Source: Minisyncoccia bacterium
GTDB lineage: Bacteria; Patescibacteriota; Minisyncoccia; Phycocordibacterales; UBA9973
Length of the DNA: 48,797 nt
Direction: 5' to 3'
Assembly (NCBI GenBank): GCA_038244685.1
Contig: JBBRTD010000004.1
Location: 1 to 48,797, forward strand
Shown: one piece after another, positions 1 to 48,797 of the stretch
How the letters are laid out: each line of letters begins with the position of its first letter
How positions within the stretch are numbered: position 1 is the first letter of the stretch
Notes under the pieces: model-generated
What the model was told of the DNA's origin: nothing
What the model saw: only the letters and a program-made list of their open reading frames with translations
The model's database searches: none
Made by a program: the position numbers and the translations under genes

Positions 1-338
1 TGTTAGCTTTGATACGCTTAGTATCGAGGCTGCTTCACTTATTGAAATTAAATTGTGGTCCATGCTATTCAGTATACTATATCAAAGGTTGATAAACAAT
101 ATAAATATTGTTATTAAAGGTTGATAAAGGTTGATAGGAAATATACTAATAATGAAATTAGATATATATAAATTACTAAAATAATTAAAAAGAAATAATC
201 CTCCCTGATTATAATATAGTATTAAATTTATCTATCAATATAATTGCAGATAAAACTGAAAACAATACACTCCGTAAAATGCTTGATTAATCTACTATAT
301 ATACTATAATTTAAAAGCTTAATACTTTTAAGTAATTT

Positions 339-1694
339 ATGCCTAAAAAAAATATAGTAAACAAATTTGGGGGAGGAATTCTTAAAAAGGACCTTATCCC
401 AATAATAGTAAAAAGATTAAAGGAACAAATATCTGGAGGTTTTTCCCCTATTGTAGTAGTCTCAGCAATGCCTGGAATAACAGATAACCTTGTCTCGTTT
501 TTAATTAAAGTTACAGATAAAAATTTAGGGGAAAAAGAAGCAAGCGGGTTGGTTGTAAATTACATAAATGAGCTCAAAGATTTACATAATAATATTCTAA
601 AAGAAATTGGATTTGACGATCAATTACAACAAAAAATAATAGTTGAATTAAATAAATTATTTAGCCAGCTTGAAGAAGATCTACTTGTTATCATTGCTAC
701 AGATACTGACACACTCGAAGACAAGATAGTATCGTATGGAGAGAAATTATCTGCAACTATTTTAACTTTTTATTTTAATTCTCAAGATGTAAAAGCTAAA
801 AGATTTTTTGCAGAAGAAATTCCAATCGTAACTGATGATAACTTTAATAATGCAAATATTGAATATAAATTATCTGAGAAAAATATAAAAAATAAATTAT
901 TGCAAATAAAAGAAATTCCAGTAATAGCTGGGTTTACAGGTGCAACAAAAGATGGACTTACAACAACACTTGGACGTGGAGGAACAGACACAACTGCATG
1001 TTTCGTCGGGGCAGCCCTGGCGGCAGATAAAATTGTCTTATGGAAAGATGTAGGTGGTGTTCTATCTGCTGATCCAAAGATTGTTAAGCAAGCAGAGACT
1101 ATCCCCTTCATTAATTATCTAGAAGCCGAAGAATCTGGAAAAATCATTCATGACAAAGCAATTCAATATGTTAAATTATTTAAAACGCCGATAGAAATAA
1201 GCTCAATTTCTAATCCTAAATTAAAAACACAAATTGGCGATACAAATAAATTAAAAAAAGGAGCTAAAATAGTAAGCCTAAAAAAAGACTTAAGTTTCAT
1301 CCTTATAACAGATGAAAAAGTTAAAGTAAACGATCTTCTGTCTATTGTTAGTCAAACTTTCCTAAAATACAAAGTAGATATAATATTAATAAGTAATACT
1401 CGATACAGTCTACAAATAGTTGCTGATAATAGTAATGGCCAGCTGCACAAGGTTTATGAAGAAATCAAAAATGAGGTTGCTGAAATAGAAATCACAAAAG
1501 CAAGTATGGTGTTCTTGGTTGGATGGTTTGACGCAAAGGATGTAAGTGATTTCAATAACTTGCTAGTAAAAGAAAAAACAGATTTATTAATTAGTGCATT
1601 CTATTATGAAAATTGTTACAGAATGGAGGCTGTTATAAAAACTGATGATATAAATAAAGTCATCAAAGCTTTATACAAAAAATTTATAAAATAA
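339..1694 (+). CDS. lysC: aspartate kinase
   Basis: 451-aa ORF with the KFGGG...VVVSAMPGITD kinase N-terminus and the TLGRGGTDTTA aspartokinase signature. asd follows 19 nt downstream. Confidence 0.9.
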   Translation: MPKKNIVNKFGGGILKKDLIPIIVKRLKEQISGGFSPIVVVSAMPGITDNLVSFLIKVTDKNLGEKEASGLVVNYINELKDLHNNILKEIGFDDQLQQKIIVELNKLFSQLEEDLLVIIATDTDTLEDKIVSYGEKLSATILTFYFNSQDVKAKRFFAEEIPIVTDDNFNNANIEYKLSEKNIKNKLLQIKEIPVIAGFTGATKDGLTTTLGRGGTDTTACFVGAALAADKIVLWKDVGGVLSADPKIVKQAETIPFINYLEAEESGKIIHDKAIQYVKLFKTPIEISSISNPKLKTQIGDTNKLKKGAKIVSLKKDLSFILITDEKVKVNDLLSIVSQTFLKYKVDIILISNTRYSLQIVADNSNGQLHKVYEEIKNEVAEIEITKASMVFLVGWFDAKDVSDFNNLLVKEKTDLLISAFYYENCYRMEAVIKTDDINKVIKALYKKFIK

Positions 1695-1713
1695 TTAAAC
1701 AAAATTTAAATAA

Positions 1714-2802
1714 ATGAAAAAATTCAATGTTGGAATCCTTGGTGCAACTGGAATGGTAGGACAAAATTATATTAAATTACTTGAAAATCATCCATGGTTC
1801 AATGTTGTCTATTTGGCAGCTTCTTCAAATTCAGCCGGTGTCTCTTATGAAGAATCAGTGAAAAGTAGATGGCAAATGTCTACTCCTATACCTGAAAATA
1901 TCAAAAATATAATTGTTGAAGATGTAGCTGAAGTGCAAAAAGCACAAAAAGTTTGTGATTTTGTCTTTTCTGCTTTCGAACTAAGTGACAAACAGCTTGT
2001 AAAAGAAATGGAAGAAAAATATGCAGAGGTAGGAATAGCCGTGGTATCAAATGCATCTGCTAATAGAAAAATTAGTGATGTTCCAATGCTCATACCTGAA
2101 ATAAATTCAGATCATTTAGAAATAATAAAAGTTCAACAGAAAAATCATAATTGGGATAAAGGATTTATTGTGGTTAAGCCAAATTGTAGCCTTCAAAGTT
2201 ATATCACTCCTGTTTATGCTTTAATTAAAGCTGGGTATCCAATTGATAAAATAATTATTACTACTCTTCAGGCTGTATCAGGGGCGGGATACCCTGGAGT
2301 TGCAAGTCTTGATATTATAGACAACGTTGTACCCTTCATTGGTGGTGAAGAAGAAAAAACAGAAGAAGAGCCACTAAAAATTTTAGGCCAAATAATAAAT
2401 GATAAATTTATAAATAATATAGATATAAGCATTTCTGCTAGTTGTACAAGAGTACCTGTATCTGATGGACATTTAGCCTGTATAAATATATCGTTCAAAG
2501 ATAAAAAACCAACAAAAGAAGAAATTATAAAAATTTGGAATAATTTCAAATCAATTCCCCAAGAGTTAAATCTTCCATTTGCACCTATTAATCCCATAAT
2601 ATATACAGAAGAAGAAAACCGTCCACAACCCAAAAAAGATAGAAATAATGATAAAGGAATGGCGGTAACAGTAGGAAGACTAAGAGACTGTAAAATTTTT
2701 GACTATAAATTTGTAGCATTAAGTCACAATACTGTAAGAGGCGCCGCTGGTGGAGGAATACTTAATGCTGAGCTTTTAGTTAAGAAAGGTTATATTAAAT
2801 AA
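1714..2802 (+). CDS. asd: aspartate-semialdehyde dehydrogenase
   Basis: 362 aa with a GATGMVGQ Rossmann motif, KPNCS active-site Cys context and SHNTVRGAAGG near the C-terminus. Confidence 0.92.
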   Translation: MKKFNVGILGATGMVGQNYIKLLENHPWFNVVYLAASSNSAGVSYEESVKSRWQMSTPIPENIKNIIVEDVAEVQKAQKVCDFVFSAFELSDKQLVKEMEEKYAEVGIAVVSNASANRKISDVPMLIPEINSDHLEIIKVQQKNHNWDKGFIVVKPNCSLQSYITPVYALIKAGYPIDKIIITTLQAVSGAGYPGVASLDIIDNVVPFIGGEEEKTEEEPLKILGQIINDKFINNIDISISASCTRVPVSDGHLACINISFKDKKPTKEEIIKIWNNFKSIPQELNLPFAPINPIIYTEEENRPQPKKDRNNDKGMAVTVGRLRDCKIFDYKFVALSHNTVRGAAGGGILNAELLVKKGYIK

Positions 2803-2812
2803 TATACGCAAA

Positions 2813-2861
2813 TAAAAACAGAGGTTGGACATTCCACGTAGATGTACAACCTCTGTTTTTA
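2813..2861. terminator. bidirectional intrinsic terminator between convergent asd and the decarboxylase gene
   Basis: The stem acagaggttg (2818-2827) pairs with caacctctgt (2847-2856). It is flanked by an A-run and a T-run. Confidence 0.8.
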
Positions 2862-2868
2862 TTTGTAA

Positions 2869-4245
2869 TTACCAACCAAATTCCTTACCAACATCCTCTG
2901 GGCTCTCTCTTTTTCTTGCAACAACAATATGACCATTCTCAGCTACTATTTTAATCGGGGATGATAACATACAGTGATGAGAAGCGAGAGCGTCCTGGTA
3001 AGCTCCTGTGTCAAAGAAGACTACATAAAAAGGCTCATTCTCGTTGTAATTATAATCTGGTAAGGTGACAGAATCTCCTATTCCTGTATATATATCATCT
3101 GAATCACAACTAGACCCAGATATCCAAACATCATTTAATTTTCCATCAAGCTTATTGTTTACAGGAGCAACAAACCACTTTTGATCTATCGCCCAAGTAT
3201 CCACAAGGTCATTCATAAGACTTCCATCTATAACATACCATTTCTTAGCTTCAACACTTTTATTATTAATAATTTTAGTATCAATAACTTTAAAAATAGT
3301 TATTTGAGCAGGAGCAACCATAAACCTTCCCCACTCACAAATAAGATTTGGATGAGGCATATCACGCTTCTCTGATTCTTTCTTTAGAAGTTCAAAAAGT
3401 TTTTCAAGTATCTTTTCTATGGAAAACTTCTTATTTCTTTCAAAAGGAATAGGCATTCCTCCTCCGATATCGATAGTATCCAAAGATGGATTTTTCTCTT
3501 TTAATTTAAAGTAAACATTTAAAGCATATTTGGTAGAAGCTAAAAAGTCTGATGGCTTCTCAAGTTTCCCAATTCTATAATGCAAAACTTTTAGATTTTT
3601 AAATTGATCCATCTTTAAAAGATCTTTTCTTGAAAAACCAAATCTATCTATTTGTTTATTCCAATTAGCTTTTGACTTAACTGGAACATCTAATCTAATT
3701 CCAACATCATATTTAGAAAATTGGAAAATCTTTAATTCATTTGGTCCTTCGATAATTGGAACAACTTTCAACCCTCTATGTTGAAGCTCGTCAATAAGAT
3801 TAATATATTTATCTGTTTTAGGCCCATTACAAAGAATCCTCATTTTCTCATTAAATGATTCCTGCTCTAGCATCTTTTTTATAATAAATAATTCATTATA
3901 TGAAGAAGTTTCTATATCTGCCCCTTCTCCAACCATGGCCATAACGACTTCTTTCGTCTGGTTTGATTTCATAGGGTAATGATAATAAAATTTACCTTGA
4001 TATTTTAATTTCTTAATGAGTGACGCAGAAAGATCAAGTAGATCTTCTACTCTTTCTTCAATAATATATGGGAAAAGTATCTCAAGCGATGTTCCGAACT
4101 TTTCAGCTAGGTATCTTATATTGTAAACATTATTCCCTTCTTTGGCGATTAAATCCCCTTCCTTATTAAAATCAAAATATTGGGTATTAAAATCACTGAT
4201 TCCAAGCTTCCAAAGTTTTTTAGAAGCGATTGAGCGTTTAGTCAT
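2869..4245 (-). CDS. fold-type III PLP-dependent decarboxylase (Orn/DAP/Arg decarboxylase family, short SpeA-like form)
   Basis: 458 aa with YPMKSNQ (PLP-lysine context), DIGGGMPIPF and SGSSCDSDD motifs. The KxNQ and CDSD style resembles biosynthetic arginine decarboxylase, but the protein is much shorter. The substrate cannot be assigned from sequence alone. Confidence 0.7.
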   Translation of the reverse strand: MTKRSIASKKLWKLGISDFNTQYFDFNKEGDLIAKEGNNVYNIRYLAEKFGTSLEILFPYIIEERVEDLLDLSASLIKKLKYQGKFYYHYPMKSNQTKEVVMAMVGEGADIETSSYNELFIIKKMLEQESFNEKMRILCNGPKTDKYINLIDELQHRGLKVVPIIEGPNELKIFQFSKYDVGIRLDVPVKSKANWNKQIDRFGFSRKDLLKMDQFKNLKVLHYRIGKLEKPSDFLASTKYALNVYFKLKEKNPSLDTIDIGGGMPIPFERNKKFSIEKILEKLFELLKKESEKRDMPHPNLICEWGRFMVAPAQITIFKVIDTKIINNKSVEAKKWYVIDGSLMNDLVDTWAIDQKWFVAPVNNKLDGKLNDVWISGSSCDSDDIYTGIGDSVTLPDYNYNENEPFYVVFFDTGAYQDALASHHCMLSSPIKIVAENGHIVVARKRESPEDVGKEFGW

Positions 4246-4329
4246 TCCTTTATATCAAGCATTACCTGCCTGTGATAAATAATAGTAATACGACATATAA
4301 TAACAAAATGTGAGAATTTGTAAAGAAAA

Positions 4330-5418
4330 CTACAAACCTTCTTCTTTAAGCTTCTCTATTATTTCCTTTGTTTTACGAGATAATTTATTTGGCATTTCTA
4401 CTTCAATGCTAATTATAATATCTCCACGGCCACGATTAGATGGCACTCCTTTGCCCTTAACTCGAAGCATTTCTCCATTATTAATACCTTCTGGTATTTT
4501 AACTTCTATTGATTTACCGTCTAATGTTTTTAAATTATAAGTCATTCCAAGAAGTGCATCTGTTAACTTTATTTTTAAATCCATCAATAAATTCTGGTCA
4601 TCTCGAGTGTAGATAGGATGTGATTTAACATTCATCTTTATATATAAATCCCCAGTTTCGCCCCCTTGTATGGCTTCTCCACTACCTCTAACTCGAAGAG
4701 ACTCTCCGTTATTAATTCCTGAAGGAATATTTATACTTATATCTTCATTAATTTTACGAACACCAGCTCCATGACATTCACTACATTTTTCAGATGGAAT
4801 TTTTCCAGTACCGAAACAGTTATCACACGCTCTGACTGTTTGAAAATTACCCAAGATTGAATGTCTAACTTCACGAACTTGTCCTTGTCCGTCACACGTC
4901 TTGCAAGTATTCATTTTAGCTCCTGGTTTACTACCAGAGCCACCACAAATATTACATGACGATTGTTTGTTTATTGTTACTTTTTTAACAGTTCCAAAAA
5001 TAGATTCTTCAAAAGATAAATTTATCTCTGTTGATATATCCCTACCTTTTTTTGTTTTTTGTTTGCGTCCACCGCCGAAGAAATCTCCAAAAATATCTCC
5101 TAAATCACCCATATCAAATTCCATTCCACCATTTTGACCAGTGAAATCAAAACCACCAAATCCACCTTGGCCTCCAAAACCACCACCCTGTCCACCAAAT
5201 CCTTGTGGTCCATCAGCATTTCCAAAGCGATCATAAGAAGATCTTTTTTTATCATCAGAAAGTACCTGATAAGCTTCATTTACTTCTTTAAACTTAGTAT
5301 CATCACCATTATTTTTGTCTGGATGATGAGTATGAGCAAGCTTATGAAAAGCCTTCTTCATTTCTTCTTTTGAAGCATTTTTATCTACTCCTAATATTTT
5401 GTAATAATCTTTGGGCAT
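4330..5418 (-). CDS. dnaJ: chaperone DnaJ
   Basis: J-domain with HPD (HHPDKN), a G/F-rich linker and four CxxCxGxG zinc-finger repeats. Confidence 0.96.
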
Positions 5419-5437
5419 AATTTATTTAATCTAATAT

Positions 5438-5550
5438 AAAATTTCAAAATAGTCTTTGAGAAATGCCTTGCGCAGGGCGTCGGCCCGAGCAGAGCAAATT
5501 TTCAGCAGAAAATTATGTGTGCATTTCAAGAAGAGCTATTTTGAAATTTT
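5438..5550. repeat. GC-rich structured module, subfamily 1, copy A, inside a long AT-rich hairpin in the dnaK-dnaJ spacer
   Basis: The outer imperfect inverted repeat is 5438-5466 / 5521-5550. The core 5467-5520 is cttgcgcagggcgtcggcccgagcagagcaaattttcagcagaaaattatgtgtgc. It is homologous to the cores at 41847-41907 and 42934-42995. Confidence 0.8.
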
Positions 5551-5563
5551 ATATGATTATTAT

Positions 5564-7459
5564 TTACTTCTGTTCTGGGTTTTCATTAACCTCAGCGTCT
5601 TTTATTTCAGGCTCTTGAGTTTCTGGAGTTGGATTTTCTCCTTCTTTTGCAGACTCGCTATTTTTACTCATAGTTTCACCTATTTTAGACATTTCAGCGG
5701 ATAATTCTTCTGTAGCTTTTTTAATAGCTTCCATATCTGTACCCTCCTTGGACTTCTTTAAAGCAACTATCTTTGATTCTATTTCTGTTTTAATATCTAC
5801 TGTTACTTTATCTCCATAGTCTTTAACTGATTTTTCAGCAGTGAAAATCATCATCTCGGCTGTATTTTTTACATCGGCTAATTCTTTCTTCTTTGCATCT
5901 TCGTCTGCATGAGTTTCTGCTTCGTCACGCATTTTCTTTATTTCAGAATCAGTTAATCCTGAGCTTGCTTCAATACGAATAGATTGCTCTTTTCCGGAAG
6001 CCTTATCTTTAGCTTTAACATTTAAAATTCCATTCGCATCTACATCAAAGGTAACTTCCACTTGTGGAATTCCACGAGGTGATGGTGGAATACCGTCTAA
6101 TATAAATCTTCCAAGTGATTTATTATCAGAAGCCATTGGACGTTCACCTTGAGTAATATGAATCTCTACAGAAGTCTGATTGTCAGCAGCTGTTGAAAAT
6201 ATTTGAGATTTTGAAGAAGGGATTGTTGTATTTCTCTCTACTAATTTTGTTGCGACTCCACCTAATGTTTCAATACCAAGAGATAATGGAATAACATCAA
6301 GAAGGAGTACATCTCGAACATCACCTTGTAAAACTCCTGCTTGAACTGCAGCACCTAAGGCTACAACTTCATCTGGATTAATCGAACGGTTTGGCTCTTT
6401 TCCAAATAACTTTCTGACAGCATCAACGATTGCTGGCATTCTTGTCTGACCTCCAACTAAAATTATTTCATTAATTTCGCCCATCTTAAATGGAGAAGCC
6501 TCAATTGCACGTTTTGTAATTTCAATAGAACGAGTTACATACTCTTCAGATAGAGATTCTAAAACAGCACGAGACATTTTCAAAAGTAAGTGTTTAGGAC
6601 CTGATGCATCAGAAGTAATAAATGGGATATTTATTTCTGAATCCATTGTTGTTGAAAGTTCATGCTTTGTCTTCTCAGCAGCTTCTTTTAGGCGCTGAAG
6701 AGCTAACATATCAGTTGTGACATCGATACCTGATTCCTTTTTATATTCGTCTGCAATCCATCTGACCACCTTCTGGTCGATATCTTCTCCACCCATGTGT
6801 GAGTCTCCATCTGTAGATTTTACTTCTATAACATCGTCTCCAACTTCAAGAACTGAAACGTCAAATGTTCCTCCTCCAAAGTCATAAACAACTATTTTTT
6901 CATTTTTCTTTGTATTAAATCCATACGCAAGAGCAGCCGCTGTTGGCTCATTGATAATACGTTTTACATCAAGACCTGCAATTACTCCAGCATCTTTCGT
7001 TGCTTTACGTTGGGCATCGTTAAAATAAGCAGGAACAGTAATAACTGCTTCTGTAATTTTTTCACCTAGCTTTGCTTCTACATCTGCTTTAATCTTACTT
7101 AATATCATTGCAGAAATTTCTTCTGGTCGTAACCAAGAATCTCCAATCTTTGCTTCTACTCCACCATTTGCAGTTTTTTGAATTTTATATGGAATTGTTT
7201 TTTCATCTTTTTGAATTTCTGGATCATCATATAAGTGGCCAATAAAACGCTTAATACCATAAACTGTATTTTCTGGATTCGTCACAGCTTGACGTTTTGC
7301 AAGTAAACCAACCATTCTGTCACCATTTTTTGTAACAGTAACCACAGACGGCGTCGTACGAGCACCTTCGATATTTTCTATAATTTTTGGCTGACCACCC
7401 TCTATGATAGCCACTGCACTATTTGTTGTACCTAAGTCAATACCTATAATTTTACTCAT
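5564..7459 (-). CDS. dnaK: chaperone DnaK (Hsp70)
   Basis: 631 aa with [20 protein letters not shown] and VGGQTRMP motifs. Confidence 0.98.
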
Positions 7460-7511
7460 AATATTTTATATATTAATTAATAATAATTGATAATAATTTA
7501 ATAACACTTTC

Positions 7512-7566
7512 AGTATACACTTCCATTTATATTTTGACAAGTATTTAGCGACCGCAAAATACTTGT
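7512..7566 (-). promoter_or_regulatory. candidate dnaK promoter overlapped by a perfect 10-bp inverted repeat (operator candidate)
   Basis: On the minus strand, TTGTCA (7535-7540) is followed by a 17-nt spacer and then TATACT (7512-7517). The inverted repeat acaagtattt (7537-7546) / aaatacttgt (7557-7566) has a 10-nt spacer and covers the -35 box. Confidence 0.55.
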
Positions 7567-7597
7567 ATAATCTATATTTTAGTTGTATAATTGACCT

Positions 7598-8155
7598 ATG
7601 TTAAAAAAGCCTTCAATTCAAAAGGCAATCCTAAAAATCCTTTCAAATAAAGGGGTTACTCCTGTCGAATCAATTAAAAAACACGTCAATGACGCTGTTT
7701 TAGCTGAGCCTGAGGCTCTTAACAAGAGAAGTTATGCTATTTCTCGTTCAATTAAGAATATGCTTGGAGATGGTCTTGTAGAAGCCCTTAATTCTGACAA
7801 CAAACAATATATAAGACTTACAAAAGAAGGAAAACAAAAATTAAACAACATTGCACTTGAATGCGAATCAAGCCTTGTTTCAACATCTTGGGATAATTAT
7901 TGGAGAATAATACTTTTAGATATTCCAGAAGATAGAAAAAATGAAAGAGAGGCATTGCGATATCTACTTAAGAAAGCAGGATTTGTATGTTTAAAAAATT
8001 CTGTTTGGATTTCCATGTACCCTTTTGAACATTTATTTACAAATATTAAAAAAGATTTAAATTTATCAACAGAATTAATAATTATAGTAACAGATAAAAT
8101 AGACGAGGAAACAGAAAAAGAATTTTTATTACTATGTGAATCTAGTTATAAATAA
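7598..8155 (+). CDS. PaaX-like winged-helix transcriptional regulator (short form)
   Basis: 185 aa. The N-terminal wHTH-like segment is ILKILSNKGVTPVESI. It is followed by WRIILLDIPEDRKNEREALRYLLKKAGFVCLKNSVWIS, which matches the PaaX-family pattern (W..v.f..PE..R..R..Lr..L...GF..l..gvWi.P). Two TGTATAAT extended -10 boxes lie upstream at 7564-7571 and 7583-7590. Confidence 0.6.
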   Translation: MLKKPSIQKAILKILSNKGVTPVESIKKHVNDAVLAEPEALNKRSYAISRSIKNMLGDGLVEALNSDNKQYIRLTKEGKQKLNNIALECESSLVSTSWDNYWRIILLDIPEDRKNEREALRYLLKKAGFVCLKNSVWISMYPFEHLFTNIKKDLNLSTELIIIVTDKIDEETEKEFLLLCESSYK

Positions 8156-8180
8156 AAAATAGAGCGATGCTCTATTTTTT
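8154..8180. terminator. bidirectional intrinsic terminator
   Basis: The stem tagagc (8160-8165) pairs with gctcta (8169-8174). An A-run lies upstream and a T-run downstream. Confidence 0.75.
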
Positions 8181-8189
8181 ATTTATATA

Positions 8190-11100
8190 CTATTGTTTTA
8201 ATTCTGATATTATTTCTTGATCAGGACTAGAGACTTCTACATCTGAAACTATGTCCTTAGGTAATGGCAATACTTCAAATTCTGAACCTATTTTTTTATC
8301 TGTAGGTGTTTCTTCAGGGGTGACACCATTGTTACTCGGTTGCAATAGAAGATTTGTTGAATCAATATTTGTAACAGCAGGAACAAGTGGTGTTACAATT
8401 TGAGGATTAGAAACATTCGGTACTTCGTTTAATATTACTTTCTCTTCACCGCACTTCCCTTTTTGTTTATTAAATTCCCCATTAGTTATTAATACACAAT
8501 ATGATTCACCTGTTACACTATCTTTCATCTCTATACCTTCCGTTATAACAGTTTTTACAAATATTTTATCAATTCTATTGTATTCATCTTCCAAGAAGCT
8601 TTTTATTAAATATCCTAAAGATGTAGACTTGGTTGTATCTAATGATGATAAATCTTTAATATTCAAATTCATCTCCTGAATTGCTTTAACTAAATAAGGA
8701 GTAATATTTGCATAACTAATTGATTTAAGTTTTAATCCTGTTGTTGGATCAATATTAATATCTGTGGAAACTAAATCTGGAAATATTTGTTCCATTTCTT
8801 GAGCTATGAAACCTACATGCTTAGCATCACCATTATTTTCATTATTCCAATTATAGACTACTGGAGTAAGATAACTTAATTTATCTAAGGTAGACTTATT
8901 ACTTGTATCAAGCATATTATTTAAAATAAATTCTTTTCCTTCTAATGTTAAAATATTCTTTTTTAAATTTATATCTGATGAACAAGTAAGTGATGTAGTA
9001 ATTGGATTTATATCACAGTAACCGGTACTACTTCTAAAGCGAGCAACAACACCAGAAACTGTATTGTTCCCTACTTCAAGTAAATAACCTGGTGAAGATA
9101 CCCCAATTCCAACTTTACCAGCATAATATGAATTTGATAATGAACCAGAATATATTGCAAATTTTGTAGTACCAACATCAATTGATGACCCTAAGTATAT
9201 TCCATATGAAGTATTTATTGTACCTGCATTTGACCAAACATCTCCTGGTCCTCCTAGGGAAAGACCGTAAATAGTGCCTATTGTAGAACCAGCAGCATTT
9301 GCAACTGACGAGCTATAATTTTTTGCTGTTGTAATAGTACCACCACCTGAATTAATTATATTACTAAAACTTCCCCAAGCATTTGAAACCAGACCTGTCG
9401 AAGTATTTTTAATTCCAGCATCAATTCCATATGCAGTAGTAATAGTACCAACTCCAAAATTTTCTGTATATGACTGAGTTGCTCTTGAGTCTGTAATTAA
9501 TCCATTCCCTTCATTATCCACATAATTACCCGAACCAATAGCAGAACCAATAGTTCCACCTGCATAATTATCTACTAGTGCATCAATTGCTCTTCCTCGA
9601 GTTATCGTTCCCCCGGCATCATTATAAACATAACTTCCAGTACCTAATCCTTGGGTTATTGTTCCATTTGAGAATAAATCAACCGATGACTGTGACCCTG
9701 TCGCTTGATCTAAAATTCCAGTTCCATAATCTGAAATCATAGATTGAGATCCCTTAATATTTCCAACCATATCACTTGCATTCGTTGCAGGTATCTCTAT
9801 TGCCCCTATCATTCCATATTTATTTGTAGTAATTGGTCCATTCAATAATAAATATGCAGCTGCGCCAGTATTTTTATTTCCAGCATCAGCTCCTATTGTT
9901 TGAGATGAAACTAAGTTTGGAATATATGTCGTACCATCTATTAAAGATAAAGTTCCAGCGATTGCATTATTTCCAGTCGCAACATTACCAGTATTAAAAT
10001 TAATATTACTACCTGATGTAGTCCACTGAGAACTTACCCCTGGCACTGTCCAAGTTAACAATCCGTTTCCATTATTAGACAAAATAGTACCTACACCTCC
10101 TTGAATTGAAGGCAGCGAATAATCAACTCCTCTTAGTTGCATTTCTGTAATAGAAGGAGCTAGCATAAACTGATTAGCCTTGTTGTTTGAAATTTGAGAA
10201 TTAAAAACTCCACTTCCAAGTAAAATAGAATTTGAATGACCTCCCGTATTAATAAATGAACCAATGAGAATAGACGATAGCCCGTTTGAAGTATTATCAA
10301 CTGTATCATTGTAACCAGCTTCACGTCCAATAAAAATAGAGTTAGCTGCATTAGTTGCTAAATAGCCAGTATTATAACCAATAAAGTTTGATCCTTGAGC
10401 ATTTGTTGATCTATAACCAGAGTAAGATCCAATAAAATTTGAGTTCATCGCATTCGTTGCCTGAGCACCAGAACCTTGCCCAAAAAAGTTTGAACTCGAA
10501 GCATTTGTCGCAGAATTTCCTGCATTATTACCAATAAAATTTGAATATGAAGCACTAAAGGCAGAATCACCAGCACTAAAACCGAGGAATGTAGAACCAT
10601 GTGTCGAAGTTACTCCATTACCAGCTTGGTTAGAAGAATTTGAAAAAAGATTTGTATTATTAACTAAATCAATAGTTGATTGCTGATCTAACTGATAACG
10701 AGCTCCTCCATTTATAGCAGAAAAATATAAATGTGAACCATCATATTCAACAGCACCAGCTTCAGATGTTCCTAATTTTGGACCACTGGTAAATTTAAGT
10801 GGAGCCGTACCTGCTGTTGCAGTACCAGCTTTTAAATTAAGTACCGCTGTTGGATTTATAATTCCAAGACCCATATTCCCAGCAAAATAATTTTGACCAC
10901 CCGCAGAATATAATGAATAATTTAGAGTTGCACCTTGAGATTGATTTTCAATATACAAACCATAATCATTTGAAATAGTTCCAGCAACTGGCCCATCAAT
11001 ATAGGTACCATAATAATTTGTTGTATTTCCACCAGTAATAGAATCCGCACGAGCCCATAAGTTTATAACCTTAGCAACAGTTCCATTGGTAACAGTTGGG

Positions 11101-12674
11101 CGACCCATAATTGCATTAAAGAAATTTGTAACTGATGCTCCTACATTATTTATCATCGGAACCCCTTCTATCCCATACATTGCATTTATTGATATAGGAG
11201 TAGAAATAGAAGATAAACTATATACACCTCCAACTGAACCAGTTGTATTCTGCTCACCATATCCACCGAAAATACCAGCAACAATTGAAGAATTTGCACC
11301 GCTGGTTGCAAGATGAGCTTCAATATTATCACCATAATAATTACTTGAAACTGAACCAGTATAAGTTCTTGCTCCGGAAATCATAGAGCGACTTTGTTGT
11401 GGAATCACACTCCAAACATTAATTCCAGAATTTGTATTTATCATTCCATTTATATCTAAAGTAAAGCCAGGAGTTGTTGTCCCTATTCCTACTCTATGGT
11501 TTACGCTATCAACAAATAAAGAATTTGTATCAACCGTTAAATTATGAATGCCTAAATCAACATTTGAAGTTGCTCCTGTGTAAGGTATACCACTAGATGA
11601 AGGAGTAGACCAAGACAAAACACCACTTCCATTATTTGTAAGAACGGTATTTACACTACCTTGAGATAATGGCAGTGAATAATCTATTCCCCTCAATCTC
11701 ATTTCTGTAATAGAAGGAACTAACATAAATTGATTAATTTTTGTGTTTGAAATTGGGGCACCAGATATACCACTACCAAGTAAAATTGAATTCGAAAAAC
11801 CTCCTGTATTTGTAAATGAGCCCAAAAGAATTGAAGAAAGTCCATTAGAAGTATTGTCTACAGTATCACCATTTCCAGCATTTTGACCAATAAATATTGA
11901 ATTGGCAGCATGCTGCGCATTAAAACCAGCATTATTACCAAAGAAATTTGAATTAGAAGCATAAATTGCATTGCGACCAGCAAAATAACCAAAGAAGTTT
12001 GAATTCTCTGCAATTAAAGCTTGATAACCAGCATACGAACCAAAGAAGTTTGAATTTGAAGTCAATAAAGTATTATAGCCAGTATAAACACCAAAGAAAT
12101 TTGAACCAATAGATTCAGCCACATTCCGACCAGCCCCTAGACCAATAAAATTTGAATTAGAAAGATCACCTGTTGAATTTTCACCAGCATATGGGCCAAG
12201 AAAAATAGAATTTGTTGTACTTACTGTTACCCCCGAAGCTGTTCCAGGTAATCCAGTAGAGAAAAGATTTGATGAATTAACAATTGAGATTGGAGAAACA
12301 GATGCCATTGTCCAACTAGGGGCAAGATTTGTGCCATTAGACGTAAGAACTTGTCCTGCTATTCCATTAGGAAGTTTATCTGTTGTGTCAGAGCTAGACT
12401 GATAAAGTATTTGCCCTCCTAACCCCCCTGCTATATTTGCAGCTGTTCCAGTAGTATTTTGATTAAAGATTGGAAAGCTTGTTAATTGAGATGCTGAACC
12501 TGTGGGTGTTAAAAAGTTAAAAGCAACAGTGCAACCAGTATCTAAAGGAGCGCAGTTTGGATCTATTGTCTGACCAGGAGTAAACAAAGCAAAAATCTTG
12601 GCATATGCGCCAAAAAGTAGAACAAAAAATAATATTGCTAGAAATTTAATTAATATCGAATTTGAATATTTCAT
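8190..12674 (-). CDS. giant secreted tail-fibre-like surface protein with an internal duplication and a C-terminal-region S74-type intramolecular chaperone domain
   Basis: 1494 aa. The N-terminal hydrophobic signal or anchor is ILIKFLAILFFVLLFGAYA. It carries SNFFG/SNFIG-xxAG repeat arrays, VGIGxxxP collar motifs (three copies) and GGTIT-type repeats. The segment SDINLKKNI...HVGFIAQEMEQIFPDLV resembles the endosialidase chaperone domain. Confidence 0.85.
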   Translation of the reverse strand: MKYSNSILIKFLAILFFVLLFGAYAKIFALFTPGQTIDPNCAPLDTGCTVAFNFLTPTGSASQLTSFPIFNQNTTGTAANIAGGLGGQILYQSSSDTTDKLPNGIAGQVLTSNGTNLAPSWTMASVSPISIVNSSNLFSTGLPGTASGVTVSTTNSIFLGPYAGENSTGDLSNSNFIGLGAGRNVAESIGSNFFGVYTGYNTLLTSNSNFFGSYAGYQALIAENSNFFGYFAGRNAIYASNSNFFGNNAGFNAQHAANSIFIGQNAGNGDTVDNTSNGLSSILLGSFTNTGGFSNSILLGSGISGAPISNTKINQFMLVPSITEMRLRGIDYSLPLSQGSVNTVLTNNGSGVLSWSTPSSSGIPYTGATSNVDLGIHNLTVDTNSLFVDSVNHRVGIGTTTPGFTLDINGMINTNSGINVWSVIPQQSRSMISGARTYTGSVSSNYYGDNIEAHLATSGANSSIVAGIFGGYGEQNTTGSVGGVYSLSSISTPISINAMYGIEGVPMINNVGASVTNFFNAIMGRPTVTNGTVAKVINLWARADSITGGNTTNYYGTYIDGPVAGTISNDYGLYIENQSQGATLNYSLYSAGGQNYFAGNMGLGIINPTAVLNLKAGTATAGTAPLKFTSGPKLGTSEAGAVEYDGSHLYFSAINGGARYQLDQQSTIDLVNNTNLFSNSSNQAGNGVTSTHGSTFLGFSAGDSAFSASYSNFIGNNAGNSATNASSSNFFGQGSGAQATNAMNSNFIGSYSGYRSTNAQGSNFIGYNTGYLATNAANSIFIGREAGYNDTVDNTSNGLSSILIGSFINTGGHSNSILLGSGVFNSQISNNKANQFMLAPSITEMQLRGVDYSLPSIQGGVGTILSNNGNGLLTWTVPGVSSQWTTSGSNINFNTGNVATGNNAIAGTLSLIDGTTYIPNLVSSQTIGADAGNKNTGAAAYLLLNGPITTNKYGMIGAIEIPATNASDMVGNIKGSQSMISDYGTGILDQATGSQSSVDLFSNGTITQGLGTGSYVYNDAGGTITRGRAIDALVDNYAGGTIGSAIGSGNYVDNEGNGLITDSRATQSYTENFGVGTITTAYGIDAGIKNTSTGLVSNAWGSFSNIINSGGGTITTAKNYSSSVANAAGSTIGTIYGLSLGGPGDVWSNAGTINTSYGIYLGSSIDVGTTKFAIYSGSLSNSYYAGKVGIGVSSPGYLLEVGNNTVSGVVARFRSSTGYCDINPITTSLTCSSDINLKKNILTLEGKEFILNNMLDTSNKSTLDKLSYLTPVVYNWNNENNGDAKHVGFIAQEMEQIFPDLVSTDINIDPTTGLKLKSISYANITPYLVKAIQEMNLNIKDLSSLDTTKSTSLGYLIKSFLEDEYNRIDKIFVKTVITEGIEMKDSVTGESYCVLITNGEFNKQKGKCGEEKVILNEVPNVSNPQIVTPLVPAVTNIDSTNLLLQPSNNGVTPEETPTDKKIGSEFEVLPLPKDIVSDVEVSSPDQEIISELKQ
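8655..8978 (-). other. Peptidase_S74-like intramolecular chaperone / autoproteolysis domain within the giant ORF (aa 1233-1340)
   Basis: The segment reads SDINLKKNILTLEG...LSYLTPVVYNWNNENNGDAKHVGFIAQEMEQIFPDLVSTD...ISYANITPYLVKAIQEMN. This follows the SDxxxK...GfiAQE...P..V pattern of endosialidase and tail-spike chaperone domains. Confidence 0.7.
10047..10673 (-). repeat. intragenic protein-level repeat, copy 2 (aa 668-876 of the giant ORF)
   Basis: See copy 1. The nucleotide sequences differ at many synonymous positions, so the duplication is old. Confidence 0.9.
11607..12284 (-). repeat. intragenic protein-level repeat, copy 1 (aa 131-356 of the giant ORF)
   Basis: It aligns without register change to aa 668-876, exactly 520 aa downstream. 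Example: DTVDNTSNGLSSILLGSFTNTGGFSNSILLGSG versus DTVDNTSNGLSSILIGSFINTGGHSNSILLGSG. Confidence 0.9.
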
Positions 12675-12782
12675 TAAATATTAAACTGATTACCAATGCT
12701 TTAATTTTATCACAAATGCAAATTTACTCAAGGTAATTTTTTAAATTTATTCCATAATTTATGGTTATATTTTAAAAAAGAA

Positions 12783-13451
12783 TTATTTTTTATACTCGTA
12801 TATATTAACTCTTGCTGGGCGGATTATTCTGTCTCCTATTTTATACCCAACCTGCAAAATGCTCTCTATTGTATGATCTTGCTCTTCTTTTTCTGTCAAA
12901 ATAGCACTTATAGATTGATGCAGGTTTGGATTAAAAGACACCCCTATTTCACTTATCTTTTCAATGCCAGATTCAGACAAACTAGTCATAAATTGAGAAT
13001 AAATATATTCAATACCCATACGCCAATTTTTATCAACTTTTTCCCAGGCCTCTTTATTTGCAAATGCCATATCAAAACTATCAAGAACTGGTAATAAATT
13101 CTTGGCCATTTTTTCCCTAGAATGAATTGATATATTTAGACGGGAACTATCAAGTTCTTTTTGTAAATTAACATAGTCAGCCTTAGCTCTCTGCCATCCA
13201 GTTAAATATTCTTCTTTTTCACTTCTGCAAATCTTTAAATCTTCACGAAGTTTTTTTGTTACATCTTTTGCGGGTAATGCTTCACCATCTTCAGTACTGT
13301 CTACATATGTTATATCTGGCTCAACAGAAAAATCTGAATTATCAATCACAGGATTAACCATAGGCTCATCTAGATCTATGGATTGATCTTTTGCAATTTC
13401 TCCATCTATATTTGAAGTTTCATTTATTTTTTTTATTTCTTCGTCATTCAT
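12783..13451 (-). CDS. grpE: nucleotide exchange factor GrpE
   Basis: It has a coiled-coil region plus a conserved C-terminal beta domain (VGYKIGDRIIRPARV). I start it at the ATG at 13451, because the ORF-track start at 13466 would leave only a few nt after the rpsI terminator hairpin (13471-13493). Confidence 0.9.
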   Translation of the reverse strand: MNDEEIKKINETSNIDGEIAKDQSIDLDEPMVNPVIDNSDFSVEPDITYVDSTEDGEALPAKDVTKKLREDLKICRSEKEEYLTGWQRAKADYVNLQKELDSSRLNISIHSREKMAKNLLPVLDSFDMAFANKEAWEKVDKNWRMGIEYIYSQFMTSLSESGIEKISEIGVSFNPNLHQSISAILTEKEEQDHTIESILQVGYKIGDRIIRPARVNIYEYKK

Positions 13452-13463
13452 TCCTACAGTATA

Positions 13464-13498
13464 CAAAAAAAAGAGACTTTTTCAAAGTCTCTTTTTTT
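13464..13498 (-). terminator. intrinsic terminator after rpsI
   Basis: The stem aagagacttt (13471-13480) pairs with aaagtctctt (13484-13493). The A-run on the plus strand gives a U-tract on the minus strand. Confidence 0.7.
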
Positions 13499-13508
13499 AA
13501 AAAACATA

Positions 13509-13919
13509 TTAACGTTTAGACCATTGTGGAGATTTACGAGCTTTTTTAAGTCCAAATTTCTTTCTTTCAACAACTCTAGGATCACGCTTAAGCATTTTAG
13601 CTTTCTTTAGGTTTGTACGTAGTTCTGCATCAAATAATACTAAAGCACGTGAGATACCATGACGAACTGACTCAGCTTGTGCATGTGATCCACCACCTTT
13701 TGTAGTAACTACAACTTCAAATTTCTCTGAAGGTGTTGCTGTCTCAAAGGCACCAGTAACTATTTTCTTTAATTCAGGTGTTGGAAAATATTCAGTAAAA
13801 TCTTTTCCATTAACTGTATAAGTAGTCTTAGTTGCTTTATATAAACGAACTACAGCAACTGCTGTCTTACGACGGCCGATAGCTCTAAAATATTCTTTTG
13901 TTGGTTTCTTTTCTGCCAT
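13509..13919 (-). CDS. rpsI: 30S ribosomal protein S9
   Basis: 136 aa with GGGxxxQAxAxRHGIxRAL and a C-terminal KKxxxSKR. Confidence 0.96.
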   Translation of the reverse strand: MAEKKPTKEYFRAIGRRKTAVAVVRLYKATKTTYTVNGKDFTEYFPTPELKKIVTGAFETATPSEKFEVVVTTKGGGSHAQAESVRHGISRALVLFDAELRTNLKKAKMLKRDPRVVERKKFGLKKARKSPQWSKR

Positions 13920-13922
13920 ATA

Positions 13923-14276
13923 TTATTCTGTTATTGTTAAACGTTTCATCATTAAAGGACGTAATTTATTTGAAGGAAGCATTCCAAAAACAGCAAGTTC
14001 ATAAAGACCCATCCAACCCTTTTTCTCTATAACTTTCTCATTTGTCTTTGTTTTAAATCCTCCTGGAAATCCTGAGTAAGTCTCATGTAAAGTTTCTTTC
14101 ATTCTTCTCTCAGACATTTTTGTCTTTGATGCATTTTTAATATAAACACGAACATCAGCTACTTTATTTGCTGTGTAATCTGCTGATGTTTTACCCATAA
14201 GAGCCTTGGCAGCTGCACTTGCAACACGGCCTAATATCTTATCTGTAGCATCAATTGTATGTACTATTGTTGTCAT
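13923..14276 (-). CDS. rplM: 50S ribosomal protein L13
   Basis: It contains IDATDKILGRVAS...GK, typical of L13. I start it at the ATG at 14276, since the ORF-track start at 14294 is a TTG overlapping rplQ. Confidence 0.9.
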   Translation of the reverse strand: MTTIVHTIDATDKILGRVASAAAKALMGKTSADYTANKVADVRVYIKNASKTKMSERRMKETLHETYSGFPGGFKTKTNEKVIEKKGWMGLYELAVFGMLPSNKLRPLMMKRLTITE

Positions 14277-14280
14277 ATAA

Positions 14281-14634
14281 TTATATAAATTCAATTACTG
14301 CCATTTTACTTGCATCTCCAGCACGACGTCCCAACTTGGTGATTCGTGTGTAGCCTCCTGTACGACCCTTGTACTTTGGAGCAATGGTTTCGATTAATCT
14401 ATTAGCTTCTGCAGTTAAATTGTATAAACGTGCTATCACTAATCTTTTTGAAGCAAGAGTACCAACATTTGCTTTAGTAACTAACTTTTCAATAAAAGGA
14501 CGAAGTTCTTTTGCTTTCGCTTCTGTAGTTTCGATTCTTTCATGTGCAATAAGTGACAACATAAGACCCTTTATTAGAGCGTGACGTTGACTTTTATTTC
14601 TTCCAAATTTTCTTACATTATTACCGTGTCGCAT
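14281..14634 (-). CDS. rplQ: 50S ribosomal protein L17
   Basis: The N-terminus MRHGNNVRKFGRNKSQRHALIKGL is the canonical L17 start. The gene follows rpoA. Confidence 0.96.
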   Translation of the reverse strand: MRHGNNVRKFGRNKSQRHALIKGLMLSLIAHERIETTEAKAKELRPFIEKLVTKANVGTLASKRLVIARLYNLTAEANRLIETIAPKYKGRTGGYTRITKLGRRAGDASKMAVIEFI

Positions 14635-14661
14635 ATATTATTACTTATTACTTATAATTAC

Positions 14662-15636
14662 TTATTTAAGTGTTATACCATATTCTCCAAGAACTTTCTT
14701 TATTTCTTGAATTCCCTTATCTCCAATTCCATCAATCTCAAGCAAATCTTCCTTCTTTTTTCTTGCTATTCCTCCAATTGTTCGGATATTTGCATCTGTT
14801 AATGCATTAAGAGTACGGGTAGAAAGTGTCAGTGTATCGATTCTTGTTTTTAAAATATCTGTAAATTCATTCCCTTCTCCTTTATCTTCATCTAATTCTT
14901 TGTTTGAAACATCAACAGCTTCAATAATTGGTAAAGATTTGTTTGTGACAGTAAAACCAATGATTGCTTGTAACTGTTCTACCATGATAACAATTGATTT
15001 CTCAAGAGCTTCACGAGGAGTTAGAGTTCCATCAGTCTCTATAGTCATACGTAGACGGTTATGGTTTGTCTTATCTCCAACACGCATGTTCTCAACTTCA
15101 TAAGCAACACGACGAATAGGTGTAAAAATAGCATCCAAAGAAATAGTTCCTACTTCGTTCTTTTCTTTTTGGTGAACATCCTTAGGAACAAAACCAAGAC
15201 CTTTCTCTACTGTCATTTCAATAGAAAGATTAGTTTTTGTTGTGACTTCAGCGATGAATAAATCTTTATTTAAAACTTCTACTTGTCCACTTACTTCTAT
15301 ATCAGCAGCAGTTACAGTCTTAGGTCCTTTTATTGAAAGTTTAACTGTTTGAGGTTCATCTGTTAACAAACGAAAACGAACTTGCTTTAAATGTAGCAAG
15401 ATAGTAATAACATCTTCTTTAACTCCATCCATAACTGAAAATTCATGATCTACTCCATCTATTTTAAGAGATGTAATAGCTGAACCAGATAGTGAAGAAA
15501 GAATAATGCGGCGAAGAGAGTTCCCTAGAGTATGTCCATACCCAGGGTAAAGGCCATCAATTTCATAGACACCCTTTGTGCCTACTTCTGAAACGATAGA
15601 TAATTTTGATGGTAATATGATATTTAAATCAGACAT
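14662..15636 (-). CDS. rpoA: DNA-directed RNA polymerase alpha subunit
   Basis: 324 aa. It has an N-terminal assembly domain (GHTLGNSLRR) and a C-terminal alpha-CTD HhH (LSTRTLNALTDANIRTIG). Confidence 0.96.
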   Translation of the reverse strand: MSDLNIILPSKLSIVSEVGTKGVYEIDGLYPGYGHTLGNSLRRIILSSLSGSAITSLKIDGVDHEFSVMDGVKEDVITILLHLKQVRFRLLTDEPQTVKLSIKGPKTVTAADIEVSGQVEVLNKDLFIAEVTTKTNLSIEMTVEKGLGFVPKDVHQKEKNEVGTISLDAIFTPIRRVAYEVENMRVGDKTNHNRLRMTIETDGTLTPREALEKSIVIMVEQLQAIIGFTVTNKSLPIIEAVDVSNKELDEDKGEGNEFTDILKTRIDTLTLSTRTLNALTDANIRTIGGIARKKKEDLLEIDGIGDKGIQEIKKVLGEYGITLK

Positions 15637-15695
15637 ATGATATTTACGAGTGCACTCGCAATAAATTATTTATTAAAATTAACCATACGGCTCTA

Positions 15696-16304
15696 CTAAC
15701 GACTATAAAATTCAAGCACAGTGTTTAAATCAAGGTAACCTTCAATATTTTTAGGTTTACCAGCAATTGTTCCAGATAGTTTTTCAGCATTAAATGTAAG
15801 CCAGTTTGGAGCTGTATATTCTTTCATCTTCTTGTCCATATCAGCAAATAAGACACTCTTCTTACTACCTTCACGAACAGAGATTACATCTCCTACTTTC
15901 ACACGTAAAGAGGCAACAGTTGTCTTCTTTCCATTAACAGTAAAATGTCCATGAGAAGCCATTTGACGAGATAGACGACGAGTATGAGCTAATCCTAATC
16001 TGTAAGCAACGTTATCAAGTCTTGTTTCAAGTAACTCAAAAAGAGCTTCAGTTGCAATAACTCCCTTAGAAGAAACAGCTTCTTTGACATAGTTTGAAAA
16101 TTGCTTTTCACTTATGTTGTACATAAAACGAACTTTCTGTTTCTCTACGAATTGAAGAGCATAGCCAGAAAGAGCTTTAGGTCGCTTGTTCTTCATGTTC
16201 TTTGCATGACGTCCTTCAGATGCAACGAATTTAGCTGTTTGACATTTTTCAAACACTCCTGGTCCTAATCTTCTACAAATTTTATATTTTTGAACTGTTT
16301 TCAT
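15696..16304 (-). CDS. rpsD: 30S ribosomal protein S4
   Basis: 202 aa with an S4 domain (RLDNVAYRLGLAHTRRLSRQ). Confidence 0.95.
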   Translation of the reverse strand: MKTVQKYKICRRLGPGVFEKCQTAKFVASEGRHAKNMKNKRPKALSGYALQFVEKQKVRFMYNISEKQFSNYVKEAVSSKGVIATEALFELLETRLDNVAYRLGLAHTRRLSRQMASHGHFTVNGKKTTVASLRVKVGDVISVREGSKKSVLFADMDKKMKEYTAPNWLTFNAEKLSGTIAGKPKNIEGYLDLNTVLEFYSR

Positions 16305-16347
16305 TTAAATAATTGCTGTTTACTAAATATTACTAAAATTACAAATA

Positions 16348-16800
16348 CTAGACTCTACGTGGCTTCTTTGGCTTTGGACCATTGTGAGGAACTGGTGTTA
16401 AGTCTCTGACTCCTGATATTTCAATATCATAAGCCATAAAAGCTCGAATCGTAGGCTCTCGCCCTGAACCAACTCCTTTAACTTTAACATCAACTTCTTT
16501 AATTCCTAATGCTTTTGCCTTTTCACCTACAACAGATCCAGCTTTAGATGCAGCAAATGGTGTTCCCTTCTTTGCTCCTTTAAAACCAAGAGATCCAGCG
16601 GAAGTCCAAAACAAAGTGTTTCCTTCTTTATCAGACAGAACAACTTTAGTATTATTGAAAGTAGCTTCTACGTGTAAAGTTCCAGCGACAATTTTCTTCT
16701 TTGGAACTTTAACTCCAGACTTAGGTGTAACCTCTGCTACAGCCTCTCCTGCAACTACTTTTTCTTCTTCCTTTTTAGTTATAATTTTTATCTTTCCCAT
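16348..16800 (-). CDS. rpsK: 30S ribosomal protein S11 (with a Lys/Glu-rich N-terminal extension)
   Basis: It contains GxLHVEATFNNT...SAGSLGFKG.KK.TPFAA. Confidence 0.95.
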   Translation of the reverse strand: MGKIKIITKKEEEKVVAGEAVAEVTPKSGVKVPKKKIVAGTLHVEATFNNTKVVLSDKEGNTLFWTSAGSLGFKGAKKGTPFAASKAGSVVGEKAKALGIKEVDVKVKGVGSGREPTIRAFMAYDIEISGVRDLTPVPHNGPKPKKPRRV

Positions 16801-16811
16801 ATGTATATTAA

Positions 16812-17192
16812 TTATGTTTTACTTTCCTTACGGCGACCTGATGCCATTGTTTTACGTACGTTACCTCTGATTGTTCTTGAATTTGTTTTTGTTCTCTGTC
16901 CATTAACTGGTAGACGACGCATATGTCTTATTCCTCTGTATGATTTAATATCTTTCAATCTTTTAATATTAGAAGATATTTCACGCTTAAGGGATCCTTC
17001 GATTGACATTGTCTCAATAACTTTACGGATAGCATTCTCTTGATCAACAGTTAGGGTGTCTCCCTTTACAGTTGGCTCGATATTAACTTCTTTCAAAATC
17101 TTTCGAGCTCGAGATATGCCTATGCCGTACAAAGCGGTAAGTCCAACGTCTAGATGTTTATTATTAGGTATTGTTATTCCAAGGATTCTCAT
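16812..17192 (-). CDS. rpsM: 30S ribosomal protein S13
   Basis: It begins MRILGITIP...GIGISRA. I start it at the ATG at 17192, because the longer track ORF would run through rpmJ. Confidence 0.93.
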   Translation of the reverse strand: MRILGITIPNNKHLDVGLTALYGIGISRARKILKEVNIEPTVKGDTLTVDQENAIRKVIETMSIEGSLKREISSNIKRLKDIKSYRGIRHMRRLPVNGQRTKTNSRTIRGNVRKTMASGRRKESKT

Positions 17193-17199
17193 ATATAAA

Positions 17200-17310
17200 T
17201 TATTGTTTTTGCTTATGTTTAGGATTAGAACAAATAACACGGAGATGACCTTCCCGTTTTACCATTTTACACTTTGCACAAATTTTTTTAACTGCTGATT
17301 TAATTTTCAT
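17200..17310 (-). CDS. rpmJ: 50S ribosomal protein L36
   Basis: This ORF is not in the track. My manual translation is [36 protein letters not shown] (36 aa), with the CxxC...C...H zinc ribbon, in the canonical infA-rpmJ-rpsM position. Confidence 0.9.
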
Positions 17311-17421
17311 ATTATATATCTGTCTAAAGCGAAAGAAAAAATAAAGGGTGATTACCCTATATTTATAACTCAGGCGTTATCGAATTATACTACACTATTT
17401 AAATAAAAATGCAAGGGCTAT

Positions 17422-17637
17422 CTATCCTCTTTTGATAATTCTTCCTTTGCCACCATATGGATCTAAGAGAACTTCAACTCTATCTCCCAACAGAACCTTA
17501 ATTCTGTGCATCCTCATCTTCCCCGACAAATAACTGATGATGATTTTACCACCACCTATGTCTACTCTAAAGAGCGTATTTGGGAGGGCTTCTGTAACGA
17601 TGCCTATTGCTGTATTGTTGTCGTCCTTTTGATTCAT
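17422..17637 (-). CDS. infA: translation initiation factor IF-1
   Basis: 71 aa with an S1-like fold (TEALPNTLFRVDI...SGKMRMHRIKVLLGDRV). Confidence 0.93.
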   Translation of the reverse strand: MNQKDDNNTAIGIVTEALPNTLFRVDIGGGKIIISYLSGKMRMHRIKVLLGDRVEVLLDPYGGKGRIIKRG

Positions 17638-17680
17638 TTAATGTCCTATTATCATAACAAAAATTTTATTTTTCGTCAAA

Positions 17681-19036
17681 TTATTTAAAAAGAATATTTA
17701 TATTTTTCACTTCATTTGGTAGTTTTGATGACCAAAATGGAATAATACTAATAGAAGCAGAAGAAATTCCTGGGTCTAGTTTAAAAATAGCTGGTACTTC
17801 ATTCTTGTTTTTACCAATAAGTAACCCCTTTAATTCATCTACATTGGGCTTCCAGTTAATAATCAAATTGCCGCTTAATTCAAAATTAAAATTTTCAATA
17901 TCCTTACTGATAGCTTGACCTTTATCTGCGAAAGAGAAAGTTAGCTTTGATAAATCAGGTGGTAAAATTTCAGATTTTTCCTTGTCGGATATGTCTGGTA
18001 ATAATTTATTTATAAGAAAATTTGATAAATCAGTTTCTTTAAATAAAAATGTTGAAACGGTACTTTTTATTTCTATTTTTTCAACTGGAGTTTTCGAAGT
18101 AATATTTTCGCTAAATTCATACACAAAACTAACTCCGTCTGGGTAATATATATAACCTTCGGGTATTTGAGCCGACAATTTACGGAGTAATCTTTCATTT
18201 AGGGCAGTAGTATCAGAGATAATTCCCTCTTTTTCTTTATCATCTAAAACATAAACAAGTCCTGCTACTCCACCAGAAAGAGGAGTTTTAATCTTCCCGT
18301 ATATTTTTTCATATTTAGTTGTGCCTTTATATGAATTTATATAAAAAGAATCCGGGGACCCGTTGTAAGTATCACCAGAAAGAAATGCAGTAATTTTTAC
18401 CGGAATTTGTCCTGGAATAATCTTTGAATTATCTTTTGTAAGTGCAGGGATAGTAACTGTTGTATCGGTTTTATACGATTTACCTTTATCGTCTGAAATA
18501 AAAGTACCAGCTGATATCTTTTGAGGTTTAGTACTATATTCATTATATAAAGTTATTTCACCCTTTGCTTTATCGGAAGCATTCAAAGTAGTAGTTAAAA
18601 CTACGTCTTTTGTCTCTACATCAGGAACTATCATGACTTCAAATGGGACATTGGTCGTTTTGAATTTACCGGCAGTAAATTTCTGACTACTTAAATCAAA
18701 AGATTTGACCTTTGGTATAATTGTTACTTTCGCCTTAAAAAAAACAGTAGATAATAAGTAAATAGAACCAGCAATTATTAATAATAAAACAAAAGCTGCA
18801 AATTTCTTACCAAAATTACTATTACTACTCGGCATCTTAGGGGTCTGGGGAATTCTTTGAGTAAATGATTCAGTATTTTTATTTATTTTCTTTAAAAAAT
18901 CATATTTAGTAGAATTTTCTGGGGGAATATATGTGTTTATATAACTAGGCGCAATCTTTTTAGGAATATCTTCTTTTGGTATTGTTATTACTTTATTGTT
19001 ATTTAATTTAATGTCTTCAATTTTTTTTCTATTCAT
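17681..19036 (-). CDS. hypothetical single-pass membrane protein with a large extracytoplasmic beta-rich domain
   Basis: 451 aa. The TM segment is FAAFVLLLIIAGSIYLLSTVFF, about 80 aa from the N-terminus. Its start overlaps the upstream ASKHA gene by 8 nt. I do not recognise a family with any confidence. Confidence 0.6.
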   Translation of the reverse strand: MNRKKIEDIKLNNNKVITIPKEDIPKKIAPSYINTYIPPENSTKYDFLKKINKNTESFTQRIPQTPKMPSSNSNFGKKFAAFVLLLIIAGSIYLLSTVFFKAKVTIIPKVKSFDLSSQKFTAGKFKTTNVPFEVMIVPDVETKDVVLTTTLNASDKAKGEITLYNEYSTKPQKISAGTFISDDKGKSYKTDTTVTIPALTKDNSKIIPGQIPVKITAFLSGDTYNGSPDSFYINSYKGTTKYEKIYGKIKTPLSGGVAGLVYVLDDKEKEGIISDTTALNERLLRKLSAQIPEGYIYYPDGVSFVYEFSENITSKTPVEKIEIKSTVSTFLFKETDLSNFLINKLLPDISDKEKSEILPPDLSKLTFSFADKGQAISKDIENFNFELSGNLIINWKPNVDELKGLLIGKNKNEVPAIFKLDPGISSASISIIPFWSSKLPNEVKNINILFK

Positions 19037-20213
19037 AAAGTTCTAATTTCTTCATTACATTAATAGATTCTATCATCAAAAAAGGATCACATGCGCCATT
19101 GTCCACTTTGCACATATTCAAAAATTCAGGACCGTCTATGGAAACTAAAGTAAATTTTTTATTTGGAACCATAGACTGAAGATATTCCTCATTACTAATT
19201 ACTTCCATAAACCAATCTTTTACATCAGCATCAATGGTTAGAAACATAACATTAGGCAGTGTAAGAGTTCGAGGAAGTGTACCTATGCATTCCTTAAAAG
19301 ACTGACCCCAAGAAATTTTAATAGAATCTAATACTGGAACAAGCTTCCCTTTTTCTTTTTCTGATAATGTACCCTTGCTATACAAAGAAAATATCTCATC
19401 AGCATCACGTAACTCAATTTTTAACATATTACTTATATCCCTAAAAAAAGTTTTTCTACCGTAAGGGAAAGAAAGTGAATCTTTTAATATTCCCTTAGAA
19501 ATAATACCAATGTCTGTTACTTCTCCGCCGATATCAAGCAATAGATAAGAATCATGATCCATATATCTATCTCTAACTGAAATATAAGATGAAACCATGA
19601 ACGAAGAAAAGGAAATTGGAAGATGATGGTAAGTCTTTGTAATTGTTTCTCTTATCTTATCTAAACATAACTTTGGAGAAAGAGAAATAACCATATTCAT
19701 TTCAATTGAATTTGTTTTTTTACCCAAAGGGTCATCTACATGATATCCATTTAGGGAAACTCCAACAATTGGATGTTCTATCAACTCTGAAGTACTTTCA
19801 ACATCATTGTATTTGCTTTTATAGATTAAGTTTAGAGATTCGATTTCTTTTGTTAGTAAATCATTAATTATGCTTTCAGTAAAAATAAAAGAACGATCTT
19901 TCACCATTTTTACCATTCTTGTTTCTGATATATACCAAGGAGAAGCAAGGATACAAAAAACTTCTTCAGGGACACCAAGCTTACTTTGAGATAAAGCTCT
20001 TGCAGTAAAACCTAATGCGAGAATCATATCTTTCAAAAATAAATTAAAGTCTACATCTTTTCTGTTTACAATATCGGTACGTACAGATTTTATGATAGTT
20101 GGAATATTTTTACCATTCGAGGGAATTTGAACAAGAGCACCCCCCACACTTCCGGAGCCAATGTCAAAAATAGCAACTATTTTTTCTTTTTTTGATGAAA
20201 ATAAAAAATCCAT
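19029..20213 (-). CDS. actin-like ASKHA-superfamily ATPase (FtsA/PilM/Ppx-like), second copy in the window
   Basis: 394 aa. It has a phosphate-1-like motif (AIFDIGSGSVGGALV) and a phosphate-2-like motif (LLLDIGGEVTDIGII). Confidence 0.65.
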   Translation of the reverse strand: MDFLFSSKKEKIVAIFDIGSGSVGGALVQIPSNGKNIPTIIKSVRTDIVNRKDVDFNLFLKDMILALGFTARALSQSKLGVPEEVFCILASPWYISETRMVKMVKDRSFIFTESIINDLLTKEIESLNLIYKSKYNDVESTSELIEHPIVGVSLNGYHVDDPLGKKTNSIEMNMVISLSPKLCLDKIRETITKTYHHLPISFSSFMVSSYISVRDRYMDHDSYLLLDIGGEVTDIGIISKGILKDSLSFPYGRKTFFRDISNMLKIELRDADEIFSLYSKGTLSEKEKGKLVPVLDSIKISWGQSFKECIGTLPRTLTLPNVMFLTIDADVKDWFMEVISNEEYLQSMVPNKKFTLVSIDGPEFLNMCKVDNGACDPFLMIESINVMKKLELYE

Positions 20214-20269
20214 AATGAGCTTATTATACTATCTATTATGAAATAAAAAAAGTATTTCTCTGTATAAAC

Positions 20270-20303
20270 AAAAAAAGAGCCACGAATTAAATTCGGGCTC
20301 TCT
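20270..20303 (-). terminator. intrinsic terminator after the lipoprotein gene
   Basis: The stem is gagcc(a)cgaat / attcgggctc. The A-run on the plus strand gives a U-tract on the minus strand. Confidence 0.7.
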
Positions 20304-20321
20304 AATTAGATTTGAAAACTT

Positions 20322-20786
20322 TTACCTTGGATTATAAATAGTTTTCCAATACGAACTCAGATTATTACTTCCAAGGTCTGCAATTGCAGACCCCTTACGC
20401 AAAATTGTTTTTTTAGCAATATCTAAATCTCTGGCCGAAATGATAAAGTCATCCTTAAAGCGGGAGATTCTAATTGTTTCCTTGTATGGCCCCCAATACT
20501 TACTACCTAACACACGGTAGTAATCTTGTGTAAACCTGACAATTAAACCATTACCATCACTGTAAGTTTCACCAGTCTGAAGGTTGTAAAAGTAAACGGC
20601 ATTATTGATATCATATTCCTCTAAATATACCTGGGTATACATTCCGTACTCTTGAGAGTACTGAAACATTTCTTTTGGAGGATTATCATCTCTAACCAAT
20701 CCACTTTCAACAACTAAATCTTTTTGGCATGATGCAAACAATGAAACAAAAATTATTACAACAATAAGCTTAACTGAATTTTTCAT
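20322..20786 (-). CDS. putative lipoprotein
   Basis: The signal peptide with lipobox is MKNSVKLIVVIIFVSLFASC. I start it at the ATG at 20786, since the track start at 20831 is a GTG. Confidence 0.65.
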   Translation of the reverse strand: MKNSVKLIVVIIFVSLFASCQKDLVVESGLVRDDNPPKEMFQYSQEYGMYTQVYLEEYDINNAVYFYNLQTGETYSDGNGLIVRFTQDYYRVLGSKYWGPYKETIRISRFKDDFIISARDLDIAKKTILRKGSAIADLGSNNLSSYWKTIYNPR

Positions 20787-20896
20787 CTTATTTAGTTTAG
20801 ATGATTTTTTAATTTGCCTGGCCACTTTCACTACGAAAGCGTTACAGGTTTATACATTTAATTATATTGTATCACAAATAACACACTATGTCAATA

Positions 20897-20938
20897 GCAA
20901 AAACCCCCTTAATATAAAATACAAAAGAGGGTTTTTGC
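20897..20938 (-). terminator. intrinsic terminator after alaS
   Basis: The stem gcaaaaaccc (20897-20906) pairs with gggtttttgc (20929-20938). Confidence 0.65.
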
Positions 20939-20955
20939 TTAATGATATTATTAAT

Positions 20956-22704
20956 TTATTCTAATATAGCCTTTATACGCCTCACACCAGCGGAACTTGC
21001 CTCTTCTTTTTGAATTTTAAAGTGACCAAGTATCCCTGTTTTCTCGACGTGAGGTCCACCACAGAATTCTTTTGATATTGGGTTACCCTCTTTATCTTCT
21101 ACAAAGTAAATTGATACTACTTCTGGATACTTAGCTCCAAATTCCATTTGAGCACCTATCTTCTCTGCATCTACTAATAGCATCTCCCTTCTAATAACAT
21201 TTAAATTTTGTTCAATTTTATCATTAACCCAATTCTCTACTTTTTGTTTTTCTTCGTCAGTAAGTTTGTGATCACAGATAAAATCCATTCGAAGCCTTTC
21301 TTCCGTAATATTACTTCCCTTCTGTTTAATTTCTGAACTAATTAAAGTTTGCAATCCTGCTAAAAGTAAATGATGAGCCGTATGGAGTTTAATTGTTTTC
21401 TCACTATGGTTTGCAAGTCCACCCTTAAACATTCCTGCCGAAGAAGTTCGAGAAAGATCTTGGTGTTCTTTTAACTTTTGATCAAAAAGGGATCTATCGA
21501 TTTTAATTCCTTTTTCTTTTGCCAATTCTTCAGTTAACTCGATTGGAAAGCCATAACTCTGGAATAAATCAAAAGGATCCACTCCTTTTTCAAATTCTTT
21601 TAAGCCATTTTTTAAGGTCTCTCGAAATTTAGATTCTTCTTTGTTTATTTCTATTACAATATTGCTTGATTGAGCTCCAAGATAAGGATAAGTAACCTCA
21701 TATTTATCTATAACAGCTGAAGCAATCACATGCAAAGAGTTCTGAGGTAATCCCAAAAGATCAGAAAAACGGACAACTCTTCTTATTATTCTACGTAAAA
21801 TATAATCTCTTCCTGTATTTCCTGGTATAACACCATCTCCTATCATAAAAACAGCAGTTCTAATATGATCAGCTATAATTCTCTGATGAAGAATGGAATC
21901 ATTAGTAGGTTTTAGCAATTTGATTGCACTAAAAATAAAATCAAACAAATCTGTTTCAAAAATATTACTAACATTCTGACAAACCATTGTAATTCTTTCA
22001 AGTCCCATACCTGTATCAACATTATGTTGAGCAAGTTTACCAACTACTTTTCCGTCTGCTTTTTCGTATTCCATGAAAACATTATTCCAGATTTCGATTA
22101 CTTTTCCTTCGTCATCCGCTTGAACAAATTTATCATGAACCATATCTCCAATTGCGGTTTCATTTGGGTCGTAGAATATTTCTGTATCAGGCCCACATGG
22201 ACCATTCTCTCCTGCGCTCCACCAATTATTCCTAGCTGGCAAAAAATACACTCTTCCAGCGGGTAAATATTTTTGCCAGATAAGTGCGGCTTCATTATCT
22301 CTAGGTGCATCAGTATTTCCTTCAAAAACTGTGACATAAATTCTATTTATATCTAAGCCCAAACCCTCTTCTTTGTCGGTTAAAAATTTGAAACTCCACT
22401 CAATTGCTTCTTCTTTAAAATAATCACCAAGTGACCAATTACCCAACATTTCAAAAAAAGTAAGATGGCGATTATCTCCAACTTCATCAATATCTCCTGT
22501 TCTAACGCACTTTTGAACATCAACCAAACGATTGCCCATCGGATGTTTTTGGCCTAAAAGATAAGGCACGATAGGTTGCATCCCTGCCGTATTAAAAAGG
22601 ACAGAAGGATCATTCTCTGGTATAAGGGATGCTGAAGGTATTATTTTATGTCCACGGTTTTCAAAAAATTTAAGGAATTTTTCACGTATTTCATTTGATT
22701 GCAT
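20956..22704 (-). CDS. alaS: alanine--tRNA ligase, short form (582 aa)
   Basis: It has the class II catalytic N-terminus (FFENRGHKIIPSASL, FNTAGM, FFEMLGNWSLGDYFK) and editing-domain motifs (HTAHHLL, CGGPHV). The protein ends shortly after the editing domain. Confidence 0.92.
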   Translation of the reverse strand: MQSNEIREKFLKFFENRGHKIIPSASLIPENDPSVLFNTAGMQPIVPYLLGQKHPMGNRLVDVQKCVRTGDIDEVGDNRHLTFFEMLGNWSLGDYFKEEAIEWSFKFLTDKEEGLGLDINRIYVTVFEGNTDAPRDNEAALIWQKYLPAGRVYFLPARNNWWSAGENGPCGPDTEIFYDPNETAIGDMVHDKFVQADDEGKVIEIWNNVFMEYEKADGKVVGKLAQHNVDTGMGLERITMVCQNVSNIFETDLFDFIFSAIKLLKPTNDSILHQRIIADHIRTAVFMIGDGVIPGNTGRDYILRRIIRRVVRFSDLLGLPQNSLHVIASAVIDKYEVTYPYLGAQSSNIVIEINKEESKFRETLKNGLKEFEKGVDPFDLFQSYGFPIELTEELAKEKGIKIDRSLFDQKLKEHQDLSRTSSAGMFKGGLANHSEKTIKLHTAHHLLLAGLQTLISSEIKQKGSNITEERLRMDFICDHKLTDEEKQKVENWVNDKIEQNLNVIRREMLLVDAEKIGAQMEFGAKYPEVVSIYFVEDKEGNPISKEFCGGPHVEKTGILGHFKIQKEEASSAGVRRIKAILE

Positions 22705-22736
22705 ATATGCTCATATTATACTAAAAAGCCTAAACA

Positions 22737-22772
22737 GAAAAGCCCCGCGGGTAATCCCGCGGGGCTTTATTT
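22737..22772. terminator. strong GC-rich hairpin terminator
   Basis: The stem aaagccccgcggg (22738-22750) pairs with cccgcggggcttt (22755-22767), with a taat loop. Confidence 0.85.
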
Positions 22773-22776
22773 TAGT

Positions 22777-23259
22777 CTAATTTAAATCTTCAAAACTATC
22801 TTCTTTATAAAATCTGCTCTTTTTAATTCTTTCTTCTATAAACCATAAAACAATAAATATAAATAAAGTAAGAATTGTAGCAATAATTGAAATAATAAAT
22901 AAACCTAAACCAGCAGCCATACCAATTCCAGCAGCAACCCAAAGACCTGTTGCAGTGGTAAGACCCACTAACTTAGAATCTTTTGTAAAGATAAGTCCTG
23001 CTCCTATAAAACCTACACCTACAACTATCTGGGAAACAATCATGAGAGGATTCATACCAGAAAAATTCGCATAATAATTAACCATTTCATTTGAGATGAT
23101 TACAAACAAAGCTGAACCCATAGAGACAAGAGCATAAGTACGCATCCCAGCTGTCTTGTGAGCCCAGACACGTTCAGTGCCGATAATCATTCCCAATGCT
23201 AATGCAACAAAAAGACGCAATATAACATCTAAAGTTGCTCCGTCTAAAATATTTTCCAT
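22777..23259 (-). CDS. MgtC/SapB family membrane protein
   Basis: 160 aa with 4-5 TM helices. The N-terminal pattern is LALGMIIGTERVWAHKTAGMRTYALV. Confidence 0.75.
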   Translation of the reverse strand: MENILDGATLDVILRLFVALALGMIIGTERVWAHKTAGMRTYALVSMGSALFVIISNEMVNYYANFSGMNPLMIVSQIVVGVGFIGAGLIFTKDSKLVGLTTATGLWVAAGIGMAAGLGLFIISIIATILTLFIFIVLWFIEERIKKSRFYKEDSFEDLN

Positions 23260-23321
23260 ATAAGATTATTATATCATCTCGTCGTAAATTTTTAAAACAC
23301 AATACGAGATATGACTATATA

Positions 23322-23750
23322 TTATTTTAATTTTTCGTAATAATTAACTCCTTCTTCATTGTCCTTTTTTATTTTTGCTTCTGGTTCAGTAATATATTTT
23401 TCATCATTATTTAGAGTATTCTCTACCCAAAGTGAATACGGTAAATTTGTCATGTCTGTATCACATCTTACTATCATTGGAATGTTGTACGAATGTTCTG
23501 CCTCTATATGTTTAATTAAATTTTCACTTAATGATTTTTCAGTTGAGAACATGAGAATATACTGATCGATTTCTTGAATAACACCCTGCCATGGATATAT
23601 AGAATTAATTATCCAATAATCCATAGAAATAGCTAACTTCTCCCTAATAGCAGAAAAGCCCATAGCTCTTGCCTCTTCAATATCCCTACAGATAGTGTAA
23701 ACAAATACGATGCCCTTTGAACTTTTATCTACCTTTTCTAATATGTTCAT
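23322..23750 (-). CDS. cutA: CutA1-like divalent-cation tolerance protein
   Basis: 142 aa with the pattern IVFVYT.C...EEA......A..EKLA.......I.S.Y.WQG.I. Confidence 0.7.
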   Translation of the reverse strand: MNILEKVDKSSKGIVFVYTICRDIEEARAMGFSAIREKLAISMDYWIINSIYPWQGVIQEIDQYILMFSTEKSLSENLIKHIEAEHSYNIPMIVRCDTDMTNLPYSLWVENTLNNDEKYITEPEAKIKKDNEEGVNYYEKLK

Positions 23751-23799
23751 TTAATTTGGTATCACAAAGTTATAAATTTAATAATTTTCAACCACTATA

Positions 23800-24903
23800 T
23801 TATCCCACAATACAACCACCTAGGCAAATATCCTTATCATATACAACAATAGATTGACCCTTATCTACTAAAACATTTTTATCAAAAATTATTTGAACCT
23901 TATTATCTTCAAAAACATCAACAATACAATTTAAATATTCTCCATGATAGCGAATTTGAGCAGTATATTTTTTGTCTTTGCTTGGAGTACCTATAATCCA
24001 ATTTGTATTCGTACATAAAACAGCGCTAAACAATTTTTTATCTGAATCAACATTTCCTCTGCTAGAAACTGTAATAGTATTATTCTCTATGTTTTTTGAA
24101 ATGACATATAAAGGCTTACTGTTGTCTTTATTTTTAATAATATTAAAACCATGACGTTCTCCTAAGGTAAAAAAGATAGCTCCATCGTGACTACCTATTA
24201 TTTCACCCCCCTCATCCAAAACATCCCCTTTTTTAGACTCAATATAATGTTTTAAAAAATCTTTCATATCAAGTGGACCAAGAAAGCAAACACCTTGGCT
24301 ATCTTTTTTAACTGCCGTTGAAAGATTATATTTCTTTGCTAAAACTCGAACATCTTTTTTTTGCAAATGCCCTACAGGAAAAAGAGTATGTGACAAATCA
24401 TCTTGATTTAAGGTCCAAAGGAAATATGATTGATCTTTCGTTTTGTCTGGACTTTGCTTCAGTAAAAATAAATTTTTAGCTTGATTCTTAGCACTAACTT
24501 TCTCTTCACAAAGAGAATAATGGCCTGTAGCTATAAAGTCCGCACCGTGAGACTTTGCGAATTTCCAAAATACACCAAACTTTACTTCCCGATTGCACAT
24601 TACATCGGGGTTCGGAGTATTACCTTTCTTGTATTCTTCTATCATATAATCTGCTACACCTTTCTTGTAAGCTTCTTCTGCATCACATTCCAAAAACGGA
24701 ATGTCTAAATAAGCACAGACTCGCATAGCATCTCTTCTTTCGTTTTTCCAAGTACATTCTATGAATTCAGGTGACCAAGTACGAATAAAAACTCCAACGA
24801 CATTGTATCCTTCGTCTTTTAAAAGTGCAGCGGCCACAGAGCTATCAACCCCGCCAGAAACACCCACAAATACTGTTTTATTATTTTTTATTTTATTATT
24901 CAT
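23800..24903 (-). CDS. mnmA: tRNA 2-thiouridine(34) synthase MnmA
   Basis: It has a PP-loop (VGVSGGVDSSVAA), NPDVMCN, and DQSYFL. Confidence 0.95.
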   Translation of the reverse strand: MNNKIKNNKTVFVGVSGGVDSSVAAALLKDEGYNVVGVFIRTWSPEFIECTWKNERRDAMRVCAYLDIPFLECDAEEAYKKGVADYMIEEYKKGNTPNPDVMCNREVKFGVFWKFAKSHGADFIATGHYSLCEEKVSAKNQAKNLFLLKQSPDKTKDQSYFLWTLNQDDLSHTLFPVGHLQKKDVRVLAKKYNLSTAVKKDSQGVCFLGPLDMKDFLKHYIESKKGDVLDEGGEIIGSHDGAIFFTLGERHGFNIIKNKDNSKPLYVISKNIENNTITVSSRGNVDSDKKLFSAVLCTNTNWIIGTPSKDKKYTAQIRYHGEYLNCIVDVFEDNKVQIIFDKNVLVDKGQSIVVYDKDICLGGCIVG

Positions 24904-24942
24904 AACCTAAAATAAATGCCACAGACGTCCAACGTCTGTTAA

Positions 24943-25818
24943 TTACTTTTTACTCCATCTTGCAAAAATACCGCATGGAAGTAACTTCTTACTTGCACTT
25001 TCTTCTATTACAAGCTCACCTGTCTCAATCTCTCCTTTAAAATCTTTCATCATATCAATAAGATTATTTTGATAAACAATGGAAGAATATCCAGCAGTAT
25101 AGCCATTTATTAAAATAAATAAAGGGTCATCTGATAACACCTGTTTACACAAATCCATAAGATTTAAAAAATTATCTTCTATCTTCCAGAGTTCATCCTT
25201 TGGACCATGTCCAAATGATGGAGGATCCATAATGATGGCATCGTAGAATCTTCCTCTTTTAATTTCTCTTTTTAAAAATAAAGTTACATCTTCTATGAGC
25301 CATCGAATTGGTGCATCTTTCAAGCCTGATAATTCTGCATTCTCTCTAGCCCAAATTACTGCAGCCTTAGAACCATCTACATGGCAAACCTCTGCCCCCG
25401 CTTTTGCGCAAGCGAGAGTTGCTCCACCTGTATACGCAAATAGATTTAAAACTTTAATTGTTTCTTTTCTTCCATCTTTATTATCATTTATTATTTTTTC
25501 TGTCCATTGCCAATTCGGAAGTTGTTCAGGAAAAAGTCCTGTATGTTTGAAAGAAGTAGGTTTTATTGAAAAATTTAAATCGCCAAATAATATATTCCAA
25601 TTATTTGGAATTCCATTTTTAATTATCCATTTATTTTTAGTTCCATTACGGATAAATTCTAGGTCAGATTTTCCCCAATCATTATCTTCTAAGGATTTTT
25701 TCCAAAGAGCTTCGGGGTCAGGACGTGATAATATGTACTTACCATATCTTTCAAGTTTCTTACCCTCTCCAGAATCAAGCAATTCATATTCTTTTTGTTT
25801 TATAGTTTTTAATATCAT
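24943..25818 (-). CDS. class I SAM-dependent methyltransferase (RlmI/RlmK-like)
   Basis: It has a SAM motif (VLNLFAYTGGATLACAKAGA) and DAIIMDPPSFG. Confidence 0.75.
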   Translation of the reverse strand: MILKTIKQKEYELLDSGEGKKLERYGKYILSRPDPEALWKKSLEDNDWGKSDLEFIRNGTKNKWIIKNGIPNNWNILFGDLNFSIKPTSFKHTGLFPEQLPNWQWTEKIINDNKDGRKETIKVLNLFAYTGGATLACAKAGAEVCHVDGSKAAVIWARENAELSGLKDAPIRWLIEDVTLFLKREIKRGRFYDAIIMDPPSFGHGPKDELWKIEDNFLNLMDLCKQVLSDDPLFILINGYTAGYSSIVYQNNLIDMMKDFKGEIETGELVIEESASKKLLPCGIFARWSKK

Positions 25819-25851
25819 ATTTATCTTGCCATAGCTTTATGCAAGGGCGAA

Positions 25852-26760
25852 TTATTTTAAATAGCGAGCTATATTACTTCTATGCTCACTAAATGTCTTA
25901 GCAAAATGGACCTGACCACTAGAATCATGTAAATAAAATAAATACGGGGATTCTTGTAGGTGAATTGCGTAACTTATTGATAAAAGCCCTGGATTACTTA
26001 TAGGACTATTCGGTAAACCACTTTCTTTATAGGTTAAAGGAGCAGCATCTACTTGAAGAAGCATACCTAGTTTTATCCTTTTCCACAATATACCTGAAAT
26101 TATAGCTCCATCATCTTTTCCATTTGCTTCTTTTTCTAAAATTGAAGCCATGATTATTATATCAGACAAACTCTTATCTGAAGATTTAACTTCCTGATTT
26201 ATCGGGGTAATTCTTTTTTTAAAATTTAAACTTATTTCATTTAAAATTTCATCAGTCGTCGACATCGGAAAGAAAAAATATGTATCAGGGAAAAGATATC
26301 CTTCCTTGCTTCTTTCATCATTTAAAAATAAATCTTTATCAAAAGAAGGAATCTTATTTGCGATTAATTGCGCCATTTCCTTATTTGTTATACCTTCTCT
26401 TAATGTTACACGAATAGGAGCTACACCATGTCTACCTCTGCTAATTTGCCAAGATACTCCCAAGAGAGATTCATTCTTTTTAAATAAATAATCCCCACTT
26501 GGAATATATTTATCTCCAGAAAAAGTTGAAACTAATGCTTTAAATATAAATGGGTAACGAATAACTTCTTTTTCTTTCAACTCATTTGATATCTTTGCCA
26601 AAGATTCACTTGAAGTTACATGGATAGTCACTTCATTAAGTCTATATGGTACTCCAAATAAATAATATATTATAAAAACAATTATTAGTAGAAAAATTCC
26701 TAACATCCAATTAGATCTGGAAATTTTTTCCTTTTTTAATTCTGCGTTTAAATTATCCAT
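25852..26760 (-). CDS. mltG: endolytic murein transglycosylase MltG (YceG family)
   Basis: It has an N-terminal TM segment, IIMASILEKEA (catalytic Glu context), and LQVDA..TY. Confidence 0.85.
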   Translation of the reverse strand: MDNLNAELKKEKISRSNWMLGIFLLIIVFIIYYLFGVPYRLNEVTIHVTSSESLAKISNELKEKEVIRYPFIFKALVSTFSGDKYIPSGDYLFKKNESLLGVSWQISRGRHGVAPIRVTLREGITNKEMAQLIANKIPSFDKDLFLNDERSKEGYLFPDTYFFFPMSTTDEILNEISLNFKKRITPINQEVKSSDKSLSDIIIMASILEKEANGKDDGAIISGILWKRIKLGMLLQVDAAPLTYKESGLPNSPISNPGLLSISYAIHLQESPYLFYLHDSSGQVHFAKTFSEHRSNIARYLK

Positions 26761-26763
26761 ATA

Positions 26764-28065
26764 TTATACAGGCAAATTTGAAGGTGGCTTTGCAATCTTA
26801 GATTCGATACGTTTGAAGCTTGGAGTCTCAGAAACCATACCTGGAAAATGAAATAGAGTTGCAAGTTCCTTAGTAGAAACGACGAAAATATTTGGTTTAT
26901 GTGCTGGGAAAAAAGCGGACAATAGCTTTGGATAATTTGCCCCATATTGTAATGGAGGATGGAAGAAAACTCTCATTCTGTACCAATCAAGCATTCTCTT
27001 TTTAATCTTCGTCAAAGCAAGACCTGTTGGATCTGACCAAGGGGCATCAAACTGAGTAGAGTTTACACGATCAAGCTCATTCACATACGGTTGTGCATAC
27101 TGACGGAAAAGCAAACGAACCTCACGACGAAGATTCTGGAATTGATCTTCACTACAGTGCTTCTTGTCGGAAAGAGCTATAAGTCTTATTCCACAATCAA
27201 AATGAATCTGTGATAATCCTTCCGTGACAGAAGTAATAATAGGCTTTATATGCTCAGGCACAGCAACCTGCTTACCATAGGTACCTACAACGTTATCATT
27301 TTTCTGGGTACGAGTATAAGGACCTAATAATTTTTCAATAAATTCTACCCCCGCTTCATAAAAATCAACATGTGTATTTGTAATATGACTATGATATTTT
27401 TTAATATTCCATCGAACAAGCATTTGTATCCAAACTTGTTGACCACGAGGAATAGAACCTAGATATTCAACCATAGGCGTAATCGGATCGATTTTAAACT
27501 CTTCTTTTATTCCAGTCTTCATGTCATCCCCGAAATCTTTGTATGTTTTAATAGGAAGAAAATCTTCTTTCAATTTTTTGAATTCACAACCCCACATATT
27601 CCAATCTCCATCTTTTTTATATTGAGGAACATGAAAAGCATAATCTTCAGCTTCTACAACTTTTGCTTGAGGGTACTGGCCATAAATTTGAGTCTCAACT
27701 AAATTTCTCATTCTGGTTGGTGTACGAATATAAAAATGAACTCGTCCGTCTAGAGAAACGATTTCAAGAGAAAACCAAAACCAAGGAGCACCTTGTATAT
27801 ATTGTTCCCAAAAACCCTTTCCACTTTTATGATAAAAGGCATTCGTAAATATAAGCTCCATTGCTGCTGGAGATTTTATGACATCACGTGGAACTTGAAT
27901 TTCTAAAAGCACCCACTTAATTCCCATAATAAAACGCTCTTGTCTGTAATGATGCCATAAGTTAAGGGCGATATACGTTAAAGGAATTGGCATTAGGTAA
28001 CCAATAGTTACAATTAGTATTTGTAAAAGATTTAGATTGTGAGTGTTAAGAAAATCTTGAATCAT
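26764..28065 (-). CDS. conserved hypothetical membrane-anchored protein
   Basis: 433 aa. The N-terminal TM segment is LLQILIVTIGYLMPIPLTYIAL, followed by WVLLEIQVPRDVIKSPAAMELIF. It ends with ELATLFHFPG. There are 3 nt between its stop and the mltG start. Confidence 0.6.
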   Translation of the reverse strand: MIQDFLNTHNLNLLQILIVTIGYLMPIPLTYIALNLWHHYRQERFIMGIKWVLLEIQVPRDVIKSPAAMELIFTNAFYHKSGKGFWEQYIQGAPWFWFSLEIVSLDGRVHFYIRTPTRMRNLVETQIYGQYPQAKVVEAEDYAFHVPQYKKDGDWNMWGCEFKKLKEDFLPIKTYKDFGDDMKTGIKEEFKIDPITPMVEYLGSIPRGQQVWIQMLVRWNIKKYHSHITNTHVDFYEAGVEFIEKLLGPYTRTQKNDNVVGTYGKQVAVPEHIKPIITSVTEGLSQIHFDCGIRLIALSDKKHCSEDQFQNLRREVRLLFRQYAQPYVNELDRVNSTQFDAPWSDPTGLALTKIKKRMLDWYRMRVFFHPPLQYGANYPKLLSAFFPAHKPNIFVVSTKELATLFHFPGMVSETPSFKRIESKIAKPPSNLPV

Positions 28066-28083
28066 GTTGAAATTATATTTAAA

Positions 28084-28188
28084 TTACCAAACTCTAAGAG
28101 TGGCAGAAGTGAAAAAGCCAAATATTATCGCAATGATAATAATACCTAAGATTATCATAACAATGTTTATAATACCTCGATTATGCAT
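28084..28188 (-). CDS. possible 34-aa hydrophobic micropeptide
   Basis: My manual translation is MHNRGIINIVMIILGIIIIAIIFGFFTSATLRVW*. It lies 18 nt upstream of the 433-aa ORF on the same strand. There is no other support. Confidence 0.3.
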   Translation of the reverse strand: MHNRGIINIVMIILGIIIIAIIFGFFTSATLRVW

Positions 28189-28244
28189 ATGATTATTATA
28201 TCACATTTTAAAATAAAACTCCCCCGATAAGGGAGAGATTATTA

Positions 28245-29276
28245 TTAGCAGATGATATAAAGCCCGGCTTTATTCTTCTTAAAATATTTTGTATTTTGTA
28301 AATTAACTAGAATAGTATTTTTCTTTAAATATCTTTCTTTCATAACCTGGTCTACAATATCTTCTTTTGTCATTCCTCCATTTTTCTTCAAAAGTTCTTT
28401 AATGACATCTCTGACAACTCCAGACTTGTATCCCCATTCAGACAATGCATATATACCTCTACCTACTAAAACAAATCTAGGGTCTTTGATAAGTTCATTA
28501 TGACAAGTTGCGGTGTGACATTTCTTATCGAAAGTATTCGCTACAGCCTTTGCTACTTCTCTAAAGTGCATAGGAGATCCATGCTTTCTCATCATAAGAA
28601 ATGCGTAATCTTTAACCCCACGAGCTTTTATAGAAGAAGAAGAAGACTTACCCCATTCTCCTAATGGATTTTTACTTAAAGTCTTAGAAATAGTTAACCA
28701 TCTTTTTGCAACTTCTTCATTTCTGTATTGCTCAGCTAAGTCCTTAACTTCATCCAAGAAACGGGTAATAAGTTCTGACTCAGGAATTAATTGATCATCT
28801 GTAAGATTTTCAAAAAGATTTTTAAGGGATTTATGAACTTGTTCAGTTATATCAGAATCAACACTCCAACGTGTCTTAAAGTGAGCATCTTCTTTGTGTT
28901 TAGTAAAATCATCACTTAAAGTTAAGTATAAATGAATATTATTCTGTATAATTTTATCTTTTGAAAGATGATTTAAAAATTCCTGTTCAGATACAATAGC
29001 TCCCATAGTATGCATTAACTTTTTCAATTCATCAAAAACTGCCTTTTCATTCTTAAATGCTTCTGATTTACGGATAAGAGCAAGGGCTGAATTTTCTATT
29101 TGACGAACACGCTCACGAGTAATACCGTACTTTTGACCAATTGCTTCTAGTGTTTTTCTCTCACCGTCTTCAGTAATTCCGAAACGGTTAACAACTACCT
29201 CATACGCTCTAGGCGGTAGATTAGAAAGAATTCTTTTTGTAACTTGCTTTGGTTTAAATGTAACAGTATTAGCCAT
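28245..29276 (-). CDS. sigma-70 region-4-like HTH protein fused to a HARE-HTH-like C-terminal domain
   Basis: The N-terminus is LPPRAYEVVVNRFGI...TLEAIGQKYGITRERVRQIENSAL (region 4.2 pattern). The C-terminus is MHFREVAKAV...FVLVGRGIYALSEWGY. No region 2 is present. Confidence 0.65.
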   Translation of the reverse strand: MANTVTFKPKQVTKRILSNLPPRAYEVVVNRFGITEDGERKTLEAIGQKYGITRERVRQIENSALALIRKSEAFKNEKAVFDELKKLMHTMGAIVSEQEFLNHLSKDKIIQNNIHLYLTLSDDFTKHKEDAHFKTRWSVDSDITEQVHKSLKNLFENLTDDQLIPESELITRFLDEVKDLAEQYRNEEVAKRWLTISKTLSKNPLGEWGKSSSSSIKARGVKDYAFLMMRKHGSPMHFREVAKAVANTFDKKCHTATCHNELIKDPRFVLVGRGIYALSEWGYKSGVVRDVIKELLKKNGGMTKEDIVDQVMKERYLKKNTILVNLQNTKYFKKNKAGLYIIC

Positions 29277-29426
29277 TTTGATTTTTGTGTGAAATCATGT
29301 CGCGCAATCATCCCTTCAGCGCTACACTATTTAAAATTAAATTAATAACTATTTTATATTTTTCATAATATCATTACTATTCAATAAAGTCAAATAGTAA
29401 GATAAAATTTCATCTAAGGAAACAAA

Positions 29427-31247
29427 TTATTTTTTACTTGCAGCTGTTTTTGCTTTTGATCTATCTTGTTCAGTTAAAAATTTCTTTCGTAGACGAACAT
29501 TTTTTGGTGTAATTTCAAGATATTCATCGTCTGCCATAACTTCTAAGGCTCTTTCAATCGATAATCTGTATGGTGGTTTAACGTTCACAGCTTCATCTGT
29601 ACCAGATGAACGCATATTTGATAGTTGTTTACCCTTTGTTGGATTAACGGTCATTTCATCCCCTTTTGTAACGTTTCCGATGACCATACCTTCATAGACT
29701 TCATCTCCATGTTCAACATAAAGAATTCCTCTTTCTTGTAAAGTCCAAAGTGAAAAAGCTGCTACTTTACCATTAACCATTGAGGCCATTGATCCTACAT
29801 CTCTTTTCTTTATTTCTCCAGCATAATCCTTAAAGCCTACAAATCTTGAAGCTAAAATTCCTTCACCGCGAGTATCAACAACGAATTGACCACGATATCC
29901 AAGAAGACCTCTTGTTGGTATTTCCATAAGCAATCTATTTATACCGTCTTTCTCGTGCATACTTGTAATCATTCCACGGCGAGCAGTAAGTTTTTCAATA
30001 ACAGCACCTGAAACATCAGTTCTCACATCGATAGTAACTTCTTCGTAAGGTTCAAGCTTTCTGCCGTCTTCTTCTTTAATAATAACGTGAGGTTGAGACA
30101 CCTGAAGTTCATATCCTTCACGTCGCATATTTTCAAGCAATATAGCAATATGAAGTTCTCCTCTTCCGTAAACAAGATAACCTTCTTGAACTTCCTCTTG
30201 GTCTGGAGTATCAAAACTGACACGAAGTCCAACGTTAATTTCAAGTTCCTTTTCTAATCTTTCTCTTATTTGACGACTTGTAACATATTTACCTTCACGT
30301 CCAGCAAAAGGAGAATCATTAACTAGGAAATTTAGAGAAATAGTAGGTTCATCAATCGCAATAGAAGGTAAAGCTTCAGTTGTAATATTGTCACAGAAAG
30401 TTTCTCCGATAAATACATCTGGAATACCAGAAATAATAGCAATATCACCTACATTAATAGTATCAACTTCTTTTCTTGCAATACCTTCAAAAGTGAACAT
30501 TTTTGTAATTCTAGCATTTCGAGTTTTACCATCAGCATTTTTTACAATGATAGTTGATCCTGTTTTAACAGATCCTGCATATACACGAACAATAGCTAAA
30601 CGTCCCAAGAAATTATCATAACCTAAGTTAAATACTTGAGCCTGGAAAGGAAGATCTTCATCCGATGAAGCTTCTTTTACATCTGACAATATTAAATCAA
30701 GAAGTGGAGTTAAATCTTTTGAATCATCACCCAACTTCAAGAAAGCCTTTCCTTGTCTTCCTATGGCGTAAATTGTTTTAAAGTTTATTTGTTCTTCATT
30801 TGCGCCTAGCTCTAAGAATAATTCCAAAACTTCTTCGTGAACTCTTTCTGGATTTGCAGCAGGCTTGTCAATTTTATTTATAACAACAATTGGCTTAAGA
30901 CCAAGTTCAAGTGACTTTTTAAGAACGAATCGAGTCTGAGGCATTGGACCTTCTTGAGCATCTACAAGCAGAAGCACGGAGTCAATGGCACGCAAAACAC
31001 GTTCAACTTCTGAACCGAAGTCGGCATGTCCTGGTGTATCCACAATGTTTATCTTAGTTCCTTTGTAGTTAACTGAAGTATTTTTTGAATAGATGGTAAT
31101 ACCACGTTCAAGTTCAAGAGCGTTAGAGTCCATAGTGACACCTTCTTCAACCATTCCGCATTGCTTCATTAGCTGGTCAGTAAGGGTTGTTTTGCCATGG
31201 TCAACGTGTGCAATTATGGCTATATTTCTGATTTCGTTTAGTTTCAT
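29427..31247 (-). CDS. typA: translational GTPase TypA/BipA
   Basis: 606 aa with AHVDHGKTT, DTPGHADF and NKID motifs. Confidence 0.96.
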   Translation of the reverse strand: MKLNEIRNIAIIAHVDHGKTTLTDQLMKQCGMVEEGVTMDSNALELERGITIYSKNTSVNYKGTKINIVDTPGHADFGSEVERVLRAIDSVLLLVDAQEGPMPQTRFVLKKSLELGLKPIVVINKIDKPAANPERVHEEVLELFLELGANEEQINFKTIYAIGRQGKAFLKLGDDSKDLTPLLDLILSDVKEASSDEDLPFQAQVFNLGYDNFLGRLAIVRVYAGSVKTGSTIIVKNADGKTRNARITKMFTFEGIARKEVDTINVGDIAIISGIPDVFIGETFCDNITTEALPSIAIDEPTISLNFLVNDSPFAGREGKYVTSRQIRERLEKELEINVGLRVSFDTPDQEEVQEGYLVYGRGELHIAILLENMRREGYELQVSQPHVIIKEEDGRKLEPYEEVTIDVRTDVSGAVIEKLTARRGMITSMHEKDGINRLLMEIPTRGLLGYRGQFVVDTRGEGILASRFVGFKDYAGEIKKRDVGSMASMVNGKVAAFSLWTLQERGILYVEHGDEVYEGMVIGNVTKGDEMTVNPTKGKQLSNMRSSGTDEAVNVKPPYRLSIERALEVMADDEYLEITPKNVRLRKKFLTEQDRSKAKTAASKK

Positions 31248-31366
31248 ATTATTAATTAAATGTTGTCCCTAATGGGTGAAAAATAAAATCGCCCTAGGGC
31301 GTTATGCTTAATACTGTATCATACTTTTTAGAATTTGTAAACAAAAGCCCAAATACCTATATATTT

Positions 31367-31405
31367 ACAGAGGTTTAACCTCAAATTATGAGATTAAACC
31401 TCTGT
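31367..31405 (-). terminator. 12-bp stem hairpin downstream of rseP
   Basis: The stem acagaggtttaa (31367-31378) pairs with ttaaacctctgt (31394-31405). Confidence 0.55.
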
Positions 31406-31417
31406 AATAGGCCAAAT

Positions 31418-32527
31418 TTATAACAATTTTACGATGTCGTGATAAGTTATAAATACCATTAAAAGCATTAATATACCAAAACCAGCCATATTTACAATAT
31501 TAGCTATTTCTGGCTTAATTCTTGAACCTTTAATTTTCTCTATAAGTAAGAACAATAGTCTTCCTCCATCTAGAGCTGGAAATGGCATTAAGTTTATCAC
31601 AGCTAAATTAACAGAAATAAGAGCTGTAAATGACAGTAAGTAGATAAAACCAAATTTAGCTGCATCTCCTACTACTCCAACTATTCCAATTGGACCAGTC
31701 ACGGCAGACATATCTCCCTTACCTAATAAGGCACCACTAATTAATTTATAGAAACCAACAGCAGTATTGACTGTTAAGTTTGAAGTAAGTTTAAGTCCTT
31801 CCCAAACAGCTTGATAGACAGGTAATCTTAATGTTCCAATAGTATCCATAGAAATTCCAATAGCAGGAAAACCATCTTTATTATTTACAGGAGTAACTTC
31901 TAATTCTTTATTTTCCTGACCTCTAATAAATTCTACTTTTACAGGTTCATCTCCATGCTTTTTAATAAAAGTTTGAACACTCTCAGCTACAAAAGTTGAT
32001 GACAAAAGTTTTGTTGAGTCTGTCGCAGTTCCTAAAGACAGAAGTTTATCTCCAGCTTTTAATCCAGAGATTTCAGCAGGACTACCCTTAACAACACTCG
32101 TAACAGTTAGATATTGATTATTAACAACTACTCCTTTTGGAGCCATAGCAACAGAGGAAGGAAGTCCAGACATATAACCAGCTGTAAGTAAAAACCATGC
32201 AACTAAAAAATTCATAGCAACTCCAGCCAGTAAGACAAGTGCTTGTATGTATTTAGGTTTACTTGTAAAACTTCTTTTTTTATCTTCTTCGCTTACGACG
32301 ACAGAAGGGTCATCTCCATTCTCTCCGAATATTTTCACATACCCACCAAATGGCAATGCATTTAAATTATAAGTCGTCTCCCCTATTTTTTTACCAAAGA
32401 TTTTTGGAGGAAAACCAAAAGAAAATTCATCTACTCTTATACCTGACTTTTTGGCCACAATAAAATGCCCAAATTCATGAGAAACAACAAGAACCAATAA
32501 AATAACAATAAAAATTATAATACTCAT
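31418..32527 (-). CDS. rseP: RIP metalloprotease RseP (M50 site-2 protease with PDZ)
   Basis: It has HEFGHF near the N-terminus, a PDZ-like segment (GSPAEISGLKAGDKL) and a C-terminal LPFPALDGG. Confidence 0.88.
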   Translation of the reverse strand: MSIIIFIVILLVLVVSHEFGHFIVAKKSGIRVDEFSFGFPPKIFGKKIGETTYNLNALPFGGYVKIFGENGDDPSVVVSEEDKKRSFTSKPKYIQALVLLAGVAMNFLVAWFLLTAGYMSGLPSSVAMAPKGVVVNNQYLTVTSVVKGSPAEISGLKAGDKLLSLGTATDSTKLLSSTFVAESVQTFIKKHGDEPVKVEFIRGQENKELEVTPVNNKDGFPAIGISMDTIGTLRLPVYQAVWEGLKLTSNLTVNTAVGFYKLISGALLGKGDMSAVTGPIGIVGVVGDAAKFGFIYLLSFTALISVNLAVINLMPFPALDGGRLLFLLIEKIKGSRIKPEIANIVNMAGFGILMLLMVFITYHDIVKLL

Positions 32528-32560
32528 TAAAATATCATAGCATATTTTAATATTTACTAA

Positions 32561-32600
32561 AAATAAATAGCCCCAAACAAAAGTTTAGGGCTATTTATTT
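32561..32600 (-). terminator. intrinsic terminator after frr
   Basis: The stem aaataaatagccc (32561-32573) pairs with gggctatttattt (32588-32600). Confidence 0.7.
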
Positions 32601-32606
32601 GACTAT

Positions 32607-33143
32607 TTAATTATTCATTAAATCTGTTTCCTTTTTAGCAAAGATTGCTTCAAGATTTTGATTTGACTCATTAACGCATTTTTGAATATCGTCTTTGGCA
32701 TTTTTTGCATCATCTTCAGGTAAATCTTCCGTCTTATCAATTTCTATTTGTCTTTCCTTACGAACACTTATGCGAGCATCTTCTAATTTTTCTTTAAGAA
32801 TTTTAACAAGCTTTGATCTATTCTCTGTCGTAAGCATAGGAAAAATTGCTCTAACTCCATCGCTATCAGACACAATAGAAAGTCCTAAGTTCGCAGAACT
32901 TATAGCTGCTTCAATGCTTTTTATTTGATTTTTATCCCAAGGAGAGATGCGTAATGTTTTAGAATCTTCAATCGTTATTCCTGCAACATTCTTAATTGGT
33001 GAATATGAACCATAACTTTCTACCATTATATTATCAAGTATCATCGGAGTTGCCCTACCAGTATGAACAGATGAATACTCCTTGGAAAGCCATTCTTCTA
33101 CTTTTTTTAATTCCACCTTAAAATTTGTTGTATTGTATGCCAT
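32607..33143 (-). CDS. frr: ribosome recycling factor
   Basis: 178 aa with the HTGRATPMILDNI...L.ISPWD pattern. Confidence 0.94.
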   Translation of the reverse strand: MAYNTTNFKVELKKVEEWLSKEYSSVHTGRATPMILDNIMVESYGSYSPIKNVAGITIEDSKTLRISPWDKNQIKSIEAAISSANLGLSIVSDSDGVRAIFPMLTTENRSKLVKILKEKLEDARISVRKERQIEIDKTEDLPEDDAKNAKDDIQKCVNESNQNLEAIFAKKETDLMNN

Positions 33144-33188
33144 ATAATTTACGAACTTTATTTATAATTTTTATTAATTCTACCTACA

Positions 33189-33887
33189 TTATAACACAAG
33201 TGCTATATGTTCTAAAATCATTTTAACAGAAGCTCCGGGGGTAGAAAGAAAGCTTCGACAATTCTTTAACTCATCTAAAATAAATTTACTATTTTCATTA
33301 TCTATATCCATTTTCCATTTCTTATAAATTATCCTTTCTAAACCATTTATAAGCGATATGGCTTTAAATCTTAGACCTCCACTATTTTCATTATCTTTAA
33401 ATTCTTTAATAATTTCTGCCACTTTTTCTATTCGATTATTTTGAGAAGATTCAAAAAATTCTTTCGCTAACTTATCATCTAAATCATTGTTCTTTTCTGT
33501 GTTCTTTATTAGATGAACTCTAGATAAAATTGTCCCTAATAGTAAAGATGCATCCGGAACAACAATGAAGAAATGAGTATTAGGTGTTGGCTCCTCTATT
33601 ACCTTAAGTAAGGTTTGCTCCGCTTCGCGATTAATGAATTTTGTTCCAATTATGCAAATCTTTTTCTTGCCATCTGTTGGCTTATTGTAATACCATTCTT
33701 TAATCTTCTGACTATCTTGTATTGAAAAAGAGTCATAAAGATTTAATAATACATCTGGACTGTGTTTATTTATATGCCCCTGTTCTTCTAAATATATACG
33801 CAAAGAATAAACAGTCTCTTCTGGATTGTCCTCAATTACATAGCTATGATAAAGGTCTTGCGGAAACAATTCTTCAAAATTAACCAT
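33189..33887 (-). CDS. holB: DNA polymerase III delta-prime-like clamp-loader subunit
   Basis: It contains AEQTLLKVIEEPTPNTHFFIVV...ILSRV (sensor-1/SRC region). It is short, at 232 aa. Confidence 0.7.
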   Translation of the reverse strand: MVNFEELFPQDLYHSYVIEDNPEETVYSLRIYLEEQGHINKHSPDVLLNLYDSFSIQDSQKIKEWYYNKPTDGKKKICIIGTKFINREAEQTLLKVIEEPTPNTHFFIVVPDASLLLGTILSRVHLIKNTEKNNDLDDKLAKEFFESSQNNRIEKVAEIIKEFKDNENSGGLRFKAISLINGLERIIYKKWKMDIDNENSKFILDELKNCRSFLSTPGASVKMILEHIALVL

Positions 33888-33892
33888 ATTTA

Positions 33893-35014
33893 CTATTGTA
33901 CCTCAAATGGAAAAATATCTGAAAGCTCTCCTGAATAATAAAATTCATAAGAAAGACCACCAAAAGTATAATCTCTATCACTAATTGTAATAGTAGAGCC
34001 TCCAACTTCTGGATTTTCTTTTGGAACTGATTTATTAAAACCTAAATTAAACAATGTCGCTAATACTTCAGGGCGATCATTTATAGGATAATTACTTGTC
34101 TCCCATTGATGCATTATCTGCTTTAAAAATATTGCAGTATACAAATAAGAGTAATAGTGATTTTTATTATCAGTTAATCTACCCATTAGTTCAGTATTTG
34201 GATCTCTATCTCCGTAATTAAAAATATCTTCATGGTCAGCTCCTAAGTAAAATGGACTATTCTTATCTTTTAAATTACTTTCAATAACTTTCGCTGTTTC
34301 AACTTTAACTCCAGCTACCCCATAAGAAAACTTAGTCCCATTTCCAAGAACTTTTAATGGTTCAAAATACTTCTTATATGATTCACGATTAGCAGTAAAA
34401 AATCTAAACTGTTCAGAGATTACCGTTGAAACTATTATTCGAGCAGGAACTCCTGAATCACGACTAGCTTGCAGAATAACATCCTTATCTTTTACAAGAG
34501 CATCTCTTAATGTCTCCCATTCTGGAGATGACATCCAGCTAAAAATACTTTGGCTGGTTAAATTATTATTTAAAGCAAGAATTCCATTACCGATTTCATC
34601 ACACTTGTCCATTTTATCTTTCAAGAAAGAATTATTATTGGCAGTAACTATAATAATTGCATTAACCATTTTCTCTGCAACAACAGTAGATTTAGTTGTT
34701 ATATATGAATCCAAAATTCTTTGACCGTTTTCTGGTAAGACAGAAGCAATCGTCATAATCTTACACTCAAGGCTTGGACTTAATTTATTTAAATTTGTAA
34801 GAGTTGCCGTCTTCTTAATATTTGGCAAACGAGTTCCATCTTTTTTAATGTTATTAAAAAATTCGTTTCGTGAATCAATACTTCCTTTTACATCAGTTAG
34901 ATGCAATCTCATAGCAACAAAAACAGCAGAAAAGACTAATCCTACTCCTGCAAAGCCACAAACGACTACAATTAATATAATTTTCAATAATTTCTTGTTT
35001 TTAAATATTTTCAT
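33893..35014 (-). CDS. hypothetical N-terminally anchored extracytoplasmic protein
   Basis: 373 aa. The TM segment is LLKIILIVVVCGFAGVGLVFSAVFVAM. It begins 1 nt after the mreB stop. I do not recognise a family. Confidence 0.6.
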   Translation of the reverse strand: MKIFKNKKLLKIILIVVVCGFAGVGLVFSAVFVAMRLHLTDVKGSIDSRNEFFNNIKKDGTRLPNIKKTATLTNLNKLSPSLECKIMTIASVLPENGQRILDSYITTKSTVVAEKMVNAIIIVTANNNSFLKDKMDKCDEIGNGILALNNNLTSQSIFSWMSSPEWETLRDALVKDKDVILQASRDSGVPARIIVSTVISEQFRFFTANRESYKKYFEPLKVLGNGTKFSYGVAGVKVETAKVIESNLKDKNSPFYLGADHEDIFNYGDRDPNTELMGRLTDNKNHYYSYLYTAIFLKQIMHQWETSNYPINDRPEVLATLFNLGFNKSVPKENPEVGGSTITISDRDYTFGGLSYEFYYSGELSDIFPFEVQ

Positions 35015-35015
35015 T

Positions 35016-36029
35016 TTATCTTTTACTCAAAATAGTTTTCTTATAAGTCTCCAAATGATTCAACGCTTCCCCTGTACCTTTTACTACACAAAGAAGAGGG
35101 TCATCTGCAACTCTTGCTTTAACTCCAGTCCGTCGATAAATAAGATCTGCTAAATTACGAAGCTGAGATGAACCTCCGGTCATTATAATGCCGTCATCTA
35201 TAATGTCAGCTGATAATTCAGGCGGGGTCAAGGACAAAACTTCTTTAATAGCAGAAATCATCGCTCTTAATTCTTTATCGATAGCTCTAACTATTTCATT
35301 TGTAGAAATTTGAGCAGTACGAGGTAACCCTTGAATAAAGTCACGCCCTTTAATGGTAATGGTTAGTTCTTCTTCAAGAGGAATGGCTGCTCCAATCTTA
35401 ATTTTTATAGCTTCAGCTGTTCTATCGCCAATAGCAAGATTAAAGGTCTTCTTTATATAGTCAGCAATAGCTAAATCAATCTTATCTCCAGCACATTTAA
35501 CAGAAGTTGAAGCCACTATTCCACCTAAGGCAATAACCGCTACGTCTGTCGTACCACCTCCGATATCCATAATCATATGCCCTTTTGATTCATGTATTGG
35601 TATTCCAGCTCCAATGGCAGCTAATATTGGCTCTTTAACAACATAAGCATTTGAAGCTCCAGCTTTAACCGCGGCTTCAACAACAGCACGCCTTTCGGTT
35701 GAAGTTATTCCAGCTGGAACCGAAACCATAACATCTGGCTTAAATAGATTATATTTACCAAGAGTTTTCGTAATAAAATACCTAAGCATTGCTTCGGTCA
35801 CTCTATAATCTGCAATTACCCCATCCTTCATTGGACGATAAACTATTATACTTTCAGGAGTTTTACCTATCATTTCCTTTGCTTCAATACCAATTGCCAG
35901 TATCGTATTGTCCTGTTCTGAAACAGCAACAACGGAAGGCTCATTCAAAACAACACCCCTTCCTGGTAAATATACGAGTGTATTTGCTGTCCCCAAATCA
36001 ATACCTAATTTTTTAGAAAATAATGCCAT
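35016..36029 (-). CDS. mreB: rod-shape-determining actin homologue MreB
   Basis: 337 aa with GIDLGTANTLVY, DIGGGTTDVAV and MTGGSSQLRNL motifs. Confidence 0.95.
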   Translation of the reverse strand: MALFSKKLGIDLGTANTLVYLPGRGVVLNEPSVVAVSEQDNTILAIGIEAKEMIGKTPESIIVYRPMKDGVIADYRVTEAMLRYFITKTLGKYNLFKPDVMVSVPAGITSTERRAVVEAAVKAGASNAYVVKEPILAAIGAGIPIHESKGHMIMDIGGGTTDVAVIALGGIVASTSVKCAGDKIDLAIADYIKKTFNLAIGDRTAEAIKIKIGAAIPLEEELTITIKGRDFIQGLPRTAQISTNEIVRAIDKELRAMISAIKEVLSLTPPELSADIIDDGIIMTGGSSQLRNLADLIYRRTGVKARVADDPLLCVVKGTGEALNHLETYKKTILSKR

Positions 36030-36127
36030 ATAATTGTTTTAACTCAATTCACTATATCACAAAATGAGTTAAAAAATAAACTAAAATTAAATGCTTAAAT
36101 TTAAACATTTTGTGATAACATATAGGT

Positions 36128-38089
36128 ATGTACATAGTAACTGTTATTCCGATTCAAAAAGGATTTCAAAGAGAAAATCTAACTTATTTCTCACCGACAG
36201 AGATTCCGCTTGGAAGTATAGTTTCTATTCCACTACGTTCAAAGACGGCAGATGCCATAGTTATTGATGTAGAAAGTGCGCGGGATTTAAAATACGACCT
36301 AAAAAAAGCCGATTTTCAATTAAAAAAAATAGTAAGCGTAAAAGGATCATCACCATTCTCTAATTCGTTCTTTATTGCTTGTGAAAAAATGAAAGATTAT
36401 ACAGTCAGCAATACAGGCGTCATTATTAAAACATTACTACCTGCGGTTTTTCTTGAAAACGTAAAAGATCTTAAAAAAATTAAAAAAAATGAAGATGAAG
36501 TAAAGGAAAGAGAATCAGAAAATGTTAAACAAGATAAATTAATCTTTCAAGCACTAACTCCTGATCGTATGAGTTGGTATCGAACTTTAATCAGAGAGGC
36601 TTTCGCAAAGAAACAATCCGTATTTATATGTGTCCCTACACGCTTTGATATTGAACAATTAAAAATTGAATTAACTAAAGGTATTAGTCAGTATGTCTTT
36701 TCTTTCCATGCTGATTTAGGTAAAAAAAATCTTATTAATACTTATAATTCTTGCATTAATGAGCCTCATCCTATCCTTATTATTGGAACTGGAATGTTTT
36801 TATCTATTCCACGTCATGATATTAAAACTATTATTGTAGAACATGAAAATTCAGATGCGTACAAACAGTTTAATAGACCATTTATTGATATCAGAACTTT
36901 TGCTGAAATATTATCTTCTGTCGATAAAATTAAATTAATATTTGGTGACACATTACTTAGACCGGACACACTTCATAGACATGACATCGGAGAATTAGGA
37001 GAAGTTGCTTCTCCTCTATTCAGACTGCCACAGGCGGAAAGACAAATGGTTATAGATATGAAAGAACAAGTAGATGAGAAAGGTGCAAAAACTTTTGCTG
37101 TTCTATCTGACACCACCCAAAAAATGATTGCCTACGCAATAGAACATAATGAATCAGTTTTATTGTTTACAATAAGAAAAGGTCTTGCTGGTGTAACAGT
37201 CTGCCATGATTGCGGATCTACTCTTCTTTGCCCAACCTGCGCTACTCCTGTAGTTCTTTATGGTTCAAAGCAAAGAAGTGCAACCAAAATAGTAAATTCG
37301 CGTATATTCATGTGCAATAAATGCGGATATAAAGATACGACCGAAGTCAGATGTGGAATATGTCAAAGCTGGAATCTTACTCCCTTAGGCATTGGAACTG
37401 ATAGGGTTTATGAAGAAGTCAGGAGGTTATTCCCAAATAGTAAAATAATTCAAATGGATAAGGAAACTGTCCCAACAGACAAAGAAGCAAGAATAGCCAT
37501 GGTTGAATTTTATAAAAACCCTGGAAGTATATTAATTGGAACTGAAATGGTTTTCTCATATATAAATACTGAAGTCACCCACAGCGCAATTATTTCACTA
37601 GATGGACTACTCTCAATTCCTAGTTTTAATATTACTCAAAAAATTTTACATATAATGGAAAAGCTTCATGAAATAACTAAGCGTAATTTAATTATTCAAA
37701 CTCGTATACCAGAAAATCCAATCTTAGAGCACATTTTAAATGGAAATGTTCTTCCTCTTTATCGTGAAGATTTAAAAGAAAGAAAACAATTTGGATACCC
37801 ACCATTCAAAAGATTAATAAAAATAACTTTTACAGGTTCAGCTCCAGATACAGAGAAAGCTCGTTCTTTTATTGACCGTTACTTGGGAGGATATGAACCA
37901 CAAATATTTAGTGCCTTTGTCGGCAAGGTTAAAGGACAATATGTTACTAATACTGTAATTAAAATTGACCCATCTCTTTGGCCACTACCCATAGATGATA
38001 AAAAAACTATTAGTACTCATTTGTCTGAAAACCTGTATCGTCTATCACCAGCATTCGCTATTAATGTAGACCCAGAGGATTTATTATAA
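36128..38089 (+). CDS. priA: primosomal protein N' (PriA) with degenerate helicase motifs I and II
   Basis: 653 aa. The Cys-rich zinc region (CHDCGSTLLCPTCATPVVLY...CNKCGY...CGICQS) and the C-terminal YPPF are conserved. The Walker A position reads ALTPDRMSW and the DEEH position reads VEHEN. Confidence 0.8.
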   Translation: MYIVTVIPIQKGFQRENLTYFSPTEIPLGSIVSIPLRSKTADAIVIDVESARDLKYDLKKADFQLKKIVSVKGSSPFSNSFFIACEKMKDYTVSNTGVIIKTLLPAVFLENVKDLKKIKKNEDEVKERESENVKQDKLIFQALTPDRMSWYRTLIREAFAKKQSVFICVPTRFDIEQLKIELTKGISQYVFSFHADLGKKNLINTYNSCINEPHPILIIGTGMFLSIPRHDIKTIIVEHENSDAYKQFNRPFIDIRTFAEILSSVDKIKLIFGDTLLRPDTLHRHDIGELGEVASPLFRLPQAERQMVIDMKEQVDEKGAKTFAVLSDTTQKMIAYAIEHNESVLLFTIRKGLAGVTVCHDCGSTLLCPTCATPVVLYGSKQRSATKIVNSRIFMCNKCGYKDTTEVRCGICQSWNLTPLGIGTDRVYEEVRRLFPNSKIIQMDKETVPTDKEARIAMVEFYKNPGSILIGTEMVFSYINTEVTHSAIISLDGLLSIPSFNITQKILHIMEKLHEITKRNLIIQTRIPENPILEHILNGNVLPLYREDLKERKQFGYPPFKRLIKITFTGSAPDTEKARSFIDRYLGGYEPQIFSAFVGKVKGQYVTNTVIKIDPSLWPLPIDDKKTISTHLSENLYRLSPAFAINVDPEDLL

Positions 38090-38161
38090 TAGTTGACAAA
38101 AATGTAATAAGTTGTAAACTATAGAAAATGTATTTTTCCAAACTCATTAAATTAGAATAAA

Positions 38162-38443
38162 ATGAAGCAAAAAAACACTAAGGTTGTAGTGATGCCATTT
38201 TTCTTTCTGCATGGAGGGAAAATAGTAAAACTAATTGAGACTGATGTAAACGTCTCAATCGCGATGGATTTACTGGGGAATCGATTCCCTGTCGCAACAA
38301 AACATTTAGAGATCATGCCTACATGTAAAAATGAGGTATGCACAGACTTAAGCTATTGCTCTTGTCAAAATCGAGAAAGCATTAATTGTAAGTCCTACTT
38401 TTGTTTCGATTATAAAAAGTTAGATTTATCAATAGTAGTGTAA
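38162..38443 (+). CDS. hypothetical small Cys-rich protein (doubtful)
   Basis: The 93-aa ORF is the only one in a 496-nt gap and is followed by a terminator. I recognise no motif. Confidence 0.3.
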   Translation: MKQKNTKVVVMPFFFLHGGKIVKLIETDVNVSIAMDLLGNRFPVATKHLEIMPTCKNEVCTDLSYCSCQNRESINCKSYFCFDYKKLDLSIVV

Positions 38444-38471
38444 TTTTAAAAACAGACCCTCTTAAATAGAT

Positions 38472-38496
38472 ACCCTCTATTTCAAGAGGGTTTTCT
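38472..38496 (+). terminator. intrinsic terminator
   Basis: The stem accctct (38472-38478) pairs with agagggt (38485-38491) and is followed by ttttc. Confidence 0.7.
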
Positions 38497-38585
38497 ATTG
38501 AAAGAACAGCAATGCATTAAATAATAATATATGTCTAGTCTACTCTTGCTTGAAATATAAAGTTGTGATATCATAAGCCCCATAT

Positions 38586-38837
38586 ATGATTACCGTAATT
38601 GAAGTAAAAAAGAATACAAATGAGAACAATATGAATCTTGTTCGCAGATTCACTCGTAAGGTTCAAGAGTCTGGAATTATTCAAAAAGTTAAAAGTAAGC
38701 GTTATAACGAAAGAGCTGAATCAAAAATTAAAACAAAGATTGCAACTCTAAAAAGAATCAATCGTAAAAAAGTTTTAGAAAAGTTACAGAAGTTAGGAAA
38801 AGCTCCAATTCAAGTTAAACGCGGAGGACATCGTTAA
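38586..38837 (+). CDS. rpsU: 30S ribosomal protein S21
   Basis: 83 aa and basic, with the LVRRFTRKVQESGIIQKVKSKRYNE pattern. Confidence 0.82.
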   Translation: MITVIEVKKNTNENNMNLVRRFTRKVQESGIIQKVKSKRYNERAESKIKTKIATLKRINRKKVLEKLQKLGKAPIQVKRGGHR

Positions 38838-38887
38838 TAATCTGTCGCGTTTTAAAGACACTACGCGACACGATTTTGCAAAATCGC

Positions 38888-39274
38888 ATGATAGAGACAG
38901 AATTCTGTACAATTACAAATACAACAAAAGGCAAGCCCCCACGCTTGCCTTTTGTCTATATGAAAGAGGCCGTCTTAGGTAAAAAGTATGAATTAGGTGT
39001 CAGCTTCCTCTCCCCTAAAAAACAAAAAGAGATAAATCTAAAATATAGATCTATAAATAAAACAACAAATATTTTATCTTTCCCTTTAACTAAAACATCC
39101 GGTGATATCACTTTTGATTTAGCAAAAGTAAAACGAGATGCGCCACTTTTTGATATGTCATATCCAAAATTTCTGAAGTATTTATTTATACACGGCCTCT
39201 TGCATTTGAAAGGATTCGATCATAGTAGTATAATGGAAAAACAAGAACAAAAATTTCTTAAAATGTTTTCGTAA
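38888..39274 (+). CDS. ybeY: rRNA maturation endoribonuclease YbeY
   Basis: It has the HGLLHLKGFDH zinc motif. I start it at the ATG at 38888, since the track start at 38876 is a TTG inside the rpsU terminator hairpin. Confidence 0.88.
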   Translation: MIETEFCTITNTTKGKPPRLPFVYMKEAVLGKKYELGVSFLSPKKQKEINLKYRSINKTTNILSFPLTKTSGDITFDLAKVKRDAPLFDMSYPKFLKYLFIHGLLHLKGFDHSSIMEKQEQKFLKMFS

Positions 39275-39285
39275 TTTCTTTTGTA

Positions 39286-40461
39286 ATGATTAAAAATAAT
39301 ATAAACGTGGGAATCGATATAGGAACCCATACTACAAAAGTAGTAGTGATTGGATACGACAAGGAGACAAACTCCCCTTGTTTCATTGCATCTGGAACTT
39401 CAGACACGGCCGGAATGAGATTAGGATACATTACAAATATTGACCAAGTGGGAGAAAGTATTAAAAAAGCTGTTAAGCAAGCTGAGTCATTTTTGGGAGG
39501 AGTTAAAATTAAAAAAGCTTGTGTTTCAATAGGAGGTATTAGCTTAAGCTCTTCTGTTTCAACAGGATCGGTTATTATTTCTAGAGCTGACCAAGAGATA
39601 ACTCAATTAGATATTTCAAAAGCCTTAGCTTCAAGTGAGGAAAATTTAGATATCATAAATAAAAAAATTATACATATCATACCTATCGCATATAAATTAG
39701 ACGGTAAGGATATTCATGGCCGCCCAGAAGGAATGCATGGTATTAAACTAGAAGTTAAAACTTTGTTTATTACTTGCCTTAAACAAAATATTGAAGATTT
39801 AATAACAGCCTTGGGCATTGCAAATATCGAAGCCATAGACGTTGTGGCAACACCTATTGCACTTTCAACCGTAATACTAAATACTAAGCAAAAAACAGCA
39901 GGCTGTGCATTAGTTGATATTGGAGCAGAGACAGTTTCTGTTTCTGTTTTTGAAAATAACCTACTTATATCCTTACAGGTTTATTCTATTGGTAGCATGG
40001 ATATTACAAAAGACGTTGCTCTTGGTTTTAAAATTGCTCTTGAAGAAGCTGAAAGTGTGAAGCTTGGTAGTGTCTTAGGTGGAGATTATCCAAAGAAAAA
40101 AGTTGATGAAATTATAGAAGCAAGACTAGGTGACATATTTGAACTCGTAGAAAATAGTCTTAAGCGAATTAAGCGCAACGAACTTCTTCCTGCTGGAATA
40201 ATTATTACAGGTGGAGGAGCTCACATAGCCAAGATAGAAGAAATTGCTAGAAAGCAATTAAACCTTCCTGCAAAAGTAGGACCAGTAGATACGACCATGA
40301 ACTCAAAACTTAAGATAAAAGATGCCTCTTGGTACGGAGCCTATGGACTTGCCATTTCCCCCTCTCAAGGCAGTAATGGAAATATGCAAAACTCTCTCGG
40401 TGATAGCGTAAAACAAGTTAAAGGATTTTTTAAATCTATTTTTTCTCAACTTTTACCTTAA
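39286..40461 (+). CDS. ftsA: cell division protein FtsA
   Basis: It has VGIDIGTHTTKVVV, LVDIGAETVSVSV and ITGGGAHI motifs, and lies immediately upstream of ftsZ. Confidence 0.88.
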   Translation: MIKNNINVGIDIGTHTTKVVVIGYDKETNSPCFIASGTSDTAGMRLGYITNIDQVGESIKKAVKQAESFLGGVKIKKACVSIGGISLSSSVSTGSVIISRADQEITQLDISKALASSEENLDIINKKIIHIIPIAYKLDGKDIHGRPEGMHGIKLEVKTLFITCLKQNIEDLITALGIANIEAIDVVATPIALSTVILNTKQKTAGCALVDIGAETVSVSVFENNLLISLQVYSIGSMDITKDVALGFKIALEEAESVKLGSVLGGDYPKKKVDEIIEARLGDIFELVENSLKRIKRNELLPAGIIITGGGAHIAKIEEIARKQLNLPAKVGPVDTTMNSKLKIKDASWYGAYGLAISPSQGSNGNMQNSLGDSVKQVKGFFKSIFSQLLP

Positions 40462-40604
40462 TCTTTATATAAAACAAAACAAATGGAACATTCTGTCAAA
40501 TGTTTCCTTTTTGTGAATTTCTGGTATTATGTACTAAGTAATTTATTATTAATGAGCATACTTTCTTCGCCGTCAGTAATGATGCCAGAGGATGCTATAA
40601 ACAT

Positions 40605-41795
40605 ATGCCTAAAATCAATCCAGACATAGAATCATTTGCGAGAATTAAAGTTATCGGTATTGGCGGTTCAGGCAAAAACGCCTTAAACCATATGATAGCT
40701 TCGAAAGTTAAGGGTGTCGAATTCATAGTAATGAATACTGATACTCAAGACTTACACAACTCCTTAGCCGAAAAGAAGGTGCATCTTGGTAAGAACTTAA
40801 CTAAAGGCTTAGGTGCTGGTATGAATCCAGAAATAGGTCGCCGTGCAGCAGAAGAAACTAAAGCTGAAATTCAAGATGTTATCAAAGGAGCCGACATGGT
40901 CTTTATTGCTTGTGGTATGGGTGGTGGTACCGGTACAGGTGCTGCTCCTATTGTTGCTCAAGCTGCTAAAGAACAAGGCATCCTAACTGTAGCCGTAGTA
41001 ACAAAGCCATTTTCATTTGAAGGAAATCAACGTATGAAATTAGCAGAAATGGGTCTTTCTGAACTTGAACGTGAAGTAGATGCTATTCTTGTAATTCCAA
41101 ACGACAGACTTATTGTTATTTCAGGTAAAGACGTAGGCTTTAGACAAGCTTTCGCTTTGTGTGATGAAGTACTTAAACAAGCAGTAGAAGGCATATCAGA
41201 GCTTATTACAACTCCTGGTATGATAAATGTAGACTTTGCTGATATTAAGGCTGTTATGTCTGATGCAGGAAGTGCATTAATGGGAGTAGGTATAGCCGCT
41301 GGAGAAGGCAGAGCTGAGAAAGCAGCCCTTCAAGCTATTAATTCCCCTCTTCTTGATCTTTCTATTTCTGGAGCCAAAGGAGTTCTCTTTGCAATTTCGG
41401 GTGGTGACGATTTAACTATTCATGAAATTCAAGAAGCAGCTAAGGTTATTACAGAATCTATCGACAAAGAAGCTAAGGTTATATTCGGAACTATCAGTGA
41501 TGATAAACTTAAAAAAGGTGAGATGAAAGTAACAGTTATTGCTACTGGATTCCCTACCGATATGCCAAAGCGTTCACTATTTCAAATCCATCAAAAGTCA
41601 GTTGAATCAACAGTGGCTACTTCTACAAAAGAAGAAGTTATCCAAGCAGTAAACAATAAAGATTCAATTAAAGATAATTCATCAGAATACATAAAGAAAA
41701 ACGACAAAGTAGAAAAAGTAGAAGATGATCTATTCATAGACGATACCGATGATTGGAGTACGGTTCCAGCATTTTTAAGAAGAAATAAGAAGTAA
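40605..41795 (+). CDS. ftsZ: cell division protein FtsZ
   Basis: It has GIGGSGKNA, the GGGTGTGAAP tubulin signature, and a C-terminal DDWSTVPAFLRR peptide. Confidence 0.98.
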   Translation: MPKINPDIESFARIKVIGIGGSGKNALNHMIASKVKGVEFIVMNTDTQDLHNSLAEKKVHLGKNLTKGLGAGMNPEIGRRAAEETKAEIQDVIKGADMVFIACGMGGGTGTGAAPIVAQAAKEQGILTVAVVTKPFSFEGNQRMKLAEMGLSELEREVDAILVIPNDRLIVISGKDVGFRQAFALCDEVLKQAVEGISELITTPGMINVDFADIKAVMSDAGSALMGVGIAAGEGRAEKAALQAINSPLLDLSISGAKGVLFAISGGDDLTIHEIQEAAKVITESIDKEAKVIFGTISDDKLKKGEMKVTVIATGFPTDMPKRSLFQIHQKSVESTVATSTKEEVIQAVNNKDSIKDNSSEYIKKNDKVEKVEDDLFIDDTDDWSTVPAFLRRNKK

Positions 41796-41817
41796 AAAAA
41801 TTCTAAATAAGATAAAT

Positions 41818-41933
41818 AAAACCCTAAATAATTTTTATCAAAGGGGCATGCGCAAGGCCGATGGGCCGAGCAATGAGGAAATTTTCAACAGAAAATTATC
41901 CGGACCCTTTGAAAAAATATTATTTAGGGTTTT
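41818..41933. repeat. GC-rich structured module, subfamily 1, copy B, at the apex of a long AT-rich hairpin (ftsZ-trxB spacer)
   Basis: The outer arm aaaaccctaaataatttttatcaaaggg pairs with ccctttgaaaaaatattatttagggtttt. The core 41847-41907 is catgcgcaaggccgatgggccgagcaatgaggaaattttcaacagaaaattatccgga. Confidence 0.85.
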
Positions 41934-41975
41934 ATTATTTTGTATATTTTAATATTTTAGTATAAAATAACTAAC

Positions 41976-42902
41976 ATGTACGATTTAATTATATTAGGTG
42001 GAGGACCTGCCGGTAGTGCCGCTGCGGTCTACTCTGCCCGCAAACAACTTAAAGGAGCTATCATAACCAGTGAATTTGGTGGTCAATCTATGGTCTCAGA
42101 GCTTATCTATAACTGGATTGGAACTCCAGAGATTTCTGGTATGGACCTTGCTTCTAATTTAAAAAAACATGTCCAATATTATAAAGGACCCTATTTAGAT
42201 ATAATCGAAGGAGAAAAAATAACCTCGATTATTAAAAATGAAAATATATTTACGGTTAAATCAGAAACAGGCAAAGAATTTACTTCCAAAACAATTCTGA
42301 TCTCAACCGGCAGTGGAAGAAGAAAACTCGAAGCTATTAATGCCGACAAGTATGAGCACAAAGGAATTACTTATTGTGCTTCATGTGATGGACCGATGTT
42401 TGATGGCCAAGATGTTATTGTTGTCGGTGGTGGGAATGCAGCCTTTGAGTCAGCGGCTCAACTTCTAGCCTATTGCAAAAGTGTTACATTAATCCACAGA
42501 AGAGATACATTCAGAGCAGACGAAATTACAGTTAAAAAATTACTTGAAAATCCTAAATTTAAAACAATAGTTAATGCCGAGATAATAAGAGTTGATGGAG
42601 AACAATTTGTAAATTCCCTTACCTATAAAGATAAATTATCAGGAGAAGAACATACAATCAATTCCAATGGAATATTTGTAGAAATAGGACAAATCCCTAA
42701 TATTGAATTCGCAAAAGACATTGTTAAGATAGATACAAATGGCAAGATTATTGTCGATCCTATGACTCAAACAACTTCAAATGAAGGTATCTGGGCTGCT
42801 GGAGATTGCACAAATGGAAGATATCATCAGAATAATATAGCTGTTGGAGATGCCGTTAAGGCATTGGAAGATATATACCTTTGGATACAAAAGAATAAAT
42901 AG
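41976..42902 (+). CDS. trxB: thioredoxin-disulfide reductase
   Basis: It has GGGPAGSAAA, the CASCDG redox centre, and GGGNAAFE. Confidence 0.94.
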   Translation: MYDLIILGGGPAGSAAAVYSARKQLKGAIITSEFGGQSMVSELIYNWIGTPEISGMDLASNLKKHVQYYKGPYLDIIEGEKITSIIKNENIFTVKSETGKEFTSKTILISTGSGRRKLEAINADKYEHKGITYCASCDGPMFDGQDVIVVGGGNAAFESAAQLLAYCKSVTLIHRRDTFRADEITVKKLLENPKFKTIVNAEIIRVDGEQFVNSLTYKDKLSGEEHTINSNGIFVEIGQIPNIEFAKDIVKIDTNGKIIVDPMTQTTSNEGIWAAGDCTNGRYHQNNIAVGDAVKALEDIYLWIQKNK

Positions 42903-42903
42903 A

Positions 42904-43018
42904 AAAAAACCTTAATTAATTATTATCGAGGGGCGTGCGCAAGACCGACGGGCCGAGCAATGAGGAAATTTCTAGCAAGAAATTATCCGGACCCGAGATA
43001 AAATTAATTAAGGTTTTT
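42904..43018. repeat. GC-rich structured module, subfamily 1, copy C, filling the whole trxB / nucleotidyltransferase convergent spacer
   Basis: The outer arm aaaaaccttaattaattattatcgaggg pairs with cccgagataaaattaattaaggttttt. The 65-nt core is 57/65 identical to copy B. Confidence 0.85.
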
Positions 43019-43778
43019 AGTTACTCTGATTATCTAAAATTTCTTCAAGAATTTCAAGTTCGGCTTTCGTATTTGGTTGAAATATTTCCATCATATTAGA
43101 AACTGGAATAGCTTTTATCTTATGACCTCCTTCTTGAGCTATTTTTACCAAATCAGTAATGTAATATTCTCCTTGAGCATTTAAATTTTTTAATTTATCT
43201 ATATTATTCCAAAGCCACTTTGCATCAAAAGCATAGATAGCTGGATTAATTTCTTTAATTTTTCTTTCTTCTTCTGTCGCATCTTTATGTTCAGTAATTT
43301 TTATGACTTCGCCATTTTCGTCACGAATTATTCTACCAAGGAAATAGGCTCCAGCTCTCCAGTCTTCAAAATCAGGTAGCACTACTGTCCCCATTGTTAT
43401 GACTGATTTTTCTTTATTATATGCATCAATAACATCATTTATTGTTTCCTTTGAAATTAATGGTTGGTCTGCCGAAACAACAAAAACCATTTCATGGTCA
43501 GGATGAACAGAATTCTTGGCAGACAAAACAGCATGACCAGTTCCTAGTTGTTCTTCTTGATGAGCATAATTATAACCTCTTCCTATAACATCGAAAATTC
43601 TTTCCTTTTTATAACCGACAACAATAACAGGATCAATCGGTAAATTTATAAATGATAAAGTATCTAAAATATGTCTTAAAAATGGTTTACCCTTAAGCAT
43701 AGCAAGAGCTTTGGGCTCGTCTGTTCCCATTCTTTTACCCTTTCCTGCAGCTAAAATTATTATTTGTGTTTTTTTCAT
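43017..43778 (-). CDS. sugar-1-phosphate nucleotidyltransferase (GlmU N-terminal-domain-like, no LbH acetyltransferase domain)
   Basis: 253 aa with [19 protein letters not shown] and YYITD motifs. Confidence 0.78.
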
Positions 43779-43796
43779 ATGAATTAAATAAATATA

Positions 43797-43948
43797 AACG
43801 ACGAGTGTTTTATATACAGGATTCTCGCCCTACGGTCGCTGGTATTTTTCGGCCTCATAAATTCGGCAACGAAAAATCTTTCGACTCCTGTGCGCAAATG
43901 AAGAAGTTCATTTGCTATCGCTCGTAAAAATTACATGAGTAATTTTTG
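43797..43948. other. GC-enriched, hairpin-dense spacer (candidate structured RNA or divergent module) between tRNA-Val and the nucleotidyltransferase gene
   Basis: A perfect 9-bp hairpin is formed by gcaaatgaa (43893-43901) / ttcatttgc (43906-43914). A second hairpin is atttttcg (43844-43851) / cgaaaaat (43870-43877). Possible closing helices are acgag/ctcgt and cagga/tcctg. The segment tcgactcctgtgcgca (43881-43896) is an inverted near-copy of the tRNA-Val 3' end. Confidence 0.45.
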
Positions 43949-44021
43949 TGCGCGATACAGGAGTCGAACCTGTGACCTACCCCACGTCAAGGGGTCGCTC
44001 TACCAACTGAGCTAACCGCGC
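43949..44021 (-). tRNA. tRNA-Val (anticodon GAC)
   Basis: A manual cloverleaf fits GCGCGGT/ATCGCGC acceptor, GCTC/GAGC D-stem, ACCCC-TTGACGT-GGGGT anticodon arm and ACAGG-TTCGACT-CCTGT T-arm. It is 73 nt and CCA is not encoded. Confidence 0.9.
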
Positions 44022-44057
44022 AATTATATATTGATTATTTGAATACTTCCTATTTTG

Positions 44058-44144
44058 CGGAAGCGGTGAGATTTGAACTCACGATACGGTTTCCCATATG
44101 CCGCTTTTCGAGAGCGGTGCCTTCAACCACTCAGCCACGCTTCC
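44058..44144 (-). tRNA. tRNA-Ser (anticodon CGA)
   Basis: A manual fold fits GGAAGCG/CGCTTCC acceptor, CCGCT-CTCGAAA-AGCGG anticodon arm, a long variable arm, and a GTGAG-TTCAAAT-CTCAC T-arm. It is 87 nt. Confidence 0.88.
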
Positions 44145-44214
44145 GTATGTCATGAAGCCACACCTCCCTTTACCATCAGATTATACAGAATAAGCCTATA
44201 ATTATCAAGGCTTC

Positions 44215-44271
44215 ATAGGTCCAATGCTAGAGAGGTCCAGACTAGCAGAGGTACAACATAATAGAGGTCCA
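44215..44271. repeat. four 9-mers (AGAGGTCCA and variants; TGGACCTCT on the minus strand) at an exact 16-nt period
   Basis: The copies are ataggtcca at 44215, agaggtcca at 44231, agaggtaca at 44247 and agaggtcca at 44263. The 7-nt spacers are unrelated to each other. Confidence 0.8.
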
Positions 44272-44323
44272 ACCTCGAAGTAAGAGATTGTACATCTATT
44301 ACTTAATCTAATGGTTATTGATC

Positions 44324-45829
44324 CTAGTCAATCAAACTCTTCCCCGTCATAGATTCTGGCTTTTTAATACCTAAAATTTCAAAAATAGTTGGGGTGATGT
44401 CTGCAAGAGTTCCTTTGTGTAAAGTTCCAGTCATGTTCGTTAAAATAAATGGCACAGGATCTGTCGTATGAGATGTATGTCTCTCTCCTGTCTCTTGGTC
44501 AATATTTATTTCAGCATTGCCATGGTCGGCTGTTATACAAGCTGTCCCACCATTTGCATGAAGAGCTTCTAGAACTCTTCCAAGCTGTTTATCTATTTCT
44601 TCTACTCCTTCTATAATTGCTGGAACATTTGCAGTGTGTCCTACCATATCAGCATTAGCAAAATTTATAAATAAAAAGTCTGTGCCTTTTTTAATTTGTT
44701 CTATAACCTTACCAGCAATTGCTTCTGCCATCATCTTTGGAGCAAGGTCATGAGTTAGAATATCCTTACGACTTGGAACAAGTATATACTCCTCTCCTTC
44801 ATATGGTTTCTCTACACCACCATCTAAGAAATATGTTGCATGTGCAAACTTCTCAGTCTCAGTGATATGAGCTTGAGTTAGGTGAGCCAATGATAACTCT
44901 CTAGCTAGTGTTGTATCAATTTTAATTGAAGGAAAGGCAACTGAGCATTTATAGTCTGTTCCATAATCAGTCATAGTCACTAATTTAAGGTTTAGACTTC
45001 CGGAAATTTCAATAATCTTATGAGTAAGCATGCGTGCTCTATCGGCTCTAAAATTGAAAAAGAATATTCCATCGTTTTTTTCTATCAAATGCTTTTTCCC
45101 TTCCTTATCTAAACACAAAAATGGATTAATGTGTTCATCAACAACTCCATCTTTATATAAATTTTCAACGAAAGTACTAGGAAGAATATCACAAGTGTTA
45201 CCTTCTCCCTTAAAAATTATTTCTTCTACTTTTAACAATCTATCCCAATTATTATCTCTATCCATTGCATATAAACGTCCTGAAACTGAAGTGATGAATC
45301 CCACTCCTAAGTTTATAATTACTTCTTCTAATTTTTTAATATAGGCAGATGCACTCTGAGGTGGAACATCGCGCCCATCGGTAAAGACGTGGATTGCAAT
45401 TTTATTTATTCCTGCCTCTTTTGCAATTTTAAGAAAAGCGAATAAATGCTCCATATGACTATGCACTCCACCAGGAGAAAGAAGACCCATTACATGAAGA
45501 GTCGCATCATTCTTTTTTATATGGTCAAAAAGCTCCAAGAAAGCAGGATTTTTTGCGAAGTCGCCATTTAGTACTGCTTTATCAATTCTTACCAAATCTT
45601 GATCCAAAGGTCTACCCGCCCCGATTGTCATATGCCCTACTTCACTATTCCCCATTTGACCACTAGGTAGCCCTACAGCGAAAGCAGACGCATCTAATGT
45701 CGTATGTGGATACTTACTCCAAATGTTATCAAAATTAGGTTTATGGGCAGCTGCGATGGCATTATCTTTCGTATCTTCTCTATAGCCCCAACCATCAAGG
45801 ACAATCAATGCAATTTGTTTCTTATTCAT
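44324..45829 (-). CDS. gpmI: 2,3-bisphosphoglycerate-independent phosphoglycerate mutase
   Basis: It has LIVLDGWG, MGNSEVGH and ADHGNAE motifs. I start it at the ATG at 45829 (MNKKQIALIVLDGWG). Confidence 0.94.
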   Translation of the reverse strand: MNKKQIALIVLDGWGYREDTKDNAIAAAHKPNFDNIWSKYPHTTLDASAFAVGLPSGQMGNSEVGHMTIGAGRPLDQDLVRIDKAVLNGDFAKNPAFLELFDHIKKNDATLHVMGLLSPGGVHSHMEHLFAFLKIAKEAGINKIAIHVFTDGRDVPPQSASAYIKKLEEVIINLGVGFITSVSGRLYAMDRDNNWDRLLKVEEIIFKGEGNTCDILPSTFVENLYKDGVVDEHINPFLCLDKEGKKHLIEKNDGIFFFNFRADRARMLTHKIIEISGSLNLKLVTMTDYGTDYKCSVAFPSIKIDTTLARELSLAHLTQAHITETEKFAHATYFLDGGVEKPYEGEEYILVPSRKDILTHDLAPKMMAEAIAGKVIEQIKKGTDFLFINFANADMVGHTANVPAIIEGVEEIDKQLGRVLEALHANGGTACITADHGNAEINIDQETGERHTSHTTDPVPFILTNMTGTLHKGTLADITPTIFEILGIKKPESMTGKSLID

Positions 45830-45940
45830 AGGGATTATTATATCATAAAAGTTTGGCATTATTAATTTATAATATACCATTAATCTATTGATAAAATTTG
45901 TATTTTTGAATATAAATGTTATACTAACCTTGTTAATTTT

Positions 45941-46012
45941 GGCCTTATCGTCTAACGGTTAGGACATCGGCTTTTCAAGCCGGTAATCTGGGTTCAATTC
46001 CCAGTAGGGTCA
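45941..46012 (+). tRNA. tRNA-Glu (anticodon TTC)
   Basis: A manual fold fits GGCCTTA/TAGGGTC acceptor (two G-U pairs), GTCTAACGGTTAGGAC D-arm, CGGC-TTTTCAA-GCCG anticodon arm and CTGGG-TTCAATT-CCCAG T-arm. Confidence 0.88.
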
Positions 46013-46065
46013 CAAAAGCGCGAATTCAAAAAGACTGGACTTCTCCAGTCTTTTTCGCTTTTGTG
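46011..46065 (+). terminator. compound hairpin and terminator immediately 3' of tRNA-Glu
   Basis: The outer helix is cacaaaagcg (46011-46020) / cgcttttgtg (46056-46065). The inner helix is aagactgga (46031-46039) / tccagtctt (46044-46052) with a T-run. Confidence 0.75.
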
Positions 46066-46068
46066 AAA

Positions 46069-46120
46069 GCGCAGGCATAATTTTTCAGTAGAAAAATTGC
46101 CGAGCTGGGGTCGCGAACAC
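46069..46120. repeat. GC-rich structured module, subfamily 2, copy D
   Basis: The sequence is gcgcaggcataatttttcagtagaaaaattgccgagctggggtcgcgaacac. About 40 of 55 positions are identical to copy E. Confidence 0.8.
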
Positions 46121-46305
46121 TTACATATTTTATGAGTAATCGAAATAAAATATTTAGTGATTTGTGACCTCCAGTGACCTTTAATTTAATGACAAATAAG
46201 TGTATTCACGATCCCAATAGGGTCATGGAAAAATTATATTAAAAAAACCATATTAATCTCTTAATATGGTTTTTTAAACATTAAATACAGAACAATTTAC
46301 ACCAA

Positions 46306-46650
46306 CTACTTAAATCCAAGTATATTTCTTTCAGCTTGTGACAATTTAGATAAAGCTTTTTCTCTTAATTTCACTACTTCTTCTTCGTCATTTAAAATAG
46401 TTATAGTACCACCATCGGTAATTAGATAATAATCGACTTCATTTGTAAAAACTAATACTCCAGAAGTTTTTGTAGTGCTTGCATCCACCTGACTATCAGC
46501 AAAAGCTGAAGCAATGTTAGGATCCTTCAAATATCCAACCACACTTGATTTTCTTCCATCAAAATCAGTATGGTAAACTTCGTACATCATGACAAAGGTG
46601 AATGATGATAAATTTTGTCCAATCAAGGACTTAAGTTCTTTTTTATCCAT
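46306..46650 (-). CDS. hypothetical protein
   Basis: 114-aa ORF with clean boundaries. I recognise no motif. Confidence 0.5.
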   Translation of the reverse strand: MDKKELKSLIGQNLSSFTFVMMYEVYHTDFDGRKSSVVGYLKDPNIASAFADSQVDASTTKTSGVLVFTNEVDYYLITDGGTITILNDEEEVVKLREKALSKLSQAERNILGFK

Positions 46651-46723
46651 AACGCTTAAATTTAAAATGTGAATTTTTTCTTTACATTACATCTAATTAG
46701 CCATTTTGTCAATCCACAGATCT

Positions 46724-46780
46724 AAATCCTCTTACCCCCGCAAAAAAGGCGACTCTAATTTTGTCGCACTTGGGTCACAT
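46724..46780 (+). repeat. cassette-boundary direct repeat X1
   Basis: The sequence is aaatcctcttacccccgcaaaaaaggcgactctaattttgtcgcacttgggtcacat. It shares both ends with X2 and X3. Confidence 0.65.
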
Positions 46781-46865
46781 AATTTTTAACACCTATTTCA
46801 TATAGGTATTTTGTAATGACCCAATAAGATATTTTTATGATTTGGAATCTGATATAATAATGCAC

Positions 46866-47384
46866 ATGATATATAAAAGAATAATAATTCTAGGAGGTAG
46901 CGGTTCCGGAAAATCTACCTTAGCGAATAGAATTAGTTTGTATACAGGTTATCCTATTCATCATCTAGATAATATACTTTTAAATTCAGATTGGTCTCAA
47001 AAAGAAAAAAGTGAATGGTTAAATATCTGTAAAAAAGAATTTCTTTCCGAAGATACTGGTGTTATAGATGGTAATTATTCGTCTGTGCTTAATGAAAGAA
47101 TAGAATGGGCAGATTTAATAATTTTTATAAACGTGCCAACTCTTCGCCATCTGTTTAATATATTTAAAAGATCACTTTTGGTTAATCTAGGATTAGAGAA
47201 AAGATATGGAATGGAAAAAGGAAGAAAAGATACAGTCGATTTAAAATTTTTTAAGTGGGTATTAAATTGGAATAGAGGTCATAAAAAGGAAATGCTAAAC
47301 TTATTGGGATCAATAAAAAACAAGAGAATTATTGTAACAAATAGTCCTAGAAAGTTAAACATTGAAAAGCTACTAAATGAGTAA
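46866..47384 (+). CDS. P-loop NTPase, adenylate-kinase/topology-modulation (FlaR-like) family
   Basis: It begins MIYKRIIILGGSGSGKSTLANRIS (Walker A). I start it at the ATG at 46866. The track start at 46842 is a TTG, and an ATG at 46860 is also possible. Confidence 0.7.
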   Translation: MIYKRIIILGGSGSGKSTLANRISLYTGYPIHHLDNILLNSDWSQKEKSEWLNICKKEFLSEDTGVIDGNYSSVLNERIEWADLIIFINVPTLRHLFNIFKRSLLVNLGLEKRYGMEKGRKDTVDLKFFKWVLNWNRGHKKEMLNLLGSIKNKRIIVTNSPRKLNIEKLLNE

Positions 47385-47423
47385 GAATATAATTAGCAAA
47401 CAAAATTAGGATTATATTTCCAC

Positions 47424-47479
47424 AAATACCCTTATCTTCTCCATAATTTAATTCCTATTTTGTCGTAATTGAGTCACAT
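47424..47479 (+). repeat. cassette-boundary direct repeat X2
   Basis: The sequence is aaatacccttatcttctccataatttaattcctattttgtcgtaattgagtcacat. Its first 42 nt are 33/42 identical to X3 with no gaps. Confidence 0.75.
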
Positions 47480-47507
47480 TGACAAAACACAATATTTATA
47501 CTATAGT
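47479..47507 (+). promoter_or_regulatory. sigma-70-type promoter candidate for the 101-aa ORF
   Basis: TTGACA (47479-47484) is followed by a 17-nt spacer and then TATAGT (47502-47507). Confidence 0.55.
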
Positions 47508-47591
47508 ATAAATAAGACTGAGTTATTCAGCAACGTATTTGAAGAATCGTATGTCTTCAAGATTGCTCTTTATATTTATAAATTTACCGTT

Positions 47592-47897
47592 ATGGCAAAA
47601 AAATTACCAGAAGGCCAATTCCAGATTACTGATGGACCTTCAAAATTTGATTTAATGTCTAGCCTATTTGATGGCAAGATAGTAAAAATAACTTGTGATT
47701 TATCAGGTCAAGAGACAAAAATTAAAATTTGTCCAAAGATTGAAGTTGTATTTATTATTATTGGAATGGAAGATGGTTCTCGTGAATCATGGTTTGGAGA
47801 AGTTAATTTCTCTGATTATAATTATGAACATGGGCGTCGCAGGTTCTACTACAACACCAAACGAAGAACAGGACACATAAGAGAGCTTATAAAATAA
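47592..47897 (+). CDS. hypothetical protein
   Basis: I start this 101-aa ORF at the ATG at 47592 (MAKKLPEGQF...). The track's TTG start at 47469 would place the promoter candidate inside the gene. A terminator follows. Confidence 0.5.
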   Translation: MAKKLPEGQFQITDGPSKFDLMSSLFDGKIVKITCDLSGQETKIKICPKIEVVFIIIGMEDGSRESWFGEVNFSDYNYEHGRRRFYYNTKRRTGHIRELIK

Positions 47898-47917
47898 CTC
47901 CTTATAAAGTATCAATT

Positions 47918-47947
47918 GAAGCATTCAGAAATGGATGCTTCTTTTTT
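47918..47947 (+). terminator. intrinsic terminator
   Basis: The stem gaagcat (47918-47924) pairs with atgcttc (47935-47941) and is followed by tttttt. Confidence 0.75.
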
Positions 47948-47958
47948 ATTTAACTCCC

Positions 47959-48000
47959 AAATCCCCTTATCTCCCCTACAATCTAGGTCCAATTTTGTCG
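47959..48000 (+). repeat. cassette-boundary direct repeat X3
   Basis: The sequence is aaatccccttatctcccctacaatctaggtccaattttgtcg. Confidence 0.75.
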
Positions 48001-48010
48001 AACTTTTTAG

Positions 48011-48068
48011 AAGTACATACATAATTTTTCGGTAGAAAAATCACCGAGCTGAAATCGCGAGTACTTAC
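48011..48068. repeat. GC-rich structured module, subfamily 2, copy E
   Basis: The sequence is aagtacatacataatttttcggtagaaaaatcaccgagctgaaatcgcgagtacttac. The closing helix is aagtac/gtactt. Confidence 0.8.
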
Positions 48069-48151
48069 GCAAAAGCTGAGTATCTAAAAAAAATTATTAA
48101 TATGTAACATATATAATAACGTTACATGCCGTGCTATATCATCATATTATT

Positions 48152-48186
48152 AAAAAAGTGCCAACATCTTTTTGATGCCAGCACTT
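48152..48186 (-). terminator. intrinsic terminator after the 170-aa ORF
   Basis: The helices are aagtgc/gcactt and catc/gatg. The A-run on the plus strand gives a U-tract on the minus strand. Confidence 0.65.
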
Positions 48187-48208
48187 CAATATAAATTGAT
48201 ATTTTTCT

Positions 48209-48721
48209 TTATTCAACTACAACAAGAATATAATGACGATGGTCATAAAAAAAATCTCCGTTTACTTTATGAATGTTGAGAATACGGTCAACACCACAAA
48301 CTCCCAAACTAACTGCAATACTATCTGCACCAAATATACGATTACGATACCAAAGCGAACCAATACACAATATTTGTTCCTGATATTGAAAAAGTGGATG
48401 ACTTTTTCCAAAAGTTAATAGTTCAGCTAAATTCGCAAGTCTATTACCTTTTTTGTAAATTGACTGAATTACACGATCAAAACAATGATATGTACCAAAT
48501 TGTTCTTCAGATTTAATAATCGATGCTATTACACGAACAATGTCGTCAGTTTGCCCAAATGGTTTTATTACTGGAAAATTAGTAGAATTAATACTATTGT
48601 CTCCGTATTCATAGTGACCATCCTTTATCATTTCATCAAGAGATTTACTGTAATCAACAGTCAAATCGAATTCCATCTCTGTATTGAAAATTTTAGATTT
48701 TAATTTCTCTTCTGTTTTCAT
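48209..48721 (-). CDS. hypothetical protein
   Basis: 170-aa ORF with no recognisable motif. Confidence 0.5.
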   Translation of the reverse strand: MKTEEKLKSKIFNTEMEFDLTVDYSKSLDEMIKDGHYEYGDNSINSTNFPVIKPFGQTDDIVRVIASIIKSEEQFGTYHCFDRVIQSIYKKGNRLANLAELLTFGKSHPLFQYQEQILCIGSLWYRNRIFGADSIAVSLGVCGVDRILNIHKVNGDFFYDHRHYILVVVE

Positions 48722-48797
48722 AATATAGTTTTTAATGAGCTAAGCTCGGTTTATGTGAATTTTTCTTCACTTTACAATATATTAGTCCTTCTGGCAA

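Follow-up and report, generated by a model that had tools for sequence, protein, structure and literature searches.

The locus studied here raises the question of why a gene for a 1494-residue protein resembling phage tail fibres should lie between two heat-shock genes of a bacterium, and what such a protein might do there. The window, that is the whole stretch of DNA that was analysed, comprises 48,797 nucleotides, and its source is a tiny, probably host-dependent bacterium of the Candidatus Nomurabacteria type (Patescibacteria/CPR). To our knowledge, the ways in which ultra-small, host-dependent Patescibacteria find and hold their partner cells are largely unknown, and a literature search revealed no paper tying Patescibacteria to S74 or tail-fibre-type proteins. 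The gene is proposed, with a probability of about 0.6, to encode an exported, trimeric, modular surface fibre of the phage-tail-fibre type which would mature by cleaving itself at Ser1233 and would serve in cell attachment.

The fibre gene and its neighbours

As originally predicted, the fibre ORF is flanked by grpE and dnaK, and all three were placed on the minus strand by the ORF list. The following features were identified at the locus:

5564..7459 (-), dnaK, identified from its translation; orthologues carry HSP70
7598..8155 (+), PaaX_M-type helix-turn-helix gene of 185 aa between fibre and dnaK (PF20803, E 1.2e-19)
8147..8187 (no strand), palindromic terminator-like hairpin with a 19-pair stem (scan)
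8190..12674 (-), whole fibre gene, 1494 aa plus stop, ATG start (ORF list and translation)
12704..12731 (-), promoter-like site in the 108 nt that separate grpE from the fibre gene, TTGAGT-16-TAAAAT with TG (consensus scan only)
12783..13466 (-), grpE (PF01025, E 9e-35)

The PaaX_M-type gene, which the original prediction had overlooked, lies on the strand opposite to the fibre gene and is the gene that originally occupied the gap between grpE and dnaK. Among Nomurabacteria/Paceibacteria relatives a reverse-strand PaaX-like gene in this gap is near-universal where grpE and dnaK share a contig, and most of 80 related GrpE loci showed the order grpE, PaaX-like gene, dnaK; no more than about 620-1100 bp separate the two outer genes there, and no fibre is encoded. 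The description of the fibre gene as inserted into the grpE/dnaK locus was borne out by this synteny check. A terminator and promoter space of its own had also been proposed for the gene. The hairpin at 8147-8187 does separate the convergent fibre and PaaX-like genes, and the promoter-like site at 12731-12704 precedes the start codon, but a scan of the grpE-fibre spacer revealed no terminator-like site, so that transcription may read through from grpE.

The GC content across the fibre gene is 0.27-0.36, inside the range of the window, and no compositional anomaly marking a recent insertion was seen by this measure. GC skew in the window tracks gene orientation and was not taken as a sign of a replication origin. 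All genes identified among the scanned ORFs, which make up most of the window, were housekeeping genes, with rpoA, ribosomal protein genes, grpE, dnaK and dnaJ in the flanks. In agreement with the expectation that the gene would not prove to be part of a prophage, no phage genes were found among these ORFs or in syntenic relatives.

Domain structure of the predicted fibre

The protein was divided into the following parts, from the N-terminus to the C-terminus; all are encoded on the minus strand:

12582..12674 (-), aa 1-31, hydrophobic leader that may be a Sec-type signal peptide or a signal anchor; an A-Y-A motif follows the hydrophobic stretch (Kyte-Doolittle)
12525..12581 (-), aa 32-50, conserved 'PGQTIDPNCAPLDTGCTV' Cys loop with C41 and C48 (family motif)
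12285..12524 (-), aa 51-130, N-terminal region, including at aa 107-121 the first GQVLTSNG...SW motif (sequence reading), common to 20/119 homologues
11607..12284 (-), aa 131-356, module A, with seven 17-aa SNFxG repeats, an ILLGS/NQFML segment and a VLTNNGSGVLSW motif (repeat analysis)
10674..11606 (-), aa 357-667, middle region with VGIGTTTP (395), MGLGIINP (601) and a conserved 'AGTAPLKFTSG...EAGAVEYDGSHLYF' segment (motif scan)
10047..10673 (-), aa 668-876, module B, with six 17-aa repeats and a C-terminal segment as in module A (self-alignment)
9180..9773 (-), aa 968-1165, 18-aa 'GTIT' repeat present about 11 times (autocorrelation maxima at lags of 18 and 36)
8979..9122 (-), aa 1185-1232, VGIGVSSPGYLLEV collar and Cys1220...Cys1231 loop up to the predicted cleavage site (homologue alignment)
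8640..8978 (-), aa 1233-1345, C-terminal intramolecular chaperone/autoprotease (Peptidase_S74) with the dyad S1233...K1238 (Pfam, alignment, profile, AF2)
8445..8639 (-), aa 1346-1410, post-chaperone domain, a helix and beta-hairpin with C1393/C1408 (AF2, pLDDT about 80)
8193..8444 (-), aa 1411-1494, low-complexity Val/Pro/Glu-rich tail (composition), predicted to be disordered (pLDDT below 50)

The signal- or anchor-like character ascribed to the N-terminus was supported by a best 19-residue Kyte-Doolittle window of 2.51 together with the A-Y-A motif, and a similar N-terminal hydrophobic stretch is present in 85 of 120 family members. The Cys loop which follows belongs to a motif, P-G-x-T-L-D-P-x-C...C, that was found inside the first 120 residues in 37/120 family members and also in the fibres that occupy the same position at five other loci (L017, L022, L024, L028 and L170), while a homologue search with the N-terminal 122 residues as query gave no match at significance. 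The protein contains exactly six cysteines, arranged as three close pairs, and this was counted, with the hydrophobic leader, in favour of export.

Comparison of aa 121-386 with aa 660-906 revealed an internal duplication with 133 of 266 residues identical (50%, E 2e-67). It had been described as two copies exactly 520 aa apart, but this offset holds only for the 115 aligned residues at the C-terminal end, against 537-539 in the N-terminal part. The many synonymous differences noted between the copies were confirmed: 66 of the 133 identical residues are encoded by different codons, with dS 1.18 and dN/dS 0.38 for the modules as a whole and dN 0.19 and dS 1.33 over aa 256-356. The SNFFG/SNFIG repeat, given earlier as 10-12 aa, has a true period of 17 aa, based on its positions (174, 191, 208, 225 and 242 in module A; 711, 728, 745 and 762 in module B) and on autocorrelation peaks at lags 17 and 34. 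Module A is common to 112/119 homologues. Its AF2 model places a short strand at each 17 residues, a solenoid-like periodicity, with pLDDT 77-88 over the repeats.

The remaining repeat motifs were recovered in part. The pattern G-x-[VI]-L-[TS]-x-N-G-x4-[SW]-W, reported as occurring three times, matches nowhere as written, but three approximate copies exist: GQVLTSNGTNLAPSW (107), NTVLTNNGSGVLSW (342) and GTILSNNGNGLLTW (862). Two of three collar-type VGIG-xxx-P motifs are exact, VGIGTTTPGFTL (395) and VGIGVSSPGYLL (1188), whereas the third reads MGLGIINP (MGLGIINPTAVL, 601). The GGTIT repeats are likewise present, although their period is 18 rather than about 20 aa, and the roughly 11 copies run from aa 968 to 1165 rather than from 1000 to 1170. 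This region, common to only 3/119 homologues, is a lineage-specific stalk adjoining the tip. The middle region is common to 14/119 homologues and is missing from the orthologue P0003.

Single-sequence searches of the PDB with the whole fibre, the tip region (including the 18-aa repeats) and the middle region yielded nothing significant, and the repeat module had no significant match as a profile against the PDB and none in Pfam or NCBIfam. The fibre as a whole was also without a match in NCBIfam, and PHROGs gave a single matching family of unknown function, on the S74 region. No significant PDB hit was obtained by Foldseek with the module model, the only matches being right-handed beta-helix proteins at E above 5, while its weak matches in BFVD (E >= 0.012) were mostly phage tail-fibre proteins. 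Gly, Ser, Asn and Thr account for 45% of all residues; this composition, the regular repeats, the solenoid-like model and the BFVD matches were together counted in favour of a fibre.

The assignment of aa 1233-1340 to Peptidase_S74, on which the original prediction largely hinged, was upheld. Pfam PF13884 matched aa 1233-1302 (E 3.7e-12, 46.8 bits against a cut-off of 22) and begins exactly at Ser1233, the first residue of an SDxxxK motif (S1233-D-I-N-L-K1238) whose S, D and K are invariant among 30 aligned homologues, as are C1220 and C1231 just ahead of it. The extended pattern C[STAG]SD..[LF]K is present in 76/120 family members. A profile of the 30 homologues matched solved tail-fibre and MyRF chaperone domains, namely 8jov (1.4e-14), 6f45 (1.3e-11), 7dc3 (3.6e-7), 3gud (8.4e-5) and 8hqz (0.0038). 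The monomer AF2 model was confident across most of the domain (pLDDT above 90), with values of 85-97 at model residues 51-160 and a helix at 145-164; its top Foldseek matches were 7dc3 (MyRF ICA; E 0.009, probability 1.00, target TM 0.52) and 3gw6 (K1F chaperone; E 0.3), weak E-values which are explained by the solved S74 domains being intertwined trimers.

The chaperone domain does not form the very end of the protein. As predicted, some 150 residues (149 after aa 1345) lie beyond it, including the Cys1393/Cys1408 pair and a tail enriched in Val, Pro and Glu. In the family mostly 165-333 residues follow the Ser, so that an extension past S74 is a family trait. The post-chaperone domain is common to 18/119 homologues, including P0002, P0003, P0006 and P0036, which are encoded between grpE and the PaaX-like gene; no structural match to its model was found. 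The tail matched none of the 119 homologues.

S74 was originally described as a domain of endosialidases, and the protein might accordingly be a tailspike-type glycan-degrading enzyme, an S74-matured beta-helix depolymerase, surface-bound or secreted, which digests polysaccharide of the host or the environment rather than mainly adhering. The right-handed beta-helix fold of the sole PDB matches of the module, which fall far below significance, would fit, as would phage matches to proteins annotated as hyaluronidase and endo-N-acetylneuraminidase, and the GDSL esterase domains of some family members (P0065, P0097). However, no catalytic domain was detected in the fibre by Pfam, NCBIfam, PHROGs or PDB searches, and the regular 17-aa and 18-aa repeats resemble a stalk and not an enzyme core. 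A degradative function is therefore considered rather improbable.

Distribution of the family and of the grpE-PaaX slot

A fibre was found in the slot between grpE and the PaaX-like gene in at least 8 loci from different species, which differ from one another by whole modules. The order rpsI-grpE-fibre-paaX-dnaK-dnaJ is repeated in L001, L002 and L170, where the neighbours are ribosomal, chaperone and amino-acid metabolism genes. Orthologues whose DnaK proteins are 96% identical measure 1494, 1199 and 1040 aa and again differ by whole modules; the two close orthologues come from the JGI sample 3300060668, which is rich in this lineage. The shortest slot fibre has 953 aa and the longest more than 2300 aa. 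The distribution is patchy, fibres being present at 96% and at 86-87% DnaK identity and absent between. The slot fibres are also mosaic, with S74 domains nearest to those of non-slot members and a post-chaperone domain held in common with slot members. The patchy distribution and mosaic parts fit ancestral presence followed by losses as well as they fit repeated insertion.

The fibre is not a one-off protein. No identical record was returned by an exact-sequence look-up, but a homologue search at E<=1e-5 recovered 457 proteins, under no other name than 'tail fiber domain-containing protein', and the family is very large and apparently unstudied. The 17-aa-repeat module alone matched 14,172 cluster representatives, the named members of which are all Patescibacteria proteins. 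Many genomes carry several family copies adjoining highly expressed core operons; members were located on contigs of 0.2-0.8 Mb, beside rpsL/fusA/tuf, rpoBC-rpoD and hpf. The housekeeping genes of the window, the repeated slot synteny and the position of the family beside core operons were counted as evidence for a cellular and not a viral gene.

Putative phage contigs of IMG/VR contain the 17-aa-repeat module too, an example being L085, in which two module proteins without signal peptides are encoded downstream of a portal-like gene. Since the module is expanded in Patescibacteria and is present in such contigs as well, the direction of transfer between phage and cell is not fixed, and the earlier term 'domesticated', implying passage from phage to cell, goes further than these data. 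Two other IMG/VR contigs were not retained as examples: L083 encodes six proteins without a PHROG match and a module protein with a signal peptide, which makes its viral nature doubtful, and L128, reported with a 96% identical segment, has no DNA similarity to the window and was set aside.

The view that this is simply the tail fibre of a prophage, or of a decaying prophage remnant, would account for the S74 domain, which is typical of phage fibres, for the presence of the module in contigs like L085 and for matches at about 32% identity to tail-fibre genes of isolated phages. It would not account for the lack of phage genes in the scanned ORFs of the window and in syntenic relatives, for a GC content like that of the flanking sequence, for the filling of the same slot in different species or for a hydrophobic export leader in place of a virion-attachment N-terminus, and we give it hardly any credence. 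The Pfam domain Mtd_N was not detected in the fibre at E<=1 and is present in the homologue P0101. Only marginally better is the case for a fibre belonging to a phage-tail-like particle whose other genes lie elsewhere in the genome, be it a tailocin, a gene-transfer agent or an extracellular contractile injection system. Tail fibres are indeed a component of such particles, and a weak Foldseek match to a chain of the Algoriphagus contractile injection system was seen (7aef_q, E 1.5), but sheath, tube and baseplate genes were absent from the roughly ten genomic contexts examined and the leader argues for Sec export of a single protein; this origin is very improbable.

Abundance bears on a further alternative, in which the protein is a structural or protective envelope fibre (a spacer, coat or phage decoy) and has no specific partner-cell binding. 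A very large family with multiple copies by highly expressed core operons fits an abundant component. Moreover, the collar and Cys loop beside the predicted tip are conserved and not variable, which is unexpected of a specificity determinant. Against this, whole-module turnover at 96% DnaK identity is typical of recognition proteins subject to diversifying pressure, and the nearest characterised cellular relatives, the MAT fibres of Bdellovibrio, are prey-recognition proteins. A purely structural role is judged unlikely, and attachment to other cells is preferred.

Proposed maturation and comparison with known systems

For the attachment fibre the following pathway is proposed. The hydrophobic leader would direct the chain to Sec export and tether it to the membrane at least transiently. 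The chaperone domain (aa 1233-1345) would then align three chains and nucleate the folding of the Gly/Ser/Asn/Thr-rich stalk, made up of the two 17-aa-repeat modules, the 18-aa-repeat region and the VGIG collars, as may be deduced from the roles of S74 in phage K1F endosialidase, the T5 L-shaped fibre and Bdellovibrio Bd3182. The Ser1233/Lys1238 dyad would cut before Ser1233, freeing a C-terminal fragment of 262 residues and exposing the Cys1220-Cys1231 loop as the distal tip. The mature fibre would project from the cell and bind surface structures of the partner or host cell, its specificity being varied through gain, loss and exchange of whole modules. The maturation reading is well supported, the dyad residues being present and invariant and the cleavage predicted by homology; trimerisation and host attachment are likewise inferred from homology.

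The closest analogue is provided by the S74-capped MAT (mosaic adhesive trimer) fibres of Bdellovibrio bacteriovorus, e.g. Bd3182. These are surface fibres, several of which were located at the prey-invasion vesicle or bdelloplast; 13 of 21 terminate in an S74 domain with SDxxxK, and cleavage of Bd3182 was demonstrated experimentally (Caulton et al. 2024, PMC10769870). Both systems consist of chromosomal genes of a bacterium living on other bacteria (our source organism being probably host-dependent), and both combine an N-terminal export signal (predicted here from hydrophobicity) with a long repeat-built fibre, a C-terminal S74 with SDxxxK, multiple paralogues and a mosaic tip-swapping architecture. 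The collar or capping-loop motif is V-G-G/N-pi-x-x-P-x-x-x-L in MAT fibres and VGIGxxxPxxxL here, the collar-like motifs of our fibre having one residue more before the Pro than the published consensus. Profile similarity to MAT chains was marginal only (8ond, E 0.0068; 8ojn, E 0.055) and lay on this collar part, the former being a weak match to Bd2133. The present fibre differs in deriving from a Patescibacteria bacterium and not from a diderm predator, in its conserved N-terminal part, a short leader and a much shorter element, a Cys loop of about 20 aa, where MAT fibres have a beta-rich domain of about 130 aa, and in its 17-aa SNFxG module, which is without counterpart in solved MAT structures. 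An invariant Cys pair ahead of the cleavage site and the residues past the chaperone domain also set it apart.

Phage fibres and spikes, such as K1F endosialidase (3GW6), the T5 pb1 L-shaped fibre (4UW8/8HQZ), the S16 long tail fibre (6F45) and the GA-1 neck appendage (3GUD), possess a homologous chaperone/autoprotease domain with a Ser-Lys dyad and a repeat-built stalk N-terminal to it. The gene described here differs in its location outside a phage genome, its export leader, its non-terminal chaperone domain and in that similarity to isolated phages is confined to the S74 region. Another cellular, non-viral use of an S74-type domain is that of the MyRF (myelin regulatory factor) ICA (7DC3), the best Foldseek match. 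MyRF is a eukaryotic membrane-bound transcription factor whose cleavage releases its DNA-binding part, in contrast to the extracellular fibre maturation proposed here. YadA-type trimeric autotransporter adhesins are also repeat-built, Gly/Ser/Asn/Ala-rich, adhesin-like fibres, and the homologues P0025 and P0114 were labelled 'trimeric autotransporter adhesin' by JGI. Their polarity is however opposite, the fibre having its export/anchor signal at the N-terminus and its trimerising element at the C-terminus; neither a YadA-type C-terminal membrane anchor nor Hep_Hag repeats were detected in it by Pfam at E<=1, and it ends in S74 and a disordered tail.

The family may be a means by which these bacteria grip other cells. 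A bolder generalisation, offered tentatively and with doubt, is that cassette-shuffling S74-matured fibres are the main host or partner recognition determinants of the Patescibacteria (CPR), with conserved slots by core operons, module exchange with the phages of these bacteria and the family-specific C-terminal extension as a new tether or release device; the Cys mini-domain and disordered tail would then hold the nascent trimer on a cell lacking an outer membrane until autocleavage. If the fibres are attachment devices, module variation would offer a sequence-level handle on host range in an almost entirely uncultured group, comparable to the way in which receptor-binding proteins reveal the host range of phages. 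With its thousands of cluster representatives and no counterpart in Pfam, NCBIfam or PDB, the 17-aa-repeat module constitutes a large annotation blind spot. Placement by core operons raises the question of how surface proteins are expressed in genomes with few regulators. The fibre gene of the window closes a long co-directional array of ribosomal protein genes, rpoA and grpE, and comparable positions are held by family members in several other genomes.

Gene and architecture of the fibre

The ORF proposed between grpE and dnaK was borne out at 8190-12674 (minus strand) and encodes 1494 residues. This gene, the fibre, ends a one-strand array of rpsM, rpsK, rpsD, rpoA, rplQ, rplM, rpsI and grpE. 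The PaaX-like gene on the opposite strand had been overlooked in the original prediction, and a sequence scan of the 108-nt grpE-fibre spacer revealed no terminator-like site.

Features around the fibre gene
12783-13466, minus strand: grpE, upstream of the fibre (PF01025, E 9e-35)
12731-12704: promoter-like site TTGAGT-16-TGxTAAAAT in the 108-nt spacer after grpE
8147-8187: palindromic hairpin common to the fibre and the convergent PaaX-like gene
7598-8155, plus strand: PaaX_M-type helix-turn-helix gene, 185 aa, between fibre and dnaK (PF20803, E 1.2e-19)
7537-7566: perfect inverted repeat ACAAGTATTT-N10-AAATACTTGT, overlapping the -35 of a dnaK promoter-like site
5564-7459: dnaK, downstream of the fibre
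4330-5418: dnaJ, downstream of the fibre

At its N-terminus the protein has a hydrophobic leader, with a 19-residue Kyte-Doolittle score of 2.51, that ends in A-Y-A; the Cys loop PGQTIDPNCAPLDTGCTV comes next. The order of its parts is N-terminal region, module A, middle region, module B, 18-aa repeats and the S74 (Peptidase_S74) end. Glycine, serine, asparagine and threonine make up 45% of the residues. The two module copies, aa 121-386 and aa 660-906, share 50% identity across 266 columns (E 2e-67) and contain seven (A) and six (B) SNFxG-xx-AG repeats. The period of these repeats is 17 aa, based on autocorrelation peaks at lags 17 and 34, and not the 10-12 aa predicted originally. Different codons are used at 66 of the 133 identical residues (dS 1.18, dN/dS 0.38); the internal duplication is old and its copies are under purifying selection. 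About 11 copies of an 18-aa "GTIT" repeat span aa 968-1165. Among three predicted VGIGxxxP collar motifs, those at 395 and 1188 were exact, but the third was a variant, MGLGIINP, at 601; likewise, the three GxVLTxNG...W motifs exist as approximate copies, none of which fits that pattern as written. Exactly six cysteines occur, in three close pairs (41/48, 1220/1231 and 1393/1408), a pattern consistent with export and with short disulfide loops.

The remaining genes of the window encode tRNA methyltransferase MnmA, YceG, a sigma factor, BipA, an M50 protease, a pol III delta-type subunit, MreB, PriA, YbeY, FtsA, FtsZ, a thioredoxin-reductase-type flavoprotein, phosphoglycerate mutase and three tRNAs. 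A comparison of the fibre with 50,697 phage records gave matches confined to aa ~1130-1340, at ~27-35% identity. The window shows no prophage around the fibre, and a virion tail fibre was rejected on both the genomic context and the N-terminus.

Five ORFs of the window (170-451 aa) had no Pfam match at E≤1e-5.

ORFs of the window lacking a Pfam match
17681-19036, minus strand: adjoins the FtsA-like gene; conserved in the related locus L002
26764-28065, minus strand
33893-35014, minus strand
46842-47384, plus strand
48209-48721, minus strand

The C-terminal chaperone domain

The S74 domain, an intramolecular chaperone/autoprotease that had been proposed from the sequence alone, was upheld by profile matches. 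Pfam Peptidase_S74 matched aa 1233-1302 (E 3.7e-12, 46.8 bits; cut-off 22), with model position 1 on Ser1233. A profile built from 30 aligned homologous C-terminal regions matched solved chaperone domains in PDB.

PDB matches of the C-terminal profile
8jov: putative tail fibre, E 1.4e-14
6f45: phage S16 long tail fibre, E 1.3e-11
7dc3: MyRF, E 3.6e-7
3gud: GA-1 neck appendage, E 8.4e-5
8hqz: T5 L-shaped fibre, E 0.0038

The invariant columns of this alignment include C1220, C1231, S1233, D1234 and K1238. Of these, S1233, D1234 and K1238 make up the SDxxxK Ser-Lys dyad which is the defining mark of the S74 autoprotease (PMC10769870), and the motif C-[STAG]-S-D-x-x-[LF]-K was found in 76 of 120 family members. 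The AF2 monomer model had pLDDT >90 over most of the domain, its closest folds being the MyRF ICA and the K1F chaperone (3gw6), with weak E-values. In this model the chaperone domain is followed by a further helix plus beta-hairpin mini-domain (pLDDT ~80) and a disordered tail.

In the fibre 149 residues lie C-terminal to the chaperone domain, and in most family members 165-333 residues follow the catalytic serine; based on these sequences, the post-chaperone extension is a family trait. Inspection of the C-terminal sequences by eye distinguished two or more Cys-containing domains as alternatives in this post-chaperone position.

The grpE-dnaK slot and other chromosomal positions

A GrpE-based scan, with one genome per species, gave 80 loci, titled Candidatus Nomurabacteria, Paceibacteria/Paceibacterota, Patescibacteria group, Minisyncoccia and, for some, "uncultured Candidatus Saccharibacteria". 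These titles place the organism among the Patescibacteria (CPR). The distance from grpE to dnaK is 620-1100 bp in most loci, with the reverse-strand PaaX-like gene alone between them; this arrangement, lacking a fibre, is the common and probably ancestral one. An S74 fibre with the same leader occupies the slot (the gap between grpE and the PaaX-like gene) in the window and six other loci.

Occupants of the slot in related loci
L001: P0002, 1199 aa; DnaK 96% identical to that of the window
L002: P0003, 1040 aa; DnaK 96% identical to that of the window
L170: P0006, a 324-aa leader ORF and a 2372-aa ORF
L022, L024 and L017: fibres of 1445, 953 and 1261 aa, respectively
L028, 10676-20610: two tandem giant genes, 960 aa and >2309 aa
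L058 (10575-14045), L063-L065, L067, L068, L073, L074, L078 and L082: Cys-rich paralogues

The first giant gene of L028 bears the leader of the slot fibres. In the second, which extends beyond the fetched locus, GNVGIGTTSP collar motifs number in the dozens. Whole modules distinguish the three closest orthologues: P0002 is without aa 53-362 of the window fibre, while P0003 has one longer module and is without roughly aa 386-672. The fibre is absent from the slot in species with intermediate DnaK identity (88-93%), and the slot has a history of repeated losses or else of repeated insertions. One to four tandem, very Cys-rich paralogues (~550-595 aa) occupy it in a clade further removed (DnaK 76-79% identical); they have treble-clef-like zinc-ribbon ends and otherwise no Pfam match. 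With these proteins as alternative occupants, the slot is a hotspot for variable genes. L001, the closest relative, has a giant surface protein of another type at 14989-16183, 9 kb from the fibre and at a position equivalent to just past the left end of the window; this 2280-aa gene has a leader and many "YTSxDxGxTW" (BNR/sialidase-type) repeats.

Of the related Nomurabacteria/Paceibacteria loci having both grpE and dnaK on the contig, nearly all have the PaaX_M-type gene between the two, divergent from dnaK. The core of the inverted repeat, AGTATTT-N10-AAATACT, was found in 15 further loci (L003, L004, L006, L009, L012, L016, L027, L038, L042, L046, L048, L050, L054, L070 and L079) and, wherever coordinates were compared, lies between the PaaX-like gene and dnaK. 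Protein and repeat look like a putative heat-shock repressor/operator pair replacing HrcA/CIRCE in this group.

On contigs of 0.2-0.8 Mb, the genes of the family are chromosomal and often adjoin core operons co-directionally. The region directly upstream of rpsL-rpsG-fusA is a second conserved fibre slot, in which a short M50-type peptidase and a CarboxypepD_reg-like protein (~580-660 aa) also occur.

Fibres beside core operons
L163, 5742-14872: S74 fibre before rpsL-rpsG-fusA, another after fusA
L164, 10001-23498: fibres on both sides of the tuf-rpsJ-rplC...rpsL block
L165, L166 (9309-14340) and the P0005 contig: M50 protease, fibre, CarboxypepD_reg-like protein, rpsL-rpsG-fusA
L168: fibre after rpoB-rpoC-dnaG-rpoD
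L167: fibre after pyk-hpf
L169: fibre near dsbB/dsbA

This placement is an observation only; small genomes are rich in such genes. In the gene call of one homologue, P0007, the protein is fused to an EF-Tu-type GTPase domain.

The fibre family and its proposed function

The whole fibre matched 457 proteins at E≤1e-5. The family is already flagged in databases; its members, where named, are entered as "tail fiber domain-containing protein" (Candidatus Paceibacterota, Nomurabacteria and unclassified bacterium MAGs) or "hypothetical protein" of Patescibacteria group bacterium. Among 119 homologues, 112 had the 17-aa-repeat module and 89 the S74 domain; the leader region (20), middle region (14) and 18-aa repeats (3) were much less common. 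The domesticated phage-tail-fibre-like surface protein of the original prediction was largely right as to the kind of protein, but the fibre is one member of a large family rather than a singular domestication event.

Counted as representatives of 50%-identity clusters, the module profile had 14,172 matches at E≤1e-3, 6,138 at 1e-10 and 1,424 at 1e-30, in proteins of up to 4,953 aa. No match to the module was found in Pfam, NCBIfam or PDB; the fibre exposes a large repeat family without a model in domain databases. The AF2 model of the module has one short strand per 17 residues (pLDDT 77-88) and no significant fold match in PDB. Its weak matches among predicted viral structures were mostly tail fibres, Mtd N-terminal domains and S74 proteins. 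In IMG/VR contigs, 123 stretches of the module were confirmed. One such contig, L085, encodes two adjacent module proteins without signal peptide (7067-11515) in a one-directional gene array, with a portal-like gene upstream (phrog_156, a weak match, E 7e-5). L085 probably belongs to a phage, with tail fibres that have modules in common with the cellular fibres, and the module is probably common to cellular and real phage fibres.

What the sequences show is the identity of the domain, conserved catalytic residues, an export-type leader, paired cysteines, the repeats, the chromosomal context and module turnover, seen even between near-identical strains. The best-supported reading is an exported trimeric phage-type fibre, which would be autocleaved by S74 before Ser1233 and would bind another cell. 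These functional statements are computational predictions. Attachment to a partner cell is suggested by lifestyle and analogy. Where there is no outer membrane, no periplasm confines unfolded chains. N-terminal tethering would therefore be needed while the C-terminus trimerises, which favours the leader as at least a transient anchor. As in its homologues, trimerisation would be nucleated from the C-terminus and self-cleavage would follow; both were demonstrated for K1F, T5 and Bdellovibrio Bd3182 (PMC10769870). For host recognition in this uncultured radiation, the fibre is a specific candidate that can be tested.

A trimeric autotransporter was rejected, the fibre having no YadA anchor. No paper connecting Patescibacteria with S74 or tail-fibre proteins was found in the literature. 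The closest characterised system is the mosaic adhesive trimer (MAT) fibres of Bdellovibrio bacteriovorus, chromosomal surface fibres of a bacterium preying on bacteria, with signal peptide, mosaic architecture, capping-loop motifs and, in 13 of 21, a terminal S74 domain (PMC10769870). Cellular S74-capped fibres are a known kind, of which this family is a variant. The present family and the MAT fibres are both chromosomal and mosaic, with an S74 domain, and the hydrophobic leader and collar motifs of the fibre resemble the MAT signal peptide and capping-loop motifs; the present family has its own N-terminal element, the 17-aa module, a Cys-stapled pre-cleavage loop and the post-chaperone extension. 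Outside S74, profile search gave marginal similarity between the fibre and MAT.

Follow-up and report, generated by a model that had tools for sequence, protein, structure and literature searches.

Modules flanking trxB in a Minisyncoccia genome are copies of an apparently undescribed, multi-copy structured hairpin element

In the genome of a Minisyncoccia bacterium (contig JBBRTD010000004.1) the trxB gene is bracketed by two direct copies of a GC-rich module, which raises the question of what these modules are and whether they have anything to do with trxB itself. The preliminary description of this DNA, a stretch of 48,797 nucleotides referred to below as the window, offered three possible answers, namely bidirectional terminators with a ligand- or protein-binding apex, a MITE-like element that targets terminators, and recombination sites that make trxB a cassette. 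The analysis described here indicates that the modules are real copies of a multi-copy structured hairpin element, apparently undescribed, which behaves like a small mobile repeat and not like a trxB-specific device.

The first of the two modules, copy B (41815..41936, plus strand, core subtype 2), lies between the ftsZ stop codon (41795) and the trxB start (41976). Its outer stem, P1, is formed by an AT-rich 5' arm (41815..41845), with an A-tract ahead of it, and a 3' arm (41905..41936), which is followed by UUUUAUUAUUUU and contains the -35-like hexamer TTGAAA at 41909-41914. The stem carries two apical hairpins: P2 (41847..41875) is composed of a UGC/GCA helix, a conserved GCAA/GA internal loop and a GGCC-GAUG-GGCC hairpin, and P3 (41877..41901) has a GGA/UCC base, a bulged A, an AAUUUUC/GAAAAUU helix and an AACA loop. 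Copy C (42905..43018, plus strand, core subtype 2) starts 2 nt past the trxB stop (TAG, 42900-42902) and fills the convergent spacer between trxB and an NTP-transferase gene, overlapping by 2 nt the stop codon (43017-43019) of this minus-strand gene, just as the preliminary description had it. Its P2 (42934..42962) consists of a GACC/GGCC helix with one A-C mismatch, and its P3 spans 42964..42988. A third copy, A (5434..5554, plus strand, core subtype 1), is composed of P1 arms at 5434-5466 and 5520-5554, P2 at 5468-5491 and P3 at 5493-5517. It is situated inside the dnaK-dnaJ spacer, antisense to both genes, so that it does not mark a simple 3' end, a point on which the earlier account has to be corrected.

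In minimum-free-energy (MFE) folds all three copies form a long P1 capped by a three-way junction with P2 and P3, with energies of -49.9 kcal/mol for A (z = -8.4), -52.6 kcal/mol for B (z = -8.6) and -38.9 kcal/mol for C (z = -5.2), and for each of them none of 200 shuffled sequences was equally stable. The cores of B (41843-41907) and C (42930-42994) are 65 nt each, with a GC content of 54-57% versus 33% for the window, and are identical at 57 of the 65 positions. Four of the eight differences (core positions 6, 15, 20, 43, 44, 46, 49 and 50) make up two compensatory swaps in P3, at 43/44 and 49/50, which reads AAAUUUUC-AACA-GAAAAUU in B and AAAUUUCU-AGCA-AGAAAUU in C, with position 46 sitting in the loop. 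The second small hairpin likewise differs between copies, GGGC-GUCG-GCCC in A standing at the place of GGCC-GAUG-GGCC in B. The identity of the two cores, the compensatory swaps and the shared architecture of a ~28-bp AT-rich stem under a 65-nt GC-rich core had been read from the sequence before and were reproduced exactly. A 20-mer of the core occurs twice in the window and not once in 100 shuffles, and a covariance model (CM) run on the window scored A, B and C at 100, 84 and 69 bits (98.5 and 100 bits for A, 84.7 and 84.0 for B, 69.4 and 68.8 for C in two scorings), with the next match at 18 bits.

The motif had not been recognized as a named RNA family, and the searches agree. Rfam 15 at the gathering threshold reported only 3 tRNAs in the window and only tRNA and LSU rRNA in 18 loci with more than 35 copies, and in permissive mode the interval 41700-43150 gave only chance-level miRNA and CopA matches (E about 1-9). 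The strands of the junction (C/CU, GA(G) and GUG/CGGA) do not match the hammerhead core (CUGANGA...GAAA), and neither the hammerhead nor any other self-cleaving ribozyme with a three-way junction gave an Rfam match in this interval up to E 10; inspection of the consensus ruled out hammerhead, SRP, 5S and tRNA-like readings, as well as a K-turn in the P2 loop. A literature search that included literal sequence strings returned nothing relevant on the element.

Beyond the window, a degenerate pattern run over 185,579 species genomes (genome_contigs) gave 93 strict matches, patchily distributed and almost all in genomes titled Patescibacteria/Parcubacteria. Searching the pattern-matched loci (686 kb) with the covariance model, a check that the preliminary description had proposed, yielded 117 copies with very strong covariation, about 76-186 nt long (median 119) and with a core that is nearly identical across several candidate phyla. 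The strict pattern had zero matches in viral contigs, and blastn with copy A had zero in phage and plasmid collections. An exact look-up of TrxB for strain-level polymorphism returned one 1.7-kb contig, identical to the window.

Across this family the fold is kept through compensatory change and is specific to one strand. In the alignment 95.4% of cells are paired versus 71.4% after shuffling, a value reached by 0 of 500 shuffles, 27 of the 28 pairs change on both sides, and the covariation score is 0.61 compared to at most 0.13 for slid controls, which supports the earlier suggestion that structure, and not sequence alone, is under selection. P2, P3 and the unpaired bases of the ~60-nt three-way junction are highly conserved; P1 is irregular in many copies, and its outer part shows three pair changes that are fully compensated. 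The sense strand folds better by about 3.8 kcal/mol in most copies. Tandem G.A loops in P1 read GA/GA in 30 instances versus TC/TC in 1, single mismatches are G:T in 31 versus A:C in 10 (p = 0.0015), and the base of P3 is a G.U in 45/117 copies. The orientation of the neighbouring genes has no influence on this preference, which is found in 27 of 29 copies that lie antisense to flanking genes of one common direction, in 16 of 17 sense copies and in 20 of 23 copies from convergent or divergent spacers.

A strand-specific structure that disregards its neighbours, with very strong covariation, highly conserved unpaired bases and a core common to several candidate phyla, is what might be expected of small RNAs with many gene copies, each transcribed on its own, in which the junction would bind a protein or serve catalysis and the stem would protect the RNA or guide its processing. 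This reading is nevertheless judged to be unlikely, since -10-like hexamers show no enrichment at a fixed distance upstream when the sense side is compared with the antisense side, U-tracts are rare, copies are inserted between promoter and start codon in either orientation, adjacent copies occur as opposite-orientation pairs with up to six in 8 kb, and some conserved sites retain a degenerate copy, as between dnaK and dnaJ in L048. A promoter role was rejected on the same lack of -10 enrichment on either side, isolated consensus matches in AT-rich flanks being uninformative, and a link to the replication strand was likewise set aside, since GC skew in the window merely tracks gene orientation and is hence uninformative.

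The genomic setting of the copies is diverse. They are intergenic and occur in both orientations, with neighbouring genes on the opposite strand in 107 cases and on the same strand in 77; the gene end that the element faces is 3' in 102 cases and 5' in 82, and by naive ORF calls the spacers are tandem in 46 cases, convergent in 13 and divergent in 10. The flanking genes are unrelated housekeeping genes, e.g. dnaK, dnaJ, ftsZ, recA, atpD and efp, with sites that include the dnaK-dnaJ and atpD-atpC spacers and the surroundings of recA. In L078 six copies lie within 8 kb, between rplK, efp, recA and ftsK, and neighbouring copies are paired in opposite orientations there and in L074, L045 and L087. 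This context already contradicts the idea of a riboswitch or another ligand-sensing cis-regulatory RNA, which the conserved three-way junction with its invariant unpaired bases could suggest, and it gives no support to the ligand-binding apex proposed earlier: there is neither a consistent sense 5'-UTR position nor a coherent gene set, the many copies per genome lie in both orientations, and a closing stem of 25-35 bp leaves no room for an expression platform, which makes this reading very improbable.

The proposal that trxB is a mobile gene cassette between attC-like or similar recombination sites is already contradicted as well, and it is the least credible of the readings considered here. 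It has in its favor that a single gene is bracketed by two direct copies and that the sites, like attC sites, form strand-specific hairpins. Against it, the ftsA-ftsZ-trxB synteny is conserved in the relatives L072, L033 and L080; L033 and L080 have the element upstream of trxB and only a plain hairpin downstream, and the copy downstream of trxB in L072 is expanded and in inverted orientation. Moreover, the element flanks many housekeeping and not accessory genes in mixed orientation, the Pfam families most often met in the sampled flanking ORFs include no integrase, and no GTTRRRY-type core sites are visible by eye. For this window the cassette idea can thus be removed.

The relation of the element to transcript ends is less straightforward. 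Copies B and C resemble the ordinary A-tract/stem/U-tract hairpins of the window, of which plain examples with 13-19 bp are found elsewhere (e.g. at 8143-8192, 32561-32600 and 46242-46275), orthologous sites in relatives hold plain hairpins, and by inspection A, B and C all have U-rich tails. A terminator consensus scanner reports 0 sites at A-C because the loop of the element is too large. Some copies also persist at the same site across distant genomes: a copy is antisense in the dnaK-dnaJ spacer in 5 genomes, in sense upstream of trxB in 4 and in the atpD-atpC spacer in 3, with the dnaK-dnaJ copy of L048 degenerate and still at the conserved site. The core of copy B is 89% identical to its orthologue in L072, and in the same comparison trxB is 55% identical at third and 89% at first and second codon positions, so that the core is as conserved as the latter. 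At constant distances the stems contain conserved non-Watson-Crick motifs, namely a loop of the GA/GA type, 3x3 loops and a bulged purine, and stems of this length suffice as RNase III substrates.

These observations would be consistent with a host-functional, cis-acting transcript-boundary element, i.e. a terminator, attenuator, 3'-end stabilizer or RNase III processing site within mRNAs, whose apex would bind a host RNA-binding protein and which is rarely duplicated and kept by selection without transposition. On balance such an element appears unlikely. The favored strand ignores the direction of the flanking genes, and as 27 of 29 antisense copies fold better on their own sense strand, the mRNA there carries the poorer one; at least six U within 8 nt after the stem are found in only 8/116 copies on the sense side (5/116 on the antisense side); divergent spacers are almost as frequent as convergent ones; independent gains of different subtype and orientation are seen at one site; and the distribution among genomes is patchy. 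The copies are not restricted to the 3' ends of transcription units, since they also occupy divergent and tandem spacers and, in L048 and L058, the dnaK 5' UTR. The bidirectional terminator proposed in the preliminary description is hence supported in part, by the appearance of B and C and less so by the family as a whole.

Gains and losses of copies are seen among close relatives, and an entire hairpin can be found again at unrelated loci. In the window the site in the dnaK 5' UTR holds no copy and no pre-existing hairpin; in L048 it carries a sense copy with a degenerate subtype-1 core and in L058 an antisense subtype-2 copy, both standing between promoter and start codon. The different subtypes, arms and orientations of these two copies argue against one ancestral copy at this site. 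A common 123-bp hairpin, with 89% identity including the outer arms, is found in L007 and L018 between non-homologous flanking genes. The family is thus multi-copy and non-coding, with presence/absence polymorphism between relatives, in agreement with the description of MITEs as elements of 100-400 bp, and among the three answers offered initially the MITE-like element is the closest. Its targeting of terminators is a different matter: at the orthologous site downstream of a decarboxylase gene, a plain 19-bp hairpin in the window corresponds to the element in L048, with unrelated arms, and the empty site at dnaK is free of hairpins, so that insertion into the loop of an existing terminator is no more than a possibility.

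The explanation that is preferred here, with about an even chance of being correct, is a REP/MITE-like non-autonomous mobile structured element, which in this window sits at terminator-type hairpin positions. In this model, the family would spread in the manner of REP/REPIN, Correia, ERIC or bcr1 repeats, with the junction apex on the favored strand, as RNA or as single-stranded DNA, possibly serving as the handle for a trans-acting protein that would copy, move or process the element. Selection and/or intrastrand template switching would keep the stem perfect and extend it into the flank. B and C would stand where ordinary bidirectional terminator hairpins are otherwise found and would probably act as terminators themselves, such that the ftsZ transcript would stop at B, ahead of the trxB promoter, and the transcripts of trxB and the NTP-transferase gene at C, and A would form a hairpin within the operon, between dnaK and dnaJ.

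Several observations do not sit easily with a mobile element. The outer arms are copy-specific, with only the inner 17-20 bp of the stem conserved within a subtype and outer arms shared by one pair only among all pairs of 116 analyzed copies, and such unrelated stems, unlike the conserved terminal repeats of classical MITEs, need the extra assumption that compensatory turnover is rapid or that template switching takes place. No direct repeats that would mark a target-site duplication are recognizable at the boundaries, where the flanks are AT-rich and diverged, and no split or autonomous version was found in the sampled loci. Transposases, integrases and reverse transcriptases were not seen among the most frequent Pfam families of 177 flanking ORFs, of which the top 25 per set were listed, nor was a Y1-transposase family. 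Some lineages have conserved boxes outside a variable stem segment of fixed length, as in three L039 copies with GAGCGAG...CGAGCGG boxes around an 18-bp variable segment, and boxes at such fixed spacing look more like a functional RNP-type helix than junk. The near-identity of the core across phyla and its codon-position-like conservation would fit a host-functional RNA equally well.

In its general behavior the element is like the REP/BIME and REPIN repeats of proteobacteria, which are mobilized by RAYT: both form hairpins, lie outside genes in many copies, in either orientation and often as adjacent inverted pairs, and have a strand-specific structure, which in REP/REPIN is recognized as single-stranded nucleic acid and tolerated or used by the host as mRNA-end hairpins. 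A REP, however, is 20-40 nt long with conserved arms and a variable loop, whereas here the constant part is the 60-nt apex and the variable part the outer stem; the alignment lacks a GTAG head, and the sampled flanks showed no RAYT gene. REP families are also species-specific, in contrast to a core that is common to several candidate phyla. Another comparison is with the Correia (CREE) repeats of Neisseria, the enterobacterial ERIC/IRU and bcr1 of Bacillus cereus, non-coding palindromic repeats of 100-160 bp that lie between genes, are transcribed together with their neighbors and form long hairpins in the RNA. The hairpins of Correia are cleaved by RNase III and may serve as terminators or promoters, and compensatory changes occur in bcr1. 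These MITEs and the element also have in common that their insertions differ between relatives; the branched apex of the element, with its invariant loops, has no counterpart in them, and neither the conserved terminal inverted repeats nor the target-site duplications of classical MITEs were found. With ordinary bidirectional terminators B and C have in common the A-tract, long stem, U-tract flanks and position at transcript ends, but a 90-nt conserved branched insert stands in place of the loop, and family-wide U-tracts are rare and divergent spacers and 5' UTRs are occupied too. The conserved apex and variable stem are the reverse of the known REP and MITE arrangement.

The T-shaped terminal hairpins of parvoviruses (AAV ITR), which are bound by an HUH endonuclease, are likewise built as a long stem capped by two small hairpins at a three-way junction, and they have GAGC-type stem repeats, comparable to the GAGCGAG...CGAGCGG boxes of some lineages and to CCGAGCAGAGC in the core. 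This likeness is a lead only. The ITRs are the ends of a viral single-stranded DNA genome with flip/flop isomers, whereas the element is chromosomal and interspersed, its apex keeps one orientation with respect to the asymmetries of the stem, and an HUH gene was not identified for it. It is conceivable, though improbable, that the element represents a new single-strand-specific type whose T-shaped apex is read by a dedicated protein, with an HUH/Y1-type nuclease or an RNA-binding enzyme as candidate partner and a stem built from apex-flanking sequence by inverted copying (template switching), or else a new class of functional RNA, amplified in the genome, with an apex that would be catalytic or an RNP scaffold.

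The genomes of Parcubacteria and other CPR bacteria are tiny and contain hardly any repeats or non-coding DNA, and few non-coding RNAs have been described from them; a highly structured element able to fill most intergenic spacers of some of them, with a core as conserved as protein-coding positions, is notable in this respect. The well-supported new covariance model can be used for annotating these genomes, and the element explains some contig breaks. It also offers a candidate handle for finding a protein partner or a mobilization mechanism, and a natural setting in which to study the upkeep of long perfect stems. Two further sequences in the window gave low scores with the covariance model and are not counted as members. 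One is a second repeat family (46060/48004), with a marginal 15-16 bits. The other, a possible distant relative, is the 3' half of a tRNA-Val together with its trailer (43875..43974, minus strand; 15.9 bits, with a rough E of about 0.009), which fold into a three-way-junction hairpin; the 3' arm of this trailer is an exact inverted copy of the T-arm of the tRNA itself and would, if the improbable reading as a new single-strand-specific type applied, illustrate inverted copying.

The three copies of the hairpin element in the window share a common fold, in which a long outer stem (P1) closes a three-way junction with two apical hairpins, P2 and P3, the fold z-scores against shuffles being -5.2 to -8.6. 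In P2, a UGC/GCA helix leads through a GCA(A)/GA internal loop to a 4-bp GC helix capped by a tetraloop; in P3, an ANNA tetraloop caps an A/U-rich helix of 10 bp with one bulged A. The spacer between dnaK and dnaJ, as identified by Pfam, contains copy A (5434-5554), which is antisense to both genes. Copies B and C flank trxB, and here a base-by-base comparison bore out the preliminary description: the cores of B (41843-41907) and C (42930-42994), each 65 nt long, are identical at 57/65 positions, and four of their eight differences make up two compensatory swaps within one hairpin, with a fifth falling in its loop. The cores have a GC content of 54-57%, vs 33% in the window, and each of the two sits on an AT-rich stem of ~28 bp. 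Copy C starts 2 nt past the trxB stop, and its other end shares 2 nt with the stop codon of the NTP-transferase gene, which converges on trxB. By core subtype, A belongs to 1, and B and C to 2.

The preliminary description did not recognize the motif as any named RNA family, and none was found: Rfam 15 returned three tRNAs only over the window, chance-level matches only over the modules in permissive mode, and tRNA and rRNA only over 18 related loci with more than 35 copies. The element was not found in the literature, literal sequence strings included; viral contigs gave no match to the strict pattern, and phage and plasmid collections no blastn match with copy A as query. A degenerate pattern derived from A, B and C matched only 93 stretches in 185,579 species genomes, so that the distribution is patchy, and ~86 of these have the full architecture. 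Their titles are almost all Patescibacteria/Parcubacteria (Nomura-, Zambryski-, Vogel-, Yonath-, Kaiser- and Taylorbacteria, RAAC4_OD1_1), groups ranked by NCBI as separate candidate phyla inside the Parcubacteria group; a handful of matches in Pseudomonas, Rhodobacteraceae and similar taxa lack the structure and are due to chance. Several matches lie at contig ends, as expected of repeats, which break assemblies. The covariance-model search proposed earlier was performed with a model trained on 86 copies, which detected 117 copies in 686 kb of loci fetched from related genomes, and in the window A, B and C only; the family has at least four core subtypes. Locus L078 (Nomurabacteria ELA275, 1-8000) has six copies in 8 kb: nearly all spacers along the series rplK, efp, recA, a small gene, ftsK and the gene that follows contain one. 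The outer parts of these copies show additional conservation, with (G)GCGUAU on the 5' side and AGGAGCC on the 3' side of a 3x3 loop. Two adjacent copies in opposite orientations occupy a divergent spacer there, and such pairs also occur in L074, L045 and L087.

The fold is real and belongs to one strand. In the 117-copy alignment, standard pairs occupy 95.4% of cells vs 71.4% after shuffling (0/500 shuffles reach the observed value), 27/28 pairs have changes on both sides, and the covariation score is 0.61, vs at most 0.13 when the partners are slid by 1-3 columns. Conservation is 82-100% at unpaired positions in the internal loop of P2, the strands of the junction, the loop of P3 and the bulge. 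P1, folded with G-U pairs forbidden, contains 30 GA/GA tandem loops vs 1 TC/TC; its single mismatches are G:T in 31 cases vs A:C in 10 (p = 0.0015), the base of P3 is G.U in 45/117 copies, and folding favors the sense strand over the complementary one by ~3.8 kcal/mol. The bias toward the sense strand is seen in 27/29 copies antisense to co-directional neighbors, 16/17 copies sense to them and 20/23 copies in convergent or divergent spacers; being equal in all three, it indicates that the selected strand is not simply that of the neighboring mRNA. As to the proposal that structure is under selection, the stem covariation alone is no proof of selection at the RNA level, since intrastrand template switching in palindromic DNA can also give paired changes; the asymmetries between the strands, together with the conservation of unpaired bases, are stronger evidence for a folded single strand (RNA or DNA).

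All inspected copies are intergenic. By naive ORF calls, on which these counts rest, the element faces the 3' end of a neighboring gene 102 times and the 5' end 82 times, the gene being on the opposite strand in 107 cases and on the same strand in 77, and the spacers comprise 46 tandem, 13 convergent and 10 divergent ones. The neighbors are unrelated housekeeping genes (DnaJ, DnaK, TrxB, RecA, RNase H, AtpD/AtpC, FtsZ, ComEC, release factors, EF-P), with no mobile-element family among the most frequent neighbor families; a riboswitch, although the conserved unpaired bases of the apex would suit one, is very improbable beside this variety. No positional promoter signal is present on either side of the copies, and a U-tract follows the stem in 8/116 only, so that the family as a whole consists of neither canonical terminators nor obvious independent genes; an independent sRNA family, with the one-strand fold in its favor and these results against it, is unlikely. 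The idea of bidirectional terminators, although not extending to the family, retains some ground for B and C, whose outer stems resemble the ordinary intergenic hairpins of the window. These (8143-8192, 31366-31407, 32561-32600, 38924-38955 and 46242-46275) have unusually long, perfect stems of 13-19 bp with A- and U-tracts and are likely bidirectional terminators.

The possibility that the two copies make trxB a recombination cassette was addressed, as had been suggested, by comparing relatives. The synteny ftsA-ftsZ-trxB is kept in three related loci (L072, L033, L080), of which L033 and L080 have only a plain hairpin downstream of trxB, and L072 has an expanded 161-nt copy (3611-3771, minus strand) in the orientation opposite to C, in which additional hairpins of ~70 nt in total separate P2 from P3. 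Together with the terminator-like stems, this means that trxB is not a cassette; the cassette reading is left with a negligible chance despite the paired copies. B and C mark two ordinary transcript boundaries, each of which happens to carry a family member; the 39 nt from B to the trxB start codon, 78% identical to L072, would be trxB's own promoter region.

Certain sites are occupied persistently. Five genomes have an antisense copy between dnaK and dnaJ (with DnaK identity as low as 68%), and four have a sense copy upstream of trxB (with FtsZ identity as low as 60%), the latter with differing core subtypes. Core B and its orthologue in L072 share 89% identity, the trxB genes being 55% identical at third codon positions and 89% at first and second ones, and the outer stems of these two copies differ by three fully compensated pair changes and zero uncompensated. 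In some lineages the stem has conserved non-canonical motifs whose spacing is fixed, among them a bulged purine, 3x3 loops, an AUAG/CUAU box and, 7 bp from the junction, a GA/GA loop, and three copies in L039 also bear GAGCGAG...CGAGCGG boxes around an 18-bp variable segment of constant length. In the L048 dnaK-dnaJ copy (4648-4739, minus strand) the core is degenerate (GCGCA to ACGGA, CCGAGCA to CCUAGUA) and the stem intact. A purely host-functional cis-acting element, with this constraint on its side and the gains and losses described below on the other, is unlikely.

In the window, L048 and L058 (DnaK identity 89-93%), dnaK and a PaaX-like gene are separated by a spacer with a shared operator-like palindrome and promoter. 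The site just downstream of the -10 box is empty in the window; in L048 it is occupied by a sense copy whose subtype-1 core is degenerate, and in L058 by an antisense copy of subtype 2 with different arms. The palindrome itself (7512-7566, minus-strand sense, ACAAGTATTTAGCGACCGCAAAATACTTGT) is near-perfect over 30 bp, with two central mismatches, and is conserved in both L048 and L058. It overlaps a promoter (TTGTCA / GTATACT) located between dnaK and the regulator gene (7598-8155), probably serves as operator for the dnaK promoter and differs from the classical CIRCE sequence. L007 and L018 have in common a hairpin of 123 bp that is 89% identical with the outer arms counted, and no homology elsewhere in their 8-kb loci. 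These two comparisons, the adjacent pairs in opposite orientations and the patchy distribution are what speaks for mobility.

The family occurs in many copies, is strictly non-coding, shows no preference for orientation or context, differs by gains and losses between relatives and has a patchy distribution across genomes, a combination that is typical of REP/MITE-like repeats. It is therefore preferably read as a mobile structured element, tolerated by the host or used as a boundary hairpin, a reading to which we give about an even chance. The MITE-like nature proposed at the outset is supported by copy number and by gain and loss, but not by any recognizable target duplication; unlike known REP/MITE examples, the family also has no recognizable partner gene, the conservation of its core extends across candidate phyla, and, in reverse of those elements, its apex is conserved and branched and its stem variable. 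Compensatory turnover, template switching and insertion into pre-existing hairpins are candidate sources of the copy-specific yet perfect outer stems; in the one orthologous pair of plain hairpin and element examined, the arms are unrelated.

A lead on stem origin may come from the trailer of tRNA-Val (43875-43947, minus strand, part of the stretch 43875-44021). Its last part, ACAGGAGUCGAA, repeats the T-loop/T-stem of the same tRNA exactly in inverted form, and the trailer forms with the tRNA's 3' half, by way of the acceptor 3' strand and together with two inner hairpins, a three-way-junction hairpin followed by the U-tract AAAGAUUUUU. The trailer's marginal family-model score of 15.9 bits makes it a lead and not a member. 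The arrangement recurs in 4 other tRNAs out of 45 in fetched loci (L017, L026, L038, L063), each matching its own T-arm, and the close relative L072 lacks the trailer. Immediately after tRNA-Glu and its terminator, a 95-nt direct repeat (46060-46154 and 48004-48098, 71% identical) brackets 1.9 kb with three ORFs without Pfam matches. Its first copy contains GCGCAGGC-[AAUUUUUCAGUAGAAAAAUU]-GCCGAGC, i.e. P2-like strings around a P3-like hairpin, and the repeat matches the family model weakly only; it could represent either a degenerate relative of the family or island ends. Finally, the ORF at 8190-12674 (minus strand, 1494 aa) contains repeats with a period of 51 nt (17 aa) and, at its C terminus, a Peptidase_S74 (endosialidase chaperone) domain, which suggests a fiber-like or tailspike-like surface protein.

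Follow-up and report, generated by a model that had tools for sequence, protein, structure and literature searches.

The window, that is the whole stretch of 48,797 nucleotides that was analysed, comes from a bacterium with a tiny genome of the candidate-phyla-radiation type and carries an array of small genes and repeats downstream of a tRNA-Glu gene (Table 1). The initial annotation had reported three same-strand copies of a repeat, here named X1, X2 and X3, and all three were recovered at the places it gave, with 77% identity between X2 and X3 across 48 nt. As it had also described, X1 has kept both ends, including the terminal GGGTCACA, and has exchanged its middle for a small GC hairpin. 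X3 has intact 5' and middle blocks, has lost the GGGTCACA core and lies between two convergent genes.

Table 1. Features of the tRNA-Glu-anchored array in the window
Feature	Coordinates	Strand	Evidence
tRNA-Glu (anticodon TTC), array anchor	45941..46013	+	ARAGORN; Rfam tRNA 63 bits
Non-coding 'E' module	46014..46226	+	Repeat families D1, D4; homologous modules in relatives
ORF114, orphan cassette gene inverted relative to the repeats	46306..46650	-	No family match
Repeat X1	46722..46779	+	R1 E = 1e-10
P-loop cassette body	46780..47420	+	FlaR-type model match; same cassette in relatives
Repeat X2	47421..47478	+	R1 E = 8e-14
ORF101 cassette body	47479..47956	+	Promoter, leader, ORF, terminator; homologous cassettes in relatives
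Repeat X3	47957..48017	+	R1 E = 8e-12, model positions 2-50
D1b, partial second E-module copy	48004..48098	+	49-nt core 48020-48068 = 46076-46124 at 41/49 positions
ORF170, inverted orphan cassette gene	48209..48721	-	No family match

The non-coding module that follows the tRNA gene contains a terminator hairpin (46028-46055) and the repeat D1a (46060-46154), and at its end the 3' end of tRNA-Glu is present again, as tcccaatagggtca (46212-46225). In its behaviour the module is comparable to a unit without a gene that re-creates the attachment core. Homologues of this module were found 3' of tRNA-Glu or of a repeat in G012, G004, G022 and L031, where they end in ataagtgtaYtcacg followed by the tRNA 3' end. 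The P-loop NTPase gene (46869-47384), previously noted as FlaR-like, matched the FlaR-type 'DNA topology modulation protein' model with E = 1.6e-37, a score below the cut-off of the model, and the 5' module of its cassette is conserved and includes an extended -10 element, TGATATAAT (46850-46858). In the next cassette, the promoter (TTGACA-N17-TATAGT, 47479-47507) is followed by a conserved leader with two hairpins, the 101-aa ORF101 (47592-47897) and a terminator (47918-47941). ORF101 is an orphan, as had been proposed: it had no match in Pfam, NCBIfam or PADLOC, and its predicted fold (pLDDT 84.7) had none in the PDB (best E = 0.2). Searches of the same three family collections with ORF114 and ORF170 gave no match either. 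The suggestion that the orphans might have toxin-antitoxin or defence folds was not borne out, as PADLOC yielded weak P-loop matches only.

Scattered further copies of ATTTTGTC/GACAAAA had also been noted, and these are not part of the recombination site. The supposed extra core copy (46703-46710) overlaps a TTGACA box on the minus strand (46712-46707) that lies upstream of ORF114 and abuts X1, the copy at 47481-47487 falls within the -35 element TTGACA (47479-47484) of the promoter of ORF101, and the near-copy at 46191-46197 belongs to the conserved end of the separate E module of ~210 nt.

The array runs past the end of the window. The first 141 nucleotides of the adjoining contig C13 (C13:1-141) are identical to positions 48657-48797. 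The repeat that closes the ORF170 cassette, X4, lies on it at 152-212, just beyond the window end, and is accompanied on this contig by X5 and X6. The array of this genome therefore has at least six repeats, more than had been noted, and X1, X3 and X4-X6 are degenerate. Since the middle of X1 is replaced and the core of X3 is lost, the array of this window may be inactive. A second locus, on contig C10, consists of tRNA-Glu(CTC), a 3.7-kb block of four genes and a solo X, and the X copies of this genome are confined to these two tRNA-Glu loci.

X1-X3 are members of a repeat family of ~55 nt with the consensus AAATCCCCTTATATTCTCTACAATCTGATTCCAATTT-N9-TAGGGTCACA. An alignment of X was made from 20 copies, and a consensus with three conserved blocks was derived from 123 non-redundant copies: positions 1-12 (AAATCCCCTTAT), positions 20-36 (A.AATC.G.TTCCAATT) and positions 46-55 (T.GGGTCACA). 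The 3' 35 nt of the repeat reproduce the 3' end of tRNA-Glu in degenerate form, blocks 2 and 3 corresponding to its T-arm and acceptor 3' end. The likeness of the GGGTCACA box to the tRNA-Glu 3' end, already pointed out in the initial annotation, was confirmed in two ways. When the 3' 35 nt were compared with the 50 tRNAs of the genome, the two tRNA-Glu genes scored best (15-17), followed by scores of 7-9, with a median of 3. Similarly, the sequence model of X, named R1 and built from 20 copies of three genomes, also matched the tRNA-Glu 3' end (45984-46014, model positions 24-58, E = 0.01). The sequence ATTTTGTCG occurs three times in the window, always within X1, X2 or X3; in shuffled sequences it occurred 0.45 times on average, and three occurrences were reached in one of 100 shuffles.

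The repeat is not an integron attC site, in agreement with the earlier opinion. DNA folds of eight copies gave z-scores from +0.95 to -1.6 without a common stem, and thus no single-strand hairpin; no clear inverted binding arms were seen (complementarity at most 55%), nor are there palindromic arms; the consensus lacks RYYYAAC/GTTRRRY ends, and IntI is absent. An Rfam scan of 45700-48797 at E up to 5 returned tRNA as the sole match, X matching no RNA family.

The repeats are not restricted to this genome. Across relatives and metagenomes, 136 copies were found in 48 loci. Of the 61 genus genomes sampled, 27 contain X, the copy number per genome ranging from 0 to 9; X also occurs in a few genomes from other families of the order and on dozens of metagenome contigs. 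All copies within a locus are direct, none of the 48 loci being of mixed strand, and of the 22 loci whose upstream flank is present, 21 have a tRNA-Glu gene (TTC or CTC) upstream on the same strand. The units between repeats (n = 82; median length 724 nt) contain one ORF in 68 cases (83%), two or more in 11 and none in three. Their genes show no orientation preference relative to X (41 on the same strand, 38 on the opposite one). The cassettes have their own promoter and often their own terminator; in many plus-strand cassettes TTGACA directly follows the X core, and for minus-strand genes an opposite-strand TTGACA precedes X. About 15 of 87 cassette proteins only had a Pfam match, and no recombinase or transposase was seen among the 25 most-matched of the 29 Pfam families found in these 87 proteins. 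In this respect the cargo resembles that of integrons.

The region is not invariant either, and array content differs among genomes. In the relative G012 the site is empty, tRNA-Glu being followed by 340 nt and tRNA-Ser, whereas contig L046 carries a complete array with eight repeats that extends over about 10 kb from tRNA-Glu to gpmI-tRNA-Ser-tRNA-Val. Comparison of the gene content between repeats showed that both the P-loop and the ORF101 cassettes recur elsewhere with different neighbours. The P-loop cassette follows X1 in this genome, an E-type core in G020 (as a frameshifted copy) and tRNA-Glu(CTC) directly in G019. The copy of this genome and that of metagenome contig L041 are near-identical over an initial stretch of about 330 nt, starting about 10 nt after the X1 core, beyond which identity drops to roughly 85%, a mosaic pattern typical of homologous exchange. 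The ORF101 cassette was found in five different positions, always starting right after ...TCACA; cassettes of this type occupy varied array positions in G016, G022 and L034, and follow an E module at tRNA-Glu(CTC) in L031. A 154-aa cassette occurs twice in G016. In a contig from peat, position 46225 is joined directly to 46784, so that exactly ORF114 and X1 are missing; the ORF114 cassette and X1 are also absent from G020. Ahead of first cassettes, the intact tRNA-Glu end stands in for X.

The search for a recombinase was extended beyond the window edge, as had been advised, and none was found adjoining any array. A phmmer search with the Xer-like protein as query against 887 ORFs of the flanking loci gave no match, and a PF00589 search of this genome and the 61 genomes of the genus detected no tyrosine recombinase adjoining an array. 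The only tyrosine recombinase of this genome is the Xer-like protein, encoded on another contig, whose score was 127 bits with the integron-integrase model, for which the cut-off is 265, and 237 bits with XerD. Nearly all 61 genomes have this tyrosine recombinase, one per genome, with or without an array, and array-less genomes have no R1 match despite their Xer-like gene. A PF00239 search of 12 genomes found no serine recombinase in this genome and placed those of the relatives far from arrays. Dif-type arms (two arms of ~11 nt and a 6-nt spacer) were not visible in X, and pattern searches singled out no host dif site with which X might be compared. The assembled contigs of the source sample confirm the window sequence and contain no excision junctions; no circular cassette contigs or terminal overlaps were detected, and a scan of viral contigs revealed no phage or plasmid carrier of X.

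Taken together, the locus is probably, though by no means certainly, a gene-cassette array anchored on tRNA-Glu that arose through site-specific insertion at a site derived from tRNA-Glu, which upholds the earlier view of a cassette-like array or insertion hotspot beside this tRNA gene. Each unit would be a self-contained expression module with its own promoter, usually one ORF in either direction, often a terminator, and a closing X. Circular or incoming units would undergo site-specific recombination either with the tRNA-Glu 3' end or with an existing tRNA-like core, that of an X or that at the end of an E module, and the array might thus grow, shrink and be reshuffled in the fashion of integron arrays. 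As all sites are direct, excision and insertion would be possible and inversion would not. Such movement would presumably proceed by conservative site-specific recombination, for which two candidate enzymes may be proposed: the single Xer-like tyrosine recombinase of the genome acting in trans, or the recombinase of a mobile element absent from these assemblies. It is possible, but in our judgement doubtful, that these arrays represent an independently evolved, integron-like gene capture in ultra-small bacteria, in which one-gene cassettes with a tRNA-Glu-derived site of ~55 nt are moved by a recombinase unlinked to the array, most plausibly the single Xer-type enzyme or a member of an unrecognised family. 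A literature search found no description of such arrays.

The repeats could instead be fossil scars, left by successive integrative elements targeting tRNA-Glu (phage, ICE or tycheposon-like) that deposited partial tRNAs as attR sites and were each trimmed by deletions to about one gene, with no movement of single cassettes today. Direct repeats of partial tRNAs are the classic mark of att sites, accretion in tandem at tRNAs has been described for streamlined Prochlorococcus (10.1101/2020.12.28.424599), no integrase was found in cis at array loci, and many X copies are degenerate, including X1, X3 and X4-X6 of this genome. However, the units are highly regular in length and in their single ORF, the flanking loci hold no integrase fragment, and a one-gene cassette recurs at both tRNA-Glu genes, at different ranks and with its breakpoints at the core. 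Moreover, all X copies have derived non-tRNA features in common, namely the 5' blocks and the TTCCAAT-plus-insert form, which argues for one spreading repeat family rather than independent decay of displaced tRNA ends. We consider fossil scars unlikely. The mosaic P-loop cassette, with its conversion-tract pattern relative to L041, would fit another explanation, in which X is a conserved spacer providing portable homology and RecA swaps cassettes between strains once DNA has been taken up, as with the minimal mobile elements of Neisseria and with no dedicated site-specific step. Pairs of X of 55 nt and about 74-76% identity would nevertheless be poor RecA substrates, and this quite improbable explanation does not account for the likeness of X to tRNA-Glu, the start of the arrays at tRNA-Glu genes, their uniform direction or the cassettes placed directly against an intact tRNA end.

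It is very improbable that the role of X is regulatory or structural, as a promoter, UP element, terminator, insulator or small RNA that was copied along with the genes beside it. Although cassette promoters adjoin X on either side, its orientation is constant whichever the direction of the gene, it has neither a significant fold nor an Rfam match, and an intact tRNA end replaces it ahead of first cassettes. It is also found between convergent genes, as in the case of X3 and of repeat g of the relative G022. This placement and the single orientation exclude a promoter or 5'-UTR repeat, consistent with the initial remark that X3 heads no gene and that the repeat is not simply a promoter. Dispersed intergenic repeats (REP/BIME, MITEs) were rejected as well, as X occurs in this genome only at the two tRNA-Glu loci, never on both strands of a locus, and is non-palindromic.

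The array read as a tRNA-Glu-anchored cassette array shares several traits with integrons, both sedentary chromosomal ones and CALINs: units of about 0.5-1 kb that mostly contain one ORF and are each closed by a repeat of one family, co-oriented repeats, content that varies between relatives, the same cassette at different ranks, and cargo mostly of unknown function. It differs from them in that it starts at a tRNA gene and not at an attI beside intI, that X is not an imperfect palindrome, has no R/L boxes and forms no fold as single-stranded DNA, and that the cassettes have their own promoters and no orientation bias instead of forming a promoterless set co-oriented with Pc. The pdif modules of Acinetobacter plasmids and the IMEX elements are likewise small gene modules with short sites, and are moved by the housekeeping Xer; the only tyrosine recombinase of this genome is Xer-like. 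However, pdif sites alternate in orientation and are dif-like (11-6-11), whereas the X sites share one orientation, measure about 55 nt and resemble a tRNA, with no recognisable dif-type arms. CIMEs and IMEs accreted next to ICESt1/ICESt3, and mobilisable genomic islands, are att-flanked modules without an integrase that are mobilised in trans or in cis, and they resemble the present units as modules without their own recombinase in tandem at one chromosomal site. They depend on the integrase of a resident related ICE, are kilobases long and contain many genes, whereas no helper element was seen here in the tyrosine and serine recombinase and flanking-locus searches.

The tycheposons of Prochlorococcus (10.1101/2020.12.28.424599) and the tRNA-bounded hypervariable regions of other small genomes (10.64898/2026.04.03.716425) offer a further parallel, with a streamlined genome, a hypervariable region seeded at a tRNA gene and partial tRNA copies between inserts. 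In tRNA-anchored islands formed by tandem integration, newer inserts push older ones outward (10.1101/2020.12.28.424599; 10.64898/2026.04.03.716425). Here, the hypervariable region lies between tRNA-Glu and gpmI-tRNA-Ser-tRNA-Val, with insertion at the tRNA-Glu 3' end and partial tRNA direct repeats bounding the inserts. Tycheposons are multi-gene elements with their own tyrosine recombinase and replication genes (10.1101/2020.12.28.424599), whereas the units described here are about 0.7 kb long and have one cargo gene, no integrase found nearby and conserved non-tRNA 5' blocks in X.

A single hypervariable region next to tRNA genes is common in bacteria whose genomes are very small, and how it is rebuilt is mostly unexplained (10.64898/2026.04.03.716425). 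In the present case this region can be divided into separate one-gene units, each of which bears a recognisable tRNA-Glu-derived site of 55 nt. The consensus and the model of this site can serve as a signature in searches, the site itself is a defined substrate for recombination assays, and the units amount to a catalogue of mobile accessory genes from a lineage difficult to culture. If an Xer-type or novel enzyme drives the array, it would constitute a second route to integron-like gene capture, in organisms for which our literature search found no report of integrons; if the array is only the fossil of larger elements, it would show tRNA-anchored islands decaying into tidy single-gene arrays.

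The identity of X copies was 0.76 within loci and 0.74 between loci, and genome-specific homogenisation of the repeat is therefore unsupported. Where the same cassette is found in different arrays, its flanking repeats are barely more alike than background. The excess likeness is limited to the right part of the upstream repeat, and is weak (0.73 vs 0.63, p about 0.02-0.06). A GAG variant at X positions 26-28 was confined to arrays whose anchor is a tRNA-Glu(CTC) gene with an AGAG T-stem.

The three same-strand copies of the repeat X, which closes each cassette over ~55 nt, proved to be real in the window, where ATTTTGTCG occurs three times, at X1, X2 and X3 only, compared to an expected 0.45. 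An iterated nhmmer profile detected 136 copies in 48 loci, and the consensus of the 123 non-redundant copies is AAATCCCCTTATATTCTCTACAATCTGATTCCAATTTtAACCCCCTAGGGTCACA, with positions 1-12, 20-36 and 46-55 kept and positions 37-45 variable. The copies of the window are worn, as the middle of X1 is foreign and X3 is devoid of the GGGTCACA core. The 35 nucleotides at the 3' side of X are similar to the variable loop, T-arm and acceptor 3' end of tRNA-Glu (AATC(C/T)GGGTTC(G/A)ATTCCC(G/A)GTAGGGTCACA). This resemblance, noticed in the initial annotation for a box shared by X1 and X2, is upheld by a comparison with the 50 tRNAs of the genome, among which the two tRNA-Glu genes score highest (15-17; next best 7-9, median 3). 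It is also upheld by R1, a sequence-only model made by aligning 20 copies of X, of which model positions 24-58 match the 3' end of tRNA-Glu although no tRNA sequence was used in building it. Positions 26-28 of X read (A/C)GAG in arrays whose anchor is a tRNA-Glu(CTC) gene with AGAG in the T-stem and CTGG, CTGA or CCGA in all others, a hint that the variant ties X to its anchor tRNA.

None of the 48 loci carries copies of X on both strands. Of the 22 loci with their upstream flank included, 21 have a tRNA-Glu gene (TTC or CTC) upstream and in the same orientation as X, the exception being the relative G021, in which tRNA-Glu is inverted against gpmI. The first X follows tRNA-Glu after 363-2463 nt (8790 nt in one case), and tandem copies downstream of it number 8 in G016 and 9-10 in G022. 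The 82 inter-repeat units have a median length of 724 nt (range 178-2606), and ORFs of at least 50 aa are present once in 68 units, twice or more in 11 and not at all in 3. The cassette genes are in the same orientation as the repeat in 41 cases and in the opposite orientation in 38. Units have their own promoters, such as TTGACA-N17-TATAGT directly 3' of X2 and an extended -10 in the 5' module of the P-loop gene, for minus-strand genes, TTGACA boxes lie on the opposite strand immediately 5' of X, and terminators are present in many units.

The assembly comprises 850 kb in 26 contigs (33% G+C, 96.6% complete), of which the window is the entire contig C4. The genus includes many species with genomes of 0.4-1.0 Mb, as is typical of candidate-phyla-radiation bacteria. 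Positions 48657-48797 are identical over 141 nt to C13:1-141, and the locus therefore runs on into this second contig; the contig break lies inside the array, and the 141-nt assembly graph overlap joins C4 to C13. The array reads tRNA-Glu, E module (a non-coding unit), ORF114(-) X1, P-loop(+) X2, ORF101(+) X3, partial E + ORF170(-) X4, ORF281(-) X5 and ORF593(-) X6. On contig C10, four minus-strand genes (273, 426, 71 and 362 aa) form a 3.7-kb block behind a tRNA-Glu(CTC) gene, and C10:17713-21545 constitutes a second insertion locus of this genome.

Coordinates of the repeats, E modules and related features (window positions unless a contig or locus is named)
Feature	Position	Strand	Remark
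X1	46722-46779	+	same-strand copy
X2	47421-47478	+	same-strand copy
X3	47957-48017	+	same-strand copy
X4	C13:152-212		further copy of X
X5	C13:1291-1348		further copy of X
X6	C13:3270-3327		further copy of X
Second tRNA-Glu, CTC	C10:17713-17788		3' end same as first tRNA-Glu
Solo X-like copy	C10:21490-21545		closes 3.7-kb block
E module	46014-46226		~210 nt, after tRNA-Glu
Partial E copy	48004-48098		after X3
E modules elsewhere	L010 10858-10695 and 9926-9755; L031 7690-7889; L017 6457-6790		~170-340 nt
ORF101-family leader	47508-47591; L009 7075-6994; L010 6190-6117; L031 7925-8000; L034 7925-8000		

Of the 61 genomes sampled from the genus, 27 carry X, the copy number per genome ranging from 0 to 9; at E up to 1e-4, just 10 of 150 genomes from elsewhere in the order have it. 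In the relative G012 the site is empty, with an E module of 340 nt separating tRNA-Glu from tRNA-Ser and tRNA-Val, whereas a complete array is present in contig L046, where tRNA-Glu and eight repeats are followed by a few further genes, gpmI, tRNA-Ser and tRNA-Val. Comparing the gene content between the repeats, as had been proposed, revealed that it differs among relatives and that cassettes occur in differing contexts. The P-loop cassette lies directly behind X1 in this genome, behind an E-type core in G020, where homology to our copy starts at the GGGTCAC core, and directly behind an intact tRNA-Glu(CTC) 3' end in G019, where an X follows. In a contig from a peat metagenome, position 46225, at which the tRNA-like core of the E module ends, is fused to 46784, so that exactly ORF114 and X1 are removed. 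Similarly, the ORF101 cassette (promoter, leader, ORF and terminator) is third or later in this genome, G016, G022 and locus L034, but first behind the E module at tRNA-Glu(CTC) in L031, and starts right behind ...TCACA in every case. In G016, one cassette is present twice. A frameshift splits the P-loop gene of G020 (L011 3875-3344) into ORFs of 100 and 72 aa, indicating that cassettes decay in place.

The co-oriented repeats, tRNA-Glu anchor, mostly one-ORF units and variable content agree with the cassette-like array or insertion hotspot initially proposed. In our view, the array probably arose, and was reshuffled at least in the past, through site-specific recombination by an enzyme not linked to it. 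Direct repeats, a tRNA 3' end anchor, a single site at the close of each unit and genes pointing either way are the anatomy that conservative insertion into a tRNA-derived site, specific for that site, would be expected to yield. That the repeats are instead fossil scars of larger elements appears rather unlikely, and homologous exchange alone slightly more so. The latter is favoured by mosaic identity within the P-loop cassette, which implies that such exchange also acts on these cassettes: positions 46790-47120 are near-identical to L041 (oriented 944-1549) over ~330 nt, from the 5' module into the gene, and then roughly 85% identical, which suggests a recent exchange between cassettes of different organisms. 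A regulatory repeat is very improbable, because X is also found where two genes converge (as at X3 in this genome and at repeat g of G022); X as a promoter was thus rejected, as the initial annotation had anticipated.

The enzyme moving the cassettes is the weakest element of this reading; the search for it covered the genome, its relatives and the fetched loci. The sole tyrosine recombinase of this genome, on contig C1, is Xer-like (NCBIfam XerD, 237 bits; archaeal-type XerA, 234 bits, over that model's cut-off) and not an integron integrase (IntI). Almost all genomes of the genus have the Xer-like gene, irrespective of whether they carry an array, and it is never located next to one. No serine recombinase was found in this genome, and the large serine recombinases of relatives are far from arrays. 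The recombinase to be sought beyond the window edge was not found, nor any tyrosine recombinase in the fetched loci, and X was not found on viral contigs. In homologous cassettes, the right variable part of the upstream repeat has a likeness of 0.73 versus a background of 0.63 (p about 0.02-0.06), a weak hint at a crossover that would fall within X, to the left of position 37; judged by the clean junctions at GGGTCACA, it would instead be at the 3' edge of X. The organisation is like that of integron arrays, but tests for IntI, attC and promoterless co-oriented cassettes were negative, and X has neither convincing inverted arms nor a single-strand fold, in line with its noted dissimilarity to attC. 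The tRNA anchor and partial-tRNA repeats are shared with the tycheposon-seeded islands of Prochlorococcus (10.1101/2020.12.28.424599), whereas element-borne integrases are absent here and the units are smaller by an order of magnitude. Hypervariable regions bounded by tRNAs are known in small genomes, their integration mechanism being stated as unknown (10.64898/2026.04.03.716425). No published description of such arrays was found in the literature.

The E modules form a separate family of structured repeats located behind tRNA-Glu or an X core, starting right after the GGGTCACA core in several genomes. Within each, the local tRNA-Glu 3' end is repeated in inverted orientation, and a direct copy of it closes the module; both copies co-vary with the local tRNA (CCCGG, CCCAG or CTCTG versions). 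Cassettes lie directly behind the E module in G020 and L031. The module behaves like a gene-less unit regenerating the attachment core and may represent a cassette devoid of a gene, a MITE whose ends resemble the tRNA or a structure of the tRNA trailer. In G016 (L009 10075-10030, 46 nt) and G022 (L010 11100-11078, 22 nt), partial 5' copies of tRNA-Glu precede the intact gene by 140-165 nt with structured inserts between, indicating that small elements inserted into the 5' half of the tRNA too. Gene order around tRNA-Glu was examined by comparing window 43948-46013 with L046, L015, L028 and L029. In L046 and G004, tRNA-Glu, array, gpmI, tRNA-Ser and tRNA-Val are on one strand; in this genome, L034, G041, G066 and G064, tRNA-Glu and the array are inverted relative to gpmI-Ser-Val; and in G021, the inversion affects tRNA-Glu alone, which directly adjoins the start codon of gpmI. 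The locus is prone to inversions.

Of the 87 cassette proteins, no more than about 15 match a Pfam family (E up to 1e-4), the rest being orphans. The matches are to HAD and HD hydrolases, P-loop kinases (one zeta/CPT-like), Maf, glutamine amidotransferase, OMP decarboxylase, a peptidoglycan-binding protein and pilin-like proteins, with no recombinase or transposase in the 25 most-matched of 29 Pfam families. The FlaR-like assignment of the P-loop protein was recovered with NCBIfam PRK08118 (E = 1.6e-37, under that model's cut-off), and ORF101, ORF114 and ORF170 are still orphans, with no family in Pfam, NCBIfam or PADLOC. In the protein collection, 26 proteins belong to the ORF101 family, every one unnamed. 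Of the structural and remote-homology analyses proposed earlier, prediction gave a confident model of ORF101, a small beta-rich fold (pLDDT 84.7), but the comparison with PDB gave no significant match. The 5' leader of this family is conserved above the protein itself. Its two hairpins are CTGA/TCAG and TTGAAGA/TCTTCAA, and in one of them an A-T pair has changed to G-C in a compensatory manner. The leader found no match in Rfam and may be a cis-regulatory RNA.
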